A DNA stretch of 64,000 bases from a virus (IMGVR_UViG_2901201504_000001:32001-96000); one strand, 5' to 3'. Positions 1 through 64,000 are shown, counted from the first letter of the stretch. A program made the numbers and translations. Notes: a model not told the origin generated them from the sequence alone.

Positions 1-371
1 ATAGGATTACCCCACTGATCCCAATCAATTGGAACTCGTTCACCTTTGATTGTGATTGAGGTATTACATAGTTGAATAGTAGCTTTAGAATAAACATCAT
101 TGGTAAGTGGGAGAGTCATTACCAGCCAATTAACTGTAGCATCCTGAACTATTGTTCCTCTATCTATTATATTGGGTCTACATATGATATTTCTTTTTTC
201 GCCTGTAGGATCATTTGAAGTGGATTGAATTACTACTTTGTGTTCTAGTCCATCAATAACTACATTAAAAGATTCACTGCTATACTCAAGAGTATAATCA
301 AGTAAGATATCCCCATCATATTTGATTCTTTCCTTAATATTGGTGTTATGATAATTACTATAATCTTTCAT
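1..371 (-). CDS. SPbeta YomX-like virion/head-tail protein, runs off window start
   Basis: Open frame from ATG at 371 (MKDYSNYHNTNIKER...) overlapping the upstream gene end; position in the head-to-tail operon. Confidence 0.55.
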   Translation of the reverse strand, partial: MKDYSNYHNTNIKERIKYDGDILLDYTLEYSSESFNVVIDGLEHKVVIQSTSNDPTGEKRNIICRPNIIDRGTIVQDATVNWLVMTLPLTNDVYSKATIQLCNTSITIKGERVPIDWDQWGNP

Positions 372-600
372 TATCATCACTCACAATCACAATAGAATCA
401 GCTAATCTTGAAATATCTCCACTTGTATCCAATATAGTATTTCTCAAAGCAGATAACTGCTCATTATCATTTAATTTCATTCCTAAAAATTTTTCTAAAT
501 GATATAAAGAAGCATTGTTTTTCTTGCCAATTCTTTTACAATAATCATCTAATTTCTCATACTCAAATCCATCTTCTTTTTCTATTTTCACATACAACAT
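358..600 (-). CDS. Hypothetical virion-module protein (YomY-like position)
   Basis: 80-aa ORF coupled to its neighbours; synteny. Confidence 0.5.
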   Translation of the reverse strand: MLYVKIEKEDGFEYEKLDDYCKRIGKKNNASLYHLEKFLGMKLNDNEQLSALRNTILDTSGDISRLADSIVIVSDDNERL

Positions 601-1007
601 TACAAAAAATCCTCTGCTTGATTGATTATCAATCTTTCAATATATCTTTCTTGTTCTGTTACTGAGTTATTTAGGGAATTAATTTGAGTTGAGAAGTTGC
701 GTAGACCAATATCTTTTTGAAATGGATTTAACAATGTTTCATAATAAGTTTTTTCATTCTTATAAAATACAAGTTTTATAAAGTTAGCTAGAATGAGTAA
801 TTGGTCATCATTCAATTCTGCATCTACAGACTCCGTTAAATCATCGCACTTAATATTAGTTCTCATTCGATTATTGAAAAGGAGAATGCCGTTATTGATT
901 TTTGCATAAATCTGTTCATCCGTTTGTGGGATATTAATATCAGGTGTTTTACAGTTATCTAGAAAACTTTTCCAAATTTTATCGTAAGAAGTAGACAAAA
1001 TAATCAC
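600..1007 (-). CDS. Putative head-tail adaptor (YomZ-like)
   Basis: 135-aa helical ORF two genes after the capsid gene; synteny. Confidence 0.5.
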   Translation of the reverse strand: MIILSTSYDKIWKSFLDNCKTPDINIPQTDEQIYAKINNGILLFNNRMRTNIKCDDLTESVDAELNDDQLLILANFIKLVFYKNEKTYYETLLNPFQKDIGLRNFSTQINSLNNSVTEQERYIERLIINQAEDFL

Positions 1008-1010
1008 TCC

Positions 1011-1475
1011 TTAACCAAAAAGAATATTTACATCAACATTCATCCACTCGGCAAGGAAATCTAATTTACCTTTAGTTAATTCATCTTTTAAAGTAGCTGC
1101 AGTATCGATTACAAATTGTTTTTCTGAATCAACAGTGATTTTTTTTAGTTCAGATTTCATTTTGTTAATGTTACCTGTTAAAATCTTAATGATTTCCTCT
1201 TGTGAGTTTGTATTAGAATTATAGATATCAATCTCAGCAATACCATCTTTGATTTCTTTAGTAGTTTCGTTGTCTTCTACAATAACTAATTCACCTTTAT
1301 CAAAACAAATACTGTTCATTTGTAGCCATTCTACTACTTCTTTAGGCACTTCTTTAACATCAGTTCTACCATTTTTAGAACCAGTCCATGTCCATTGACG
1401 ATTAGAACCATCTGCATTATATCCAACAAAATATTCTGTATTACGATAACGTGCTAATTTAATTTTTTCTGTCAT
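1011..1475 (-). CDS. YonA-like virion protein
   Basis: 154 aa, RBS AGGAGG, directly after the capsid gene. Confidence 0.55.
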
Positions 1476-1544
1476 TTAATAATCCTCCTAATTTCCTTTA
1501 AAAAGGGAAGACGATGAATCTTCCCATATTAATTACTGTTATTT

Positions 1545-2564
1545 TTATAGGGAGACCGCATTCGATTGCTCTTCAATTAATCCAATTGCTTCTCCGAAGA
1601 CAAGATTAATAGCTGCGTCTTGAGTAATTTTGATTTTAACTCTTTCATCTTCAATATCAGTTTCAGTCATTTGACGTAAGCCACCATATTCAACAATAGA
1701 GAAAGGTTTTTGTTCAACACTTCCAGCAAACATATATCCCTTATTAATAGCTAATTCGACTTTTGAGTTTGTTTCATCAGTGAATGGGTTAACAAGATTG
1801 ATTGCAGTAGTACGTCCAATAGTTGAAGGGTTTAATGAAGTAAGTAGCTCTTCTTTGATTTTGTCTGATAGAAGATTTTTATATGTAGAATCAGTAGCTT
1901 GTTGCATTGCAAAGTAGTCAATCAATAATGTATCAGCTACAAAAACAGGACGACCGCCATAACGTTGAAGAACAGATGCTAATTTATTGTATTGTGCTAA
2001 TGTAACACCTGAGCCAGATTTCACATTAGAAGCAGGGATTTTCCCACTAGTAATAGCTGTAGCTGTTAATTCGTTGATTTTATCAAGATATAACTTGATT
2101 TTTGCATCAGCTACACCATTTACAAGTTTACGAAAATATTCTTCTGATTCTCTAACTAAGTCAAGTGGTTCATAATAGAAACCTGTTGAAAGATGTTGTG
2201 GAACTGCAAAGATTGATTTGCGCCCTTCTACACGTACTAAATCAACGCCTGAACCTGTTGCAGACCAAACGACTTTAGCTTTGTTCTTTTGAGGGATACG
2301 AATTTCTTTGATATTTCCACGAGTTTCACTATCAACGTTAGCAAATAAGCTAAGTAAGTTTGTAACTGCTGGTTTTGCAATCTCGTCAGCAGTTTGAACA
2401 ACTAAAGTATTAAATTGGTGAAGAGCAGAAGGGTCTGGATTTACAGAACCATCTCCAAAAACTTTAGTAATATAGGCTTTGATATCAACCGAATCTTCTT
2501 TTTCCATTTTGTTATTATAAACTCGGCTAAATAAGCCTTTTAATTTAACAGTATCTAATTTCAT
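1545..2564 (-). CDS. yonB: Major capsid protein (SPbeta YonB-like)
   Basis: 339 aa; N-terminus MKLDTVKLKGLFSRV resembles recalled YonB; follows scaffold/decoration genes; hairpin GGGAAG..CTTCCC downstream. Confidence 0.8.
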   Translation of the reverse strand: MKLDTVKLKGLFSRVYNNKMEKEDSVDIKAYITKVFGDGSVNPDPSALHQFNTLVVQTADEIAKPAVTNLLSLFANVDSETRGNIKEIRIPQKNKAKVVWSATGSGVDLVRVEGRKSIFAVPQHLSTGFYYEPLDLVRESEEYFRKLVNGVADAKIKLYLDKINELTATAITSGKIPASNVKSGSGVTLAQYNKLASVLQRYGGRPVFVADTLLIDYFAMQQATDSTYKNLLSDKIKEELLTSLNPSTIGRTTAINLVNPFTDETNSKVELAINKGYMFAGSVEQKPFSIVEYGGLRQMTETDIEDERVKIKITQDAAINLVFGEAIGLIEEQSNAVSL

Positions 2565-2594
2565 GATAAAACTCCTTTTTAATTAATTTATTTT

Positions 2595-3131
2595 TTAGGC
2601 TTTGATAACTTCAAAGCGTACTGTTGGTTGACCTAGAGTGTACCGAATGTCTTCTTCATTACTTACTACTAAGAATTGTGCAGATGATGTTGCAAAATCG
2701 GCATGTGCAGCAGATGAAGTTGAAATGATAAACTTTTTAGTAGCAACGTCAAAATGAGCTACTTGTCCATTTTTAATTTCTGTAATACCAGCATTCAAAG
2801 TAAATGCAGATGATTCAAAACGTGTGTAACCAGCTTCTAAAAGAACACAACGAACTTGTTCTCCAACAGCATTATAGAAATTGGCAATTGATTCACCTAG
2901 ATAACGTGTTTCAGGAGCAGCAACTAGTACAGCTTTTTTATCTTTAGCAGATAATTGTTTTACTGTACGTTCACCTTCAGCATTAAAACCTAGCTCACCC
3001 AATGAAAAATTATCAATTGGAGCACCTTCTACGATTGCACCATTTGCTACTGTTTTAATCTTTAAGCTGTTTAAGTTTCCGACAGCGTGAGTTCCTTGTG
3101 TTTGTAAAGCATCTAAAATACGACTACCCAT
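2595..3131 (-). CDS. YonC-like head (decoration) protein
   Basis: 178 aa between scaffold and capsid genes; strong RBS. Confidence 0.6.
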   Translation of the reverse strand: MGSRILDALQTQGTHAVGNLNSLKIKTVANGAIVEGAPIDNFSLGELGFNAEGERTVKQLSAKDKKAVLVAAPETRYLGESIANFYNAVGEQVRCVLLEAGYTRFESSAFTLNAGITEIKNGQVAHFDVATKKFIISTSSAAHADFATSSAQFLVVSNEEDIRYTLGQPTVRFEVIKA

Positions 3132-3166
3132 AATTCATTTCCTCCTATTTTTAAATTAATTTATTT

Positions 3167-4660
3167 TTATAATGAATATCTGCTATCAAAAGAATCATCA
3201 GCAGGTAGTAAGTTTTCTCTCTTACTTGCAAACTCTTTGATTGCAGGGGATTCAGTTTTTGTTACAACATCTACTAAATCAACTAACATAGTATTTAATT
3301 GCAGGATAGCTTGTTTACCTTCGTCAGTTTGATTAATAGACTTTTGAATTAAGCCTTGTACTTCTTCAGATTCAAATTTTTCTTTAGCGTTTAAAGCTTC
3401 AAACTTAGTAGAATAAAATTCTTTCTTCTCATTCAAAGATTTTTCAACTTGTTCAGTCTCAAATTGTTCTTTAAAAGGTTTTAATTCTTCAACTAAACTA
3501 TTAAGTTGAGTAAGTTTATCAGTGGTTGTATTGAATTTTTCTTCAAGATCGGATTTATCAGTTGTTAAAGAATTAACTTGTGATTCTAGCTCACCAATCT
3601 TAGTATCTTTTTCGTTAAGTTGAGTTTGAATTTCTTCGACTTTTTCAGTTTTTAGCGTTAATTCATTTTGTACCGATTGAAACTCAGATACATCAACCCA
3701 ATCACGTTTAATCATAACTTCTGTCTTTGAATCTAAATCCACAGTAACTACATCACCGTCTTTAGAATAAGTGTATTTAAAATACTTATCATATTCATTT
3801 CCTTCAGCGTAACTATATATATTTGCTACAAAATAGCTTTCATAGACATCTGAAATCCATGAATATGTTTCGTTTTCAAGTGACGTATCTAGTTGACCAT
3901 AAAGTAATGAACGAATATCTTGATGCGAAAGCTCATTGACTTTTTTAAAATACTTCATGTTATCTTTTTCCTCCTTTAAAGCATTTTGTTGATTTGCTTG
4001 AGCAACCAACTTGTTAAATTTATTTATTTCATTAAAACTTAGTAATCTAGATGAATCATAAGCAGGTAATACAATATTGTGATCACCACGATTTTCACTC
4101 GCTAAAACTGCGTGGCCTTCGAAATAAATAGGGGAGTGGTGGTATTCTATACCATCTTGAAATGAATAATTATTATATAAATATTCACAACTGGTATTCA
4201 CTTTAATTCCGTTGTTGTGCCATTCAATGATTAAGTCGATAGCGTCTGTGTACCTGGAGTACCACATTACTGCATCAGCAGCCATTACTTCCTTATCTTC
4301 ACCGTTAATATTTACCGTAGTTAAATAGCCTTCAGAAGTGAATACGCCAATTGCAGTAGTATTAGTTTTTATTACTTGTTCACCATATCTGTTCTCACTT
4401 AATGTTTGCTCATGGCTGCCAAAATTATCAGTAGGGGTATTAGCTTCTTCAACATCATTATATTTAGCTACAATTGGTTTATTGATTAGAGTTTTAGCAC
4501 CTTCTAATGCGACTTCTTTATCAACAATTACATTATTATGTGACTTTTCAAAATCCATAATGATATATGTACAAGGGATGATAGTTGGATCAATTGATTC
4601 CCTTATTTCATTTAGGACTAAGTTCAATTGATGCTTTTTTTTCAAATGTTTTCTCACCAC
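3167..4660 (-). CDS. yonD: Prohead protease/scaffold (YonD-like)
   Basis: Globular N-terminus plus long acidic coiled-coil C-terminus; located between portal and capsid. Confidence 0.7.
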   Translation of the reverse strand: MVRKHLKKKHQLNLVLNEIRESIDPTIIPCTYIIMDFEKSHNNVIVDKEVALEGAKTLINKPIVAKYNDVEEANTPTDNFGSHEQTLSENRYGEQVIKTNTTAIGVFTSEGYLTTVNINGEDKEVMAADAVMWYSRYTDAIDLIIEWHNNGIKVNTSCEYLYNNYSFQDGIEYHHSPIYFEGHAVLASENRGDHNIVLPAYDSSRLLSFNEINKFNKLVAQANQQNALKEEKDNMKYFKKVNELSHQDIRSLLYGQLDTSLENETYSWISDVYESYFVANIYSYAEGNEYDKYFKYTYSKDGDVVTVDLDSKTEVMIKRDWVDVSEFQSVQNELTLKTEKVEEIQTQLNEKDTKIGELESQVNSLTTDKSDLEEKFNTTTDKLTQLNSLVEELKPFKEQFETEQVEKSLNEKKEFYSTKFEALNAKEKFESEEVQGLIQKSINQTDEGKQAILQLNTMLVDLVDVVTKTESPAIKEFASKRENLLPADDSFDSRYSL

Positions 4661-4678
4661 CTTTCAAATAGGATGCGA

Positions 4679-6205
4679 TTATGATGAGGGAAGACTATTT
4701 CCATCTGATGTTTTGGTTTTAATGGTATTTTCGTTGGTAGGATCAGTATTCTCAGGAGCACCAGTTTCATTACCATTAAGAGTATGACTTGTTTTGTATG
4801 GCCTAATCTTATCCTGTAATTTAAGAACATCAGTCTCATATAACGTATCTTCCAAATAACTTTCCCAACTCACACCTGCAATGTTGTCAACTACATGTTT
4901 AATAGACCAACCTTTATCATTCAGCTTGGATAGAATGTCTATTTTCTCTTTTAAAGATAATGGGGCTTCTTTGTCATAAACAATGTAATAATTGTCTTTT
5001 TGACTAGAAGGGAGGAGGAGGTTGATCATTTTTTGATACATTTCTTGCTCAATATCTTCAAGCATCACACCTAAACGTTTATAAACTGTTTCGAGGTTTA
5101 GCTTAGCCGAGCTAAAATTTCCACCTTCACCATTTAAAATTGCACCTGATAATCCAAAGGCAGAGTTAATGTCTGAATTGATATGTTCAAATTTCTTTCC
5201 ATCAAGTCCATCTGTCTTAACGTCTGGAAAATCTAGCTTGGCGAAGTCAGGTATTGTAACTACTGTTACACCATCTTGATTATTTTTTTCTAATGCGTTC
5301 TTAACTCCAGAGTGAACTTTCTTCTTAAGAGGAGGTGGAAGTTTCAAGTTCGACAGTTCATTATTCTTTTCATTACCAATATGGCCTATGGTAAGTACAG
5401 CAACCGCATTAATAACTTTGTTTGCTATAGATTGTTCAACATCTTTTAATTTCTTCTTATGTAAAACATCATACATACCAGCCGTAATCCATGATGTACC
5501 TAACTTTTGATTTCTTTTTAGTGTTCCTGTTCGTAATGGAAATGTTCTTTCTTGAGGTAATTCTACATATCTTTTATTTTCTTTATCTTTAAGATAACTG
5601 TTATACATTGCTTCAGTTACAAAAGGAGAAAGATTATTAAACTGGATTTTTCGATAAGAATCCTTCATATCTTCAAAATAAGCCATATCAATCACGCATA
5701 CCCAATCACCATTAGCACCACGATAAGCAGGGAAGATGTGCTTTACATCATCAAATATCATAGGATAAAGATTATTCTTATCACCGAGCCATATTCCAAC
5801 AAGTGTTCCAGCAGTTGCATTTTGCTTTAATGTGTCACGAGTTAGTCGTTTATGTTTAACCTTATGCATAGCTTTATTAATCATTGAGATGTGCTTATCG
5901 TTATTTTTAGGTTTTTCATGGGAATCAATTTTATAATTGAGTGTAGGGAGGGCTTCTATTAATTCGAATAATTGATGTATTTCAGCAGAAGATATGTAAT
6001 AATATTGAGCTAAATCTTCTATTTCTTTTTGGTATGTATCGGGATTAGAAAAGTATTTTTTTAGCGTTTTTGCGTCAACTTCATTTACAATACCTTGTGA
6101 AAATAGATTAGAAATAAAACCATCTACATATGTGGAAATGTAGGATTGATAATCGTTGACCATGCGTTGATATTCTTCTGTATCAATTTCTATGTTATTA
6201 GTCAT
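4679..6205 (-). CDS. yonE: Portal protein (YonE-like)
   Basis: 508 aa directly after the large terminase; size and synteny. Confidence 0.75.
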   Translation of the reverse strand: MTNNIEIDTEEYQRMVNDYQSYISTYVDGFISNLFSQGIVNEVDAKTLKKYFSNPDTYQKEIEDLAQYYYISSAEIHQLFELIEALPTLNYKIDSHEKPKNNDKHISMINKAMHKVKHKRLTRDTLKQNATAGTLVGIWLGDKNNLYPMIFDDVKHIFPAYRGANGDWVCVIDMAYFEDMKDSYRKIQFNNLSPFVTEAMYNSYLKDKENKRYVELPQERTFPLRTGTLKRNQKLGTSWITAGMYDVLHKKKLKDVEQSIANKVINAVAVLTIGHIGNEKNNELSNLKLPPPLKKKVHSGVKNALEKNNQDGVTVVTIPDFAKLDFPDVKTDGLDGKKFEHINSDINSAFGLSGAILNGEGGNFSSAKLNLETVYKRLGVMLEDIEQEMYQKMINLLLPSSQKDNYYIVYDKEAPLSLKEKIDILSKLNDKGWSIKHVVDNIAGVSWESYLEDTLYETDVLKLQDKIRPYKTSHTLNGNETGAPENTDPTNENTIKTKTSDGNSLPSS

Positions 6206-6229
6206 TTATTCACCTCCTGTTTTGTTAAT

Positions 6230-8002
6230 TTAGTAGTAGACGAGGTCATCGTCAATATCATAATCATCAACACTACTATTCAATTTTCTTTCTAGTAAAG
6301 TGGCAACATAATTTCCGTAAGATGAACTACTGTAGCGGTCTTTACGCTTACCATTAGGTTCTTTTAACTTAACTTGTCCACTATCATTATATTCTGCTTC
6401 TAAGTTAATCATTTCATTTATTAATAATGTAAATTGAGCATAAGATGACATTAACATTGCTTTTGTTTCTTCGGGTAGATTTTCATACCCTTTATATTTT
6501 CTCATTTGCTCTCTACCTTCAATTTCATTAATAGGTAGTCTGATTCTACCTCGTTTAAATCCATCACGGAAAAGATATGCAATTTCACTATTCAATTTTG
6601 CACTTGCTTTTATACTATAAATTATTTTATCGGCATTTGGATAACTACATCTTTCCGCCATTGTTTCATCATTGATACAAGAAATAGGCTCATACTCTTT
6701 GGAACGTTCCTTATCAAATAATGGTTGTGTTAATTGGTCAAAGATACCTAATCCAATGTTTTGAGTATCAAGAACCATATAGTCGCAATCAAAATCTTCA
6801 TACAATTGTCTAATTCTTATGGCTTGGGTAACTGTATTTCCACCAACCATACTTTCCATATAAGAGAGATATCGATCATAGCCTTTAGTAGTAGGAATCA
6901 GCCTTAATATTGTATAAACAGAGGCATCGTTATCTTTACCGGCCATAGCAGCGATGTCACAACTAACTAATCTTATTTCACCTGTTTTCTTTGTTTCATA
7001 TTTGAAAGAAACATCCTTAATTAACCCATAATAATCAGGCGGGAAAAGGGGAGCTGCTAATTTTCTATTTTTCTCTAAGTCTTCAAATTTAAAGAACGCT
7101 TTCTCTGATTCTCCGAACCAAAGAGCTTCCATTTCCATAGCCCAACCAATTTCATCAAAATCTTCTTCCGACATTTCATCTTTTACTTGTTCCTCATCTA
7201 GTAGTCCTTCTTTAATAGCTAATTGATAAGGTAGTCCACATACGAAGTATTTAGCTGATTTCATCATCGAATTGTAATAAGTGAGGAAACGATTAAATGA
7301 CCAATGTGATTTATACCAACATGATGATAAATACACTTCTTTGTTTCGTTCTTTTAAATGAGCATATTCATCTTTTTCAAGGTATTTTGGGGAGCGTGGG
7401 GCAGTTAAAAATTTCCGCAAAACTTTTGAGATAACTTGGAAATCTACCATCCTAAATTCATCAACGATAAGTAAATTAGCACGTTTACTTCTTGCTCCAT
7501 CATTAGAAGCTACAATTTTAATCCAGCTACCATTATGGAATTCAACTTTAGCATCATTAGTTGAGGTTTTTAAATCTGATATTTCTCTAGCTAGGTTAGG
7601 GGAGATTTTCCTCAAATCATCAATCTTTTCAATAACTTCTCTAGATTGCCCCTTCGTACCACTGGCAATTATTATTTTAGTTTGAGGAAAGAGGATTGCT
7701 CGTACACAGCAATAGATGGAGGTTAAAAAAGTTTTTCCTTGTCCACGACTTGCTAGGTACATAAAATAATGATTATGATTCATCATGAAGATTAGAATGA
7801 TTTGGAATAACTTGAGATTGATTCCTAAATATTCTTTAACAAATCTATGTGGATTAGCTCGATAAAAAGAAGCCCATATACCAATACCGTCCATCAATCT
7901 TTCAGACTTAGATTTTTTGTTAAAATTTCTACCTTTTTTGAATATATTTGTTCCACGATGTGCTTTATTTCTATCGACTTCAAAATTATTAATGGATGCC
8001 AT
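6230..8002 (-). CDS. yonF: Terminase large subunit (YonF-like)
   Basis: Walker A ASRGQGKT, Walker B LIVDEF, nuclease motifs SCDIA and KDRYSS. Confidence 0.9.
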
Positions 8003-8939
8003 CTACAACATCCTCATCTTCAGATACAGGTTCTTTTACTGTATATTTATTAACCTCATCCCAATATTCATCCTCATAATCATTTTTAATTCCAAGCATT
8101 CTAGTTAAATGACCTAAGAAAAAGACTCGAATATACTTACTTATTCCATCAACATCTTTCCATTTAGAATCAGGCTCAGGAATTGGCTGTTCATTTTCAT
8201 ACTTTTTAATAAGAGTGCCAAATGATTCTTGTTCAACAGCATTTGCTCCTGTTTCTTGAACTGGTTTAAGATTACTAGAACCAAGTAAATCTTGTAATGT
8301 TTTAAGTTGTTGGTCAACTTTTTCGTTTAAAGCTCTACGTTTCTTTATGTCTAATTGTGTAAGGCATATTTCTTTAATAAGCAATTCCATACCTTTGGAA
8401 TCACATTCATACCTATTAAGAAAGTCTTCATATTCACTGTGCAACCAATAATAGTCTTCACTATCAAATCCTCTACCAAAGAATTTGATTAATTCATTCA
8501 TATCAAGAGTTTCTTCTTCACTAAAATTCAGTTCTACTTCACTTGATGTGCTAGGAGTAATTGCTTTATTGAAATCACTATCATTCCATGTCAAGTCTCT
8601 ATTTTGCTTCATTGCTAATCTACGCATATATTCTTTAAAAGGATTAGTGGGATTAGTAACAAATGAACCCTCGTAATCTTCGGTGAGAAAAGGTCTATCA
8701 ATAGATCTGAGTACATTTTTTAGTGACTCAATATTTTTGAAATCAATAATTTCTTCCAAGCAAAGTTTACAGATACCTAATTTTCCATCTGAGTGAATTA
8801 AAGTTGAGGATGCCATATAATAATCGCTCAACTTTTTCTCTCTTTTACATTTTGAGCAACGTTTTGTTTCTACATTTTTACTAATAATAATCACCACCAA
8901 TTTTTGTGCAAAATAAAAAGAACATTTTATAAAACACAC
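7989..8939 (-). CDS. yonG: Putative terminase small subunit (YonG-like), N-terminal Zn finger
   Basis: CxxC...CxxC motifs; overlaps the terL start; true start probably slightly downstream. Confidence 0.6.
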
Positions 8940-9075
8940 AAGTAGGGAAGGGAGAGGGAAAACCTACTCATGTGCTTCTAAAACGTTCTAAGAAAGGGGA
9001 AGGATGATGTTTTCGAGGTAATAAAACCTCAATGCTACACTCAAATTTATTAAGTGCAGCTTGAAACTTCATTAT

Positions 9076-9336
9076 TCAATAATCATCATCTTCAATAAAT
9101 TCATGTTCACATTCTTCTAAATCTTGAAGATGATTTATAGCAACTTTAGCTTGATCAATTAGCATTTGCTTAACCGACCAAAAATTCACGTCATCAAAAA
9201 AGTCATGGAGTAAATTCTCTATGACTTGTGGCTCATCTTTATAATTTAGAATCATTTCCAGGTAATCCTGTACAATATCATCTGGATTTTCATTAGCATC
9301 TTGTACGACTAATACATTAGGATAATTATCTATCAT
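9076..9336 (-). CDS. Acidic hypothetical protein
   Basis: 86-aa ORF with RBS GGAGG. Confidence 0.5.
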   Translation of the reverse strand: MIDNYPNVLVVQDANENPDDIVQDYLEMILNYKDEPQVIENLLHDFFDDVNFWSVKQMLIDQAKVAINHLQDLEECEHEFIEDDDY

Positions 9337-9402
9337 AATCTTAACCTCCGATTAATGAGGTAGAGGATTATTGATAATCATACCTATTTTGTATTAATTT
9401 AT

Positions 9403-9621
9403 TTAATGACAGTAACCACAGTCACATTCCTGTTCATCATTTCCTTCTAAGAGAGCAATCTTTTCATTTACATCATCAATAATTGCAGCTTCATAACCAT
9501 TAGAGAATCCATTTTGGAAAATCTCTTCAATCATCGCTTTTAATTCATCAAAAGATTCAGCTTGACTAACTTGTTCTGCGTATCCTTCTATTAATGAGCA
9601 AAATTCACATGTATGTTCCAT
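9403..9621 (-). CDS. Small Cys-containing hypothetical protein
   Basis: CxxC at both ends; coupled to the yonJ-like gene. Confidence 0.5.
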   Translation of the reverse strand: MEHTCEFCSLIEGYAEQVSQAESFDELKAMIEEIFQNGFSNGYEAAIIDDVNEKIALLEGNDEQECDCGYCH

Positions 9622-10841
9622 TAAGCACCTATCTTTCTATTTAATTGAATGTTATATGTACACAATCTAGATTCTTCTTTATCAAATATAATTAATTTCT
9701 GTGCAGCCTTACTTGTTCTACGAATATCTTTGGCGTATTCATCAACACCTGCAAAGCTTGAATTAACAATAATCTCAACCTCATGTGTCTCATTTTCTTC
9801 ATGGTGATGAGTATGTCCCATAACGATATAATCAGGAAATTCTCTAGTCATCATGGTTAAATTTTGAGCAACATTATGTACTTTATCTTTGTGACCATGA
9901 ACTCCAAATACTTTATAACCTAAAATGTCAGCTACAATAATTTCTTCATCATATTTATTTTCCATAAACACAACATTTTCAACGTGCCGTAATCTCTCTT
10001 TTAACCACCAAGGCACTAAATCATTGAAACTTTCTTTTGCGATTTCATCCTTTTTATTCGGTGTTACACGATCATGATTTCCACGCACGTTATAAATTTT
10101 GATATCTTCAATTTCATTAGCAAGTTTCGCAATTGCTTCAGATAAATATTCTGATACTCTCATAGTTTGAGAGATAGCATCTTCTGTATTGTTAATGCGT
10201 GTAATAAGATGAATCAATCCATTAATCAAATCACCAATCATGAATAAATGAAGAGTTTTAACTTTATTATCTTTGCAATATGTAATAGTTTTATTGATTA
10301 ATTTATCTAAACGAATTAGGAATTCTTCATTATTGAACTCATTCCAATAATTTTTAGTGAACAATCCATAATGCAAGTCAGATAGCAATAGTAGCGCTTC
10401 ACGCTCATAAGAAGATGGTAGGGGAGTAGACCATTTTAACGGTTTCTCTTTTGAAAGGTTATGTATTTCTTTAATCATCTCATCACGAACATGTTCAATT
10501 CTAGCTTGTTCACGAATAAGTTTCATGTATTCACGTTTTTGATCTTGTTTACGAATCTTTTCTTTTTCAGACTCAACTCTAATTTCTTCATATTTACCAA
10601 GAATCTCTTTGTCTAAATTTTTATTGATAATGTAATCTTTCCATTTACAGTACTGCTGATAATCCTTACGGAATTTACTTTCATCATAATTACTACCATA
10701 TTCTTTATTAAGTAACTCAGTAATAGAGTCTTTATCTAGACCATATTCTGATTTATTTTCAAATAATCGAATGAGATAATCTCTGAAACTTTCTTCTGAA
10801 GTACGATGTAAAATAGTATCTATCATGCAATCACTCTCCAA
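9621..10841 (-). CDS. yonJ: Calcineurin-like metallophosphoesterase (YonJ-like)
   Basis: Motifs SDLHYG, GDLING, GNHDR, HGH, GHTHH. Confidence 0.8.
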   Translation of the reverse strand: MESDCMIDTILHRTSEESFRDYLIRLFENKSEYGLDKDSITELLNKEYGSNYDESKFRKDYQQYCKWKDYIINKNLDKEILGKYEEIRVESEKEKIRKQDQKREYMKLIREQARIEHVRDEMIKEIHNLSKEKPLKWSTPLPSSYEREALLLLSDLHYGLFTKNYWNEFNNEEFLIRLDKLINKTITYCKDNKVKTLHLFMIGDLINGLIHLITRINNTEDAISQTMRVSEYLSEAIAKLANEIEDIKIYNVRGNHDRVTPNKKDEIAKESFNDLVPWWLKERLRHVENVVFMENKYDEEIIVADILGYKVFGVHGHKDKVHNVAQNLTMMTREFPDYIVMGHTHHHEENETHEVEIIVNSSFAGVDEYAKDIRRTSKAAQKLIIFDKEESRLCTYNIQLNRKIGA

Positions 10842-11016
10842 AAGTAACTTCTTTAGTCTCTTTAAACATGATATTTAATTGTTTACCTTCAAGTTCAGCG
10901 ATAACATCTGACAGTACATGGACAATTTCTTCTTCCTTTGTATGTTCGATGATTGAATTATCCTCTAATGAAATATAAGCGTTTTGAAAATTAATATTAA
11001 ATGATTGCTTTGCCAT
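10831..11016 (-). CDS. yonK: YonK-like small protein
   Basis: 61 aa immediately upstream of the yonJ-like gene, as in SPbeta. Confidence 0.6.
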   Translation of the reverse strand: MAKQSFNINFQNAYISLEDNSIIEHTKEEEIVHVLSDVIAELEGKQLNIMFKETKEVTFGE

Positions 11017-11066
11017 CCTAATTCCTCCCTTAATCCCTTTAAAATTTGTATTTTATTAATTAATTT

Positions 11067-12308
11067 CTATAAAAGTTCAGCTAATTGAGCCGTATCACTA
11101 CGTTCAGTTTTGTCTAATGTAGCTAATCCGAATAAGATTTCTTTTTTTAAATTAGATAGTGCTCTAACGCCACTGTTATTTTTGTATACATCTTTATCTG
11201 TTTGTTTTAAATCTCCATTCAACCATAGTTCAGAGCCTTTACCTACACGACCTATCAGCAGTCTAAAATGCTCAACCGTGTTATTCTGACATTCAGTAAC
11301 GTAGATAATAGAGTTCTTTATGTCACGACCTCTAAGACTACCTAAATGTTGAATTTCAATTTTGCCTTGTCGAATTAAAACTTCTAAGCTTTCAATACCA
11401 CCGACATGATCTGCTAATGGCATAGCGAATTCAATAAGCTTTTCAAACTTATCTCCTGGTAATATGCCTAGAGTAGGCACGTCAGCTAATTCAACATTAT
11501 TCCTAGCCCAAATTAATTTGTCCATCTTACCTTGTTCAATTAAATCTAAAGCATGAGAAATCATTACAAAGTCTTTACCAACACCGTATTTACCAAAGCA
11601 AGCTTTAATAGTAATATCGTTGTTTTGCAACAAATCAAATAACATTTCTTGTTTCTTATTAATCGGTTTAACTTTTTCAGTAAATCTATTATGTATCGGT
11701 TTAAATTTCAACTTTACATACTTATATCCATCGAAACGAAATGAATCAATAAATGCATATCTATTTTGTATTCCATTACTATATGTAGGTTTTTCTTTAT
11801 CCCATATGTACAAATATTCATTAATGTTTAAATTGAATATGTTTCGTTCTGGTAATTCGTATATACTTGCTAATAATTCTTGGTCTTCCTTAGTTGATGT
11901 TACGAAAAATTCATGTACACCTGAATATTCTTCTTTGGATTGATTGTTAAATTCAATAACTTCAATTCCAAACCCTTTAGCTTTGTAGGTGAGTAAAACA
12001 TCGTTTGAAATAAGTGAATAATTTTGTTTCACACAACATGCCAAGATATTGTTATCTTCATATCGATCATCGTAATCGATGCCTAATTCAAATCCGTTAT
12101 AATCTCTTGCATCAAATTCAAATTTATCTAGGTTATCTTTAATGTATCTAGAAACAACTCTTGCTCTGTATTTCAAATCCTCATATTTACTCGATTTATG
12201 TTTCTCTAACTCTCTAAGTACATGAGAGGTAAGAACGATCTTGTACTCATCTAATTGCTCAATGTAATCCAAAATAATATTTGTATCCGCTACAAAGAGT
12301 TTATCCAT
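11067..12308 (-). CDS. PIN-domain + PhoH-family ATPase (PhoH2-like)
   Basis: N-terminal PIN motif VADTNIILD...ELEKHK...SNDVLL; PhoH motifs GKYGVGKD, LRGRDI, ECQN, GDLKQTD. Confidence 0.85.
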   Translation of the reverse strand: MDKLFVADTNIILDYIEQLDEYKIVLTSHVLRELEKHKSSKYEDLKYRARVVSRYIKDNLDKFEFDARDYNGFELGIDYDDRYEDNNILACCVKQNYSLISNDVLLTYKAKGFGIEVIEFNNQSKEEYSGVHEFFVTSTKEDQELLASIYELPERNIFNLNINEYLYIWDKEKPTYSNGIQNRYAFIDSFRFDGYKYVKLKFKPIHNRFTEKVKPINKKQEMLFDLLQNNDITIKACFGKYGVGKDFVMISHALDLIEQGKMDKLIWARNNVELADVPTLGILPGDKFEKLIEFAMPLADHVGGIESLEVLIRQGKIEIQHLGSLRGRDIKNSIIYVTECQNNTVEHFRLLIGRVGKGSELWLNGDLKQTDKDVYKNNSGVRALSNLKKEILFGLATLDKTERSDTAQLAELL

Positions 12309-12432
12309 ATTATTGCTCCTTTTATTTATTCAGAATGGCAGTAGGAGCTTACCCTACAAGGAGTCGCCATTCTGTTAATTAATATAAAATAAGAAAGGGA
12401 ATGGGAGACTAACTCCTCACTTCCCATATGTA

Positions 12433-12774
12433 TTATTGATTTACAGCGTCTTTGTAACCTTTAGCTGGTTTGAATTTAGGAGCGTTCTTAGCAGCAATAT
12501 CAACCTGTGCTTGCGCCTTAGCTTCTTCATCACTCAAACCTTGAGCTTTTAATTCAGATAGTAATTTTGGATTAATACCTTTACGAGCAGCAGATTCTTT
12601 AACTTCAAATGAACCGAATCCTCGAAAATCTAGTTTGTCTTGTTTAGATAGTTCAATAATTGTTTCTAATACATTATCAACTAACTGCTCAGTTTCTTTA
12701 TTATTTAATGAAATACCTGTGCTTTCATTTACTGTTTGCAGTTCTTTTGCGAATTCTTTTTTATTAATAGCCAT
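12433..12774 (-). CDS. HU-family DNA-binding protein (YonN-like) with arm insertion
   Basis: NKKEFAKEL, GFGSFEV, ARKGINP, PKFKPAK. Confidence 0.85.
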   Translation of the reverse strand: MAINKKEFAKELQTVNESTGISLNNKETEQLVDNVLETIIELSKQDKLDFRGFGSFEVKESAARKGINPKLLSELKAQGLSDEEAKAQAQVDIAAKNAPKFKPAKGYKDAVNQ

Positions 12775-12832
12775 TTATATAATCATCCTTTTACGTTAAT
12801 TTATTTTTAAAATCTATATTATAAGTATGTAT

Positions 12833-12892
12833 TTACTTTTTCTTAACGTTAATTACTACACCATTTTGATCAACTTGATAGGTAAGTGCCAT
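12833..12892 (-). CDS. Putative 19-aa peptide MALTYQVDQNGVVINVKKK
   Basis: ATG preceded by AAGGAG at normal spacing; below the ORF-track cutoff. Confidence 0.35.
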   Translation of the reverse strand: MALTYQVDQNGVVINVKKK

Positions 12893-13168
12893 TTAATCAA
12901 CTCCTTTAAATAAAATATTGCTTTTATGTCATTTTGCTGATATGATATAATTGGGTAAAAATGAGGTTTATTTAAAAATAAGAATGAGGGAAAGAATAAA
13001 TAACCCTTTACTTGTACACTAGTTTTTTCTTTCCTTTAACGACGGTTATCTCAAAAAACACCAAAGTCCCTTGAAGCCTACAGCCACAAGGGATTGACGA
13101 GTTTTGAAATTTTGTTGATTTTTTAACGATTGCTGAAACCGTTGGGAGAGTAAGGCTCAAGTCAGTTT

Positions 13169-15706
13169 CTAAACCGTTACAGACTTTTTAAATCGATACT
13201 CTCTAACCCTTTCTCTCGTTTGCTTTCTTTGAATTTCCTTCCAACAATGAGCACAATACTGACTTCTATTGTTAATCTTCTTTACACGCTTTCCACATTC
13301 ACTACACTGTATTGTATTCTTTAAGTTTTTTTGCAGGTTTTTAAGAATCACATCTCCAAAGGCTTCCCATAATGTTGTCTTATATTTACTTTTCTTTTCA
13401 ATATATAAGTATTTTATCAACATATCAGCAACTTGATTAATATTGCTATTTATTTCTAATAACTTATTTCTCAAATTATCATATATGTATATATTTGAGT
13501 CACTATGTTTAGATGATTCATGGTTTCTGAGTAATATATCTTTATTTCTATCGAATTCCTCATATGTCACTATGATTCTATCATCCACTTCTATGTCTTT
13601 ATCTAGAAAGAGTTTTTCTGGATTAAGAGTACCTGCAATATCTTCATATTTGATCCTTTTATTAGGAATAATTCTATTCAGTTTATTTACTGTACTATGA
13701 TTTATTTTAACGACATTTTTCTTTTTCTTATCTTTTGCGTAAACAAAGAAATGAGGAACTTTATCTTTTATATAATCTGAAATTTTTTCATCTACATGTT
13801 TCGGTCTAGTTGGCATAAACAATGTCTTAGCAAAATCAATAGTAAAGTTATTCTCCATACAAAGCCATTTGATAACATCTAGATTCACATTATCACTATT
13901 CCATATCTTAGTGATATTATTACTAATTTCTCCAATGTTGGCCTTATAAGCAAGAATCAAACTGTTATAGATATTTTCACTATTAATTTTCTGTGCTTCA
14001 GCTTTAGACATTTCATAATAAAGAGGAACTATGCCTTTCATGTTACGCTCTGCTACATTAATAAATGTCTCGTCTTGAATAACTAACGCTTTATCTCCAT
14101 CGTTATCGAATTGTAGCATCTTACTAATTGGATCAAGAACACTTGTGTAAATGCCATTTGTAATAAACCATTCAGTTTTATTTTCATCAATGACATTATT
14201 CTTAATCGCATGTTCACGATAGAGGTGAGGAGATCGTAATACATCTACTTTTCCTTCATGAAATAAATTACAGTAAATTTCATTATTATGTAGTAATCCT
14301 TTAGGTTCTTCAATGGCCATGAACAATTTCTCGCAAAATGCATATAAGTCAGGACATAAGAAAGTATACTTACCATTAATATTTAATTTACCTGCCCTTG
14401 CATCCCTTACCATGCTTTTTTTCTTATCTTTAATGGTTTGTTTTGCATGAGCATCATTCAATAGCTCAGGGTATATATATAATCCTCCTTGGAAATAGTT
14501 CTTATTTTTATTATGCTTTGTAGCACCTAATACACGTAACATTGTTTCTTTGTTACTACCTACAGAAAGAATATCATCTATTGTTGATGAGCTAATTTTT
14601 TCTAATTCTTCATCTGTAATATCTGTTAGAGTTTGCAACATTTGATAATTCAACATAGCATCATTGGAAGTATCTTCAACATTTAATTTAGCAGCTTGGC
14701 ATTTATGTTGCTTGAATCTACTTTTATAGTCATCCCAGTCCTCATAATATTTCCACATTTTAAATTGACTTTTAGTAAAAATAATCTGAATATCATCTTC
14801 AACAATATCCCATTCTTTATTATAGATATCGATCACTTTTGTTGAGGAATCGTCTAAAGATGAGAATTTTTTAAAGTCAAATGGTACTAACAAACCTTTA
14901 AGGAAGGGGAGTCTACACATAAAAGACTTTTTAGACTTAGAAGGCAGAATCATCCCACATCCGTCTGTATGTTCAATTTCAATATCCATAGTCTGTCTAG
15001 TTATCTCATATGTATCACGATTAATATAGTCAACTTCACTATAAACATCGGTAGCTAAATCAGGTACTACTATAGCTTTATCAATATTAAATCCTTTCCA
15101 TTCATTCGTTGCACTGTTGGTTAATGCTAGATAGCTTAAATATTTATTTACATTACTACCGCCCTTAGAATTGATTTCTTCCACAGATAAACCACATGTC
15201 AAAGAATCTTTATGTTTCAACCATACTGACTCTTTTATGAAAACACCTTTCTTTGTTCTAATTTGACCAGCAGAACTAGAGAAATAAACATAATGTTCTC
15301 CATTGTAATCAAAACCATCCGAAATTAAATCATTCAATACTTTATAGTGATAAGCTCTGATAGTAATAATGTCCATTGTGATTGTATTTTCTTTTGCTCC
15401 GATTGTTCTCGATAATGATGATTCAAAAATAGAAATTACATTGGAATCCTTAAGGTTGTCTTGGTTTAATCTACGGACATTCCTGTTCAGGTTGAATTCC
15501 TTTCTTAGATTTTTCTTCAATTCATTAACACGCTTATTAATTAATTTTATTTTTATCTTCTCTGACTTGTTTAATTTTTTCTTATGGATCAAGTATCTCA
15601 TCATTAAATTATGTATGAATGCTTCTTTTTTATTATAAAAAGCAGAAGTATCTACTGAGTATATGTAAACTTGTTTGTCCAATCCCTTAGCCATTAAATC
15701 CCTCAC
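13169..15706 (-). CDS. yonO: YonO-type single-subunit DNA-dependent RNA polymerase
   Basis: 845 aa; TDGCG, RSPHL and catalytic QFDNDGD (DxDGD); C-terminal CxxC..CxxC; upstream of the late genes. Confidence 0.9.
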   Translation of the reverse strand: MRDLMAKGLDKQVYIYSVDTSAFYNKKEAFIHNLMMRYLIHKKKLNKSEKIKIKLINKRVNELKKNLRKEFNLNRNVRRLNQDNLKDSNVISIFESSLSRTIGAKENTITMDIITIRAYHYKVLNDLISDGFDYNGEHYVYFSSSAGQIRTKKGVFIKESVWLKHKDSLTCGLSVEEINSKGGSNVNKYLSYLALTNSATNEWKGFNIDKAIVVPDLATDVYSEVDYINRDTYEITRQTMDIEIEHTDGCGMILPSKSKKSFMCRLPFLKGLLVPFDFKKFSSLDDSSTKVIDIYNKEWDIVEDDIQIIFTKSQFKMWKYYEDWDDYKSRFKQHKCQAAKLNVEDTSNDAMLNYQMLQTLTDITDEELEKISSSTIDDILSVGSNKETMLRVLGATKHNKNKNYFQGGLYIYPELLNDAHAKQTIKDKKKSMVRDARAGKLNINGKYTFLCPDLYAFCEKLFMAIEEPKGLLHNNEIYCNLFHEGKVDVLRSPHLYREHAIKNNVIDENKTEWFITNGIYTSVLDPISKMLQFDNDGDKALVIQDETFINVAERNMKGIVPLYYEMSKAEAQKINSENIYNSLILAYKANIGEISNNITKIWNSDNVNLDVIKWLCMENNFTIDFAKTLFMPTRPKHVDEKISDYIKDKVPHFFVYAKDKKKKNVVKINHSTVNKLNRIIPNKRIKYEDIAGTLNPEKLFLDKDIEVDDRIIVTYEEFDRNKDILLRNHESSKHSDSNIYIYDNLRNKLLEINSNINQVADMLIKYLYIEKKSKYKTTLWEAFGDVILKNLQKNLKNTIQCSECGKRVKKINNRSQYCAHCWKEIQRKQTRERVREYRFKKSVTV

Positions 15707-15763
15707 ATTCGCTTTATTTCTAAAATTTCATTCTATTTATTTTTTTAGTTATTTAACTTTTAA

Positions 15764-15988
15764 TTAATATCCTCCAAGTAAATCCATCTTATGTTTTAAA
15801 TTACGACTAAATCTATTATGTATTAATCCATCTACTCTAACACAAGCATCATAAAATCTAATTTCTCGATTACTAGCCTCATTGTTTAATATTCTTTGAG
15901 ATAAGAATTCAATCACCTCATCATCTCTCCATCCACGTTTAATAGACTTGTACATACTCTTCACCTCCTGTATATAAGTATTCGACAT
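15764..15988 (-). CDS. Small protein upstream of yonO (YonP-like position)
   Basis: 74 aa, RBS AAGGAG. Confidence 0.5.
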   Translation of the reverse strand: MSNTYIQEVKSMYKSIKRGWRDDEVIEFLSQRILNNEASNREIRFYDACVRVDGLIHNRFSRNLKHKMDLLGGY

Positions 15989-16016
15989 TTATATTTCATC
16001 TCCTTTATTAATATTA

Positions 16017-16065
16017 ATTTATTTAACTTTTATTTATCATAACGGACATATCCTAATTTTGTAAA
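16017..16065 (-). promoter_or_regulatory. SigA-type promoter for the yonP-yonO genes with adjacent repressor-operator repeat
   Basis: TTTACA-N18-TATGAT on minus strand followed by AAATAAAAGTTAAATAAA. Confidence 0.5.
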
Positions 16066-16116
16066 GTGTAATTTTAATTTTTCTGAAAAAAATTTACAAA
16101 GTCATAAGTACAAGCA

Positions 16117-16180
16117 GATATTACATAATCTTTGAATATCTTTAAGAATCTACAAAGATTTTTAAAAATCTATACAGATA
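16117..16180. repeat. 10-bp phased GATW/WATC array (candidate tubC centromere/operator)
   Basis: GATA, AATC, TATC, AATC, GATT, AATC, GATA at 16117, 16127, 16137, 16147, 16157, 16167, 16177. Confidence 0.55.
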
Positions 16181-16193
16181 CAGGAGGATTTTC

Positions 16194-16475
16194 ATGGATT
16201 ACTTTGTTCACACTGTACTCAAATCTAGTCAAGAAGAGTTAGTATTGCTCAATGTATTAAATGAACATCAGGCTTACAATACTTATACATTTCTAACAAA
16301 GCAACAAATCAAAGACCAATCACATTTATCCGAATCAATTGTAAGAAAAACTCTGCTCATATTAGAAAGACTTCAATTTATTAATTCAATTTGCACGAAC
16401 AAAACAAAAGGGTACTATCTTACGAATCATGGTTTATTAGCAATTGAAAAAATCCTAGAGGGAGTGAATGAATAA
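16194..16475 (+). CDS. Winged-helix DNA-binding protein (TubR-like adaptor)
   Basis: wHTH-like LTKQQIKDQSHLSESIVRKTLLILERLQFI...GYYLTNHG; TAATG-coupled to the tubulin gene. Confidence 0.65.
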   Translation: MDYFVHTVLKSSQEELVLLNVLNEHQAYNTYTFLTKQQIKDQSHLSESIVRKTLLILERLQFINSICTNKTKGYYLTNHGLLAIEKILEGVNE

Positions 16476-17581
16476 TGATAGGTGTAATTGGTTTAGGTCA
16501 AGCTGGAGGAAATGTTGCAAACTTATTTGCCGAAAGAGGAATTCAAACTGCTGCAATTAACTATTCATCCAAAGACCTAGAGACTTGTAATCACATAGAA
16601 AACAAATTAAAACTCATTGGATCAGAAGGAGTTGGTAAACAAAGAGAGGAAGCAATTCGACTATTTCACAACAATTATGAATCAGCTTTAATATTCATTA
16701 AAGAGCATTTCTCACAACCTTCTGTTGAATTAATCTTTATTGTTTTTAGTGCGGCAGGAGGGAGTGGAAGTGGTATAGCTTCAATATTATCCGAGCTACT
16801 ACTCAACGAAATGCAGGAAAAAACTTTCATAATTTGCCCCATCATTCCTACTGTCTCAGAGTGCATTACAGCGCAATTAAACACTCTAGATACATTGACT
16901 AGCCTAAGTGAATTAGAAGCCTGTATCATTCCATTGGACAACGAGAAGGGGATGTCTAAGGGCGCTAAAGACAAATCTTACCACTTTATAAATCAGACGT
17001 TTGTAGACACTATTTTAACGATAGCTGACTACACTAATATGCATTCAATCACAGGAAACTTTGATGCAAGGGACTTGCGTACATTGTTGTCTACAACTGG
17101 ATTCTGCTCAATTGGACAATGTGACATTTCACATCTAAAGAATGAAGACATATCCGTAAATATCGAAGTTGTATCTAAAAAAGTAAGAACATCGCATTTT
17201 GAGTCAATCTTCACATCTCCTTCATTGGAACAAATAGTACGATCAGGCTTAATATTTGATGGGCAAGAATCATTAATGTATTGTGTCGATCTTGATAAAA
17301 TTCACAATCAATTTCCCAATCAACCTTTGGATGTTTTTGAAGGCTATTATACAGAAGAAAAAGGGAGAGTAATATCTATTTACTGTGGTTTAAAATTTAA
17401 CAGTACAAGATTAAATCAGATTGAAAAATTAGCAACTGAACGAATAGAATCTTTCCAAAACACTCATCAAAGCACATCTATATCCATAAAAAGACCAACT
17501 CTTAAAAGCCCAATTATGTCATCTAAACCTAAGAAATCGCTATCTGATATTCTAAATAAACACAAGAAAACTAATATATAA
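16475..17581 (+). CDS. Tubulin/FtsZ-superfamily GTPase (TubZ/PhuZ-like)
   Basis: GLGQAGGN, GSEGVGK, signature AAGGSGSG, PLDN, T7-loop-like NFDARD, basic C-terminal tail. Confidence 0.85.
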   Translation: MIGVIGLGQAGGNVANLFAERGIQTAAINYSSKDLETCNHIENKLKLIGSEGVGKQREEAIRLFHNNYESALIFIKEHFSQPSVELIFIVFSAAGGSGSGIASILSELLLNEMQEKTFIICPIIPTVSECITAQLNTLDTLTSLSELEACIIPLDNEKGMSKGAKDKSYHFINQTFVDTILTIADYTNMHSITGNFDARDLRTLLSTTGFCSIGQCDISHLKNEDISVNIEVVSKKVRTSHFESIFTSPSLEQIVRSGLIFDGQESLMYCVDLDKIHNQFPNQPLDVFEGYYTEEKGRVISIYCGLKFNSTRLNQIEKLATERIESFQNTHQSTSISIKRPTLKSPIMSSKPKKSLSDILNKHKKTNI

Positions 17582-17597
17582 AAATAGTAAATTATCA

Positions 17598-17732
17598 TTA
17601 CCCGTCAGTTTACCTGATACTTTATTTTCATTACCTAATCGTTACCCATTATCATTACCAGTTGATTTTACAATATCGGTAATTACCCAAACAGCAGGTA
17701 ATGGAAAATCGGTAAGTATAAAACGTTGGTAA
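17598..17732. repeat. Cluster of TTACC direct repeats followed by inverted GGTAA copies
   Basis: TTACC at 17598, 17610, 17631, 17642, 17655, 17683; GGTAA at 17678, 17697, 17711, 17728. Confidence 0.6.
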
Positions 17733-17781
17733 TAAACCTTTAGATTTAATTTTCACATATAATTCTTCCTTAAATAAAATG

Positions 17782-17840
17782 AAAAAAGAAGTTTGAGTTT
17801 CAGTTGTAAATTTTCTTCTGAATTCAAGCTTCTTTTTTTT
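17782..17840. terminator. Bidirectional hairpin terminator
   Basis: AAAAAAGAAG...CTTCTTTTTTTT inverted repeat between convergent genes. Confidence 0.55.
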
Positions 17841-17845
17841 GAAAT

Positions 17846-18022
17846 TTATTCAATGATTCCTACTTCATGTAAAAATGTTAAAAGTTCATGTAATCTTTTT
17901 CTGCTCATTCCTGTTTTTTCTATTACATAATCAGAGGTGAATTCCAACTTCTCTTCAAACTTAGGAGGCTCGTATGTACCCCATGAACCAATTGACATAT
18001 GTCCACGTACATTTTCACTCAT
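17846..18022 (-). CDS. 58-aa HTH-like protein missed by the ORF track
   Basis: MSENVRGH...SDYVIEKTGMSRKRLHELLTFLHEVGIIE; RBS GGGAGG. Confidence 0.55.
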   Translation of the reverse strand: MSENVRGHMSIGSWGTYEPPKFEEKLEFTSDYVIEKTGMSRKRLHELLTFLHEVGIIE

Positions 18023-18165
18023 TTACCTTTGCCTCCCTTGTTCGTTCTATCTAAAAAATCATTTACTGCATCTCTTGGATCTTGTTTGTAAATAAATGAC
18101 ATGTTTTCCAACTCCGTTTATAATTATCTTAATAGTAGTCTTACCTCAAGGAGTTGACGTTATAC

Positions 18166-18597
18166 ATGAAAGAAAAAGTTACTTTAACCGTAGATATAAC
18201 TATGAAAAACTATGTAAATATTAAAAATCTCATTGGTTATTGTAAGTACAACAACTTGATTATCAGCGAAAATTTACCTACCACTGACGAAGAAATAATT
18301 AATGCTGCACTATTTTCTTACTTTGAGAAGATTGAAACAATCGTAAGATATTATAATGTGGATAAATCAGCATTGAATTTAGAAGAAGGAACAAAAATTA
18401 AAAATAGGATAAAAGAAATATTAAAGATGACTGGTATGAAACAGAAAGAATTATCTGAATTAACAGGTATTGAAACAGCTACATTATCTGCAATGTTATC
18501 TAACAGAAACCAACCATCAATCGAAAACTTTTTGCGTATATGGACTGTGTTAGGGTGTCCACCAATTGAAGAAGTATTCTACAGAGAGAAGGAGTGA
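18166..18597 (+). CDS. XRE-family HTH regulator (C-terminal HTH)
   Basis: NRIKEILKMTGMKQKELSELTGIETATLSAMLSNRNQPS. Confidence 0.75.
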   Translation: MKEKVTLTVDITMKNYVNIKNLIGYCKYNNLIISENLPTTDEEIINAALFSYFEKIETIVRYYNVDKSALNLEEGTKIKNRIKEILKMTGMKQKELSELTGIETATLSAMLSNRNQPSIENFLRIWTVLGCPPIEEVFYREKE

Positions 18598-18642
18598 TCC
18601 TTCTTTTTTGTTGTTTGTAGATTTTTTTAAAATTTATTATAC

Positions 18643-18670
18643 ATAGTACAATCAACGTCATCCATATACT
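18643..18670 (+). promoter_or_regulatory. Possible SigE/SigK-type sporulation promoter
   Basis: ATA-N17-CATATACT upstream of RBS GGAGG and the membrane-protein operon. Confidence 0.3.
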
Positions 18671-18687
18671 TAATCAAACAACCGGAG

Positions 18688-18879
18688 GTGATTAACATGA
18701 TGTTTGCAACTGTATTAGCTTTGAAAATTGGAGCATTAGGAAGTGTGGGTGTAGGAATTGCAAGTGCATTAAAATTATTTCATAACTACGAATGGAAACA
18801 ATCATCTAAGAAAGGTGTGAAATATGATGACAACTATGACAGTGAATCTTTGCGTGAAAAAGCAAGACGAATTAATTAA
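18688..18879 (+). CDS. Small single-TM protein
   Basis: Hydrophobic N-terminus; RBS GGAGGTG. Confidence 0.5.
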   Translation: MINMMFATVLALKIGALGSVGVGIASALKLFHNYEWKQSSKKGVKYDDNYDSESLREKARRIN

Positions 18880-19393
18880 ATACAATGATTTTAATCAATT
18901 TGTTTTTCGACAAACTGAGGAGAGTACCAATGTAAATTTTCATTTACCAACAATAAAGGAGGTGAAAAGTTTACCAAAGAAAACGAAAAAGAAATTTCAC
19001 AAAATTGCAGTATCATTTCTAGCAACTGTAGCAACTTACATGGTATCCGCATCAAAATCAATGGCAAGTACTGTACTGCCATCAACATCAAACGACATCA
19101 TAAACATTCCGGCAACAGCACAGGGACTTCCTCCAGAACTTATGCAGATATTCGGAACAGGTCTAGTAATATTAGTAGCTGTAGCAGTTCTACTTTGCAT
19201 GGCAATGTTGATGGGAGCAGGCCTATTAAGAGCAATGAGGAAGAAAAAAGAAGCGAGCGAATGGACAGGAGACATCATAAAAGGATTAGTTCAAGTACTT
19301 TTAGCACCACCAATCATATTTTTAATCTTCTATATAGCAACAATCCTGTTCACCGGTTCAAGTTGGTTCATCAATCCTTTCGTAATACGCTAA
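18824..19393 (+). CDS. Membrane protein with pilin/VirB2-like C-terminal hairpin
   Basis: Signal-like segment ending SMA, then two long hydrophobic helices joined by basic loop RAMRKKKE. Confidence 0.45.
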   Translation: MMTTMTVNLCVKKQDELIKYNDFNQFVFRQTEESTNVNFHLPTIKEVKSLPKKTKKKFHKIAVSFLATVATYMVSASKSMASTVLPSTSNDIINIPATAQGLPPELMQIFGTGLVILVAVAVLLCMAMLMGAGLLRAMRKKKEASEWTGDIIKGLVQVLLAPPIIFLIFYIATILFTGSSWFINPFVIR

Positions 19394-20496
19394 AAAAGGT
19401 AGCTATCCCATTTGCAGTATTATCTACATCCTCACTATTATTTACATTAAAAGCTTCTGCTGAATCTTTTTGGGAAAGAGGGGATATCACAAAACATGGT
19501 TTATTTAATAAAGAGAATATCTTAGAACGTGGCGGATCAATTCAGGAATTTAAAGATGTTACTGAAAAGCTAGGTATGATTCTCGATAAAATCATTAAAG
19601 GAATGGATTGGATTGCATACGCTTGGTATCATCCTGATGAAATGTCTATTAAACTCCTAACATCTATCTACGAAGTACTAACTAAAGTCGTACTAACTAC
19701 CCCTACATTCATTTTCAATAATACTTTCATTCAAAGCATTTCATTAAAATTCTCATTAATTAGCATTGTTATAGTCACTGCTTTAACTATCGTTGAATCA
19801 ATTATGCAAATTACAAGACAAAAACATACGAAAATCAAAACAATTATAAAACGCTATTTTGGAGTGGTTACTGTTACTGGTTTTGCTCCATTCTTATTTG
19901 AAAAAGGCTTTGACTTTATTAACAAATTAACTTCATCAATTATTTCATTAGGTGGAGATTTCAGCAGAGCTACTACCACTGTGCAAACTATGGGAATGGC
20001 AAATCTGGATGTGTTAATTATGTTTGCATTTGATATTACTCTTTTAGCTATGTTAATTCCTATAATGCTTCAAAACGGTAGACGATGGTGGGATTTAATG
20101 TGTTTATCTGCAACTGCACCAATAGCCGGAGTCGCATTTGTATTTGATCGATACAGACATTACTTTGATTCCTGGTGGAGTTCGGTAAAACGTTTATCAA
20201 TGATTCAATTAGTGTATGGTGTGTTTATCACTTTACTAGGTGTATTTATTTTTGCCACTAGAGATATGGTCACAGGTTGGGAATTGATTATCAAATTACT
20301 TATAGCAGCAGGAGGAATGTGGAGATTATTAAATCCACCAAGAATAGTTCTGAATTTAACACAAGGAGACGGTAAAGATGTATTCAACATGTATGACGAC
20401 TATAAATCTGGAGCTAAAAAAGTCATTGATACTGTTACATTCAAAAACTTTAGACCTGTCAATTTCATCAAAAGTAAATTAAAAAAGAATAAATAG
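19195..20496 (+). CDS. Polytopic membrane protein (VirB6/TrbL-like); true start probably near 19363
   Basis: Signal peptide ending ASA, ~6 hydrophobic helices, RWWDLMCLSATAPIA...FDSWW pattern reminiscent of Gram-positive VirB6-like proteins. Confidence 0.5.
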   Translation: MHGNVDGSRPIKSNEEEKRSERMDRRHHKRISSSTFSTTNHIFNLLYSNNPVHRFKLVHQSFRNTLKKVAIPFAVLSTSSLLFTLKASAESFWERGDITKHGLFNKENILERGGSIQEFKDVTEKLGMILDKIIKGMDWIAYAWYHPDEMSIKLLTSIYEVLTKVVLTTPTFIFNNTFIQSISLKFSLISIVIVTALTIVESIMQITRQKHTKIKTIIKRYFGVVTVTGFAPFLFEKGFDFINKLTSSIISLGGDFSRATTTVQTMGMANLDVLIMFAFDITLLAMLIPIMLQNGRRWWDLMCLSATAPIAGVAFVFDRYRHYFDSWWSSVKRLSMIQLVYGVFITLLGVFIFATRDMVTGWELIIKLLIAAGGMWRLLNPPRIVLNLTQGDGKDVFNMYDDYKSGAKKVIDTVTFKNFRPVNFIKSKLKKNK

Positions 20497-20508
20497 TGAG
20501 GTGTTAGC

Positions 20509-20622
20509 ATGATAACCTTATTAGTTTGCAATACAATAATGCTCATCATAAATTCATTTGTCTTATATGTAAACAGTGACTTAATAAGCAAGGTGATGGA
20601 AGATGATAAGAATAGGTACTAA
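20509..20622 (+). CDS. 37-aa single-TM peptide
   Basis: MITLLVCNTIMLIINSFVLYV..., RBS GAGGTG, overlaps the ftsK-like start. Confidence 0.45.
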   Translation: MITLLVCNTIMLIINSFVLYVNSDLISKVMEDDKNRY

Positions 20623-22843
20623 ACCAAATAAAACCATTCAGAAAAACAGCAATTTTACGTATAAATTAGATGTATTTCATGACAAATTGATACAAAAGTA
20701 TATGGATTCCGACCATATTTCAACTAACATATACGGTTTTGAAATACTATCAAATTCTGAAATATACACTTTTACACCTACCTTAGATCGATTAGAATAC
20801 TCAATTGTAGAACAAGATTTATCCACTTATTTTAACTCAAATACTTTGCAATTATATGAAATACAAATGAAAAATCCTTTGTTTCTTCCTATATATAATA
20901 AATTCCAACAATCTCTCATAGAGCAAATATTCAATATCCAACAAAGCTATCCTGTTCTCATCCAAATCTTAATACAAAAAATAAATAAATGGAGAGATAA
21001 TGCAATCTCACAGTATGAAGAATTCTTGAAGGGGAATGATTATCCATCTGAAAATAGGATTCTTAGAAATACACAAAGCAAGATCATAAATGTGCTTAAT
21101 AAATTCGCTAACTTCCAAGTGAAAAGAAAACCGATTCAAGACGTAGAAGATAAAATTCTTAGTGATAACTTTAAGATTGAAATACGCTTTGCTATAGAAG
21201 ACAATGAGGGAGAATTTGAGTTAACAATTAATAAATTTCTAAAACAATATGATTACTATAATCAATTAGAGCTAGTCAAAATATATGATGTAGATAGTCA
21301 AATACAATTGATTAAAAATAGACAAATGAAGTCATATACACTTAATCAATTGTCCACTTCAGAAATTAATTCTCTCTTTTCATCTGATAAGTCAGATATT
21401 ACTCCTAAACAAGAAGTAATGATAACGTCCAATAGAAAAAGTCAACAAACAAGTAATCCTGAACAATATAATCATTTACTTGATGTGCTACCGAAATATG
21501 AAAAACAATCAAATGATATTGATAATGAAATAGTTGATAGATTGATACAAAGCTTCAAACGTACAAAAATAACGAACAAATTAATAAAAATAGGTGAGGT
21601 AGCAAGAGGAGCAACATTGCAAAAAGTTACTCTAAAAATCCCTAATGATATAGTCTATACGAACATTGAGAAGAATCTAAAGAATATACAGGCCACATTG
21701 GGTAATGATGCAATTAGTATGGAAATTAGCGATACTCCTGACTCTGTAGATTTCTATATTCCATGTAGTGAAAGAGAAGTAGTTTATTTACGAAATGTAT
21801 TAGAATCAGACGAATTTATTGAGCAAGTAACTGAATTAACTTTGCCATTAATATTAGGTGAAGATAGCATAGGTAAACCATTGCTTTCTGATTTAGCAGA
21901 GTTAAAGCATATTCTTATAGCAGGAGCAACTGGTAGTGGTAAATCAGTATTTCTTAATGCATTGATACTTACTATGATTATGTACAAAGAACCTGGGGAA
22001 TTAAAGCTGATACTTATTGATCCAAAGAAAGTAGAACTAGTGCCATTTAGTAAGTATCCTCAAGTTACCTTTGTAGACGATATGAATAAAGCAACAAATA
22101 CATTTGAGACATTAATCAATGAGATGAATAAACGTTACGATACTTTTGCAAGTAAAGGATGTAGGAATATTGCTCAATACAATTCTAAGTTAGACATAAA
22201 AGTACCATACTTAGTTTGTATTGTAGACGAATTATCAGATTTAATGGATACGCATGGTAATGAAATTGAATCACATATTATAAGATTAGGTCAGAAAGCT
22301 AGAGCAGCAGGTATACATTTAATATTATGTACACAGAAACCTTCAGTAGATGTTATTACAAGCAGGATAAAGAGTAATTTACCAAGCGCCATTAGCTTTA
22401 GATTGAAAGCACAGAGCGACTATAGAACTGTATTTGGTAAAGGTATTCCTTATCATCTATTAGGAAAAGGTGATGGAGTAGCGATGTTAGAAGGGAATAG
22501 TAAAGAGTTTATTAGGTTTCAATCACCTGTCATTGATCTTGATGACAATACAACCGTAGATATTATTGATAAGATAGCAGATACCTATGAAGGAATTCAA
22601 CATGAACCAATAAAAATTATTGAAACTGAAGAACCGATTGATAAACTAAAGCGTATTATAGCTAGTACAGGTGAGACTAGGATATCTGAATTACAAAAAG
22701 AGATGAAAATAAGGATTAATCTAGTCTCAGAATTAATGAAGCAGTTGGTTACCGAGGAATGGGTAATTAAAGAAGGAAAAGGATATAAGATAATTGTTAG
22801 TGAGAATGAGTTAGATAAATGGAGGGAAGTTGCTGAACAGTGA
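20603..22843 (+). CDS. FtsK/SpoIIIE-family DNA translocase
   Basis: HILIAGATGSGKS, LIDPKKVEL, IVDELSDLM, ARAAGIHLILCTQKP, LLGKGD; C-terminal wHTH; no N-terminal TM. Confidence 0.9.
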   Translation: MIRIGTKPNKTIQKNSNFTYKLDVFHDKLIQKYMDSDHISTNIYGFEILSNSEIYTFTPTLDRLEYSIVEQDLSTYFNSNTLQLYEIQMKNPLFLPIYNKFQQSLIEQIFNIQQSYPVLIQILIQKINKWRDNAISQYEEFLKGNDYPSENRILRNTQSKIINVLNKFANFQVKRKPIQDVEDKILSDNFKIEIRFAIEDNEGEFELTINKFLKQYDYYNQLELVKIYDVDSQIQLIKNRQMKSYTLNQLSTSEINSLFSSDKSDITPKQEVMITSNRKSQQTSNPEQYNHLLDVLPKYEKQSNDIDNEIVDRLIQSFKRTKITNKLIKIGEVARGATLQKVTLKIPNDIVYTNIEKNLKNIQATLGNDAISMEISDTPDSVDFYIPCSEREVVYLRNVLESDEFIEQVTELTLPLILGEDSIGKPLLSDLAELKHILIAGATGSGKSVFLNALILTMIMYKEPGELKLILIDPKKVELVPFSKYPQVTFVDDMNKATNTFETLINEMNKRYDTFASKGCRNIAQYNSKLDIKVPYLVCIVDELSDLMDTHGNEIESHIIRLGQKARAAGIHLILCTQKPSVDVITSRIKSNLPSAISFRLKAQSDYRTVFGKGIPYHLLGKGDGVAMLEGNSKEFIRFQSPVIDLDDNTTVDIIDKIADTYEGIQHEPIKIIETEEPIDKLKRIIASTGETRISELQKEMKIRINLVSELMKQLVTEEWVIKEGKGYKIIVSENELDKWREVAEQ

Positions 22844-22903
22844 CTTCTCTTATTTTTGTATAGTAGGTGTATATATGTGAAGGTGAAAAATTGGATTTAA
22901 AAT

Positions 22904-22929
22904 AAGCCCCCTTATAAAGGAGGCTTTTC
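22904..22929. terminator. Rho-independent terminator
   Basis: AAGCCCCCTT-AT-AAAGGAGGCTTTT between convergent genes. Confidence 0.6.
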
Positions 22930-22931
22930 TA

Positions 22932-23627
22932 CTATCTATAAACTGATTTAGGAATATTTGCTTTTGGGTTTCCTACAGCATAAGGTGCTAATTCATATTC
23001 TTGATAAATCACACTTATTCCTGTATTAGTGAAAATGAAAGTTGTACCCTTATTTAGTTTTATGTCCTTAACAGTAATATCATCAAACATGATATCTTGT
23101 TTTTTGAGAAAATTATAGATATGTTGCTTTGTCTTTTGTGCCTTAGCTGGCTTAACTACATCTGGTATTGTAACTAGTTTACCAGTTTTGATGTTAAAGT
23201 TATATGATTGAACAAATCTACCGCCATGAACTCCTCCAGTGTACATATCAGTATAGACTAACACACTAATATAATTACTGTCTTGGTAAGCTAGTTTGAA
23301 TGTAGTTTTATAACGATACTGACATGAAAATGGAAATTCACTACAATATTCTTCATCATAATTCTCTTCCATTGAATTCATTAGTGCGTTATAACCATCA
23401 TAGTGTCCTTTTCCCACTTGACGAAAGAAGAGATTGATATTGTGTTGTATTTGAGTATTTTTAATTCCTGATAATTTAGGATAAGCAATGTTTTTGTTAC
23501 CTTTGTAATACACCGTTTCTGTCTTAATAGGATTAGAAGCTGCATTAGCCTGTATTACTGAAGTAGAAAATAGACCAATTGCAAATACTAACAGAATAAT
23601 AACTCTTAGAAATTTGATGTTCTTCAT
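22932..23627 (-). CDS. Secreted DUF4163/DUF3298 (RsiV/PdaC-like) protein
   Basis: Signal peptide ending ANA; YTGGVHG, YNFNIKTGK, YQEYELAPYAVG. Confidence 0.7.
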   Translation of the reverse strand: MKNIKFLRVIILLVFAIGLFSTSVIQANAASNPIKTETVYYKGNKNIAYPKLSGIKNTQIQHNINLFFRQVGKGHYDGYNALMNSMEENYDEEYCSEFPFSCQYRYKTTFKLAYQDSNYISVLVYTDMYTGGVHGGRFVQSYNFNIKTGKLVTIPDVVKPAKAQKTKQHIYNFLKKQDIMFDDITVKDIKLNKGTTFIFTNTGISVIYQEYELAPYAVGNPKANIPKSVYR

Positions 23628-23739
23628 TATGTATCCTCCTTTTTTATTATAAACTATTACAGTATATAGTAAAAATGTCCTAAATAAAAGATATATGTTT
23701 ATAAAAAATAGATTTATAAAGAAGAGTCTATCTATACTA

Positions 23740-24760
23740 TGACTCGAAGCTGAAAATAACGACACTCGAACGATGGTGTATAAAGTGATAAAAATGTAGT
23801 GTTTATAAGAGATTTCGGTAGTTTAGGTGAGATTGAAAGGTGACTCGATAGGCTGAACTCGTAGAAACGTTGATGTACCAATGGTTTGAGCGTGTTTTTG
23901 GAGTGGAATTAGTGAAATTTTAGTGAGTTGAGTAGTGGAAAAGTCAATGTTTATAAGGGGTTTACGAGTCACTTTTCGAGTGTAATTTAGGTGAAAATGA
24001 GGTGATTTTAATTCTGAGTGAGATTATGGGAATAGGGTGATAAAATATAATTTAGTGATTAGGAAAATTATTGTGGTGTGGAAATGGAAGTGCTACGGCT
24101 CTATACAGAACATATATTCCTATTTTAGATGTTTAATAACCCCCGGTAAACCCTTTATTTATAAGGAAAAACGTACATATAATTCTAATTATATGTAACT
24201 TTTAATATTTGGACATATAAATAGCTACATTACACAATTACATATCTTCAAAATAGATAACTAGGATATTTTCATGTATAAAATTTTAAAAAATTAATTC
24301 ATCATTCCAATTTTTACAGCGTTTATTTATATATTTTAGTCCCAGAATCGGCTATAACATAAAGCGGCAAGCCAAAGTATTATAATTATAAACTAAAAGT
24401 AAAGTAATACTAAACTTATCAAAACCAATAATAAATAGTATTATAAAGTTAATATTACTATTACACGTAGTTATCAAAACTACATATAAACTCATCACTT
24501 ATCTATCAATATCACATCCAACTATTCACCTTATCAAAATATACATCAATTGAAATTATAATATAGATAACCATTGTTAATTAAACTAATCAATAGTCAT
24601 AAACAAATTTATATATATTCCCATAAACTACTAACAACCTGTGGATAACATGTGTATAACTTGTTTATATCATGTTAGTAAACTATAACCACACTACAAT
24701 ATAAACAAAAATAAAATAACGTAAAATACCAAAAATAACTATACCAAACTACTAATATAT
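23740..24760. other. Long non-coding region with G-to-C skew switch, repeats and DnaA boxes (candidate origin or packaging site)
   Basis: G-rich 23760-24100 then C/A-rich; ACTCG repeats; TGTGGATAA at 24640 and TGTGTATAA at 24651. Confidence 0.45.
24640..24659 (-). promoter_or_regulatory. Two tandem DnaA boxes
   Basis: Reverse complements TTATCCACA and TTATACACA match TTATNCACA. Confidence 0.65.
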
Positions 24761-24827
24761 GGTATAATTGTATTATAAGTAAGGAGGTGAAAATAGTTGA
24801 ATTTATCATACGAAAGGAGGTGAAGAA

Positions 24828-24995
24828 GTGGAGTTAATGTTAGTATTGAGCCTTTTGCTTAACATACTAACTCTTATAGAAAAGTTACTCAACATACGAA
24901 AACTATACAACGACAACAAGAAAATAAACTACAAAGAGGATAAAGAAGAGCAAAAGGAAAAACCTTCTACACGCTGCGAACGTTATAGAAGGTGA
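24828..24995 (+). CDS. YonT-like type I toxin (55 aa), missed by the ORF track
   Basis: GTG start after AAGGAGGTG; TM helix ending LTLIEK plus charged tail ending RYRR, similar to recalled YonT. Confidence 0.6.
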   Translation: MELMLVLSLLLNILTLIEKLLNIRKLYNDNKKINYKEDKEEQKEKPSTRCERYRR

Positions 24996-25050
24996 TGAAT
25001 AGTGTAGAAAGGGAACATAAGCTTCATGAACTTACATAAGTTCCCTTTCA
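24950..25050 (-). ncRNA. Putative SR6-like antisense antitoxin RNA (boundaries approximate)
   Basis: Minus-strand TTGCAT-N18-(TG)TAGTAT promoter at ~25056-25085; hairpins GAAAGGGAAC/GTTCCCTTTC and CCTTCTA/TAGAAGG. Confidence 0.4.
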
Positions 25051-25277
25051 AATTAATACTAACATATTCCACAATAAATATGCAAATATTATCCAAATTA
25101 TCAAACCTTGTTTTAATAGTCTTTTCAATTGTCTACATTGTCACACGGATAAACTCTGACACAAATACAACATTTTATATAATTATGGATATACTCTTAG
25201 GTATAACGATCATTCTAGTAGTTTATACATCGTATCTACTGCATAAAGTTAACAAGCAGCGAAATAGTAAGCGTTAA
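25026..25277 (+). CDS. YoyJ-like two-TM protein
   Basis: 83 aa, two hydrophobic helices, directly after the yonT-like gene. Confidence 0.5.
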   Translation: MNLHKFPFKLILTYSTINMQILSKLSNLVLIVFSIVYIVTRINSDTNTTFYIIMDILLGITIILVVYTSYLLHKVNKQRNSKR

Positions 25278-25499
25278 ACAACAAACGTGATTATGGGACG
25301 ATTATAGTCATTATGGTCGTTCCTTTTTCTTTAAACATTAATAAATAAAAGTTAATTAAATTAAAATAATAGTATACATCACTACCGAAGTATTGTATAA
25401 TTAATACATAAGATAAAGAGAGGAATTAATAAGCATTTAACTAAAATATCTCAATGTCTTACAATTAATACTAAATTAATTTAAAAGGAGTTAATTAAA

Positions 25500-25868
25500 A
25501 TGAAAAAACTTATCACATCTCTAACTATTCTTATTGTACTATCTGTTATTGCTATTACATACAACATTAATCAACCACAAGCTACTGTACAATTACAACA
25601 AAGTACTGGGCAAATCACAACAACTAAACAAGAAACACAATCTCAACCTATCACAGAGTCATACATCATCACTGAAGTAGTACAACATAACAATAAAGAT
25701 ACAGAATACTATGGTCAATCAACAACTGGAGATACAGGTATTTACTTCACTTCTGATTATATCAACTTAATTGATTCACTTGAAGAAGGCGATATAATAA
25801 CGGCACACTTTGAGAATGAATATGATGATAGCTTACTATATGTTCAGAAAGGAGATAATAAACATTAA
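25500..25868 (+). CDS. Secreted/membrane-anchored hypothetical protein
   Basis: N-terminal signal/TM, Q/T-rich linker, own SigA promoter. Confidence 0.6.
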   Translation: MKKLITSLTILIVLSVIAITYNINQPQATVQLQQSTGQITTTKQETQSQPITESYIITEVVQHNNKDTEYYGQSTTGDTGIYFTSDYINLIDSLEEGDIITAHFENEYDDSLLYVQKGDNKH

Positions 25869-25939
25869 ATAAATTAATATAAAATGAAACTTTTTAGTAT
25901 GTTCATACGTCTAATATATAGAAAGGAGGTGAATCATAT

Positions 25940-26122
25940 ATGTTAAGTGGTAAAGACTTTTTCTTTTGTTACAACTATAAACTAAATAAACATCTTCAAA
26001 CAAAAGGCTTTAAATATATTACTCATGCTATCAATATTGATACGAATAAAAAATACTTTATGTATCATAAAACAAATCAACTTAGTGCTGCAATCAATGA
26101 ATATATAAATAATAAACCATGA
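25940..26122 (+). CDS. Small DUF5659-like protein
   Basis: FFCYNYKLNKHLQTKGFKY...YFMYHKTNQLSAAINEY pattern; RBS AAGGAGGTG. Confidence 0.5.
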   Translation: MLSGKDFFFCYNYKLNKHLQTKGFKYITHAINIDTNKKYFMYHKTNQLSAAINEYINNKP

Positions 26123-26134
26123 CAAAGGAGTATA

Positions 26135-27613
26135 ATGCTAATGATCAAATATAATGCGAACACTAAATATTCAGAAGTAATCAGCACCGAAGATATTAAG
26201 AAGTGGAAAGGTAATGTAATATTAGAAGGAGGAACGGCAACCGGTAAAACATATTTCATATTGAATGTGTTAGCTGCATATTGCAAAGATACAAATAAAA
26301 AAATACTCTTCTTATGTAATAGGAATTCTCTACAAGATGAATTAAGGAAAGAAATTATAAAACTTGGATTAACGGACATTATTACTGTACTTACATATCA
26401 AAAAATAGAGCATTCAGTCAAAAATAATGAAGAATTACTATTAAACCATGACTATCTTGTATGTGACGAATTCCATCATGTAAATGAAATATACAATGTT
26501 TATACTGATTTAAGTTATGATTGGATCATTAATCATCCAGGAACTAAAATATTCATAAGTGCTACATGTCACTACATATTTAATATGTTAGTTAATAAAA
26601 ATATTGTACCAAGTGAGCAACGCTATTACATACCAAAAGATTATTCATATGTAGATAATCTATATTTCTATTCAAAAAATAAGGATATAACAGAAATCAT
26701 TAACGATAAATTATTTAATACAAATGATAAGATTATATATTTCTCTAGTAATCTAGAAAGAGCAATTGAAATATATAAATGTTTCAAAGAACAATCTTCT
26801 TTCTATTCCTCTAAACATAGTAAAAAAGGAGCTAAATATATTACTGAAAACTGCATCCAGAATGAAACGTTTAATAGTAGATTACTAGTTACTACAAAAG
26901 CACTTGACGTTGGAATTACATTAAAAGATAAATCAATTAAACATGTAATAACAGATATGTTCGATATTGATACGCTGATACAATGTATAGGCCGTAAACG
27001 TATCATTGATGAAAACGATTCATGTAATTTTTATATTAAGAATCATAGCTCAAACAGTATGAAAGGAAATAAAAGTAGGTTAATAAGAATTAAACAACCA
27101 ATCAAGGTACTAATTAAAGATAAAGAACTATTTTTCGATACATATGTAAAAGATAGAAAGTTTCATAATAATTACATATATAAGGATGAAGAAGGTAACT
27201 ATACATACAATCATATTGCATACAAAAGATTAGTTACTCAGTTACTTGATATAGATGATATGGAAGGATGGTCTAATAATTACAATAAGACTAAAAAAGG
27301 TTTTAAAGGCTTCCTATTAGAAAGGTTAGGTGATACCATGACAAATATTATTGATATGGATGAAATGAAGCAAGTAGAAGAGTTAAATAATCTAGATAGT
27401 TATATTAATTCTATTATAGGTAAACCACTACTCAAAGATCAGAGAGAAGAACTTTTTCAAAAAATATCGTTAAAGGATTCTAGAGGAAGATTACAAAAAA
27501 CATTAGGTACAATAAACGGTTATTTAATAAATAATTTCAATGTTAATATTCAAACAAAAACTATAAATGTTGAAGGTAAGAGAAAGACTGCATGGATATT
27601 ATCTGATTTATAG
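26135..27613 (+). CDS. Superfamily II (DExH) helicase-like protein
   Basis: GGTATGKT, VCDEFH, SAT, TKALDVGI, QCIGRKR. Confidence 0.85.
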   Translation: MLMIKYNANTKYSEVISTEDIKKWKGNVILEGGTATGKTYFILNVLAAYCKDTNKKILFLCNRNSLQDELRKEIIKLGLTDIITVLTYQKIEHSVKNNEELLLNHDYLVCDEFHHVNEIYNVYTDLSYDWIINHPGTKIFISATCHYIFNMLVNKNIVPSEQRYYIPKDYSYVDNLYFYSKNKDITEIINDKLFNTNDKIIYFSSNLERAIEIYKCFKEQSSFYSSKHSKKGAKYITENCIQNETFNSRLLVTTKALDVGITLKDKSIKHVITDMFDIDTLIQCIGRKRIIDENDSCNFYIKNHSSNSMKGNKSRLIRIKQPIKVLIKDKELFFDTYVKDRKFHNNYIYKDEEGNYTYNHIAYKRLVTQLLDIDDMEGWSNNYNKTKKGFKGFLLERLGDTMTNIIDMDEMKQVEELNNLDSYINSIIGKPLLKDQREELFQKISLKDSRGRLQKTLGTINGYLINNFNVNIQTKTINVEGKRKTAWILSDL

Positions 27614-27897
27614 ATTAAAAGTTAAATAATGCAAAATATTTGGAGTTTACTATAATATATAGTAGAATCCAGATTTTTTGCACATTACTATAAATAGATG
27701 TAGCAGTTTGTATAGAACTACCACGGAAGTGCTGTGGTAGTTTTCTTTTCGCTTTGCAGCTCAAAGGGATATACTATAATAATTTTAAAAATAAAAGTAA
27801 AATAATTTAAAATAATAATTTACATTTATAACCTAATCATGTATACTTAAGATAGTTAAAAGATACAAGTTAATACATATAAAGGGGATATGTTAAC

Positions 27898-28189
27898 ATG
27901 AATATAAAATTAAATGAAATTGAATTAAAATCAATCTACACATTAAATGATGAAGCTCAAACTTCACTAGATCACGCTAGAAACTTAGGTTACTGGTTAG
28001 GCTGCAGCACATAAAAATAACGCTTTTAAAACTCAACTTAAAAAACTTGTAAAAGCTGGAGTATTAACAAAACTATTTCATACATACGAAAATGAATACG
28101 TTGAAGCGGTTTATAATTTTGAAGACGGGAACCAGGTTTCATTCTTCGGCCATAATCATATGAGTATGAATTTATATTACAACTATTAA
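27898..28189 (+). pseudogene. Frameshifted small gene
   Basis: MNIKLNE...GYWLG frame stops at ~28014; another frame continues AAAHKNNAFKTQLKKLVKAG...; promoter and RBS present. Confidence 0.5.
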
Positions 28190-28257
28190 AAATTAATTAA
28201 CGTAAAACATAAATACTTAGAAGGTTATAAAAAGCCTTCTAAGTAGCTAATAAAAGA

Positions 28258-28761
28258 GTGTTTTTATTTGATGAATTGGAGGTAAATAGTATGTTCAGAA
28301 TCCCATGTAGTAAATGTAATGGTAAAGGAATCATCCCTCATTTTAGCCATGTTGATGAAGGATTATGCTTTCAATGTAGCGGATCAATGTTCCAGGAAGT
28401 TAATGAAGAAGAATACCAAGATTATTTGAAACATATTGAAAGAATAAAACAAGGTAGCTATATTTTATTCAATAACGGAAAAGTGGAATATTATTCAACA
28501 GTAAGCGAAATTAACAAGAAATATGGAAACTTCTATTGTGGTAACTATGCGGAGCGTTCAATGCATGTTGCATATAGAGACAAAGACATTGTTTATACAA
28601 AAAATAAAGGATTTAAGAGTAAGGAAGTTAATAAAATTAAAAACTGGTGTTTAACAGAGCGTCTTGGAAAGCTTAAACAAATGTTAGAAAAGGAAAATGA
28701 TATTGATTTTAGAGGTATCATTATTAGTAAAATACAGGAATACGAACAACTTTTATGCTAA
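28258..28761 (+). CDS. Zn-finger hypothetical protein
   Basis: CSKCNGKG...CFQCSG. Confidence 0.6.
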   Translation: MFLFDELEVNSMFRIPCSKCNGKGIIPHFSHVDEGLCFQCSGSMFQEVNEEEYQDYLKHIERIKQGSYILFNNGKVEYYSTVSEINKKYGNFYCGNYAERSMHVAYRDKDIVYTKNKGFKSKEVNKIKNWCLTERLGKLKQMLEKENDIDFRGIIISKIQEYEQLLC

Positions 28762-29019
28762 TTGTTTTTAAAGAGTAATGAAATGGAGGTTTTAACAATG
28801 AATTATGCTTTAAGAAACAAAATAATTAAAGAAAATAAATTTTATTCATTGCTAGAAAGTAATAAACAATACAGATTACAAGAATATTGCATGAAAACAA
28901 AAAAAGTTGTAGTAGGAATTATTCAAGGTGATCCAGAAAAATATAATACAGGCACAGGGAAGCTCACTTTTAAATATTTTGATACATGGGAAAACGCTTA
29001 TACTCAACTATCACAATAA
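28762..29019 (+). CDS. Hypothetical protein (start probably at 28798)
   Basis: RBS GGAGG before ATG at 28798. Confidence 0.5.
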   Translation: MFLKSNEMEVLTMNYALRNKIIKENKFYSLLESNKQYRLQEYCMKTKKVVVGIIQGDPEKYNTGTGKLTFKYFDTWENAYTQLSQ

Positions 29020-29052
29020 AAAATTTAATTTTAATCGAAAGTAAGGATATTG

Positions 29053-29169
29053 ATGCAATTAGATAAGTATTGCCTGGAATGTGGCGAATCTCAAGAAATG
29101 AATGCAAAGGAATGTTTCTACTGCGAATCTGAAGAGCTGGATACAATGGATATAGATGATATTGTTTAA
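29053..29169 (+). CDS. 38-aa Zn-ribbon microprotein
   Basis: CLEC...CFYC; RBS AAGGA. Confidence 0.45.
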   Translation: MQLDKYCLECGESQEMNAKECFYCESEELDTMDIDDIV

Positions 29170-29300
29170 GCAACCTATCAAGGTTGTTTTTTATTGCTTA
29201 AAGTTCGAATATTATTTAATTCCCTATGTTTTCTTGTAATATAAATAGATACCAGTACATACCATTACATATTGGCAAGATTATAATAGGGGGAATGAAA

Positions 29301-29750
29301 ATGTCTAAACAGTTTCAGTTAACGCGTCAAATGTTATTGAATTTTGTACAAGATCTAAATGAAGAAGTAAGTCAAGTTCAACCGGAAGGATTCAACAATA
29401 ATATTCGTTGGCACATCGGTCATTTACTTGTAACATCTGAGAGCTTTATGTTTGGCTATCCAAAGAAATCAACAAATATTCCAGTGGAATATGCTTCTTT
29501 ATTTAATATGGGAACAAATCCTGCTGCATGGGAAGGTGAAGTACCTTCTATACAAGAGTTATCTAAATGTTTAAAAGAACAAGCTAAGCGTATTAATGCC
29601 ATTCCCGAAGATTTTTTTGAACAAAAGTTACCGTTTAAATTCCCTTTAGATGGTATTGAGAAATATTCAGATCTTTATGCTTTAATGCTGCATCATGAAT
29701 CAGAGCATTTAGGGCAAATGAAGGCAATGAAAAGAGCGATACAATTCTAA
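29301..29750 (+). CDS. DinB-family protein
   Basis: NNIRWHIGHL and HHESEHLGQM His motifs. Confidence 0.8.
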   Translation: MSKQFQLTRQMLLNFVQDLNEEVSQVQPEGFNNNIRWHIGHLLVTSESFMFGYPKKSTNIPVEYASLFNMGTNPAAWEGEVPSIQELSKCLKEQAKRINAIPEDFFEQKLPFKFPLDGIEKYSDLYALMLHHESEHLGQMKAMKRAIQF

Positions 29751-29911
29751 AATAATGATAGAAAGTATTAATGAAGCCTCACTTTGAACGGGGCTTCTTT
29801 TGTTTTGTCTAATAAAACAGTTCTTTTATTTAAATGATTGAAGACTCTAATTACATAAACAATGACATCAATGTTGGCTTTTTTTCATACAATATCTTTG
29901 GGGTGAGAAAA

Positions 29912-30352
29912 ATGCCAAGAGTTAAATATACAGAATCTGACGTAGATTTAATGGCAAGGTTAATGAGGGCAGAAGCCGAGGGTGAAGGTCAACAAGGGAT
30001 GTTATATGTTGGTAATGTAGTGGTTAATCGTGCTGTAGCGGATTGTTTAGACTTTAAGGAAGTAAGAACGATCGAACAAGTCGTTTATCAAGTACAAGGA
30101 GGTAATTATTCTTTTGAAGCTGTTCAAAAAGGAAATCAATTTTACCAAAGGGCAAGGTCTCAAGAAAAAAGGTTAGCAAGACAGAATTTGGAGTTTTGGA
30201 GAGACCATCCAGCGAAATTTGCCCTTTGGTATTTTAATCCATATGCTCCTTGTCCTCCAACATGGTACGACCAACCTTTTAGCGGCCAATTTAAAAACCA
30301 TTGTTTTTATGAACCACAAGCTAACACATGTGAAAGTGTTTATTCCGGTTAG
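29912..30352 (+). CDS. cwlJ: Spore cortex-lytic enzyme, CwlJ-like (Hydrolase_2)
   Basis: DVDLMARLMRAEAEGEG..GMLYVGNV..NR, FYQRAR, PAKFALWYF, HCFY; upstream CATACAAT -10 box at 29886. Confidence 0.85.
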   Translation: MPRVKYTESDVDLMARLMRAEAEGEGQQGMLYVGNVVVNRAVADCLDFKEVRTIEQVVYQVQGGNYSFEAVQKGNQFYQRARSQEKRLARQNLEFWRDHPAKFALWYFNPYAPCPPTWYDQPFSGQFKNHCFYEPQANTCESVYSG

Positions 30353-30545
30353 GTAACTAGTAACTATAATTAATTCTATAATTTAAATAAAAAATATTAG
30401 AGAGACCACTATTGGGTGGTCTTATTTCTATTCATTCCATAATAAAATGTTGAATTTAATTATTTAAATAGTAAAAAGAAGTTGTTATCAATGTTGGCGT
30501 TATTTGTTATAATTTAGAAAAAAGTGTATTTCGAGGTATATTACT

Positions 30546-31034
30546 GTGAAATTTTATAAATTATTTATAGTTTTAATATTATGTTTCTTAGTAGTATGTG
30601 TAAATAAAACTGATTATTCCAAAAAAACAAAAAATGAGAAAATCGTACATAATTATCAACAAAAGCTCAAAGGTGAAGGGGAGAATTGGATAGTTAAACT
30701 AAATATAGATGGGAATTTAACATTAAATAATCCACTTTATCCTAATGAATATCTATTTGATAACACTCAACAGATTAAAATCCAATATAAAGGAGCTGTT
30801 GAGGATTTAGGAGAGCAGGTTACCTATATTTATAAAAATAAAGTCTGGGAAAGTCCTGTCTATATTTCGTCCAGAAATGGATTTCCAAGCACTTTTTTAG
30901 AAGATAAGTTTGGAGGTACAGGTCTTATTAAAGTAGAAAACTTCACGAATTCTTTTCCACTTTTTGAAACTGCAAACAATGTAACAATTACTTGGAAAGA
31001 TAATAAAGAAGTTATAACTTTACAAAATGAATAA
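30546..31034 (+). CDS. Exported/lipoprotein-like hypothetical protein
   Basis: N-terminal hydrophobic segment with Cys. Confidence 0.5.
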   Translation: MKFYKLFIVLILCFLVVCVNKTDYSKKTKNEKIVHNYQQKLKGEGENWIVKLNIDGNLTLNNPLYPNEYLFDNTQQIKIQYKGAVEDLGEQVTYIYKNKVWESPVYISSRNGFPSTFLEDKFGGTGLIKVENFTNSFPLFETANNVTITWKDNKEVITLQNE

Positions 31035-31115
31035 GAAGTACTACAAAGATAATTGATAGTGTTATTGTTATTAATACAATACAAACGTTCGCTTATATCT
31101 ATTATTAAAGACCAT

Positions 31116-31319
31116 TCACTTTCTAGAATGGTCTTTTGCATTCTTCCTTTCTATGTATCCAAGTGTGTAATAATAAACTGCCCAAAATACAAAAATAATA
31201 AAAAAACTATAATTTTTCTTATCTGAGGGCAGAAGATAAAAGCTGATAAAAGTTACTATCGCAAAGGGGGGCATTAACATCCAATATAATTTTCGTTTTG
31301 TCATATACGTCATCCTCAA
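31116..31319 (-). CDS. Small two-TM protein
   Basis: Two hydrophobic helices. Confidence 0.45.
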   Translation of the reverse strand: MRMTYMTKRKLYWMLMPPFAIVTFISFYLLPSDKKNYSFFIIFVFWAVYYYTLGYIERKNAKDHSRK

Positions 31320-31446
31320 ATAATTTTTTCTAATTTATAATAACATGAATGTTTATAATATTTACTCATACTCATAATAAAACAGATATTTTATTATTTT
31401 TGATCAATTGACTAGCTGAAAATGCTAGTTTTTTCTTTGTATTTTA

Positions 31447-31538
31447 TAATAAATAAAAGTTAAATAAACTAATATAAATATATTGTTTTATATTTATATA
31501 GATGGTATAATTTAGTTAATAAATAAAAGTTAAATAAA
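31447..31538 (+). promoter_or_regulatory. SigA promoter flanked by a perfect 22-bp direct repeat (repressor operator)
   Basis: TAATAAATAAAAGTTAAATAAA at 31447 and 31517; TTGTTT(31483)-N17-TATAAT(31506) with extended TG. Confidence 0.7.
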
Positions 31539-31571
31539 TACATATTAACTATTTAAAAGGGAGCGGTTAGA

Positions 31572-33422
31572 ATGTCAGTAGCTATGAAAATTAATGAGGA
31601 ATTAAAAGGAATTGAATTGTATTTTAACAGGAAGCCACAACAGAATGTTTTAGACGATCTTAAAACAAATGGTTTTAGATGGTCAAATTACAAAAAATGT
31701 TGGTATACAAAACAATCAGAAAGAGCATTTCAAATTGCAAACAGCTTAACGGCTGGTGAAAAAACTGTTTCTGCTATTAAAGAGAAAACAACTAAAAAGC
31801 AAATTATTAACCTATGGAATGCTACAAGATTTACTGACATAGCTGTTAATAAGGAACAAGATTTAAAAGAAATTGCTAAGGAAATTCGTACTAATATCAG
31901 AAAAAGATTTCCACAATGTAAATTTTCTGTAACAGTTCCTTATTACGGAAAAATTAATTTTGAAATTAAATCAAGTCCATATGAAAAAGAATCAGTTTAC
32001 TTAAAAGAAATTATCGGGTATTGTACGAGTCTCTTGGATGCTTACAGAAAATGTTATGATCCTGCTGATTCTTATAGTGATTATGGAGGTAGTTATAACT
32101 TTCATGGATGGGTATCTATTAGTTACGATTACACTCAAATAGAAGCAACTGAAGAAGTTAAAAAAGATATGCAGGAATTTGATATTAAACTAGGGGAATT
32201 TGAAAAGGCTGAAGAAGAGAAAAGAAGACAAGAGTTTCAAGAATGGCAAAAACAAAGAGAATTAGAAGAAATTGAGTTTAAAAAGCAGCAAGAAGAAGAA
32301 AAAAAGCAAGTTGAATTCATCTATAACAGCACTGATGTTAAAACGCTAGACGAAAATAATCAATACTTTATCATGGGTTCAGAATTTGCACATCTTAACA
32401 AAAACAATACTCTTAAGCAATATAAAGAGGAAGTACTTAAAGGAGAGTACTCATTGGAAGATGTGAAGATAACAAGAGAATTACATTTTAACAGTGAGGA
32501 AGCGTTAGAAAATTTCTCTAACATGTTATTAAATGATTTTGACTTTTTAAATGATACTGGAGGCAGTTTTACAGAAGATAATAGAGTGAATTCAATGACT
32601 GATTTTTATAACATGGATAAAGATGAAAGAGAAACAGTTAAATGGTATTTAAAAGGTGTAGCGGTGTATTTTGATAACAAATTACAGTTTATTGTAGATG
32701 CTCAAGGGTATTCATACGCTCGCTATGTAGGTCTAACTGAAAATGCAAAAATTGAGAAGTCTGTAACAGTTGAACAAATGTTAAATGATGAAGAATTGAA
32801 AGAACTACAACACCAGGCGGCAATTTTAGAAGATATTTCTGTTAGTGTTATTGAAGAATTAGAGATCACTAAATCATGGAATAATGAGAGATGGAAAGAG
32901 TACAAGGAAGTATTTAAAAGTAAATTAATTAAATATGAAATAGTTTTAACAAGAGAAATAATTCAACAATTAGAGATTGAAGAATTAAAAGTAAGAATGT
33001 ATAAACTACTTACTGAAGTAGAAAGCATTAGGGATCAATTTGCAGAGGCCAATATACAAAAAGGAGAACAATTAACACTATTCTATATATCTGATTGGGG
33101 CTCAATTGTAACTCAGCGATTAACTTTTGATAGTGTGGAAAATGAAAAGTATGCGCAATATAGTAATGCTGTTAGACTAACATTTACTCCAGAAAAGAAA
33201 CGTAAATTGCATTATAAACACTTCTATTCTACATTGTTAGTTTATAAAGGATGGCACAAGCTACCCAATACAGTTTTAAACCATGTAGAAGAAAAGAACA
33301 GTATGAGAATAACAAGAAGTAAATATCATTCATGTGATAAAAAACAATATGATGAAATTCTAACATATTTTGATCAACACGATATAAGACCGATTGTAAA
33401 CACTTATAAACCACAATTCTAA
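31572..33422 (+). CDS. Large polyvalent-protein-associated (LPD29-like) multidomain protein
   Basis: GIELYF..KP....LK.NGFRW..K.CWY N-domain; IAKEIRTNIRKRFPQCKFSV LPD29-like motif. Confidence 0.55.
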   Translation: MSVAMKINEELKGIELYFNRKPQQNVLDDLKTNGFRWSNYKKCWYTKQSERAFQIANSLTAGEKTVSAIKEKTTKKQIINLWNATRFTDIAVNKEQDLKEIAKEIRTNIRKRFPQCKFSVTVPYYGKINFEIKSSPYEKESVYLKEIIGYCTSLLDAYRKCYDPADSYSDYGGSYNFHGWVSISYDYTQIEATEEVKKDMQEFDIKLGEFEKAEEEKRRQEFQEWQKQRELEEIEFKKQQEEEKKQVEFIYNSTDVKTLDENNQYFIMGSEFAHLNKNNTLKQYKEEVLKGEYSLEDVKITRELHFNSEEALENFSNMLLNDFDFLNDTGGSFTEDNRVNSMTDFYNMDKDERETVKWYLKGVAVYFDNKLQFIVDAQGYSYARYVGLTENAKIEKSVTVEQMLNDEELKELQHQAAILEDISVSVIEELEITKSWNNERWKEYKEVFKSKLIKYEIVLTREIIQQLEIEELKVRMYKLLTEVESIRDQFAEANIQKGEQLTLFYISDWGSIVTQRLTFDSVENEKYAQYSNAVRLTFTPEKKRKLHYKHFYSTLLVYKGWHKLPNTVLNHVEEKNSMRITRSKYHSCDKKQYDEILTYFDQHDIRPIVNTYKPQF

Positions 33423-33494
33423 TATAACAACAAGGCTGCAGTTTTCCAAGGTTCTGCATAACAAAAACCTTTGATTATTCCAGGAGGTAATATA

Positions 33495-35105
33495 ATGTTA
33501 AATAATCCAGATTTTTATCCGACTCCAATAAACTTGATTCATAAAATGTTAGGAAAGTTAGATTTCAGATACATAAAATCAGTTTTAGAGCCAAGTGGAG
33601 GCAAAGGAGACTTATTGGAAGCTATAACAAAGCAGTTTTCATATAACAGTCGTAATAGTAAAAAACAGTCATATGATATTGATACAATCGAAATAGATGA
33701 GAATTTACAGCACATTCTGAAAGGTAAAGGTTTCAGGCTAGTACATGATGATTTTTTAACTTATCAATCTTTCAAACGTTATAGTGCTATTATTGCAAAT
33801 TTTCCTTTTTCTCAAGGCGATAAACATCTGTTAAAGGCCATAGAAATGCAGTCAAACGGTGGGGAAATAGTAGCTTTGATTAACGCTGAAACATTGATGA
33901 ATCCATACAGTAACACAAGAAAAGAACTGGTTCAGAAGCTAACAGACTTAAATGCTGAAGTAGAATATATAGAATCTGCTTTTATAAATTCTGATCGCTC
34001 TACAAATGTAACAGTTGCCTTAATTTACATATCAATATCGAAAAATGAATATAACAGCGTGATACTTAACGAACTGAAGAAAGAAGAACTACAAGAATCT
34101 AATAATCAATATAACAGTCGTGAGCTAGTTGATTCGGATTTTATAAAAGGAATTGTACAACAGTATAATTATGAAGTAAAAGCCGGTTTAAAGCTCATAG
34201 AAGAGTATAACAGCCTTACTCCGTACATGTTGCAGAGTTTTAAGGATAACAGCTCGCCTGTATTAAAATTGACACTAGATTACAATGATGAGAGTAGCAG
34301 CTTAGAAAATTCATATATAAAAAGAATCAGAGCGAAATACTGGAATGCATTATTTTCTAATGATCAATTTATGGGACTGTTTACAAGTAATTTGAAGCAG
34401 AAGTATTTAGAGCAAGTTGAGGAATTAAAGGACTATGACTTTTCTTTCTATAACATTTACACTTTAAGAATTCAAATTAGTAAAGAAATGGTACAAGGTG
34501 TAGAAGATACAATACTGAGTCTTTTTGAAGAGTTCAGCCATAAACATTATTATGATGAATCATCAAAAAACATCCATTTATATAACGGTTGGAAAACTAA
34601 CAAATCATATAAGATTAATAAAAAAGTAATTATCCCTTTAAATGGTTTTAATGGTTGGTTTGATAGAGCGTATCGCCCTACTGACTACAGGGTATCAGAC
34701 AAATTAAAGGACATAGAGAAAGTATTTAACTATTTAGATGACGGACAAACTGAAGAAATTGATATAGCAGATACTTTAAAAATGGCCGAACATTATCAGG
34801 AATCAAGAAAAATTGATCTTAAATATTTCTATATTACATTCTATAAAAAGGGAACTTGTCATATTGAATTTAAGAATATGGAACTTTTACATAAATTTAA
34901 CCTCTATGGATCGCAGCGTAAAGGATGGCTTCCTCCTTCATACGGGAATGTTAAATACAGTGATATGACAAGTGAAGAAAGAGAAGTAATTAATCAATTT
35001 GAAGGTGAGAAATCATATAGCAGAGTTGTTAGTAATAAAGCTTATTACATTGTTGAATCAGGGGATATATTAAAACTTACAGGAGGAAATCAAAAGGCTG
35101 TATAA
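33495..35105 (+). CDS. N6-adenine DNA methyltransferase-like protein with DUF4942-type C-terminus
   Basis: DFYPTP, VLEPSGGKG, DFL, motif IV variant NFPF, FYKKGTCHIEF. Confidence 0.75.
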   Translation: MLNNPDFYPTPINLIHKMLGKLDFRYIKSVLEPSGGKGDLLEAITKQFSYNSRNSKKQSYDIDTIEIDENLQHILKGKGFRLVHDDFLTYQSFKRYSAIIANFPFSQGDKHLLKAIEMQSNGGEIVALINAETLMNPYSNTRKELVQKLTDLNAEVEYIESAFINSDRSTNVTVALIYISISKNEYNSVILNELKKEELQESNNQYNSRELVDSDFIKGIVQQYNYEVKAGLKLIEEYNSLTPYMLQSFKDNSSPVLKLTLDYNDESSSLENSYIKRIRAKYWNALFSNDQFMGLFTSNLKQKYLEQVEELKDYDFSFYNIYTLRIQISKEMVQGVEDTILSLFEEFSHKHYYDESSKNIHLYNGWKTNKSYKINKKVIIPLNGFNGWFDRAYRPTDYRVSDKLKDIEKVFNYLDDGQTEEIDIADTLKMAEHYQESRKIDLKYFYITFYKKGTCHIEFKNMELLHKFNLYGSQRKGWLPPSYGNVKYSDMTSEEREVINQFEGEKSYSRVVSNKAYYIVESGDILKLTGGNQKAV

Positions 35106-35485
35106 CAGAACTTGAAATTTATTGCTGAGTTATATGGAGTATTTAAAAATAAATTAATTCAAAAATAAATATTCCGTATAACAACAAACTTTTTTTCGAG
35201 CATGGACTTTTTAAAGAAATAAATTCATGGACTATAGAAACCTTAATTTTCTATATAACAGCTAGTCATTTTTAGAGCTGGCTCAATTTGAAGGGATGTG
35301 AAAAAGGAATGGAGAGAATAAAATGCTTATTTTATGATAACATCTACGTTATTTCATTTTTCGTTATGTTAGTCGTATTTAATATCATGATTATTTTTTC
35401 ACTAACAAAGTAATACATTTCATAAGGAAATCAACTAATAAAAATTCTCATATTTTTCTAAAATTGTGTTATGATAGTATAAGTT

Positions 35486-35785
35486 TTGAAAGAAAAGGAA
35501 TGGACTTATCTCATGCTTATAGTATTTACTATTTATTTATGTATTGGTCTGGTCATAGGTTATTACAGAATTAAAGATATTGATGATGTAATCGATGATT
35601 ATGAAAATGGCGAAGAAATGATGGATGAAGAATTACAGTTGTTAAATAGTTTATCTGAATTAAATAATACTGTGGGAGGTAAATCTTCTTTAGTTGTTTT
35701 TTACGTGGTACATGCTTTATTTTGGTTACCAATGGAATCAAGCTACTATTATAAAAAATTGATAAATTTCTTTAAGAAAGAGTAA
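35486..35785 (+). CDS. Membrane hypothetical protein
   Basis: Two hydrophobic segments. Confidence 0.45.
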   Translation: MKEKEWTYLMLIVFTIYLCIGLVIGYYRIKDIDDVIDDYENGEEMMDEELQLLNSLSELNNTVGGKSSLVVFYVVHALFWLPMESSYYYKKLINFFKKE

Positions 35786-35811
35786 TAAACAAGACAGAAG
35801 GGATTATTGTC

Positions 35812-35997
35812 ATGGCAACTATAAATTTCTACGATGACTTACTAGATCATTATGTACTATATGAAAATAATTACAATAGATGTAAAAGTATGATAACTAG
35901 TGCGTTTAAGTATAAATACATAACAGAAGAGGAGTATAAGTACTTAATAAATAAGTTGAATGTCAAACATGAGGAAATGATTGAAGCGAATAAATAA
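35812..35997 (+). CDS. Hypothetical protein
   Basis: 61-aa ORF with RBS. Confidence 0.45.
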   Translation: MATINFYDDLLDHYVLYENNYNRCKSMITSAFKYKYITEEEYKYLINKLNVKHEEMIEANK

Positions 35998-36082
35998 AGA
36001 TTAAATAATTTAAAAAATAATCTTGCGCACATTTCCAACTAGTGGTAAAATGTAGTTAATAAGAAAAGATAATTAAATAAAC
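35990..36082 (+). promoter_or_regulatory. SigA promoter of mazF flanked by operator-like repeats
   Basis: TTGCGC(36023)-N17-TAAAAT(36046) with extended TG; ATAAATAAAGATTAAATAA upstream and a related copy downstream. Confidence 0.55.
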
Positions 36083-36109
36083 TAAATTTATAGAAAAGGT
36101 GTGATTGAT

Positions 36110-36460
36110 ATGATGAATGTGAAACGAGGTGATATTTACCTCGCAGACCTATCACCAGTGGTTGGATCAGAACAAGGAGGTTTGCGTCCGGTATTAATTA
36201 TTCAAAACGATATTGGCAATAGGTATAGTCCAACTGTAATTGTAGCTGCAATCACTTCTCAAATCCAAAAAGCAAAGCTTCCGACTCATGTTGAAGTAAG
36301 TAAGAGATACGGTGTAGAAAAAGATTCAGTTATTTTAGGTGAGCAGATGCGTACAATTGATAAGAAAAGATTAACAACAAATAAATTAGGCCATCTAGAC
36401 GATTACATAATGGAAAAGGTTGATATAGCAATACAAGTGAGCGTTGGGCTAGTTGGTTGA
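36110..36460 (+). CDS. mazF: MazF/PemK (EndoA-like) endoribonuclease, no adjacent antitoxin
   Basis: [59 protein letters not shown], nearly the Bacillus EndoA sequence. Confidence 0.92.
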
Positions 36461-36639
36461 TATATAGGGTAAGTTAGTAATTTACTAGACTAGATGACAA
36501 GTGAGGAAAGTGATTTTTATAAGCAACAAGGATAATGAACAAAAGGAAATGGAATACTTTGAGACGGTAGAAGATATTATTAAATTCTATCAAAAAGACA
36601 ATAAGTGTTGAAATGTAAATTTTATTAAATTTATAAGAG

Positions 36640-36840
36640 GTGAATGAAATGTTTAAACTATGTTGGATTAAGAAGAACTCTTGGGGCGAAACGGGAGGGT
36701 ATGGATGTTGTACCAAGCATGATACGATTGAAGAAATAATTAAAATTATGTCTAAATGTATCTACAATGGGGAATGGATTGAAGATAAAAATGGAAATAA
36801 ACTGGATATAGATTTAAGTAAAGTAGCAATAACAAGATAA
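36640..36840 (+). CDS. Hypothetical protein
   Basis: 66-aa ORF with RBS GAGGTG. Confidence 0.45.
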   Translation: MNEMFKLCWIKKNSWGETGGYGCCTKHDTIEEIIKIMSKCIYNGEWIEDKNGNKLDIDLSKVAITR

Positions 36841-36865
36841 AATATTTCTATTAAAGGAGTAGAAC

Positions 36866-37057
36866 ATGGAGAATAATATGAAATTAGTACATGCATTAAG
36901 TGATAATTTGGATAGATTAAAAGTTTTTAGCACAGGATATACTACCGGTAATAAAAGTGCCTTATTAGTTAGCTTTGAAGGTAATGTGTATAAAATAGAT
37001 ATTCAAAAAGTTCAAGAAGGTGAAGTTGATATAGATATAGTTGATACTTACCTGTAA
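36866..37057 (+). CDS. Hypothetical protein
   Basis: 63-aa ORF with RBS AAGGAG. Confidence 0.5.
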   Translation: MENNMKLVHALSDNLDRLKVFSTGYTTGNKSALLVSFEGNVYKIDIQKVQEGEVDIDIVDTYL

Positions 37058-37193
37058 ATCAAATAAAAGAAGTCTTTCAATGGCTTTTAACGATGCTTAT
37101 AACTTATTAAAACTAAATTAATTAATAATATAGTTATAAGTATTATTTAACAGCTATGTGAGACAAATTTATAAATTCTTAGGAGGAGAATAA

Positions 37194-37988
37194 ATGGTTA
37201 AAAGTAAAGAAAGAAGTGAGCAGTTAAGCGCTACTACGACTGAAGAAAATTTAATGGTTTTAGTCGAAAGTCGTACTATGAGGGATCAGCATGTCTATAG
37301 GGATGAAATACTTGAGAAAGTAAAATCAGTTGCATCATTAACAGATAATTTCGAAATGACATTGCAGATGGCAGCGGATTATTATGAAGTGGGTTTTGAA
37401 GCAATAAAATCTCTTATTAAGCGAAATCGAAACGAATTTAATGAATATGCTGAATTACGAATTTTAAAAGGGAAAGTGCTTAAAGAATTTAAAGCTCAAG
37501 TTCAGCTTGAACCCGACCTTAAAACAGCACCATCGTTGACATTGATTAATCGTAGAGGTTTATTACGAATAGGAATGCTTCTTACAGAATCAGATGTTGC
37601 GAAAACAGTCAGAAATTATTTGCTTAATGTTGAGGAAGTTTCAACAGATGAACAGAAAAGATGGGCTGTAGAAAGGGAAATTAGTAAACGTGAAAGAAGA
37701 CAACTAACAGATGCAATTCAAGAGTTCTATTCTGGTACTCTAAAAGAAGGCATGGAGTATGCTACATTTACAAATTTAGTTTATAAAGTGATTTTTGATA
37801 TGAACGCTACTCAATTAAAAGCCCTCTATGAATTAGGTAAGAATGAGCCTTTACGTGATTCATTTACTACAGAAGATTTACGAAAGGTTGTAAAAGCAGA
37901 GAAAACAATTTCGGTATTGTTATTACTTGGGAAGGACTACAGTGAAATTAAATCTGAGCTTTTAGCTAACGCAGAAAAGTATCAATAA
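37194..37988 (+). CDS. Phage antirepressor-like DNA-binding protein
   Basis: MAADYYEVGFEAIKSLIKRNRNE...RRGLLRIGMLLTESDVAKTVRNYLL; C-terminal RRQLTDAI...YATFTNLVYK. Confidence 0.55.
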   Translation: MVKSKERSEQLSATTTEENLMVLVESRTMRDQHVYRDEILEKVKSVASLTDNFEMTLQMAADYYEVGFEAIKSLIKRNRNEFNEYAELRILKGKVLKEFKAQVQLEPDLKTAPSLTLINRRGLLRIGMLLTESDVAKTVRNYLLNVEEVSTDEQKRWAVEREISKRERRQLTDAIQEFYSGTLKEGMEYATFTNLVYKVIFDMNATQLKALYELGKNEPLRDSFTTEDLRKVVKAEKTISVLLLLGKDYSEIKSELLANAEKYQ

Positions 37989-38035
37989 GCATTATACGGC
38001 AAGTTGGATAATCTGCTTCTGATTTGCCGTAGACA

Positions 38036-38302
38036 ATGATCTATAGGAGGTATTTTATGAATTATAAAGATATCTTAGATGATGAAGGAGAAATCTTTGT
38101 TGCTGGCCAGTGGTTTAAAGCTGAAGATTTTCAAGAAGTACAAAGTGCTCAGAATGAAGAAGTTGAAACAAATACATATAGCACTGACGAGCTACTAGAT
38201 CAATATAGGGATTACATGACATTACATAAGATGTTTGATGATATAGAGTATAAGGAAGCTGCTGAGAGCGTTATAAGACAGTTAAGAAGTAAATTAGTAT
38301 AA
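38036..38302 (+). CDS. Hypothetical protein
   Basis: RBS AGGAGG before internal ATG. Confidence 0.5.
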   Translation: MIYRRYFMNYKDILDDEGEIFVAGQWFKAEDFQEVQSAQNEEVETNTYSTDELLDQYRDYMTLHKMFDDIEYKEAAESVIRQLRSKLV

Positions 38303-38532
38303 AATTAAGGATTTTAAGAAACATGTACTTAGATATTACGGAAATTGGATAACGGATGAAGAAATACAAATATCTCTAGAGATTGCAATATGCATTTTTG
38401 AAGGTGAACAAATTTTTGTAGTGGATGCTCCATTATGTATACATGCAACTGCTTATTTAGATGAACATCTGATACAATATTATTAGTTGGAAATAAACGA
38501 ATAAAACAAGTCTTTTATTTGGAGGTAATAAA

Positions 38533-38844
38533 ATGAGCCTAAGAGTTGAATTAGAGAAGTACATATATCAAAGCAATGAATCGTTATTAAATATATTTAA
38601 GAATGACCTTAAAGGAGAAGAGTATTTTAACGATTTTATCAAATTGCTAAAGGAAGAGTTAAAATCTCATGAATTATTTAACGATGTTTCTTTATCTAAA
38701 TTCAAAAATGGTATAGAAGGTGAAAATAGTTTCATTAGGTTTATGTCATTGATTAGATCAGTATTTGTCCCAGAAGAAGTGACTGCAATGTCAAAAGAAC
38801 ATTTTAATAGAATACAAGAAGAAATCAAAGGCATTTTAGAATAA
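38533..38844 (+). CDS. Hypothetical protein
   Basis: RBS GGAGG; bounded by junction palindromes. Confidence 0.55.
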   Translation: MSLRVELEKYIYQSNESLLNIFKNDLKGEEYFNDFIKLLKEELKSHELFNDVSLSKFKNGIEGENSFIRFMSLIRSVFVPEEVTAMSKEHFNRIQEEIKGILE

Positions 38845-38874
38845 ATCGAATATTTTAATTGGAGGAAGATTATT

Positions 38875-39426
38875 TTGACTGATAGAGAAAATGCTATTGA
38901 GAACATAATGAATTTTTTAGAAGATAAAGAGAAAAGAATATTATTAATTAGAGGTTATGATAACAAGGCTAAGATTAGAGCTTCTCTTTCTTGTTTGAAT
39001 AGGGTGTTTAGCAAGGGAATCATAAGAACAGGTTTAATGTCTGATATTTCAGATCATATTAATTGTGCTTTTAATAGAGATATTTTACCTCATCAAGTCA
39101 AATCGACAACAAGTTATAAAATAGGGAAGATGAATGTTAGGATCAATAGTTATGTAAATCATACACAATCTAATCCAAAAGGAAATGAAAATACGTTTAC
39201 TTTATTTTTGCCTGTAGAAAACGTATTGAAAAAGGATAGTAGGTATAATGATTTTATAGATGATTTAAATAATTCTGGTTCAGCTAAAGTTATTCTTATT
39301 ACCACTAATGAATGGGGAATAAATAATTGGGATATTGAAGCTCATGTTGATGAAGTTTTCTTTTATAAAGTAGAAAACGATAATCCGCAACTAATGAGTA
39401 ATCTAAGAAATAACGGTGCATTATAG
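38875..39426 (+). CDS. Hypothetical protein, degenerate P-loop-like alpha/beta fold
   Basis: ILLIRGYDNKAK and VILITTN segments; RBS GGAGG. Confidence 0.5.
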   Translation: MTDRENAIENIMNFLEDKEKRILLIRGYDNKAKIRASLSCLNRVFSKGIIRTGLMSDISDHINCAFNRDILPHQVKSTTSYKIGKMNVRINSYVNHTQSNPKGNENTFTLFLPVENVLKKDSRYNDFIDDLNNSGSAKVILITTNEWGINNWDIEAHVDEVFFYKVENDNPQLMSNLRNNGAL

Positions 39427-39473
39427 GGAGTTTAAAGTAGTACAAGTAAATAAAATGACAAAATTAAAATGAA

Positions 39474-39656
39474 ATGGTGGGAGTTTCTATGTTAACTAAA
39501 GTTATGACTGAAGAAGAAATGCAACAATATGCCAATGAAAAAGAGGGTTATGAGGTTGAGTTTTTACCAGAGTATGCATTGAAATTAGGATATGAAGCAA
39601 CATTAGAAGAAGATTCAATTGGTGAAGAATACTATATTTTTAACAAGATAAAATAA
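39474..39656 (+). CDS. Hypothetical acidic protein
   Basis: 60-aa ORF. Confidence 0.4.
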   Translation: MVGVSMLTKVMTEEEMQQYANEKEGYEVEFLPEYALKLGYEATLEEDSIGEEYYIFNKIK

Positions 39657-39780
39657 CTATTTCATAAGTAGTTCATAAATAAAATCACCTTAAATATTTT
39701 CTTAAAATTATCACTTGAAATTTTATATCAAATAGTTTGAAATATATGTAGAATGTTTGTTTGTATAATTATGAAAAGAG

Positions 39781-40623
39781 GTGATGTCTTTGTGGAATGC
39801 CAAAATATTTATGGAGAAGTTTAAAAGTTGTTTGGCTTTTTCAGCAACTTTAGGTGGTTTTCTTTTAATATTTTATCCTCCTGGTGATCTTGATACTAAA
39901 CGAGGAATAGCTGCAGTAGTTGCGTTTATTATTGCGAATGTCTTAGCCGCAATAATTTTAGCAAAGCCAAAGAAAAAAATAAGTTTGGATATTTCGAAAA
40001 AGGTCAAGTTAAATATATTTTACGGTGACATATTTGATTCATCGTCAAATATTGTAATTCCCGTAAATGAATACTTTGATACGCTCGTAGACAATGTTCC
40101 TGATACTGTTATTTCAAGCAGAACACTACATGGTAAATTTGTTAAGCTGATTTATGGTGGTAACGTTGCTGAATTAGATGTTGCGATTGAAAATGCATTA
40201 AGCAGTGTTGATTGTAACATTAACCCCACTAGGAAGAAAGGTAAAACTAAAAAGTACAACATCGGTCAAACTATATGCATTAGTAAGGACGGTAAGAAAT
40301 ACAGTCTATTAGCATTTAGTAAGTTCGATGAATACAATAAAGCCTATCTGTCCAAAAAGAACTATCAGTTGGTAATACAAGATTTATTTGACCATCTCCA
40401 TGTTATTTCGCAAGGTGAAGAAGTAAACATGCCATTAATCGGAGCTGGTCAATCTGGAATCAACTTAACCAAGCAAGAACTTTTAGAGTACTTAATCTTC
40501 TCACTAAAAATGTGCGATGATCTTACATTAAGTGGAGGAATTAATATCGTATTGCATGAAAGCTTAAGAAAAGAACTTGATTTAAACAAAATTGAGTTTA
40601 TTTCAAAAAGAGGAGGATTTTAA
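39781..40623 (+). CDS. thsA: Thoeris type II ThsA (2 TM + macro domain)
   Basis: Two N-terminal TMs; GDIF, VIPVNEYFDT, LHGKF, MPLIGAGQSG macro motifs; adjacent to a TIR gene. Confidence 0.85.
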   Translation: MMSLWNAKIFMEKFKSCLAFSATLGGFLLIFYPPGDLDTKRGIAAVVAFIIANVLAAIILAKPKKKISLDISKKVKLNIFYGDIFDSSSNIVIPVNEYFDTLVDNVPDTVISSRTLHGKFVKLIYGGNVAELDVAIENALSSVDCNINPTRKKGKTKKYNIGQTICISKDGKKYSLLAFSKFDEYNKAYLSKKNYQLVIQDLFDHLHVISQGEEVNMPLIGAGQSGINLTKQELLEYLIFSLKMCDDLTLSGGINIVLHESLRKELDLNKIEFISKRGGF

Positions 40624-40624
40624 A

Positions 40625-41179
40625 ATGGCATACAGAAATGGAACATACGTGGCGTTCAATGGGTGTGGTACAACGAATCCAACAGAAAGTGATATGAAAT
40701 ATTATGGATTATTGCAAAAATGGAATAAAGAATACGGGGCAGATTTAAATTTCAGCGATAGTCACGATAAAACATACAGTGTACGAGATTCTAGTAAAAC
40801 AGAAACATTGAAACGAAGATTGCTTGAAAGGTTGAAGAATTCAAAACATATAGTACTTATCGTTACTGAAAATTCAAGTTGGAATCGAGGTCTTCTTAAT
40901 TGGGAAATTGAAAAAGCGGTTGAGCAATATAAAATCCCATTGATTGTTGCACATACTACTTGTTCTGGATTTATATCGAGCCCTAAGCAATTAGCCCATT
41001 TGTTACCAGAGGAATTTAAGAACCAAGTGGCTAAAGGAAATATTAAAGCTATCCACGTTCCGTTTAGGAAAAGAGCAATTGGCGCAGCAATTCGTCAATT
41101 TGGTATCAATAATCAAATTCCAGATACAGCTTTTGACTATTATATTCAAAAAGCATATATTGATTGGGATTACAGATAA
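40625..41179 (+). CDS. thsB: Thoeris ThsB TIR-domain protein
   Basis: MAYRNGTYVAF, SVRDSS, LKRRLLERLKNSK, NWEIEKA (catalytic Glu), IPLI. Confidence 0.88.
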   Translation: MAYRNGTYVAFNGCGTTNPTESDMKYYGLLQKWNKEYGADLNFSDSHDKTYSVRDSSKTETLKRRLLERLKNSKHIVLIVTENSSWNRGLLNWEIEKAVEQYKIPLIVAHTTCSGFISSPKQLAHLLPEEFKNQVAKGNIKAIHVPFRKRAIGAAIRQFGINNQIPDTAFDYYIQKAYIDWDYR

Positions 41180-41286
41180 AAGATTGCTTTTATAATAGAG
41201 ATTACATTAAATATAGAGCGAGTTATTACAACAAGACATGCTTCATCGCTCTTAGTTATTACATTACGAAACTAGGAGGGATTTTC

Positions 41287-41466
41287 ATGAGAGCAAGTGG
41301 GGTTAGATTAAGAACAATAGGTGCTATACCTTGTTCTGGCATTAAACATAGAAGTACAATTATTAATGATTTAAAGAGACAGTTTGGGAAGGTAAGGATA
41401 AATATTTGTGATGATCTAGTAATGTATGAAGTAAGTGAAGAAAAAGAAAGTAATTTTTTAAATTAA
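41287..41466 (+). CDS. Hypothetical protein
   Basis: RBS AGGAGG before ATG (MRASGVRLR...). Confidence 0.45.
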   Translation: MRASGVRLRTIGAIPCSGIKHRSTIINDLKRQFGKVRINICDDLVMYEVSEEKESNFLN

Positions 41467-41491
41467 AAAGTAAATTAATATAAAAAACCTA

Positions 41492-41520
41492 TTGACTACA
41501 GATAATATTTTCTATATAAT
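41492..41520 (+). promoter_or_regulatory. SigA promoter upstream of the aimR operon
   Basis: TTGACT-N17-TATAAT with operator-like AAAAAGTAAATTAAT upstream. Confidence 0.7.
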
Positions 41521-41572
41521 TCTAAATATAGGAAATAAATAGAAAATAGTTGATGTGGTGAGGTGCTGAGTA

Positions 41573-41812
41573 TTGGAGAGTTGTAAACAGCTATATCAGA
41601 TAGATGGTAGTATTGCTGCTATCATATCATTCCCAATTAATGAATCAAATGTGGATCTTGCATTAAAAACTTTGAATTTAACAGAAGAAGAATTAACAGA
41701 AGATTTTTACGATTTATGCACTAAAAACAAATTAATAATTAAAGATGTAAAGAAATTCAATTGTTCTTACAGAAAATCCTATATGAAAATATTAACTGAT
41801 TCGATTTCATAA
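41573..41812 (+). CDS. Hypothetical protein upstream of aimR
   Basis: 79-aa ORF, RBS GAGGTG. Confidence 0.45.
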   Translation: MESCKQLYQIDGSIAAIISFPINESNVDLALKTLNLTEEELTEDFYDLCTKNKLIIKDVKKFNCSYRKSYMKILTDSIS

Positions 41813-41836
41813 GGCAAAAAAGAGAGGGGTTATCTT

Positions 41837-43000
41837 ATGTGCTTATTGAAAAAAATACTAAACAAAAGAGCATCTGATGACGATACTCTCATTAAAAATT
41901 TAGCCAAGGAAATAGGGTATTCAGATACTCCAATAAGAAATTTTAAAAACAAACCAGAAAAAGAGCTTGATAGTTTTGAATCGTTAGTAAAAATGGTTAG
42001 ATATTTAGAACCTGATAGAGAAATTGAAATTATGATTGATTACTCAAACCATTTAAGATTAAATTTCAATACTGCTCGATATATGCTAGATTATCTATCT
42101 GTAAATAGACAACTAGATGAGATGAATAGCTTAATTGAAAAGATGAAAGAATCATCAAATAAAGAAAGTGCGCTTTGGGCTAAAGCATATTCATTGTTAT
42201 ATTTATGGCAAACACAATCTTTCAAGTTAGATTTAGACAAGTTTTTGAATGAAGTAAATTATTTAGTTACAAAAAACATACCTTCATTAGAAATTTTACA
42301 AAGATTGTTGAAATGTTATATATATGATCAAAAGCAATATCATAAACAAGTACTAGAGATATCTGAAGAAGTTAAATTCCTTATTGAGAAAGTAGAAGAT
42401 AATTATTTAAAAAGGGTTTATTCAGTTAAAATCAATGAAATTACATCTAATCTTAAATTATGGGTTTACAATGATTTTGATGGAGCACGAGAAGATGCAA
42501 ATAAAGTTATAGAAGCTGATTTAGGAATTGGATTTACAGCTTATGCAAAATATACAATTGCTCAATCATATTTTTATACTTCATATGATAAATCTAGAGA
42601 GTATTTCATTGATTGTATTAGACTGTATGAAACTATGAATAGGAAAGAAGTTGCAGAAGATGTTGTCGGTTCTCTTGAGTTTTTAGAAATATTTTGGGAT
42701 CAGAAAAAGCAAGATAGTAGTTTTATATTAAAAGAGAATGAGCTATATATAAAAGCTAAATTAAACATAGATATTACGGAAGACTTACATAATTTTAATG
42801 ACGAAAATAAACAAGGATTTATATTATTTCTTAAAGGTATAAATGAAAATAATACTGATTTTTTATTTAAGTCTATGATTCAAAATCTTAAAGGGGGTGA
42901 TGCCTTTAGTGCCAACGCAGCTAGACTGGAACTTCAGAATAGAGGTTTCAGTGAAGTAGTATTAAATGAACTAATAAAGATTCACGACAATCAAAAGTAA
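41837..43000 (+). CDS. aimR: Arbitrium receptor AimR (HTH + TPR, RRNPP family)
   Basis: 387 aa; N-terminal HTH (LAKEIGYS...KELDSF), ARYMLDY, helical repeats, C-terminal GDAFSA; followed by a short secreted peptide gene. Confidence 0.85.
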   Translation: MCLLKKILNKRASDDDTLIKNLAKEIGYSDTPIRNFKNKPEKELDSFESLVKMVRYLEPDREIEIMIDYSNHLRLNFNTARYMLDYLSVNRQLDEMNSLIEKMKESSNKESALWAKAYSLLYLWQTQSFKLDLDKFLNEVNYLVTKNIPSLEILQRLLKCYIYDQKQYHKQVLEISEEVKFLIEKVEDNYLKRVYSVKINEITSNLKLWVYNDFDGAREDANKVIEADLGIGFTAYAKYTIAQSYFYTSYDKSREYFIDCIRLYETMNRKEVAEDVVGSLEFLEIFWDQKKQDSSFILKENELYIKAKLNIDITEDLHNFNDENKQGFILFLKGINENNTDFLFKSMIQNLKGGDAFSANAARLELQNRGFSEVVLNELIKIHDNQK

Positions 43001-43029
43001 GGATAGGTGCTTTAAAGGAGGTGATGAAA

Positions 43030-43137
43030 ATGAAGAAATTAGCACTTATCGCATTAGCAGTTGTAGTAATTTTAGCAGTAGGTACATTATTTGGCGGAGA
43101 TTTTTCTGTCGCAGCTCGTCCACCGATGGGCGGGTGA
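43030..43137 (+). CDS. aimP: Arbitrium pro-peptide AimP: MKKLALIALAVVVILAVGTLFGGDFSVAARPPMGG
   Basis: RBS AAGGAGGTG; signal peptide plus short C-terminal peptide directly after aimR. Confidence 0.85.
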   Translation: MKKLALIALAVVVILAVGTLFGGDFSVAARPPMGG

Positions 43138-43164
43138 TTCAAAATTTAATACTTAATTAAATTA

Positions 43165-43197
43165 AAAGACGTTATTCCATTCAGGAGTAACGTCTTT
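43165..43197 (+). terminator. Hairpin between aimP and aimX
   Basis: AAAGACGTTA...TAACGTCTTT inverted repeat. Confidence 0.65.
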
Positions 43198-43264
43198 CAT
43201 AATTTTACGAAGAAATACCGATTTTTTAAAAATGAAAAATTGGAACTTTAAAGGAGAAATGATC

Positions 43265-43426
43265 ATGTTAACTAATCTAAATCAAATCACACAAACAAAT
43301 AGTAACTTTTATGAAGCGATGAAGAATGGATATCTTAGTACTGGGGAACTTAATCTTGAGCTTGCAAATGAATTATTGACTCCGGAGAATGAAGCCTTTG
43401 AAACTACTGAAATATTTCTAAAATAA
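43265..43426 (+). CDS. aimX: AimX, MazE C-terminal mimic (53 aa)
   Basis: YEAMKNGYLSTGELNLELANE..PENEA aligns by eye with the MazE/EndoAI C-terminus (MRRGYMEMAKINLNISSE..AECEA); position after aimP. Confidence 0.75.
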   Translation: MLTNLNQITQTNSNFYEAMKNGYLSTGELNLELANELLTPENEAFETTEIFLK

Positions 43427-43436
43427 GTATACTCTT

Positions 43437-43469
43437 AAAAAGCAATTCATTATCTGAGTTGCTTTTTTT
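43437..43469 (+). terminator. Terminator after aimX
   Basis: AAAAAGCAATTC...GAGTTGCTTTTTTT. Confidence 0.65.
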
Positions 43470-43491
43470 GGTAATTTTTTGTTATTAAGTA

Positions 43492-43520
43492 TTGATTTTA
43501 TTAATACGCCATATTATAAT
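43492..43520 (+). promoter_or_regulatory. SigA promoter
   Basis: TTGATT-N17-TATAAT. Confidence 0.6.
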
Positions 43521-43583
43521 GAAATTAATAAAAATTAATTAATGTAAAATATTAAAATTAAACAAAAAGAGGTTGGTGGTGAT

Positions 43584-43796
43584 ATGTCTTTTGAAAAAGA
43601 TTTTATAAGTGGTTATAAAGAATTAATGATTGAACGTGATCGAGTAATTGAAGAGGTTGAATTTATGGTCTTAGATTACATAAGGAATGTAGTAGCAGAG
43701 TATAGTCGAGAGTATTGTTATTGTATGGATGAGGAATTACTAATGAATGCTGCATCAAATGTCATTATGTCAGAGATTGAAAGAATAAGAGGATAA
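43584..43796 (+). CDS. Hypothetical protein
   Basis: 70-aa ORF after the promoter. Confidence 0.5.
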   Translation: MSFEKDFISGYKELMIERDRVIEEVEFMVLDYIRNVVAEYSREYCYCMDEELLMNAASNVIMSEIERIRG

Positions 43797-43822
43797 TTAT
43801 AAGGGAGTGATTAAGATGTGTA

Positions 43823-44212
43823 TTGCATCAAAAAGTGGGAGAGTTAGAAAGTGTGATAACAAATATTGATAATGAACGGAAAAGGCTGAATTTACTTCTG
43901 TCACAACTAGATAAAGAGTTGAATAAGCAATATCACAAAATTGAACAGGCGAATTTTAATGCAGCGGAAGGCTACTTTTTATCTAGAGAATTACAAATTA
44001 TTTTACGTAAAAGAAGGGTTGTGAAAGAAGAACTGTATACTTTAGTAAGATTAAATCAACACTTAGATGTTACCAGCGTTGTGAAGACACTTCCCAAGGT
44101 AAAAAATTGTTTGAAACAAATACATAGCGTAAAAAACACAAAAAAGAAGGATGAATGGAAAAAAGGTTGGAAAGATCACTTTAGAGCTGAAGAAATGCAG
44201 CTTCAACATTAA
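43823..44212 (+). CDS. Coiled-coil hypothetical phage protein
   Basis: YHKIEQANFNAAEGY...RKRRVVKEEL. Confidence 0.55.
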   Translation: MHQKVGELESVITNIDNERKRLNLLLSQLDKELNKQYHKIEQANFNAAEGYFLSRELQIILRKRRVVKEELYTLVRLNQHLDVTSVVKTLPKVKNCLKQIHSVKNTKKKDEWKKGWKDHFRAEEMQLQH

Positions 44213-44308
44213 TGTCAAAGTTTTATTGGAAGTTAAAAATCTGAATTTTATATGTAATATAATAATATTAAAAACTAATACACTAATATAAAACGATGGA
44301 GGGATGAA

Positions 44309-45379
44309 ATGTTTACTAAAGATGCTTACATGATTGAAGTAAATAATAAATATATTTCCAGGAGAAGACATTCAGAGTATGATAACTTAGTTATTCTGAA
44401 TTATACCGAAAATGCCACTTATGAATGAAGGTGGAATGATATTACTCTATCAGCTAGAGGATTGATTATTGATGAAAAGACTGGAGAAGTAGTTGCAAGG
44501 CCGTTTCCTAAATTTTTTAATTACGGTGAGTTGCCGGAATACGAATCAGACATTCCATTCCATGAAACACCTGAATTCACAGTAAAGCAAGATGGTTCTT
44601 TAGGAATTAGTTATAAAGTAAATGGATATACATATTGGTCTACGAGAGGCTCATTTGAGTCAGAACAAGCTAAAGCAGCTCAAGTTATATGGGATAGAAA
44701 ATATGCAAATGTGGATATTCCAGATGAATTAACACTTTTAGTAGAGATAATTGATCCTGCAACAAGGGTGGTAGTTGATTATAAAGGTTTATCAGATTTA
44801 ATTATCATAGGTGCAGTAAATAGGTTTAATGGTTATGACTATAGCTATAAAGAATTGAAGGAATTAGGAAATAAATTAGGTATGATTGTTACGGAACAAA
44901 TCCCTCTTACTATACAAGAAGCTGTTCGATTGAAGGAAACAATAGATTATAACAGTGAAGGTTGGGTGCTACGCTGGTCTAATGGGAAACGTTTAAAAAT
45001 TAAGGGCAATAACTATCTAGATATACATAAGTTAGCATATGGATTATCTCAGAAGATGAAGACTGAATTTTGGAAAGATGAAAATATTGAAGAGTTAATA
45101 CTCAAAATGCCAGAAGAATTCAGAGAGGAAATTGAAAAATTCAATGATAGTTTAAATATCCATCTAAGCATTTTAATAAATACAGTTACTTCTTACGTAA
45201 ACACTTGTAAAGAGATGAGTAAAGATCGCAAAGAATTTGCTATGAATGTTAATATACACACTCCCAAAGAAATTAGGTATCTGATATTTAAAGAATATGA
45301 TAAAAAGCTAGATTCAAAAGTATATAGAGAGCATATCTACAAGAACTATCTAAATTACATTAATGGAGGAATAGGATGA
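44309..45379 (+). pseudogene. T4 Rnl1-like RNA ligase with in-frame TGA at codon 40
   Basis: ATG 44309 with RBS GGAGG; TGA at 44426-44428; ARGLII, ARPFPKFFN, KQDGSLG, STRGSF, EGWV, LKIK motifs. Confidence 0.8.
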
Positions 45380-46356
45380 ATAAATTAATAATGTTAGTTG
45401 GTTTACCAGCAAGTGGTAAAAGCACATTAGCGGAAAAATTATCGAAAGAATATGATGCAGAAATCGTCTCTTCAGATGAAATTAGAAAAGAGTTATTTAA
45501 TGATATTAATGATCAAACTAATAATGATACAGTTTTCAATGTAATGCATGAAAGAGTTATTAAACTCCTCAATGCCGACAGAAGTGCTATTTATGATGCA
45601 ACAAACTTAAATAGAAAGCGGAGAAAACACTTAATCAATCATGTATTTAAAGCGGATCAAAAGATTGTTTACTACATTAATGAAAGTATTGGAACTGTGT
45701 TATGTAGAGACAGTGAACGTGAAAGAAATGTAGGAGAGAAAATAATAAGTAAAATGTATAAAAATCTTCATATTCCAGTTGAAGGAGAAGGATGGGATAA
45801 GGTAATTTACGTTAATTACTACAATGATGGGTTGTTGAGATTAAAAAAGCACTATGAAGAAGTTATCACTACTGTACATTCTCATGATGAACTGTTTGGA
45901 TATCTAACTGCATATATTAGTGAGTTCAGTGAAATTCTAAATTTACCACAGGATTCTAGCTATCATTCCTTTTCAGTAAGTAGGCATACATATTATGTAC
46001 ATAACTATATTCTAGAGAACTATCATAATGAAGATAGATTAATTTTATTATGGGCAAGTTTATTTCATGATATTGGAAAATCATATTGTAAATCATTTAC
46101 TAACTTTAAGGGAGAAGAAACAAAATATGCGAATTTCATAGGACATGAATATGTTTCTTCTCAGATAGCAGCAAAACGATTAGGGATGTTAGGATACGAT
46201 GAAAACTTTATTAAAAAAATTGTAACCTTAGTACAATTCCACATGATGCCGATGAGAGCTAGTGAAAAGAAAATGAATGAAATCAATAGGCTAATTGGAG
46301 ATGATTTATATGCTAAGTTAATGATACTTAGTGAAGCAGATACGCAGGCTAAATAA
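45376..46356 (+). CDS. Polynucleotide kinase fused to an HD phosphohydrolase (Pnkp-like RNA end healing)
   Basis: GLPASGKST, SSDEIR, DATN; HD domain HSFSVSRHT, LFHDIGK, GHEYVS, HM, EAD. Confidence 0.85.
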   Translation: MNKLIMLVGLPASGKSTLAEKLSKEYDAEIVSSDEIRKELFNDINDQTNNDTVFNVMHERVIKLLNADRSAIYDATNLNRKRRKHLINHVFKADQKIVYYINESIGTVLCRDSERERNVGEKIISKMYKNLHIPVEGEGWDKVIYVNYYNDGLLRLKKHYEEVITTVHSHDELFGYLTAYISEFSEILNLPQDSSYHSFSVSRHTYYVHNYILENYHNEDRLILLWASLFHDIGKSYCKSFTNFKGEETKYANFIGHEYVSSQIAAKRLGMLGYDENFIKKIVTLVQFHMMPMRASEKKMNEINRLIGDDLYAKLMILSEADTQAK

Positions 46357-46385
46357 AAAGTCGATGTTATTAGGAGGTAGGGAAT

Positions 46386-46520
46386 ATGTTTTTATGTGAG
46401 AAATGTTTGGATGATAATTTTAAGAATTTCGCAATACCTTTTAGTCGTGGAAAATGTGAATTCTGTGAAAAAGTTAAAGTATGTGTAGATATTCCAAGTA
46501 AGTTTCTAGTGAAGAGATAG
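46386..46520 (+). CDS. 44-aa Zn-finger microprotein
   Basis: CEKC...CEFC; RBS AGGAGG. Confidence 0.5.
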   Translation: MFLCEKCLDDNFKNFAIPFSRGKCEFCEKVKVCVDIPSKFLVKR

Positions 46521-46549
46521 ACACGATTTTATTCTAATTAAGAACGATT

Positions 46550-46759
46550 ATGCGAAGGAATGGTGTGACTATGAGTAGTGAAAGAACGGTGAAAGAATTA
46601 AAAGAGGACATCAAACGAGAAATAGAAGCAACTCGGACTTTAAGAGAAACTGGAAGCGGATTTTACTATGAATATAAAGATTGGCAGTCAAAAAAGGATT
46701 GTGAGAGATTAGAGAAATTATTAAATGAAATTATCTATTTCGAATGGGAGTATTGTTGA
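46550..46759 (+). CDS. Hypothetical protein
   Basis: 69-aa ORF. Confidence 0.4.
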   Translation: MRRNGVTMSSERTVKELKEDIKREIEATRTLRETGSGFYYEYKDWQSKKDCERLEKLLNEIIYFEWEYC

Positions 46760-46825
46760 GTGATTCTGTCATATAGCGTAGAAACTAAATAAAAGAACAA
46801 TTTCATTTTAAGGGTGGGGTGAAAA

Positions 46826-47206
46826 ATGTCAGTTAACGTATTTTGTGATGCATCTGTTAATAATAAAAAGCAAATGGCCGTATTGGGAGCAATAATAAGA
46901 CATAAAAATGAAATAATACATAAAAACCAATGCGTTGTAGAGAATGTTTCTGGTGGATCGTATCATGGGGAATTATTAGCTATAGAAATGACTGTGAATC
47001 TTTTGAAAGAATTGAATATGAGCCAAGTTAAAGTATTTACAGATTGTCAAAGTGCAGTTTATAGATTGCGAAACCAGCTAAAGAAAGGTGCAAAACACAG
47101 AAAACGCATTGAAAAGATAAAAGAAAAAGCTAAAGAATTAGAACTTGAATTCCATTGGATTCCAAGAGAGAGAAATAAAACTGTTGATAAATTAACAAGA
47201 ATATAA
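46826..47206 (+). CDS. RNase H-like protein
   Basis: VFCDAS, GELLAI, VFTDCQ, WIPRERNKTVD. Confidence 0.85.
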   Translation: MSVNVFCDASVNNKKQMAVLGAIIRHKNEIIHKNQCVVENVSGGSYHGELLAIEMTVNLLKELNMSQVKVFTDCQSAVYRLRNQLKKGAKHRKRIEKIKEKAKELELEFHWIPRERNKTVDKLTRI

Positions 47207-47237
47207 ATTAATAAATTTTATAAAGGGAGATAATTGA

Positions 47238-47942
47238 ATGAGAAAAGAAGCGTTTAAAGCACTTGTAGGATCACATAATTATAATCTTAACGATGCCGAC
47301 TCTGACAAAGATTATAAGCTGTTTTATTATCCAACATTTGACGATTTGTATTTCGGTGATAAAGTTTCAAAATCCAAAGTTAGCAAGACAGAAGACATTG
47401 AGTTCCATGATATTAGGAAATTACCTGATATGCTATGGAAAAGTAATGTAAATTTCATGGAAGTATTGTTTTCTACAGAAGTAGTAGCTAATGATAATTT
47501 GTATAAAGAACTTCATCAAAAGAGAGAATCTATTGCTCGAATGAACCTTCCATATTTGTATGATGCTTGTATGGGGATGTATTTTAATAAACGTAAATCA
47601 TATGATAAACAAAATGAAAAAGGTGACGAAAAAGCAGCAAATAAACACATCATGGGAGCTTTTAGGATTCTGGATTTCCTTTTCAGATATCAGCAAGGAG
47701 ATTTTTTGAACTTTGAAGAGTCAATAAATTATCATAATGAAGATCCTTATAGAGACTTCCTGTTTACGGCTAAAGAAGGTAAAGTTTTTAATGTGATTGA
47801 TAGATTAAACAATAAGCTAAGGATTATAGAAGAAATTAAACATAGATATAAAGATCAAGAACTTGATCACGGTGTAAATAAGTTTGTAATTGATACAGTT
47901 AAACATTATGTAAAAGAAAATATATATGAAGAATTAAATTAA
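47238..47942 (+). CDS. Pol-beta-family nucleotidyltransferase (YcgL/RlaP-like)
   Basis: VGSHNYNL..DSDKD motif; HDIRK, KSNVNFMEVLFS. Confidence 0.8.
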   Translation: MRKEAFKALVGSHNYNLNDADSDKDYKLFYYPTFDDLYFGDKVSKSKVSKTEDIEFHDIRKLPDMLWKSNVNFMEVLFSTEVVANDNLYKELHQKRESIARMNLPYLYDACMGMYFNKRKSYDKQNEKGDEKAANKHIMGAFRILDFLFRYQQGDFLNFEESINYHNEDPYRDFLFTAKEGKVFNVIDRLNNKLRIIEEIKHRYKDQELDHGVNKFVIDTVKHYVKENIYEELN

Positions 47943-47999
47943 TATAAAATACCATTTTCATCGTTCGAAAATAAATTAATACAAAAAGGGAGAGAATGG

Positions 48000-48407
48000 A
48001 TGAAAGAAATTTTGGAATATATTTTACCTCCAGGTGATCAAATCATTAAATATGATCAAGTAAACGAAAAAATCTTGCTAGAACATAGAATGACAACATC
48101 TCTATATGACTATATCGAAGTAGTTACAAATTATTATGACGATGATGAAATGCCATATATCAACAATTGGACTGACGTTGAATGTATGGGATATGGTTGG
48201 GCTTGGTTGAATTATGAAGAAAAAGATTGGCATAAAATGATGGGTAAACTTGTTTCTGACACAGCAGATTTATTGTTGCTAAATATGGATAATGCCCTAT
48301 ATTTTGTTTATGAAAACGAGAAGGTAAGAACTTATCATTTTGTATCTCTAGATGACTGGAGAGAAGATAAATTAATTAGTTTTTCAAATGAGGAAATTGA
48401 TTTTTAA
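48000..48407 (+). CDS. Hypothetical protein
   Basis: 135-aa ORF with RBS. Confidence 0.5.
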   Translation: MKEILEYILPPGDQIIKYDQVNEKILLEHRMTTSLYDYIEVVTNYYDDDEMPYINNWTDVECMGYGWAWLNYEEKDWHKMMGKLVSDTADLLLLNMDNALYFVYENEKVRTYHFVSLDDWREDKLISFSNEEIDF

Positions 48408-48457
48408 TTAGTATATAAAGAGTCGATATTCCACAACATAATTTTAAAAAGGAATTT

Positions 48458-49312
48458 GTGACAATGTTAATATCACCAATGTTATTACATACAGCTATAG
48501 AACCATTTAATGATGAGAACTGGATATTTGAAATTAAATATAACGGTGTTCGTTTGTTATTAGATACAGATGGACATAACCAAACACTATATACTCGACA
48601 TGGAACTATACTAAATGGTCGTTTAGCTGAATTAAATAATCTAGAACTACCTAATTGTTTATTAGATGGTGAATTAGTTTGTTTTAACAATAAGGGATTA
48701 GAGGACTTTGAAGGAGTGATGTCTCGTGTAAATTCTAAAAGTATAAGATCAATCAATAAGGGAGTAGTAAATTTACCAATTACATATGTTGTATTTGATG
48801 TATTGAGATTTAAAGGCAAAAAGATAATGAAGTACGAGCTTATAGATAGAAAAGAAATACTTAATGAACTCTTTGAAGACAGTGAAGTGCTTAGGAAATC
48901 TATATCAATCCAATGTGATGGAAAACATCTGTTTAGTGAAGTTGAAAAAATCGGACTAGAAGGAATTGTAGCAAAGAAAATCCATTCTAAATATCAACCT
49001 GATACACGCTCAAATAATTGGTTAAAAATAATCAATTGGAGATACTATGAATGTTTTATTGCAGGCTATAAAAAGAATGGAACTGGTTTTCTAATAACAT
49101 TTGCTGATAGTAATAAGAGTGCTGGATTATTGGAATTTGGAATGAATCCAATGCAGAAACAGGCTTTCTATGGGGTAGTTGCAGGAATCAAAACAGGTGA
49201 AAATAATCAATATGTTTTCATTGAACCTGTGATTAAATGCAAAATTAAAGGGAGAGGAGTACTTAAAAGTGGATGCGTTATGACACCAGTGTTTGTTGAT
49301 TTTATTTTGTAG
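48458..49312 (+). CDS. ATP-dependent DNA ligase (LigB/YoqV-like)
   Basis: PML, FEIKYNGVR, LDGEL, VFDVL, LEGIVAK, WLKI. Confidence 0.88.
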   Translation: MTMLISPMLLHTAIEPFNDENWIFEIKYNGVRLLLDTDGHNQTLYTRHGTILNGRLAELNNLELPNCLLDGELVCFNNKGLEDFEGVMSRVNSKSIRSINKGVVNLPITYVVFDVLRFKGKKIMKYELIDRKEILNELFEDSEVLRKSISIQCDGKHLFSEVEKIGLEGIVAKKIHSKYQPDTRSNNWLKIINWRYYECFIAGYKKNGTGFLITFADSNKSAGLLEFGMNPMQKQAFYGVVAGIKTGENNQYVFIEPVIKCKIKGRGVLKSGCVMTPVFVDFIL

Positions 49313-49377
49313 ATGTAGTCAGTTTAGTAGATATAGTTTGAAGATAAATTAATCTAAAAAAATAAAGGAGCGAGTGA

Positions 49378-49680
49378 ATGTCGTATTTTGAATTTAATGA
49401 ACCTTATTACGCGTTAGTAAAAACACATCAGACAACAGTTGACAGAAGAATTATAAATCAATATGTCTCCCTATACGAAGAACATGTTGCAAAACTAGAT
49501 GGGATTTATGATGTAATAAAATTTAGAAATGCACAAGGTAGAAATGTTTGGGAAGATGAAGCGTTCTTTATATTTTCAAGAGCGAAAGAAAATGAAGCTA
49601 AGTCATTTGACGAATTAAAAGAGATTTTTAAAGAAATACCTTTTAACTCAATTGTCGTATTAGATAATGCATTATCTTAA
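49378..49680 (+). CDS. Hypothetical phage protein
   Basis: YFEFNEPYYALVK; RBS AAGGAG. Confidence 0.5.
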   Translation: MSYFEFNEPYYALVKTHQTTVDRRIINQYVSLYEEHVAKLDGIYDVIKFRNAQGRNVWEDEAFFIFSRAKENEAKSFDELKEIFKEIPFNSIVVLDNALS

Positions 49681-49719
49681 TTACATAATAAATGATTTAT
49701 TTTATAAGGAGATGATGTA

Positions 49720-49983
49720 TTGGTGAGAGAACAAGTACAATGGTTTGCTAAACAAATGGAAGCTAAATTAATTAATAATGATTTTAAAGGTGGTTGGGAT
49801 GATTGTGATTTATTTGTATTAATAGAGAAATTGGAAGATGAAGTTGCTGAATTGAAGTCATCATTTTTTGATTATCTTAATATTAATGCAGAAAGTCCAG
49901 ATATAATATCTGAAGCGGCTGATGTTGCAAACTTTTCAATGATGATTGCTGATATAGCAAGAAAAAGATTAAAAGTTAAGTAA
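49720..49983 (+). CDS. MazG-like nucleotide pyrophosphatase fold protein
   Basis: KLEDEVAEL...EAADVANFSMMI (ExxE...ExxD). Confidence 0.55.
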   Translation: MVREQVQWFAKQMEAKLINNDFKGGWDDCDLFVLIEKLEDEVAELKSSFFDYLNINAESPDIISEAADVANFSMMIADIARKRLKVK

Positions 49984-50431
49984 TTAAGATTTATAGGGAG
50001 ATGATAAAATATGGAACGAGAAATTCAATGGTTAGTAAGAAAAGAAAACGAGTGCAACTCGAAGATTTGGTGAAGAATAAAATAGTCATATTATTATTTA
50101 ATTAACACTATATACAGTGATTTGTGGTTATATATTTTGAGGGGAGTTGCATAAGTGAAAAGAAATGATTTTGAATCACTTAAAATAAAAGCTAAAAAAA
50201 CGAAACTATAAGAAACTTTTTAGATAATGAAGAAAAACGTGATAATCCATTCTTCAAAGGATATAAAAGTAAACAGTTCTTCAATTTTGAGAAAGGGACT
50301 GATATTAAATAAAAATTAAAGTAGATTTAAAGGTGCTGACATTAGTCGAGGAATACAGTCATGTAACTATTGGATTGTTTTTAGGTGAACGACTAATTAA
50401 TATTGTAGCTGTAAAGGAGTGAATCGTTGAG

Positions 50432-50614
50432 ATGTTCAATGTAAAATGCTGTATTTGCAAAGAAGAAACCAATAGTCCATATACGTCAATTAAACATTTA
50501 GGTAATGGGAAAGCAAAGGTTTATAGTGGGCATAAGAGATGTTTGTCATTATTAGAAACAAAGCTGAAGTTAGGTGACAAAGTAGATTATGACTTGATTA
50601 ATGTTAAGGGGTGA
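50432..50614 (+). CDS. Small Zn-binding hypothetical protein
   Basis: CCIC...HKRC. Confidence 0.45.
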   Translation: MFNVKCCICKEETNSPYTSIKHLGNGKAKVYSGHKRCLSLLETKLKLGDKVDYDLINVKG

Positions 50615-50849
50615 TTATGTGAAAGCAATCTATAAAGGTTTCGAAATAAATGTGGAACGTAGTGGAATACTATACTTTACTGTAATGGAGCTGGATACTC
50701 ATTGGCCATTAGTTGATAGTTTTGAAGATTCAAGTGAAACAATTAGAGAAAAGATAAAACAATTGAAAGAAGTTGTTGATGATTACTTAGAGAACCCAAG
50801 TGATTATATAGATGAGGAGGACATGGATGAAGAAAGCATTTGTAGTTAG
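50601..50849 (+). CDS. Hypothetical protein
   Basis: 82-aa ORF overlapping its neighbours. Confidence 0.45.
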   Translation: MLRGDYVKAIYKGFEINVERSGILYFTVMELDTHWPLVDSFEDSSETIREKIKQLKEVVDDYLENPSDYIDEEDMDEESICS

Positions 50850-51537
50850 TGATATACACGGCTGTTACGACCAGTTCATAAAAGTACTAGAGCATTGGGA
50901 TAAAGAAATGGAATTAGTTATTCTTGGTGATTTGATTGACAGAGGGGATAAATCACTGGAAGTTGTGCAGCATGTAATGGAATTGAAAGATACATATGGT
51001 GATAAAGTAACGGTACTTAAAGGAAATCATGAAGATATGTTCTTGAATTTCTTAGATGATCCATTTGAATGTGGAGAGATATTCTTTATAAATGGTGGCA
51101 ATAGAACGGCCTTTTCATTTACAAATGATGAATTCTTAATGTTCAAGAGCTATGAAGAAAGAGTTAAATTAATCAAATTAATGAATCCAGAAGTTGATTT
51201 TATTAGAAACCTAGATTTATATTATGAATTTGGAAATGTATTATTCGTACATGCTGGTATTAATCCATTGTTATCAGATTGGAGAAATACTTCTGAAACT
51301 GACTTTATGTGGACAAGAAATATGACTTACAACAAGAATGAAACAGGATTGACTATTGTATTCGGCCATACTCCTACACAAATGTTACATAAGAATAACA
51401 GCAATAATGATATTTGGATGAGTAAAGATCAGTCTTACATATGTATTGATGGTGGATGTGCTTTTGGAGGACAATTAAACGCCATTGTAATTGATGGCAA
51501 AGGTGAAATTTTAGAGAAATACGATGTGAAAGGATGA
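50827..51537 (+). CDS. Ser/Thr protein phosphatase-type metallophosphoesterase
   Basis: SDIHGC, GDLIDRG, KGNHE, VHAG, FGHTP, IDGG. Confidence 0.9.
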   Translation: MKKAFVVSDIHGCYDQFIKVLEHWDKEMELVILGDLIDRGDKSLEVVQHVMELKDTYGDKVTVLKGNHEDMFLNFLDDPFECGEIFFINGGNRTAFSFTNDEFLMFKSYEERVKLIKLMNPEVDFIRNLDLYYEFGNVLFVHAGINPLLSDWRNTSETDFMWTRNMTYNKNETGLTIVFGHTPTQMLHKNNSNNDIWMSKDQSYICIDGGCAFGGQLNAIVIDGKGEILEKYDVKG

Positions 51538-51763
51538 TAATTTGATTAAAATAGATGAATTAACTGAGAAAAAGATTTCAAAAGTAATGGATGGGTGGTT
51601 TCATGATATGAAAAGTCATCCTAATCACAAGACAAGGGAATTTGCTGGAGCTTTGTATATGGGAATGTTAAAAACATTAAATATTTTAGACATCAAAGTT
51701 AAAAAGTATAATGAATAAAATGATTCATTTATATTTGAAAAAGCTGGAAAATTCCAGCTTAAT

Positions 51764-51991
51764 TTACTCGTTGGTTACGGTTCTATCTGCAGGTTCAACT
51801 GATGGTTTAAATAATAAACCTAAATTAATTAGACCAGCAATCCCAACTACTGCATAGACAAATCTTGAAAAAGCAGTGCCTTGACCACCAAATATAGAGG
51901 CAACTAAATCAAATTGGAAAAATCCAATTAGTCCCCAGTTAATTGCACCAATAATTGTTAGAGCAAGTGCTATTCTTTGAAAAGTACTCAT
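51764..51991 (-). CDS. DUF378 (YuzA-like) membrane protein
   Basis: IIGAINWGLIGFFQFDLVASIFG; SigF-like GAATA-N14-GGACAAAATA upstream. Confidence 0.85.
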   Translation of the reverse strand: MSTFQRIALALTIIGAINWGLIGFFQFDLVASIFGGQGTAFSRFVYAVVGIAGLINLGLLFKPSVEPADRTVTNE

Positions 51992-52112
51992 AATAGTTCT
52001 CCTTATCAATTATTAAGATTATTACAGTATATATTTTGTCCAATTAGTTAAAGTATATTCGGGAATGGGTTTCAAGATAAAATGAAATGGACTTTTTAAT
52101 GGGAGGAATAAC

Positions 52113-52322
52113 ATGAGATGTCAATACGATGTACCTTGGGTTGGTCAATGTAAAAATGAAGCAATAGTGGGAAGTAAAAACTGTAAAGAACACTCAATAT
52201 TATGTAAAGTTTGCAAAGAAAGATTAGCTACACACGGTTGTTCATGTGCCGGAAGTTGGGTGTGTGGAACTCCTTTATGTAGTGAAAAAACATGTATTGA
52301 TAAGCATTGGAGTAAACATTGA
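52113..52322 (+). CDS. Cys-rich Zn-finger protein
   Basis: 10 Cys in 69 aa; RBS GGGAGG. Confidence 0.55.
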   Translation: MRCQYDVPWVGQCKNEAIVGSKNCKEHSILCKVCKERLATHGCSCAGSWVCGTPLCSEKTCIDKHWSKH

Positions 52323-52437
52323 ATTAAGATAAAAACTCAATTTTATTTAGATTTACTACATTCAATTACATACGACTAATTAATGATTGTTTACTGATAA
52401 TCTAGTAAAATATACCTTATGAAAGGAGGAGCGATAT

Positions 52438-53388
52438 ATGCAAAAAAAATTACAGGTATTTATATCGTCTACATTTACAGACTTAATTGAGGAAAGGCAG
52501 ACTGCTGTAGAAGCGGTACTAAACGCAGGACATATACCAGCTGGAATGGAATTATTTAAATCAGGTGATAAAAGCCAAAAAGAAGTTATTAAAAAATGGA
52601 TTGATGAATCTGATGTATATATGTTGATTTTAGGTGGCAGATATGGGTCGATTGATGAAGAGACAGGTAAGAGTTATACTCACTGGGAGTATGATTATGC
52701 AGGAGAAATAGGTAAACCAAGATTCGCAATCGTAATAACTGATGAAGCTATGGAAGAAAAGGTTAGAGAACATGGTCAAGACGTTTTGGAGAGAATTAAT
52801 TATCAAAAGTACATAGAATTTAAAGAGCAGGTACTTGGAAAGATTTCGAAATTTTATAGTGATCTTAAAGATATTAAAATTGTCGTTTTAGAGTCATTAA
52901 AAGAATTTGAAAAAGATGAAAACTTAAATGGGTGGGTATCTGGAGCGAATATTAATAATCAACAAGAGTTGTTAACATCAAATTTAAGATTATTAGAAGA
53001 GAATGCCTCTCTAAAAAATAAATTAGAAGAAGCTTTGAACAAAATTCAAAAATCAAATGAGATTAATGGTTACTCATATGATGAGATATATAAATATTTG
53101 TCATTCGAAAAGTTGGAATTACCAGAAAAATTATTCCCAGAGTTAGTTGGGAAAAAAGTATCGCTTTTGAAATTATTTCTTGCATTTAAAGATCGATTAG
53201 CAATTGGAATAACTAATGATGTACACATGACTGATGAAAATAATTTTTACTTTTTTAGTGTAGCCCCAACGCTTATTGCTCTGGGATTATACGAAAAGGT
53301 TAAAGTTGCGGGGGTAACCTATCAAAGAATTCAAACTTCAAAAGATGGTAATAAATTTTTATCTTTATACGAATTGTCAAAAAAATAA
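52438..53388 (+). CDS. DUF4062 (TIR/NDT-like) domain protein with coiled coil
   Basis: QVFISSTFTDLIEER, AGMELF, SDVYMLILGGRYGS, SYTHWEYDYA. Confidence 0.85.
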   Translation: MQKKLQVFISSTFTDLIEERQTAVEAVLNAGHIPAGMELFKSGDKSQKEVIKKWIDESDVYMLILGGRYGSIDEETGKSYTHWEYDYAGEIGKPRFAIVITDEAMEEKVREHGQDVLERINYQKYIEFKEQVLGKISKFYSDLKDIKIVVLESLKEFEKDENLNGWVSGANINNQQELLTSNLRLLEENASLKNKLEEALNKIQKSNEINGYSYDEIYKYLSFEKLELPEKLFPELVGKKVSLLKLFLAFKDRLAIGITNDVHMTDENNFYFFSVAPTLIALGLYEKVKVAGVTYQRIQTSKDGNKFLSLYELSKK

Positions 53389-53412
53389 TTAAGGAGGCGA
53401 AAGCCTCCTTAA
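53389..53412. terminator. Hairpin after the DUF4062 gene
   Basis: TTAAGGAGGC-GAAA-GCCTCCTTAA perfect stem. Confidence 0.75.
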
Positions 53413-53475
53413 TGTTAATAATGTCATATTTAGTTAATAAAAGTTAGATTTTAAAGTGAAAGGAAAGTTGAATTA

Positions 53476-53982
53476 TTGAGTAAATCATGTTGTTTTACAG
53501 GGCATAGACCGAACAAATTAAATGGATATAATCCAAGTGATAATAAAGAGCTATTGTTTAAACTTAGAGATATAATTATCGATCACATTGAGAATAAAGA
53601 AGTTGATAAGTTCATAACTGGAATGGCATTGGGTATTGATATGTGGGCAGGAAGAATTGTATTGAAACTTAAAGAAAAATATCCACACATTAAATTAGTT
53701 GCCGCAGTACCATGTGTGAATCAATACAATAAGTGGCCTCAAAAATCTAAGGATGAATGGCAAAGCATTATACATAAATGTGATGAAGTACATTATGTAT
53801 CAAATGATACTTATACATCATGGTGCATGAATAAGAGGAACGAATGGATGGTGGATAATTCACGATATGTGATAGCTGTTTGGGATGGCGCAAAAGGCGG
53901 TACTGGAAACTGTGTAAATTATGCAGTAAAGAAAGGCAACGAAATAATTCAGCTACATCCTAAGAGTTTAAAAATAAATTAA
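53476..53982 (+). CDS. SLOG-family protein (YoqJ/DUF1273-like)
   Basis: CFTGHRP, ITGMALGID, RNEWMVD, WDGAKGGT. Confidence 0.85.
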   Translation: MSKSCCFTGHRPNKLNGYNPSDNKELLFKLRDIIIDHIENKEVDKFITGMALGIDMWAGRIVLKLKEKYPHIKLVAAVPCVNQYNKWPQKSKDEWQSIIHKCDEVHYVSNDTYTSWCMNKRNEWMVDNSRYVIAVWDGAKGGTGNCVNYAVKKGNEIIQLHPKSLKIN

Positions 53983-54020
53983 TTTAAAATCATGGTTTTA
54001 ATATAAGGAGATGAGATTTA

Positions 54021-54584
54021 ATGGCTACAATTGAAAATTCATTTAATGGTGTTGAAATTGGAAAATATGATAACAGTAATGATTTAAGTGCAGCTTTAAA
54101 GAAATATGTTGGTAATAATGTTTTCTTTTTCTGCGTTGGAACAGACCGAGCTACAGGTGATTCAATAGCTCCTTTTGTTGGAACATTTTTAAAAGAAAAA
54201 GGTTATACAAATGTTATGGGTACTTTAGAAGATCCTGTTCATGCACAAAATATTGAGGAGAAAATCAAAGAAATACCTGAGGGATTTACAATTTTGGCTA
54301 TTGATGCTTCTATTGGACGAATAAATAATATTGGGAAATTTCTACTGAAAAGCGGTAGTTTAAAAGCTGGAGCAGGGGTAGGGAAAGATTTACCAATGGT
54401 GGGAGACTATCATATTCAAGCTGTAGTAAGCACTGGATCAGGTAATAATAGTTTTAATTTTATGATGTTAGCTAATACGAGAATGAGTTTAATATATGAT
54501 ATGGCAAATAAATTAACAGCAGCAATTGAGTCAGCTTATCCTTTAAGTTATAAATTAATGAATAAAGAAGAAGCTGCTTTATAA
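54021..54584 (+). CDS. yyaC: Spore protease YyaC-like protein
   Basis: CVGTDRATGDS, GTLEDPVHAQN, AIDASIG, GAGVGKDLPMVGD. Confidence 0.85.
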   Translation: MATIENSFNGVEIGKYDNSNDLSAALKKYVGNNVFFFCVGTDRATGDSIAPFVGTFLKEKGYTNVMGTLEDPVHAQNIEEKIKEIPEGFTILAIDASIGRINNIGKFLLKSGSLKAGAGVGKDLPMVGDYHIQAVVSTGSGNNSFNFMMLANTRMSLIYDMANKLTAAIESAYPLSYKLMNKEEAAL

Positions 54585-54622
54585 TGAAATCCTTATTTTA
54601 TTAAGAGTGGAGGAAGCTCATA

Positions 54623-54844
54623 TTGAATAAATTTAGACGTAGAGCATACGTTAAATCGCTAGATACAGTTAGGAAAGATGGTAAAGAAGGCGACAAAATA
54701 ATCATTATCAAACCTTCACATACAGAAATAATGCTTGGATATAACATTGGTGACATCTTTACTGTTGGGGTTGAGTTTTCAAAATCAATCAAAACTACAT
54801 GTGGTCTACACTTGTGGAACTATGAATATATAGTTTTAGTTTAA
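54623..54844 (+). CDS. Hypothetical protein
   Basis: 73 aa; RBS GGAGG. Confidence 0.45.
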   Translation: MNKFRRRAYVKSLDTVRKDGKEGDKIIIIKPSHTEIMLGYNIGDIFTVGVEFSKSIKTTCGLHLWNYEYIVLV

Positions 54845-55019
54845 TAGATTCTTTATTTTATACAATGGAGGTATTTTATGAATGAAGAATTAAAAGAATT
54901 ATACAAAATCTTTCTTTGGATTTAGATTACGGTTGGGATATTGAAGGAAAGTATTTAACTATTTCAATTAACTATGATGGTGAAACAATTTGTAATGAAA
55001 GTGTAATTATAGAAAGAGA

Positions 55020-55241
55020 TTGATAAATGTCATATTCTATACAGAGAAATGGGGAATAGCAATGAGAAAAAGAGTTGTATATTTACAAGATAATATGATT
55101 AATGATAATGAAATGGTTATTTTTTCGGCAGATATTCCATATGTGACAGAAGGAAATTTAATAGTGAATGAGGATAATTTAGCTATACCAATACATGATA
55201 TTTGGGTAGATTTTAATGTAGTTTATGAGTATAACTTATAA
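55020..55241 (+). CDS. Hypothetical protein
   Basis: 73-aa ORF. Confidence 0.4.
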   Translation: MINVIFYTEKWGIAMRKRVVYLQDNMINDNEMVIFSADIPYVTEGNLIVNEDNLAIPIHDIWVDFNVVYEYNL

Positions 55242-55273
55242 ACGTCTTATTTTATACAGAATGGAGTGAGTTT

Positions 55274-55375
55274 ATGATTTGGATTATATTAACCATTATC
55301 CAAATACCTTTCACGTTAGCAGTTTTATGGATATTAGGGATGATAATTTACGAGCATTTTGAATGGTTCAATTAA
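55274..55375 (+). CDS. 33-aa single-TM peptide
   Basis: MIWIILTIIQIPFTLAVLWILGMIIYEHFEWFN; RBS GGAG; bounded by junction palindromes. Confidence 0.45.
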   Translation: MIWIILTIIQIPFTLAVLWILGMIIYEHFEWFN

Positions 55376-55410
55376 GATAAAAGTCGTGATTTATACAATG
55401 AGGTGAAAGA

Positions 55411-55695
55411 ATGATATATAAAGCAATTATATCTGGACATATATTTATAGATGATAATGACAACAAAGATATCGAAATACTAACTCAAATTGATAACGAT
55501 AAAGAGTGTATAGATGTTTTTTGTGATATTGACCATGCTTTAATTGATACGATTGATATTGGAGAAAGTGATGATTATTATTTTATAGCTATTATTAAAT
55601 CAGAATGGATTGAATATCAGTCTTGGGAAGGCTCTGAATGGGAAGTGGAGCATGAGGTTATAGAGATAAAAGATGTAGATTTGATTATAAAATAA
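55411..55695 (+). CDS. Acidic hypothetical protein
   Basis: 94 aa; RBS GAGGTG. Confidence 0.5.
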   Translation: MIYKAIISGHIFIDDNDNKDIEILTQIDNDKECIDVFCDIDHALIDTIDIGESDDYYFIAIIKSEWIEYQSWEGSEWEVEHEVIEIKDVDLIIK

Positions 55696-55729
55696 GATAA
55701 AATTCACGTTTTATAAGAGGAGGGATTTA

Positions 55730-55927
55730 TTGAAAATACGTAGAGAATTGGATAATGGAAAAATCATGACGTTGTGTGTTAAATGTGACCATATTAGTCA
55801 TACATATCGTGGGAAATGTACATATTGTGGAGAGCAAAAAGAATATGATTTTTTCTTCTCTTTACCTACGAAAGAAAGAGAGAACTTATTAGAAATTTTA
55901 ATTGAATACAATAAACAAAGCGAATAA
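55730..55927 (+). CDS. Zn-finger hypothetical protein
   Basis: CVKC...CTYC; RBS AGGAGG. Confidence 0.5.
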   Translation: MKIRRELDNGKIMTLCVKCDHISHTYRGKCTYCGEQKEYDFFFSLPTKERENLLEILIEYNKQSE

Positions 55928-55956
55928 AAATTATTTTAAACAAAGTAGGTATTTAA

Positions 55957-56055
55957 ATGAAAGTAGTTAAATGTCCACAATGCGGAAGAGAAGTTAAATT
56001 AATCGAACATATAAACAAATGTGAATGTGGAGCAAGAATCAAAGTGTTGGAGTAG
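55957..56055 (+). CDS. 32-aa Zn-ribbon microprotein
   Basis: CPQCG...CECG. Confidence 0.45.
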   Translation: MKVVKCPQCGREVKLIEHINKCECGARIKVLE

Positions 56056-56337
56056 AAACAAGATAAAAATTATATTTTATACAAGGTGATTATATGAAAT
56101 GTGCCAGAAGTAGAAACAATGAGATGTATCTGAATGGTACAACAATTATTTGATGAGTTACGTAAGAATTATTTCTCACCCTAAATATACACATGAGCAA
56201 AGAGTTAAATATAATGAAATACTTCTAGCTTGGTATGAGAATTTTAATGGATATTTAGAGGAATATGATTGTTGATAAAAACTAGATTTTATATAAAGGA
56301 GTGATGATATGAGTGAATATAAGTATATTGAATCCAC

Positions 56338-56481
56338 TCACTTGAACAACTCATTCTTGAATGATGATTATGTGTATTGGTTTAATAATATTCATAATCA
56401 TAAAACATTGGGATATTAATCACCAGTAGAATTTAAGCATCAGCCCTTATAAAAGTTGTCCAGTTTAATGTTGACATTCCA
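56338..56481 (+). mobile_element. IS3-family remnant (transposase C-terminus + right IR)
   Basis: Decayed SLEQL..DYVYWFNNIHNHKTLGY*SPVEFK followed by IR-like TTGTCCAGTTTAATGTTGACATTCCA. Confidence 0.7.
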
Positions 56482-56581
56482 TTGATGTTGATTTATTATC
56501 CTAATGGAAAAATAAGAGTGTAAGAACCAATAATAAATTTTTTAGAATGCAACTTCAAAAAATATAGAGGAGAATTAACGT

Positions 56582-57487
56582 GTGAAAAATTTATGGCTAC
56601 TTAAAAATAAATCAGATAACAGAAATAATAAGTTTGTAGATAAAATACCTGGTTGGATATATCTTCTAATATGCAGTATTGGCATCATGGTTCTCTTTTA
56701 TGGAACGCAATTAATTGTGGGTATTTCACTTCAAACTATCTTTAATTTTATTCCAGAAACTAGTTCTACATATCGTTTTATAGGAGTCATTCGTACTTTT
56801 ATTGGAATATGGATGCTGCTGCTAGTATATGTTTACATATTTAAGAACCCTATTTCTAGTATAGGATTTACCAGAGATCGGTCATATAAGATTATTTCGA
56901 ATATACTTAGTGGTCTAGCAATTGGTATGTTTATTAATTTTGCAGGTATCTATATATACTCTCTTATGTTTAATGTTCAAATTGGAATTACAGAACAAAT
57001 CTCTAGTTTTAATGTTTATCCATATGTTTTACTATGTTTTGTTACTTACCTTATCCAAGGTGGCGCAGAGGAACTTGTTTTTAGAGGTTTTCTAACGAAA
57101 TGGCTCGTGAAAAAATACAATCTTTTACTTGTCTTTCTTTTCACTTCTATTCTATTTTCTCTCATGCATTCCTTTGGTGGGTTTAATCCCGTATTTTTGA
57201 CGTATGCTCTTTGTTTTGGATTTTTATTATTTTTAGTTGCTGTTGATAGTAATTGTATATATAAAAGTATGGTAATTCATGGGGTTTATAACGCTTCCGA
57301 GACGCTTTTTAAATTTAACGATGACAGTATGGAGAAAGAGCATTTATTCTATGCAAATGCTAACATGGAGATTTATATGAATAAGGCCTATCTTATCATC
57401 TCAGCAATAATACTTGTTTTCTGTGTATATTATTTAATAAAACTGCACAAAAAGAATCCAAAATGGTATTTCATGAGAAGCAACTAG
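56582..57487 (+). CDS. CPBP/CAAX-family intramembrane metalloprotease
   Basis: EELVFRG, FSLMH, HGVYN; multiple TMs. Confidence 0.88.
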   Translation: MKNLWLLKNKSDNRNNKFVDKIPGWIYLLICSIGIMVLFYGTQLIVGISLQTIFNFIPETSSTYRFIGVIRTFIGIWMLLLVYVYIFKNPISSIGFTRDRSYKIISNILSGLAIGMFINFAGIYIYSLMFNVQIGITEQISSFNVYPYVLLCFVTYLIQGGAEELVFRGFLTKWLVKKYNLLLVFLFTSILFSLMHSFGGFNPVFLTYALCFGFLLFLVAVDSNCIYKSMVIHGVYNASETLFKFNDDSMEKEHLFYANANMEIYMNKAYLIISAIILVFCVYYLIKLHKKNPKWYFMRSN

Positions 57488-57516
57488 GATTGTTAATTAT
57501 AGTTTAGGAGATAAAT

Positions 57517-57780
57517 ATGAATTTAACAAAGGTACAAAAAAGAATTAATCTATATCAAGAAAACCCAGTATTTCATGAATTAACTTGTGGTAACAATTCA
57601 AAGCATGGGACACTAAAAGCACAAATTATTGGTGACAAAGTAGTTTTGATTTGTCCTGACTGCGAATACATACAGACTTATATACCAGACTTCTTTTTCA
57701 ATGATCAATTTGAGATTGAATATAATAAACAAAAAGAGTTAATGGATAGAATTAACGAGATACAAAATACAATAAAATAA
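57517..57780 (+). CDS. Zn-binding hypothetical protein
   Basis: HELTC..H...CPDC. Confidence 0.5.
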   Translation: MNLTKVQKRINLYQENPVFHELTCGNNSKHGTLKAQIIGDKVVLICPDCEYIQTYIPDFFFNDQFEIEYNKQKELMDRINEIQNTIK

Positions 57781-57859
57781 TACTTTTAAACATCTAATAA
57801 AGTGAGATAAATTGTCTTACTTTATTTTTTTGTTATTTTGAATAAATTGGAAATATCAG

Positions 57860-57888
57860 TTGACTTTACTTTAAATTTACTATAAAAT
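57860..57888 (+). promoter_or_regulatory. SigA promoter of the yopP-yopQ-yopR-like operon
   Basis: TTGACT-N17-TAAAAT. Confidence 0.65.
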
Positions 57889-57936
57889 TTAATTAACGTA
57901 ATATAAACACCTAGATTTTTAAGGGGAGGTTGAATC

Positions 57937-58953
57937 ATGGGAGAAGCAAGAAAGTTAAGGGATCATTATATATATGATGATATTATTGCTTTTTTAAATT
58001 TAGCTCATTATAGTTATAATACAAAATTGTCATATGAAAAAGGAATTAGAGACTTTTTTAGAGAAATTAAAAATAAAGATATTGAGCATCTTACTCAGGA
58101 TGATATCCCCATAATGAAAAAAGAGGTGGAATTATTTAGAACACTGTTGAAAGAACGTGGCTATCATAATAATACAATTAATAATAAAGTAGCAGGATTA
58201 AGAAGACTATATACTGAATTTAAAGCGAATAAATATAATGTTGATGTAGATTTTTTTAGTATTATAAAATCATTACCAAGTGACACAGATTCTTATGATC
58301 CTTTTACTATAGATGAAGCAATGCAATTATATGAGTTAGCTTTAGATGAAAGGCATGATGGTGAGATAAAGTCTAAATTCATTTTGTTTTGCCTGGATAC
58401 TTGTATAAGAAAAAGTGCTGCATTAAAACTAAAATGGTCAGATTTCAAGGTTATAAATGAAAAAGAAGTAAGAATAATTGCTATTGATAAAGGTAATAAA
58501 GACTTTAGAGCGATGATTCATTATGATTTTTATAAAGAATTGTTGGAACTTAAAACTGATTCTGATCTAGTTTTTAATTTGAAACTACCTACTGTAGATA
58601 AAATGATATCTAGATTAGTCACAAAACTAAATGTAGATTCTGAAAGAAACTTAACATTTCACAGTTTAAGAAAAGCAGGAATTGAGTTTAAGTATAGATA
58701 TACTGGTGATATTAAAGTAGCACAAAAAGCAGCTAATCACAGTGATTTTTCGTTAACTTTCAATACTTATGTTAGTACTGAAGATTATGGGGTAATGGGA
58801 GCTGTATCATTGCTACATAAAAATGAAGAATCTATCTTAAACCAATTAAACTTTGAAGAATTAAAAAAACTTATGAATAGCCTAGAGCCAGATGTATTTC
58901 TAAGAGTGGAAAAGATGGCTAGAGAAATGTTCTCGAAGTGTTTGAAAGATTAA
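57937..58953 (+). CDS. Tyrosine recombinase (YopP-like), catalytic residues intact
   Basis: N-terminal SAM-like domain; TCIRK (R), DKGNK (K), FHSLRK (HxxR), NHS (H), NTY (Y). Confidence 0.85.
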   Translation: MGEARKLRDHYIYDDIIAFLNLAHYSYNTKLSYEKGIRDFFREIKNKDIEHLTQDDIPIMKKEVELFRTLLKERGYHNNTINNKVAGLRRLYTEFKANKYNVDVDFFSIIKSLPSDTDSYDPFTIDEAMQLYELALDERHDGEIKSKFILFCLDTCIRKSAALKLKWSDFKVINEKEVRIIAIDKGNKDFRAMIHYDFYKELLELKTDSDLVFNLKLPTVDKMISRLVTKLNVDSERNLTFHSLRKAGIEFKYRYTGDIKVAQKAANHSDFSLTFNTYVSTEDYGVMGAVSLLHKNEESILNQLNFEELKKLMNSLEPDVFLRVEKMAREMFSKCLKD

Positions 58954-59048
58954 TTTTATTAACATTTTACTAAGTGATACATATAAAGTACAATTAGTAA
59001 TGTGTTGTATATATGATAAATATAATAAGAAGTGAATGAGGTGTTTTT

Positions 59049-60389
59049 TTGTATATTGATAGAGAAGAACTTGAAGAGAGATTGACACCTTTCCTTGAAC
59101 AAGTTAGAAACAATAACCATGCAGTGGATTTAATTTCTAAGAAAATGTTAGATTTCAACATCCTTGAAGGAGATACTATAAATTACTTTAATCAACCAGA
59201 AACTATCGCTGACATGGATTTGAGAGCTTTATGTCTTTTTACAATGTTTGTACAAGAACATGTTAGAGATTCATCTTTAGATATAACTGAAATTTTTACT
59301 CCTAATGATATTAAAGAAGCGAAGCAGTATAATGGAGCATTTGAAATTGAAAAAGAAGAAGATATACTTCCTCTAATAATCGAAGGCGCAGATGCTTTAG
59401 ATAGTACTACAATTTTGACTAAGCTAAATATCCAACAAATCAATAAAATGCTGGATAAAGAGATACTGTATTATGATTTTAATACACAGAGAGAAGCTAA
59501 GTGGAAGAGAAAAGGTAGCACGATCATTCAAACTCCAAAAATTAACCAAAAATCAGTTAAGGAAATTTCTAAATGCATATTAGATGACACTTTAGTTAAG
59601 ACAGTCCTAACATTTAATGCGACTATTGGTAGTAGTGATGAAGAAAATGAATTAATATACAACGAGAAGAAAAGAACAGTTACAATTACTAAAGGAACGA
59701 AAATAGCAATTATTGATGGATTCCATAGGGTTAAAGGAATTCAAATGGCATTGGCTAAAAATCCACATAAAGAGTTTGTTTTCCCTGTACTATTAACAAA
59801 TTATTCTGTTGAAAAAGCAGCTCAATATTTAGGGCAAATTTCTAAAGCAAATCCAATTTCTAAGACTCGTGCTGCTGAATTATTAAAATCAAGAAAAGCT
59901 GATGAGGTAGTACAGTATTTAAAAGAGAGTTCAGAGCTAAAAGGAAGAATTTCTCAAACAGAGAGAATACATTCCATTAATAATGAAATAGTCACTTATA
60001 ATATTTTAGCTGATACTATTGAAAAAGAATTCAAACTAAAAACAAGAATAGATGTAATAAAGGTTGGAAAGTATTTAAGCGAATTCTTTGATATTTTAAT
60101 GGGCTTGTACAGCGATGCCTTTATTGATAATGTTGTGGAAACTAAAAATAAATCATTAATTAATGATAACAATATGTTTGTTGGTTATATAGTGCTTGCT
60201 AGAAGATTGTACGAGCAAGATAAGCCTATTGATATAAATGTAATTGAAGGGATAATGTCTAATATAGATTTTAGCTATGACAATCCACTATGGGAAGAGT
60301 TGGCATTAACGAAAGATGGGAAGAAGAATCATCGTACTCATGTAGTAAGAACAAATATAATGAAATATTTCAATCGATTAGAAATATAA
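59049..60389 (+). CDS. YopQ-like DndB/ParB-fold (DGxHR) protein
   Basis: NTQRE, IIDGFHRVKG; located between two integrase-fold genes as in SPbeta. Confidence 0.75.
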   Translation: MYIDREELEERLTPFLEQVRNNNHAVDLISKKMLDFNILEGDTINYFNQPETIADMDLRALCLFTMFVQEHVRDSSLDITEIFTPNDIKEAKQYNGAFEIEKEEDILPLIIEGADALDSTTILTKLNIQQINKMLDKEILYYDFNTQREAKWKRKGSTIIQTPKINQKSVKEISKCILDDTLVKTVLTFNATIGSSDEENELIYNEKKRTVTITKGTKIAIIDGFHRVKGIQMALAKNPHKEFVFPVLLTNYSVEKAAQYLGQISKANPISKTRAAELLKSRKADEVVQYLKESSELKGRISQTERIHSINNEIVTYNILADTIEKEFKLKTRIDVIKVGKYLSEFFDILMGLYSDAFIDNVVETKNKSLINDNNMFVGYIVLARRLYEQDKPIDINVIEGIMSNIDFSYDNPLWEELALTKDGKKNHRTHVVRTNIMKYFNRLEI

Positions 60390-60406
60390 AATAATGAGGG
60401 ATATAT

Positions 60407-61399
60407 ATGAACTTAAGTCATTTTGACTTTTATAATAGAGAATTGAAAGAAAAGTTTTTAGAACAATATAATGAAGAAACTGCAAGAACATATGCGTATA
60501 GTTTAGCTCGTTCAAGATTTGAGGAAGAATTGTTTGGGAAAGATTTATATAATTTTAATTTAGAACAAATCTCTAAGATATTACCTAAATTTAAGGCGTG
60601 CAATCTAAATGGTGTAAAAAAACATGCATTAATTATTGATCTATACATGACATGGGCTGCTGAGAATGGTTATAGAAATAGTAATATAAGTGTTTTAAAA
60701 GGTATGGATAATGAATTCTACGAGCGTTTTGTTATGAACAAGAAGATGTTTATAAATGAAGACGAATTAAAAGAATATGAAGATACGCTTGTGAATTATC
60801 AAGATAAGTTAACTTTGAGATTACCATATGAAGGTTTGACTGGTTACAAAATGTCCTTGATGAGAAATTTAAACATAAAGTGTTTTACTGACAAACCTAA
60901 TGTAATTAGATCAAAAGATGATAGAAAAGGCGAAAGAGAAATTGAAGTTAGTGACAGATGTATTGAATTTATTAAAAAAGGTATTGCAGAGGATATCTAT
61001 TATGCTAAAAACGGTGAATCTGAAGGATATATTAAAGAATTACCATTGACTAGGAATAACTATGTAATAAGAATTAATGCAAAAAAGAATAAGGAAAATT
61101 CAGAAATTGATACACATAACCTTCACAGAAGATTGAAAGCTATTAAAGAAGGTATAGATTTACCTGCAATAACATTTAAATCATTGGAGAGATCAGGAAT
61201 GATTGCGTTTGCAAAAGATTTATTTGTTGAAAGAGGAAAATTAGGAAAAGAAGAGTTCAATATTATTGGTGATCGATATGATTTAAGTAAATTACATGCA
61301 GGAGGAAAAGAGTATCATAATACAACTATGATGAAGACATATATTAACAGGGAAAATATTTTAGAGTTATATGGAATTGACATAGGTGAAAATAATTAA
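60407..61399 (+). CDS. yopR: YopR/MrpR-like master repressor (catalytically degenerate integrase fold)
   Basis: FYNRELKEKFL, FGKDLYNF, LPYEG, FKSLERSGMI without canonical R/HxxR; synteny. Confidence 0.75.
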   Translation: MNLSHFDFYNRELKEKFLEQYNEETARTYAYSLARSRFEEELFGKDLYNFNLEQISKILPKFKACNLNGVKKHALIIDLYMTWAAENGYRNSNISVLKGMDNEFYERFVMNKKMFINEDELKEYEDTLVNYQDKLTLRLPYEGLTGYKMSLMRNLNIKCFTDKPNVIRSKDDRKGEREIEVSDRCIEFIKKGIAEDIYYAKNGESEGYIKELPLTRNNYVIRINAKKNKENSEIDTHNLHRRLKAIKEGIDLPAITFKSLERSGMIAFAKDLFVERGKLGKEEFNIIGDRYDLSKLHAGGKEYHNTTMMKTYINRENILELYGIDIGENN

Positions 61400-61407
61400 A
61401 ATGGTAT

Positions 61408-61458
61408 GTGAAAAATTAAATCACTATCACTGTAAGTCATGGTGCTTTAATTTTTCAC
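61408..61458. terminator. Long hairpin after yopR
   Basis: GTGAAAAATTAAA...TTTAATTTTTCAC. Confidence 0.55.
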
Positions 61459-61653
61459 CATACATAAATAAATTAAACTAAAAAATACTATTAAAGGAAA
61501 TAAACGCAATTTAACTATATCTATTGACCTATTTCTATATATTCACTAGGATAAAGTAATATTATAATGGAAAATCATAGGAAAATATTGTAGAATAAAG
61601 TAAGCGTTTATTGTTACTAGGAAAAAATAAATTAATTATGTATATTAAAAGGA

Positions 61654-61863
61654 TTACGGCCATTCATATAAATCATCAATAGTGCAATTCAACGCATTGG
61701 CTATAGTTTTAGCAGTCGCAAGAGACATTGTTCTTCTGTTTCTTACATAGCTATTTATTTCCTGTTTAGTTATACCTGTCATTCTTGATATATCAATTTG
61801 AGTTAGTTGAGATTTTTCGAGAATAGATTCTAATAAGCATTTCCCTACAGTCATTTTAGTCAT
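61654..61863 (-). CDS. XRE HTH protein (YopS-like)
   Basis: VGKCLL...TQIDISRMTGITKQEINSY...MSLATAKTIANALNCTIDDLYEW. Confidence 0.8.
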   Translation of the reverse strand: MTKMTVGKCLLESILEKSQLTQIDISRMTGITKQEINSYVRNRRTMSLATAKTIANALNCTIDDLYEWP

Positions 61864-62056
61864 AAATTACCACCACCTTTTTTACATAATAACATAAAGA
61901 ATATTTCCTTGTAATATATGGTAGGGTATTATGGTTTGTAGTATAATAGAAAAAACAGGAACACTTGTTCGTCATTTTGGTAGTCACAGAACAAAGAAGA
62001 AATATAGATTACTAAAGTTTCAATATACAGGATTACATAACAAAGGAGACCTTTTA

Positions 62057-62293
62057 ATGGGAAATAAAGTATTAATTGACCTTTCATTGTCAGTTGAATT
62101 TACTGGGACAAACGAAGAAGCTGAATTTGTTGTTGAAGCACTAAATGAGATTTTGAATACATATGCTAGTAAATTACCAGTAAATAATAAAGAGAGGTTA
62201 ATTGACATACTATCTTTGGAGATTGATAGTATGGAAGAAGTCGAGGCTGCTGATGATTATGTAGCAGTTACGATCAAAGATATGAATGAGTAA
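62057..62293 (+). CDS. Hypothetical protein
   Basis: RBS AAGGAG before MGNKVLID. Confidence 0.5.
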   Translation: MGNKVLIDLSLSVEFTGTNEEAEFVVEALNEILNTYASKLPVNNKERLIDILSLEIDSMEEVEAADDYVAVTIKDMNE

Positions 62294-62517
62294 AAATAAT
62301 GAAAGTGATTTAAATTGATTTAATAATAGCCCGTTGGGTAGTAAGGAAACTGACGGGTCTATTATTAGAAATTTTTGAAAAATAAGCTTTACAAATGAAT
62401 TAACATAATGTAACATTATAAATGTAGATAAAAAGGTTGTTTAAATCACAAACAAAAGTTAAATAACATAAAATAATAAAAATCACATTTTATTAGAAGT
62501 TAAGGGGAGGGAATAAC

Positions 62518-63063
62518 ATGAAAAACCTAATTAAAAGAGGAGAGATCGAAAGGCTGCAAAAGGAGTTTGCCAATATAAAAAGTACTAACTGGCACGAAAT
62601 TAATGTACCAAGAATGCTTGATACTTTAGAAATACTATTAAAGGAACCTATCAACGTCGATTATGCTGAATTAGCTTTTAAATATGAGAGCTTACTATTC
62701 TTTTATAAACAACAGATTACTGATGTGAAAAGATATAAAAGGCTTTTGTCAGGTTTAATGGAAGATATGGACTTTCAAATTGAAGAAAATGAAAAGATTG
62801 TATTGGCTAGGAGGAGAATTGATATGAAAGACTATTACGTTGAAGTTCCAGTAGTATTGAAATTAATGGTCGGAGTTAAAGCAGAAAATGAAAAGGATGC
62901 AATTGAAAAAGTATTTAATGAAGATATCATGATTAAAGCAGAAGAAGGAGATAACAGTACTCTTGAATGGCTGGAATACGAGTGGGAAATGTACTCAAAA
63001 GTTGTACAAGGAAATGTTTATTATGGTGGTATTAATGAAGCATATGCAGAAGAAGATGAATAA
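62518..63063 (+). CDS. Hypothetical protein, probably two fused genes
   Basis: Internal RBS AGGAG before in-frame ATG at 62824 (MKDYYVEV...). Confidence 0.5.
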   Translation: MKNLIKRGEIERLQKEFANIKSTNWHEINVPRMLDTLEILLKEPINVDYAELAFKYESLLFFYKQQITDVKRYKRLLSGLMEDMDFQIEENEKIVLARRRIDMKDYYVEVPVVLKLMVGVKAENEKDAIEKVFNEDIMIKAEEGDNSTLEWLEYEWEMYSKVVQGNVYYGGINEAYAEEDE

Positions 63064-63065
63064 AA

Positions 63066-63743
63066 GTGGAGGAGATCTTATTGAAAATAGAAAATGAGGT
63101 ATTGCCTGATTTATATTTAGAGACTGTTTATAACTACCTGGAAGAAACCACGAGCAAGATAGAATTCATTTTATCAGGCGGAGTCAGAAATAGGGGAAGG
63201 ACAAAGATGAGAAATAAAAGCAAATTAATAACTAGTAAAGAAATTACAGAAGTGTTGAATTTACTACATAAAGATTATTCTGATCTAGGTATGACAATTT
63301 CTATTTATTCAAAGAAATATCAAGTGCTTCTCGATAGACTGAATCCTTATAAACTATACATAAATAAACATGTTGCTAATCAAGCTATGAATGGAACGAT
63401 TGTAGGTAATCATCGAGAAGGATTAATCTCAGTTTTTCCATTTAACTATAGTGTGAAAGGAGGATCATATGAATCAAAAAATTCTGTGAGGAAACTGATT
63501 GCACTTGGAGTCATTATTCATGAAATTCGACATGCTTATCAAAGGAAACATAAAGTTGAAAAATATACATCAGAAAAATTGAATGGTCATGGTTATGATA
63601 CTCAATGGGTAGAAAGAGACGCTAATAAGTTTACACAACGTTTTATGAATAGATATAGAAACAAAATAAACGAAATTCTTAAAATCAACAATTTAAATTG
63701 GGAATATCAATGGGATAGATTAAGAGTGGATGAGATTAACTAA
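63066..63743 (+). CDS. Zincin-like (HExxH) protein
   Basis: IIHEIRHAYQ and WVERDA. Confidence 0.6.
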   Translation: MEEILLKIENEVLPDLYLETVYNYLEETTSKIEFILSGGVRNRGRTKMRNKSKLITSKEITEVLNLLHKDYSDLGMTISIYSKKYQVLLDRLNPYKLYINKHVANQAMNGTIVGNHREGLISVFPFNYSVKGGSYESKNSVRKLIALGVIIHEIRHAYQRKHKVEKYTSEKLNGHGYDTQWVERDANKFTQRFMNRYRNKINEILKINNLNWEYQWDRLRVDEIN

Positions 63744-63797
63744 TAAAAGTGGAGTTTTATTTTAAAAATAAATTAATAGATAAAAGGGGATTTAGTA

Positions 63798-64000
63798 ATG
63801 AAACAACGAGTTTTTAAGAATGAAAAAGGTCAAGACTTAATCGTAAAGCATCGAAAGTCAGCAATCATTTTTGCAGTTGAAGAAGTTAAAAAAGATATGA
63901 AGCCTGATTTTCGCTTTTATTTTTCAACCCAAACGTTTAAAGAATTTGCATCGTATATCGAAGAAATTTCGAATAAAGCATGGGCAGCTATTACTCCAAA
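63798..64000 (+). CDS. Hypothetical protein, truncated by window end
   Basis: RBS AGGGG, ATG at 63798, open to the end. Confidence 0.45.
   Translation, partial: MKQRVFKNEKGQDLIVKHRKSAIIFAVEEVKKDMKPDFRFYFSTQTFKEFASYIEEISNKAWAAITP

Follow-up and report, generated by a model that had tools for sequence, protein, structure and literature searches.

The closest described counterpart of the locus analyzed here is the lysis-lysogeny network of phi3T, which comprises AimR, AimP, AimX, YosL, SroA/SroB and the host MazE-MazF pair, as described by Zamora-Caballero et al. 2024 (PMC10769878) and Guler et al. (bioRxiv 10.1101/2023.04.27.537455). We analyzed a window of 64,000 nucleotides (IMGVR_UViG_2901201504_000001:32001-96000) within a 137,119-bp provirus of the SPbeta family, with the main features collected in Table 1. 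According to these papers, both genomes have the gene order aimR, aimP, terminator, aimX, an AimX that is a small mimic of the MazE C-terminus with a conserved GY, a second mimic of the YosL type before nrdI, an SroF-type repressor with repeated asymmetric operator-like sites, and phage mRNAs rich in MazF sites. They differ in that the toxin gene is phage-borne here, whereas phi3T relies on host MazF, and in that the sroDEF homologues lie 14.5 kb 3' of aimX and not directly after it as in phi3T, two unrelated small ORFs taking the place of sroA/sroB. Moreover, the AimR of the window is only ~25% identical to those of SPbeta and phi3T, no sroA, sroB or sroC is recognizable, and YosL has only 60 aa, with no N-terminal domain. 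We put at roughly 0.45 the probability that this prophage runs the phi3T arbitrium-MazF switch in a self-contained form: the known relatives use the host toxin, and a MazF of its own together with two antidote look-alikes may free the switch from the host.

Table 1. Features of the mazF and arbitrium regions (positions counted from the first nucleotide of the window).
Feature	Position	Strand	Basis
Operator-like repeat copy, 2 mismatches to the 20-mer, both in the core	35989..36008	+	15 nt 5' of mazF -35
Putative SigA promoter of mazF: TTGCGC (36023-36028), 17 nt, extended -10 TG-n-TAAAAT (36043-36051)	36023..36051	+	Read from the sequence
Degenerate second repeat copy after mazF -10, core split by a 4-nt insertion	36057..36083 (about)	+	80% ungapped identity to 31438-31472
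Phage mazF, EndoA/NdoA-type endoribonuclease, 116 aa	36110..36460	+	Profile, structure and alignment matches
66-aa ORF 3' of mazF, phrog_18229	36640..36840	+	Kept in related prophage
aimR, arbitrium receptor/antiterminator	41837..43000	+	PF22871 E 1e-41; NF038310 164 bits, cut-off 70
aimP, pro-peptide, hydrophobic leader, likely start 43030, end ...ARPPMGG	43021..43137	+	ORF position and sequence
Terminator hairpin, 14-bp stem, between aimP and aimX	43165..43197	+	Terminator scan
aimX, MazE C-terminal mimic, likely start 43265, then 53 aa	43232..43426	+	Profile and alignment matches
Promoter TTGATT, 17 nt, TATAAT, then operator-like copy (3 mismatches), 5' of the ORFs in sroA/sroB position	43492..43542	+	Promoter and repeat scans
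70-aa ORF in the position of sroA (yopM), no family match	43584..43796	+	ORF call, family searches
129-aa helical-hairpin ORF in the position of sroB, phrog_32601	43823..44212	+	PHROGs match
sroD, sroE, sroF homologues (yopP, yopQ, yopR, 28-31% identity); sroF is the family's repressor	57937..61399	+	Sequence comparison

The receptor and pro-peptide of an SPbeta-type arbitrium system are both present, the aimP ORF (35-38 aa) beginning 21 nt past aimR, and they are followed by the terminator and the small aimX ORF of such systems. By analogy with phi3T (PMC10769878), this terminator is the expected target of AimR antitermination. The likely start of aimX coincides with the gene call in a relative and has the ribosome-binding site AAAGGAG. 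AimX scored at E 1.3e-5 against the NCBIfam MazE profile NF041459, matched phrog_21769 (the YosL family) and, in a pairwise comparison not corrected for composition, was 41% identical to phi3T AimX over 29 aa (E 4e-4), while a direct phmmer comparison with MazE sequences from the PDB gave no match at E <= 10. An alignment with 16 MazE C-termini revealed residues M, GY, N, E, E and A common to AimX and all 16. The GY tyrosine is invariant across the alignment and kept in the window AimX; mutation of this tyrosine abolishes the antitoxin activity of both phi3T AimX and YosL, according to bioRxiv 10.1101/2023.04.27.537455. On this sequence evidence AimX is a homologue of the MazE C-terminus, as the sequence-only reading had proposed. 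Since a second mimic is also encoded, however, AimX is not the sole candidate for the gate that this reading had made of it. The second mimic is a MazE-like YosL ortholog located 5' of nrdI in the same provirus, outside the window; it shares 19/37 identical residues with AimX (E 7e-11) and matches EndoAI (4me7_E, E 6e-5) and phi3T AimX (8anv_C, E 0.0024). Both mimics may bind phage MazF. The phage antitoxins end in ...ETTExFLK, as opposed to ...TVERLVSGG in host MazE. A small AimR-controlled aimX ORF 3' of aimP is similarly found in the extended arbitrium, where AimX is an antirepressor of AimC (Kabel et al., bioRxiv 10.1101/2025.11.23.689978); compared with that description, the window has no divergent aimC/aimL HTH pair after aimX, the downstream genes being all co-directional, its AimX is a MazE homologue and its repressor is of the SroF type.

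The phage MazF covers the full PF02452 model (positions 1-108 of 109, E 1.9e-35, Pfam search), matches the B. subtilis EndoA structures 4mdx/4me7 at E 2e-51 with ~75% identity to EndoA, and is encoded by the only PemK gene of the whole provirus, with AAAAGGTG as ribosome-binding site and the ATG 8 nt further on. Among 24 aligned MazF sequences, R26 is invariant and T49 nearly so; both residues, as well as the remaining invariant family positions, are kept in the phage MazF and in the MazF of a related prophage from a second strain. We take the corresponding Arg25 and Thr48 of EndoA to be its catalytic residues. The related MazF is intact, 87% identical and 95% similar, 6 of the 9 nucleotide differences listed between the two genes are synonymous, and indels within the ORF are multiples of 3, as against 1, 1, 3 and 5 nt just 3' of it. 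The intact copy, the synonymous differences and the in-frame indels indicate that phage mazF is under purifying selection. A near-EndoA MazF supplied by the phage itself, as first read from the sequence, is therefore borne out as an intact and conserved gene, whereas a role as dominant-negative partner is disfavored by the conservation of Arg26 and Thr49 and by purifying selection. In a quick tree, the phage protein fell outside the chromosomal cluster (weak support, SH-aLRT 81) on a branch of 0.41, compared with a median end branch of 0.03 across the whole tree.

Relative to the chromosomal ndoAI-ndoA (mazEF) operons of Bacillaceae (4ME7), the phage toxin has the same length and 72-80% identity to their MazF/NdoA proteins and retains the presumed catalytic Arg/Thr pair, but comes without an upstream mazE or RHH DNA-binding antitoxin and with its own putative promoter and a phage operator-like site. 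A MazE ORF ends 1-14 nt 5' of mazF in 79/80 chromosomal relatives, the exception lying at a contig end. In the window, the closest ORF 5' of mazF (35812-35997, 61 aa, no family match in Pfam, PHROGs, NCBIfam or PADLOC) is unrelated and ends 112 nt before the ATG, confirming that mazE is not a neighbor; the canonical type II arrangement, with a DNA-binding antitoxin directly upstream and co-transcribed, is not found at phage mazF. Searching the entire provirus with a full-length MazE profile yielded two matches, AimX and the YosL-like ORF, both to the C-terminal part only, and none for the RHH part. The toxin is thus unpaired only locally, the provirus encoding MazE-like mini-proteins elsewhere.

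A SigA promoter flanked by a repressor-operator repeat had also been proposed for mazF. Its extended -10 can be read, but the -35 fits the consensus at just 3/6 positions, which explains why the promoter is absent from a consensus scan that listed 48 promoter-like sites, no excess over the 53 found in shuffles; we regard the promoter as plausible from its sequence. When up to 3 mismatches are allowed, the repeat, AATAAATAAAAGTTAAATAA, occurs 9 times in the window (0.51 expected; 0/100 shuffles reach 9). With at most 1 mismatch, its 13-nt core has 18 occurrences across the provirus, compared with 4.4 +/- 2.1 in simulated genomes; 8 of them are perfect, and every one of these 8 is intergenic. 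By analogy with the SPBRE element of SPbeta (PMC10516654), the repeat may be an SroF/MrpR operator. Of the flanking arrangement, the copy 5' of the promoter stands, whereas the copy after the -10 is split; as the former has two core mismatches and the latter is broken, repression of mazF in the lysogen is uncertain.

By analogy with the MazFs of B. subtilis, Listeria and S. aureus, for which UACAUA is the strict cleavage site, phage MazF would be expected to cleave U^ACAUA. Across the sense strand of 187 phage ORFs, TACATA was counted 135 times versus 70 expected from synonymous-codon shuffling (z 9.7, about twofold enrichment), ranking first of 60 same-composition control hexamers, with just 56 occurrences on the antisense strand. 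It is absent from the sroE and sroF homologues, and sroD-F contain a single site in 3.35 kb, a depletion that is not significant alone. Because a 20-kb SPbeta segment without mazF is also enriched for UACAUA (14 vs 7.8, z 2.8), the enrichment shows dependence on some MazF, not specifically on the phage's own.

In a self-contained switch, infection or induction would lead to expression of phage MazF, as a UACAUA-specific endoribonuclease, from its own promoter, and the enzyme would cut the site-rich early and lytic mRNAs of the phage, directing the cell towards lysogeny. When AimP is scarce, AimR would read through the terminator after aimP so that AimX is made. Imitating the C-terminal helix of MazE with its 53 aa, AimX would fill the RNA groove of dimeric MazF, and the lytic programme could proceed. 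The short YosL ortholog would silence both phage and host MazF once the replication genes are on. The observed base of this model consists of the genes and their homologies (an intact conserved MazF and a MazE-homologous AimX), the second strain, whose prophage keeps mazF together with aimR-aimP-aimX after loss of the Thoeris and RNA ligase/kinase genes, the absence of any MazE that is full-length or adjacent to mazF, the aimP-aimX terminator and the site enrichment; from it we infer an effect of phage MazF on lysogeny. Another point in its favor is that none of five reference Spbetaviruses (0/5) has a MazF, in line with the earlier suggestion of a different wiring of the lysis-lysogeny decision. 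Against it stand the accessory and defense-gene setting of mazF, its classification as a moron, the weak -35, the imperfect operator copies, the enrichment in mazF-less SPbeta and the existence of MazF carriers without AimR; in addition, Bacillus hosts have MazEF as a core system, so that the need for another MazF is not obvious. More tentatively, phage-brought MazF could be lysogeny machinery in one branch of the SroF-type (SPbeta-family) phages, with lytic transcripts loaded with sites and private gates in AimX (quorum) and YosL (replication). If so, the arbitrium decision would be host-independent and would work even in hosts without mazEF, and the diverged toxin-antidote pair may also be directed against related phages with mimics that fail to match it.

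We consider it doubtful, though the strongest of the alternatives, that mazF is instead a defense or exclusion moron and not the executor of the lysis-lysogeny decision, prophage MazF (or a boosted host pool) blocking UACAUA-rich superinfecting phages while AimX and YosL spare the phage's own lytic cycle. The gene lies in an accessory and defense block 5' of aimR, near a methyltransferase, a PDC-M59A-like ORF and a Thoeris ThsA/ThsB pair, and PHROGs classes its family as moron. Like the MazF/PemK morons of other phages (PHROG 1936; staphylococcal cluster B phages; Psychrobacillus phage Perkons), it is a PemK-fold toxin without a canonical antitoxin in front, as is often the case there; PMC6507118 lists mazF and pemK as accessory genes of staphylococcal temperate phages. 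What sets the genome here apart from those is the additional presence of two MazE mimics and an arbitrium system. An AimR was found in none of 37 other phage MazF carriers examined (0/37), and a MazE-C-like ORF in only 2/37 (one a weak match, the other having itself served to build the MazE-C search model); the four closest carriers all have an SroF-type repressor and none an AimR, showing that MazF carriage does not require arbitrium. The defense reading further draws on bioRxiv 10.1101/2023.04.27.537455, in which host MazEF defends against antitoxin-less phi3T and SPbeta mutants, and the long MazF branch and distinct antitoxin ends would fit a private toxin-antidote pair. However, the operator-like copy beside the mazF promoter points to a gene kept silent in lysogens, and the related prophage has kept mazF though Thoeris, the true defense cargo, was swapped out. 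By analogy with phi3T and SPbeta, for which that preprint has AimX off at high AimP and yosL lytic-only, the antitoxins are expected to be off in the lysogen, which would leave host MazE as the sole counter to a constitutive MazF.

Less probable still is a classical toxin paired with a novel adjacent antitoxin (36501-36611, 36640-36840 or the upstream 61-aa ORF), with AimX and YosL acting on host MazF only, as in phi3T. Other phage mazF genes do have conserved small ORFs of no known family directly 3' (56-57 aa at two loci, 94-115 aa at four), and the stretch 36399-36857 is retained beside mazF in the related strain. The ORFs neighboring mazF here nevertheless match neither antitoxin families nor those downstream ORFs; the 66-aa ORF is an unlikely antitoxin, its family also being present in phage BUCT082, which has no MazF, and the 61-aa ORF lies in a region that does not align in the related prophage and is separated from mazF by a promoter-bearing gap.

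That phage MazF is a decoy, soaking up host MazE to free host MazF in place of SroA/SroB or forming inactive mixed dimers with host MazF, appears the least likely explanation: homologues of phi3T_92/93 or YopM/YopN were not detected and the identity to chromosomal MazFs makes cross-binding of host MazE plausible, but a pure decoy would need none of the invariant positions that both lineage members keep, and the sroA/sroB position is still filled by two ORFs. 

The two ORFs in the sroA/sroB position qualify the earlier statement that no MazE-binding gene is recognizable beside aimX, which holds in that neither sequence nor fold similarity to phi3T_92/93 was detected for either of them. Given their position and a promoter, operator and ribosome-binding site similar to the SPbeta arrangement, a MazE-binding role is conceivable for them. 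Relatives of the 129-aa ORF adjoin mazF in other phages.

The window covers bases 32001-96000 of an IMG/VR provirus record of 137,119 bp. The provirus encodes a single PemK gene, mazF, whose product aligned along its full length with EndoA of B. subtilis (4mdx/4me7, E 2e-51). In an alignment of 24 sequences it kept every invariant position, including R26 and T49, the counterparts of the catalytic pair Arg25/Thr48 of EndoA. Its nearest relative among 5.8 billion proteins was 87% identical, 115 aa long and encoded on a 13.8-kb contig, which carries a related prophage of a second strain (hereafter X2); all remaining relatives were chromosomal NdoA proteins at most 80% identical. A quick IQ-TREE run placed 80 chromosomal MazFs on one side of one branch (SH-aLRT 81, weak) and the phage MazF outside this set, beside three other phage copies and on a long end branch.

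Downstream of aimR lie, in this order, aimP, a hairpin, aimX and a weak hairpin with a T-run, the last identified by eye. The likely start of aimX is at 43265, 8 nt after AAAGGAG, which yields 53 aa and matches the gene call in the X2 relative. AimX matched the MazE model of NCBIfam with an E of 1.3e-5, a score under the equivalog cut-off, and also matched phrog_21769, the family of SPbeta YosL; tblastn against phages gave no match at E <= 1, and phmmer against the PDB gave chance matches only. The provirus also encodes a YosL ortholog, in exactly the position that yosL occupies in SPbeta, which matched EndoAI (4me7_E, E 6e-5) and phi3T AimX (8anv_C, E 0.0024) and is identical to the AimX studied here at 19 of 37 residues. 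Seven residues of the C-terminal helix (M, G, Y, N, E, E and A) are invariant among these mimics and the 16 chromosomal MazEs aligned with them. This region of MazE binds MazF, and phi3T AimX and YosL bind and neutralise MazF with an essential Tyr, according to two reports (Guler et al., bioRxiv 10.1101/2023.04.27.537455; Zamora-Caballero et al., PMC10769878). The sequence-only reading, which had described AimX as similar to the MazE C-terminus, was thus right on this point, but the phage encodes two such mimics, the YosL ortholog being the second.

The model best supported, to which we give a probability of about 0.45, is that the phage runs the phi3T circuit in a self-contained form. The phage MazF would act as a pro-lysogeny RNase, AimX as its peptide-gated antidote and YosL as its antidote in the replication phase; binding of the antidotes, toxicity of MazF, cleavage specificity and timing of expression are all parts of the model that we infer. 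In phi3T the arbitrium output modulates a host toxin; here the phage carries the toxin as well. The genes mazF, aimX and yosL would form a natural, host-independent three-gene system in which to dissect how MazF favours lysogeny.

Coordinates of the features discussed (positions refer to the window unless a prefix is given; L numbers denote mazF loci of other phages and G000:C1 the provirus)
Feature	Position	Description	Match or note
mazF	36110-36460	116-aa PemK-fold protein	PF02452 E 1.9e-35
Thoeris pair	39781-41179	directly upstream of aimR	ThsA PDLC00413 E 2e-57; ThsB PDLC00421 E 1e-58
Hairpin	43165-43197	14-bp stem	between aimP and aimX
YosL ortholog	G000:C1:128075-128257, outside the window	60 aa	directly 5' of nrdI
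sroD, sroE and sroF homologues (yopP, yopQ, yopR)	57937-61399		28-31% identical
20-mer repeat copies	15749, 16019, 25340, 27786, 31448, 31518, 35989, 43523, 62447		at promoters
phrog_32601 members	43823-44212; L045:9304-9921; L038:9089-9703; L061:9001-9687; L029:9133-9816; L055:5461-6141; L024:11625-12059
Methyltransferase-like gene	33471-35105	544 aa
Antirepressor-like ORF	37194-37988	264 aa	phrog_2657; PDC-M59A
YodN-like ORF	38036-38302	88 aa	NF058646, E 2e-9
End-repair block	44462-49312	after the arbitrium module
Extended mazF and TPR-like gene	L024:7962-9404 (also L023, L033)
Short ORFs directly 3' of mazF	L008:8408-8581; L012:8442-8612	56-57 aa
Longer ORFs directly 3' of mazF	L029:8359-8661; L038:8329-8646; L055:2333-2680; L061:8345-8629	94-115 aa

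The gap before mazF contains TTGCGC, 17 nt and TG-n-TAAAAT, plausibly an extended -10 promoter with a weak -35, which was not listed by a consensus scan. Around it we found copies of an AT-rich, asymmetric 20-nt repeat present 9 times in the window for 0.51 expected; the 13-nt core of this repeat has 18 copies in the provirus, compared with 4.4 +/- 2.1 in simulated genomes. All eight perfect copies of the core are intergenic, 20-630 nt 5' of an ORF on the same strand and oriented with transcription; two perfect copies of the repeat, at 31448 and 31518, bracket an extended -10 promoter, and good copies also lie upstream of the operon with the YosL ortholog. On our analysis this oriented repeat is likely the operator of the SroF-type repressor. 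It is similar to the SPBRE/SroF operators known from SPbeta and phi3T, described in two sources as long sites that a monomer reads and that are spread over promoters such as those of aimR, yopM and a toxin gene (PMC10516654; bioRxiv 10.1101/2025.11.27.690993). The copy 5' of mazF carries two mismatches in its core and the one beyond the -10 is interrupted by 4 nt, so we infer repressor control of mazF with moderate strength only.

By its gene content, the provirus belongs to the SPbeta family in a broad sense. Its AimR (PF22871, E 1e-41; NF038310, 164 bits) occupies roughly the relative position that AimR has in SPbeta and is only ~25% identical to the AimR of SPbeta or phi3T, and homologues of sroD, sroE and sroF are present. 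Megablast of 35500-44000 against GenBank phages gave no match, GenBank containing no near-identical phage, and a pattern scan gave no confirmed relatives of AimR in IMG/VR or of SroF in GTDB genomes. The X2 contig is collinear over mazF, aimR-aimP-aimX and the pair of ORFs after aimX, with ~94% identity across 41176-44214. Its MazF is intact, with 6 synonymous changes among the 9 mazF differences in a partial list, and 50 of the 53 AimX residues are identical. X2 carries other DNA in place of the Thoeris block (38519-41176), and likewise in place of the RNA ligase/kinase genes (44214-46370). ThsA of the Thoeris block combines an N-terminal membrane segment with a Macro domain, and ThsB contains a TIR domain; since 2609 other nucleotides stand in its place in X2, Thoeris is swappable cargo.

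The main rival to the self-contained circuit, which we consider unlikely, is that mazF is itself a defence or exclusion moron, as its place in the accessory block before aimR would suggest. An antitoxin encoded next to mazF and not recognised as such is improbable. The phage mazF has no recognisable antitoxin gene beside it. A MazE ORF stops 1-14 nt 5' of mazF in 79 of the 80 chromosomal loci, the remaining locus lying at the end of a contig. The nearest ORF upstream of the phage mazF encodes 61 aa and stops 112 nt short of the ATG; it matched nothing in four family libraries, none of the other phage mazF loci has a relative of it, and it falls in a region that is unaligned in X2. The 66-aa ORF downstream of mazF belongs to phrog_18229, a family also found in the MazF-less Spbetavirus BUCT082, and a full-length MazE profile detected no RHH domain across the whole provirus. 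It is more improbable still that MazF serves as a MazE decoy. We rejected a role of AimX as an AimC-type antirepressor, since the phage lacks a divergent HTH pair and has a repressor of SroF type.

According to a recent report, U^ACAUA is the only site cut in vivo by MazF of B. subtilis, Listeria and S. aureus (bioRxiv 10.64898/2026.08.06.743204). In the 187 ORFs of the provirus, sense-strand TACATA occurs 135 times for 70 expected under synonymous-codon shuffling (z 9.7), the highest rank among 60 hexamers of equal composition; those ranked second and third (z 4.2 and 3.6) both overlap TACATA, and the antisense strand of these ORFs has 56. The 5-mer likewise ranked first of 30 (272 versus 203, z 6.6). 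The excess is found mainly in rightward early and replication genes, with 110 sites for 59.4 expected beyond 40 kb and 15 for 11 expected in the first 40 kb. There is one site in mazF (36404), none in aimX and none in the sroE and sroF homologues, this last absence not being significant alone. A 20-kb SPbeta segment showed the same trend (14 versus 7.8 expected), as did the locus of another provirus with MazF and YosL (14 versus 7.0); the excess is absent from several other MazF-bearing loci. We conclude from the excess that the phage is built for cutting by a MazF, the statistics not telling whether that of the phage or that of the host. This strand-specific, twofold excess offers a quantitative handle on the transcripts meant for cutting. 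Shutoff of the host by an immune phage was rejected, the phage ORFs being enriched in the site, not depleted.

PemK genes were found in none of five reference Spbetaviruses and AimR in none of the 37 other MazF-bearing viral records, so that among the records seen this lineage alone appears to combine MazF with arbitrium. Using SPbeta YosL as a positive control, we detected a MazE-C-like ORF in two of these 37 records, one of which had been used to build the model (G003) and the other of which matched weakly (G013). The four closest phage carriers of MazF all encode an SroF homologue 7-21 kb 3' of mazF; MazF carriage is thus a recurrent trait of large temperate phages of the SroF type. These four are devoid of AimR, and the recurrence of MazF in them suggests a wider, unstudied role of phage-borne MazF in establishing lysogeny. 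Full-text literature searches brought up no description of an arbitrium or SPbeta-like phage that encodes MazF, although supplementary tables of the arbitrium surveys might list one. That so distant an AimR is still accompanied by a MazE-mimic AimX, a YosL and the phage's own toxin argues that the link between arbitrium and MazF is old and central in the SPbeta-like family.

The 70-aa and 129-aa ORFs that follow aimX are preceded by a promoter (TTGATT, 17 nt, TATAAT), an operator-like copy and a ribosome-binding site very similar to that of SPbeta yopM. Neither ORF resembles YopM/YopN (SroA/SroB) or phi3T_92/93, and searches with these four across the whole provirus gave nothing significant. 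The AlphaFold model of the 129-aa protein is a helical hairpin (pLDDT 74.5); it had no PDB sequence match, no Foldseek match at E <= 0.001 (8anv was not among the matches) and, in the ESM Atlas, unnamed viral clusters only. Members of its family, phrog_32601, are present in 16 of 38 other records (the 37 MazF carriers and SPbeta, which had no match), 13 of which have a single match 1-4 kb 3' of mazF on the same strand. Most cases share one conserved module (mazF, an ORF of ~100 aa, the phrog_32601 protein and a sigma-like gene), so the independent cases number about four, and we treat this proximity as a lead, not a finding. Often followed by a sigma-70-like gene, the members of this uncharacterised family may have a regulatory role linked to phage MazF.

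Several further genes were noted around these loci. The end-repair block, for both RNA and DNA, encodes T4-type RNA ligase, polynucleotide kinase-like, RNase H-like, nucleotidyltransferase and DNA ligase-like proteins; its ligase and kinase, the part missing from X2, could in principle reseal the 5'-OH/cyclic-phosphate ends left by MazF. The methyltransferase-like protein combines an N-terminal region similar to adenine methyltransferases with a DUF4942 domain, and may be an orphan methyltransferase. The antirepressor-like ORF resembles phage antirepressors and regulators as well as a candidate defence protein and is missing in X2; the ORF matching the C-terminus of the germination protein YodN is kept there. 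Three low-GC phages encode a MazF of 195-206 aa with a long C-terminal extension, followed directly by a TPR-like protein of 182-195 aa and, in L024, by a 47-aa ORF with a signal-peptide-like leader, which may be another, unrelated case of a phage MazF paired with a module for peptide sensing. In other lineages, conserved small ORFs of two size classes, which match no Pfam or PHROGs family, lie directly 3' of the phage mazF and are candidate antitoxins in reverse order.
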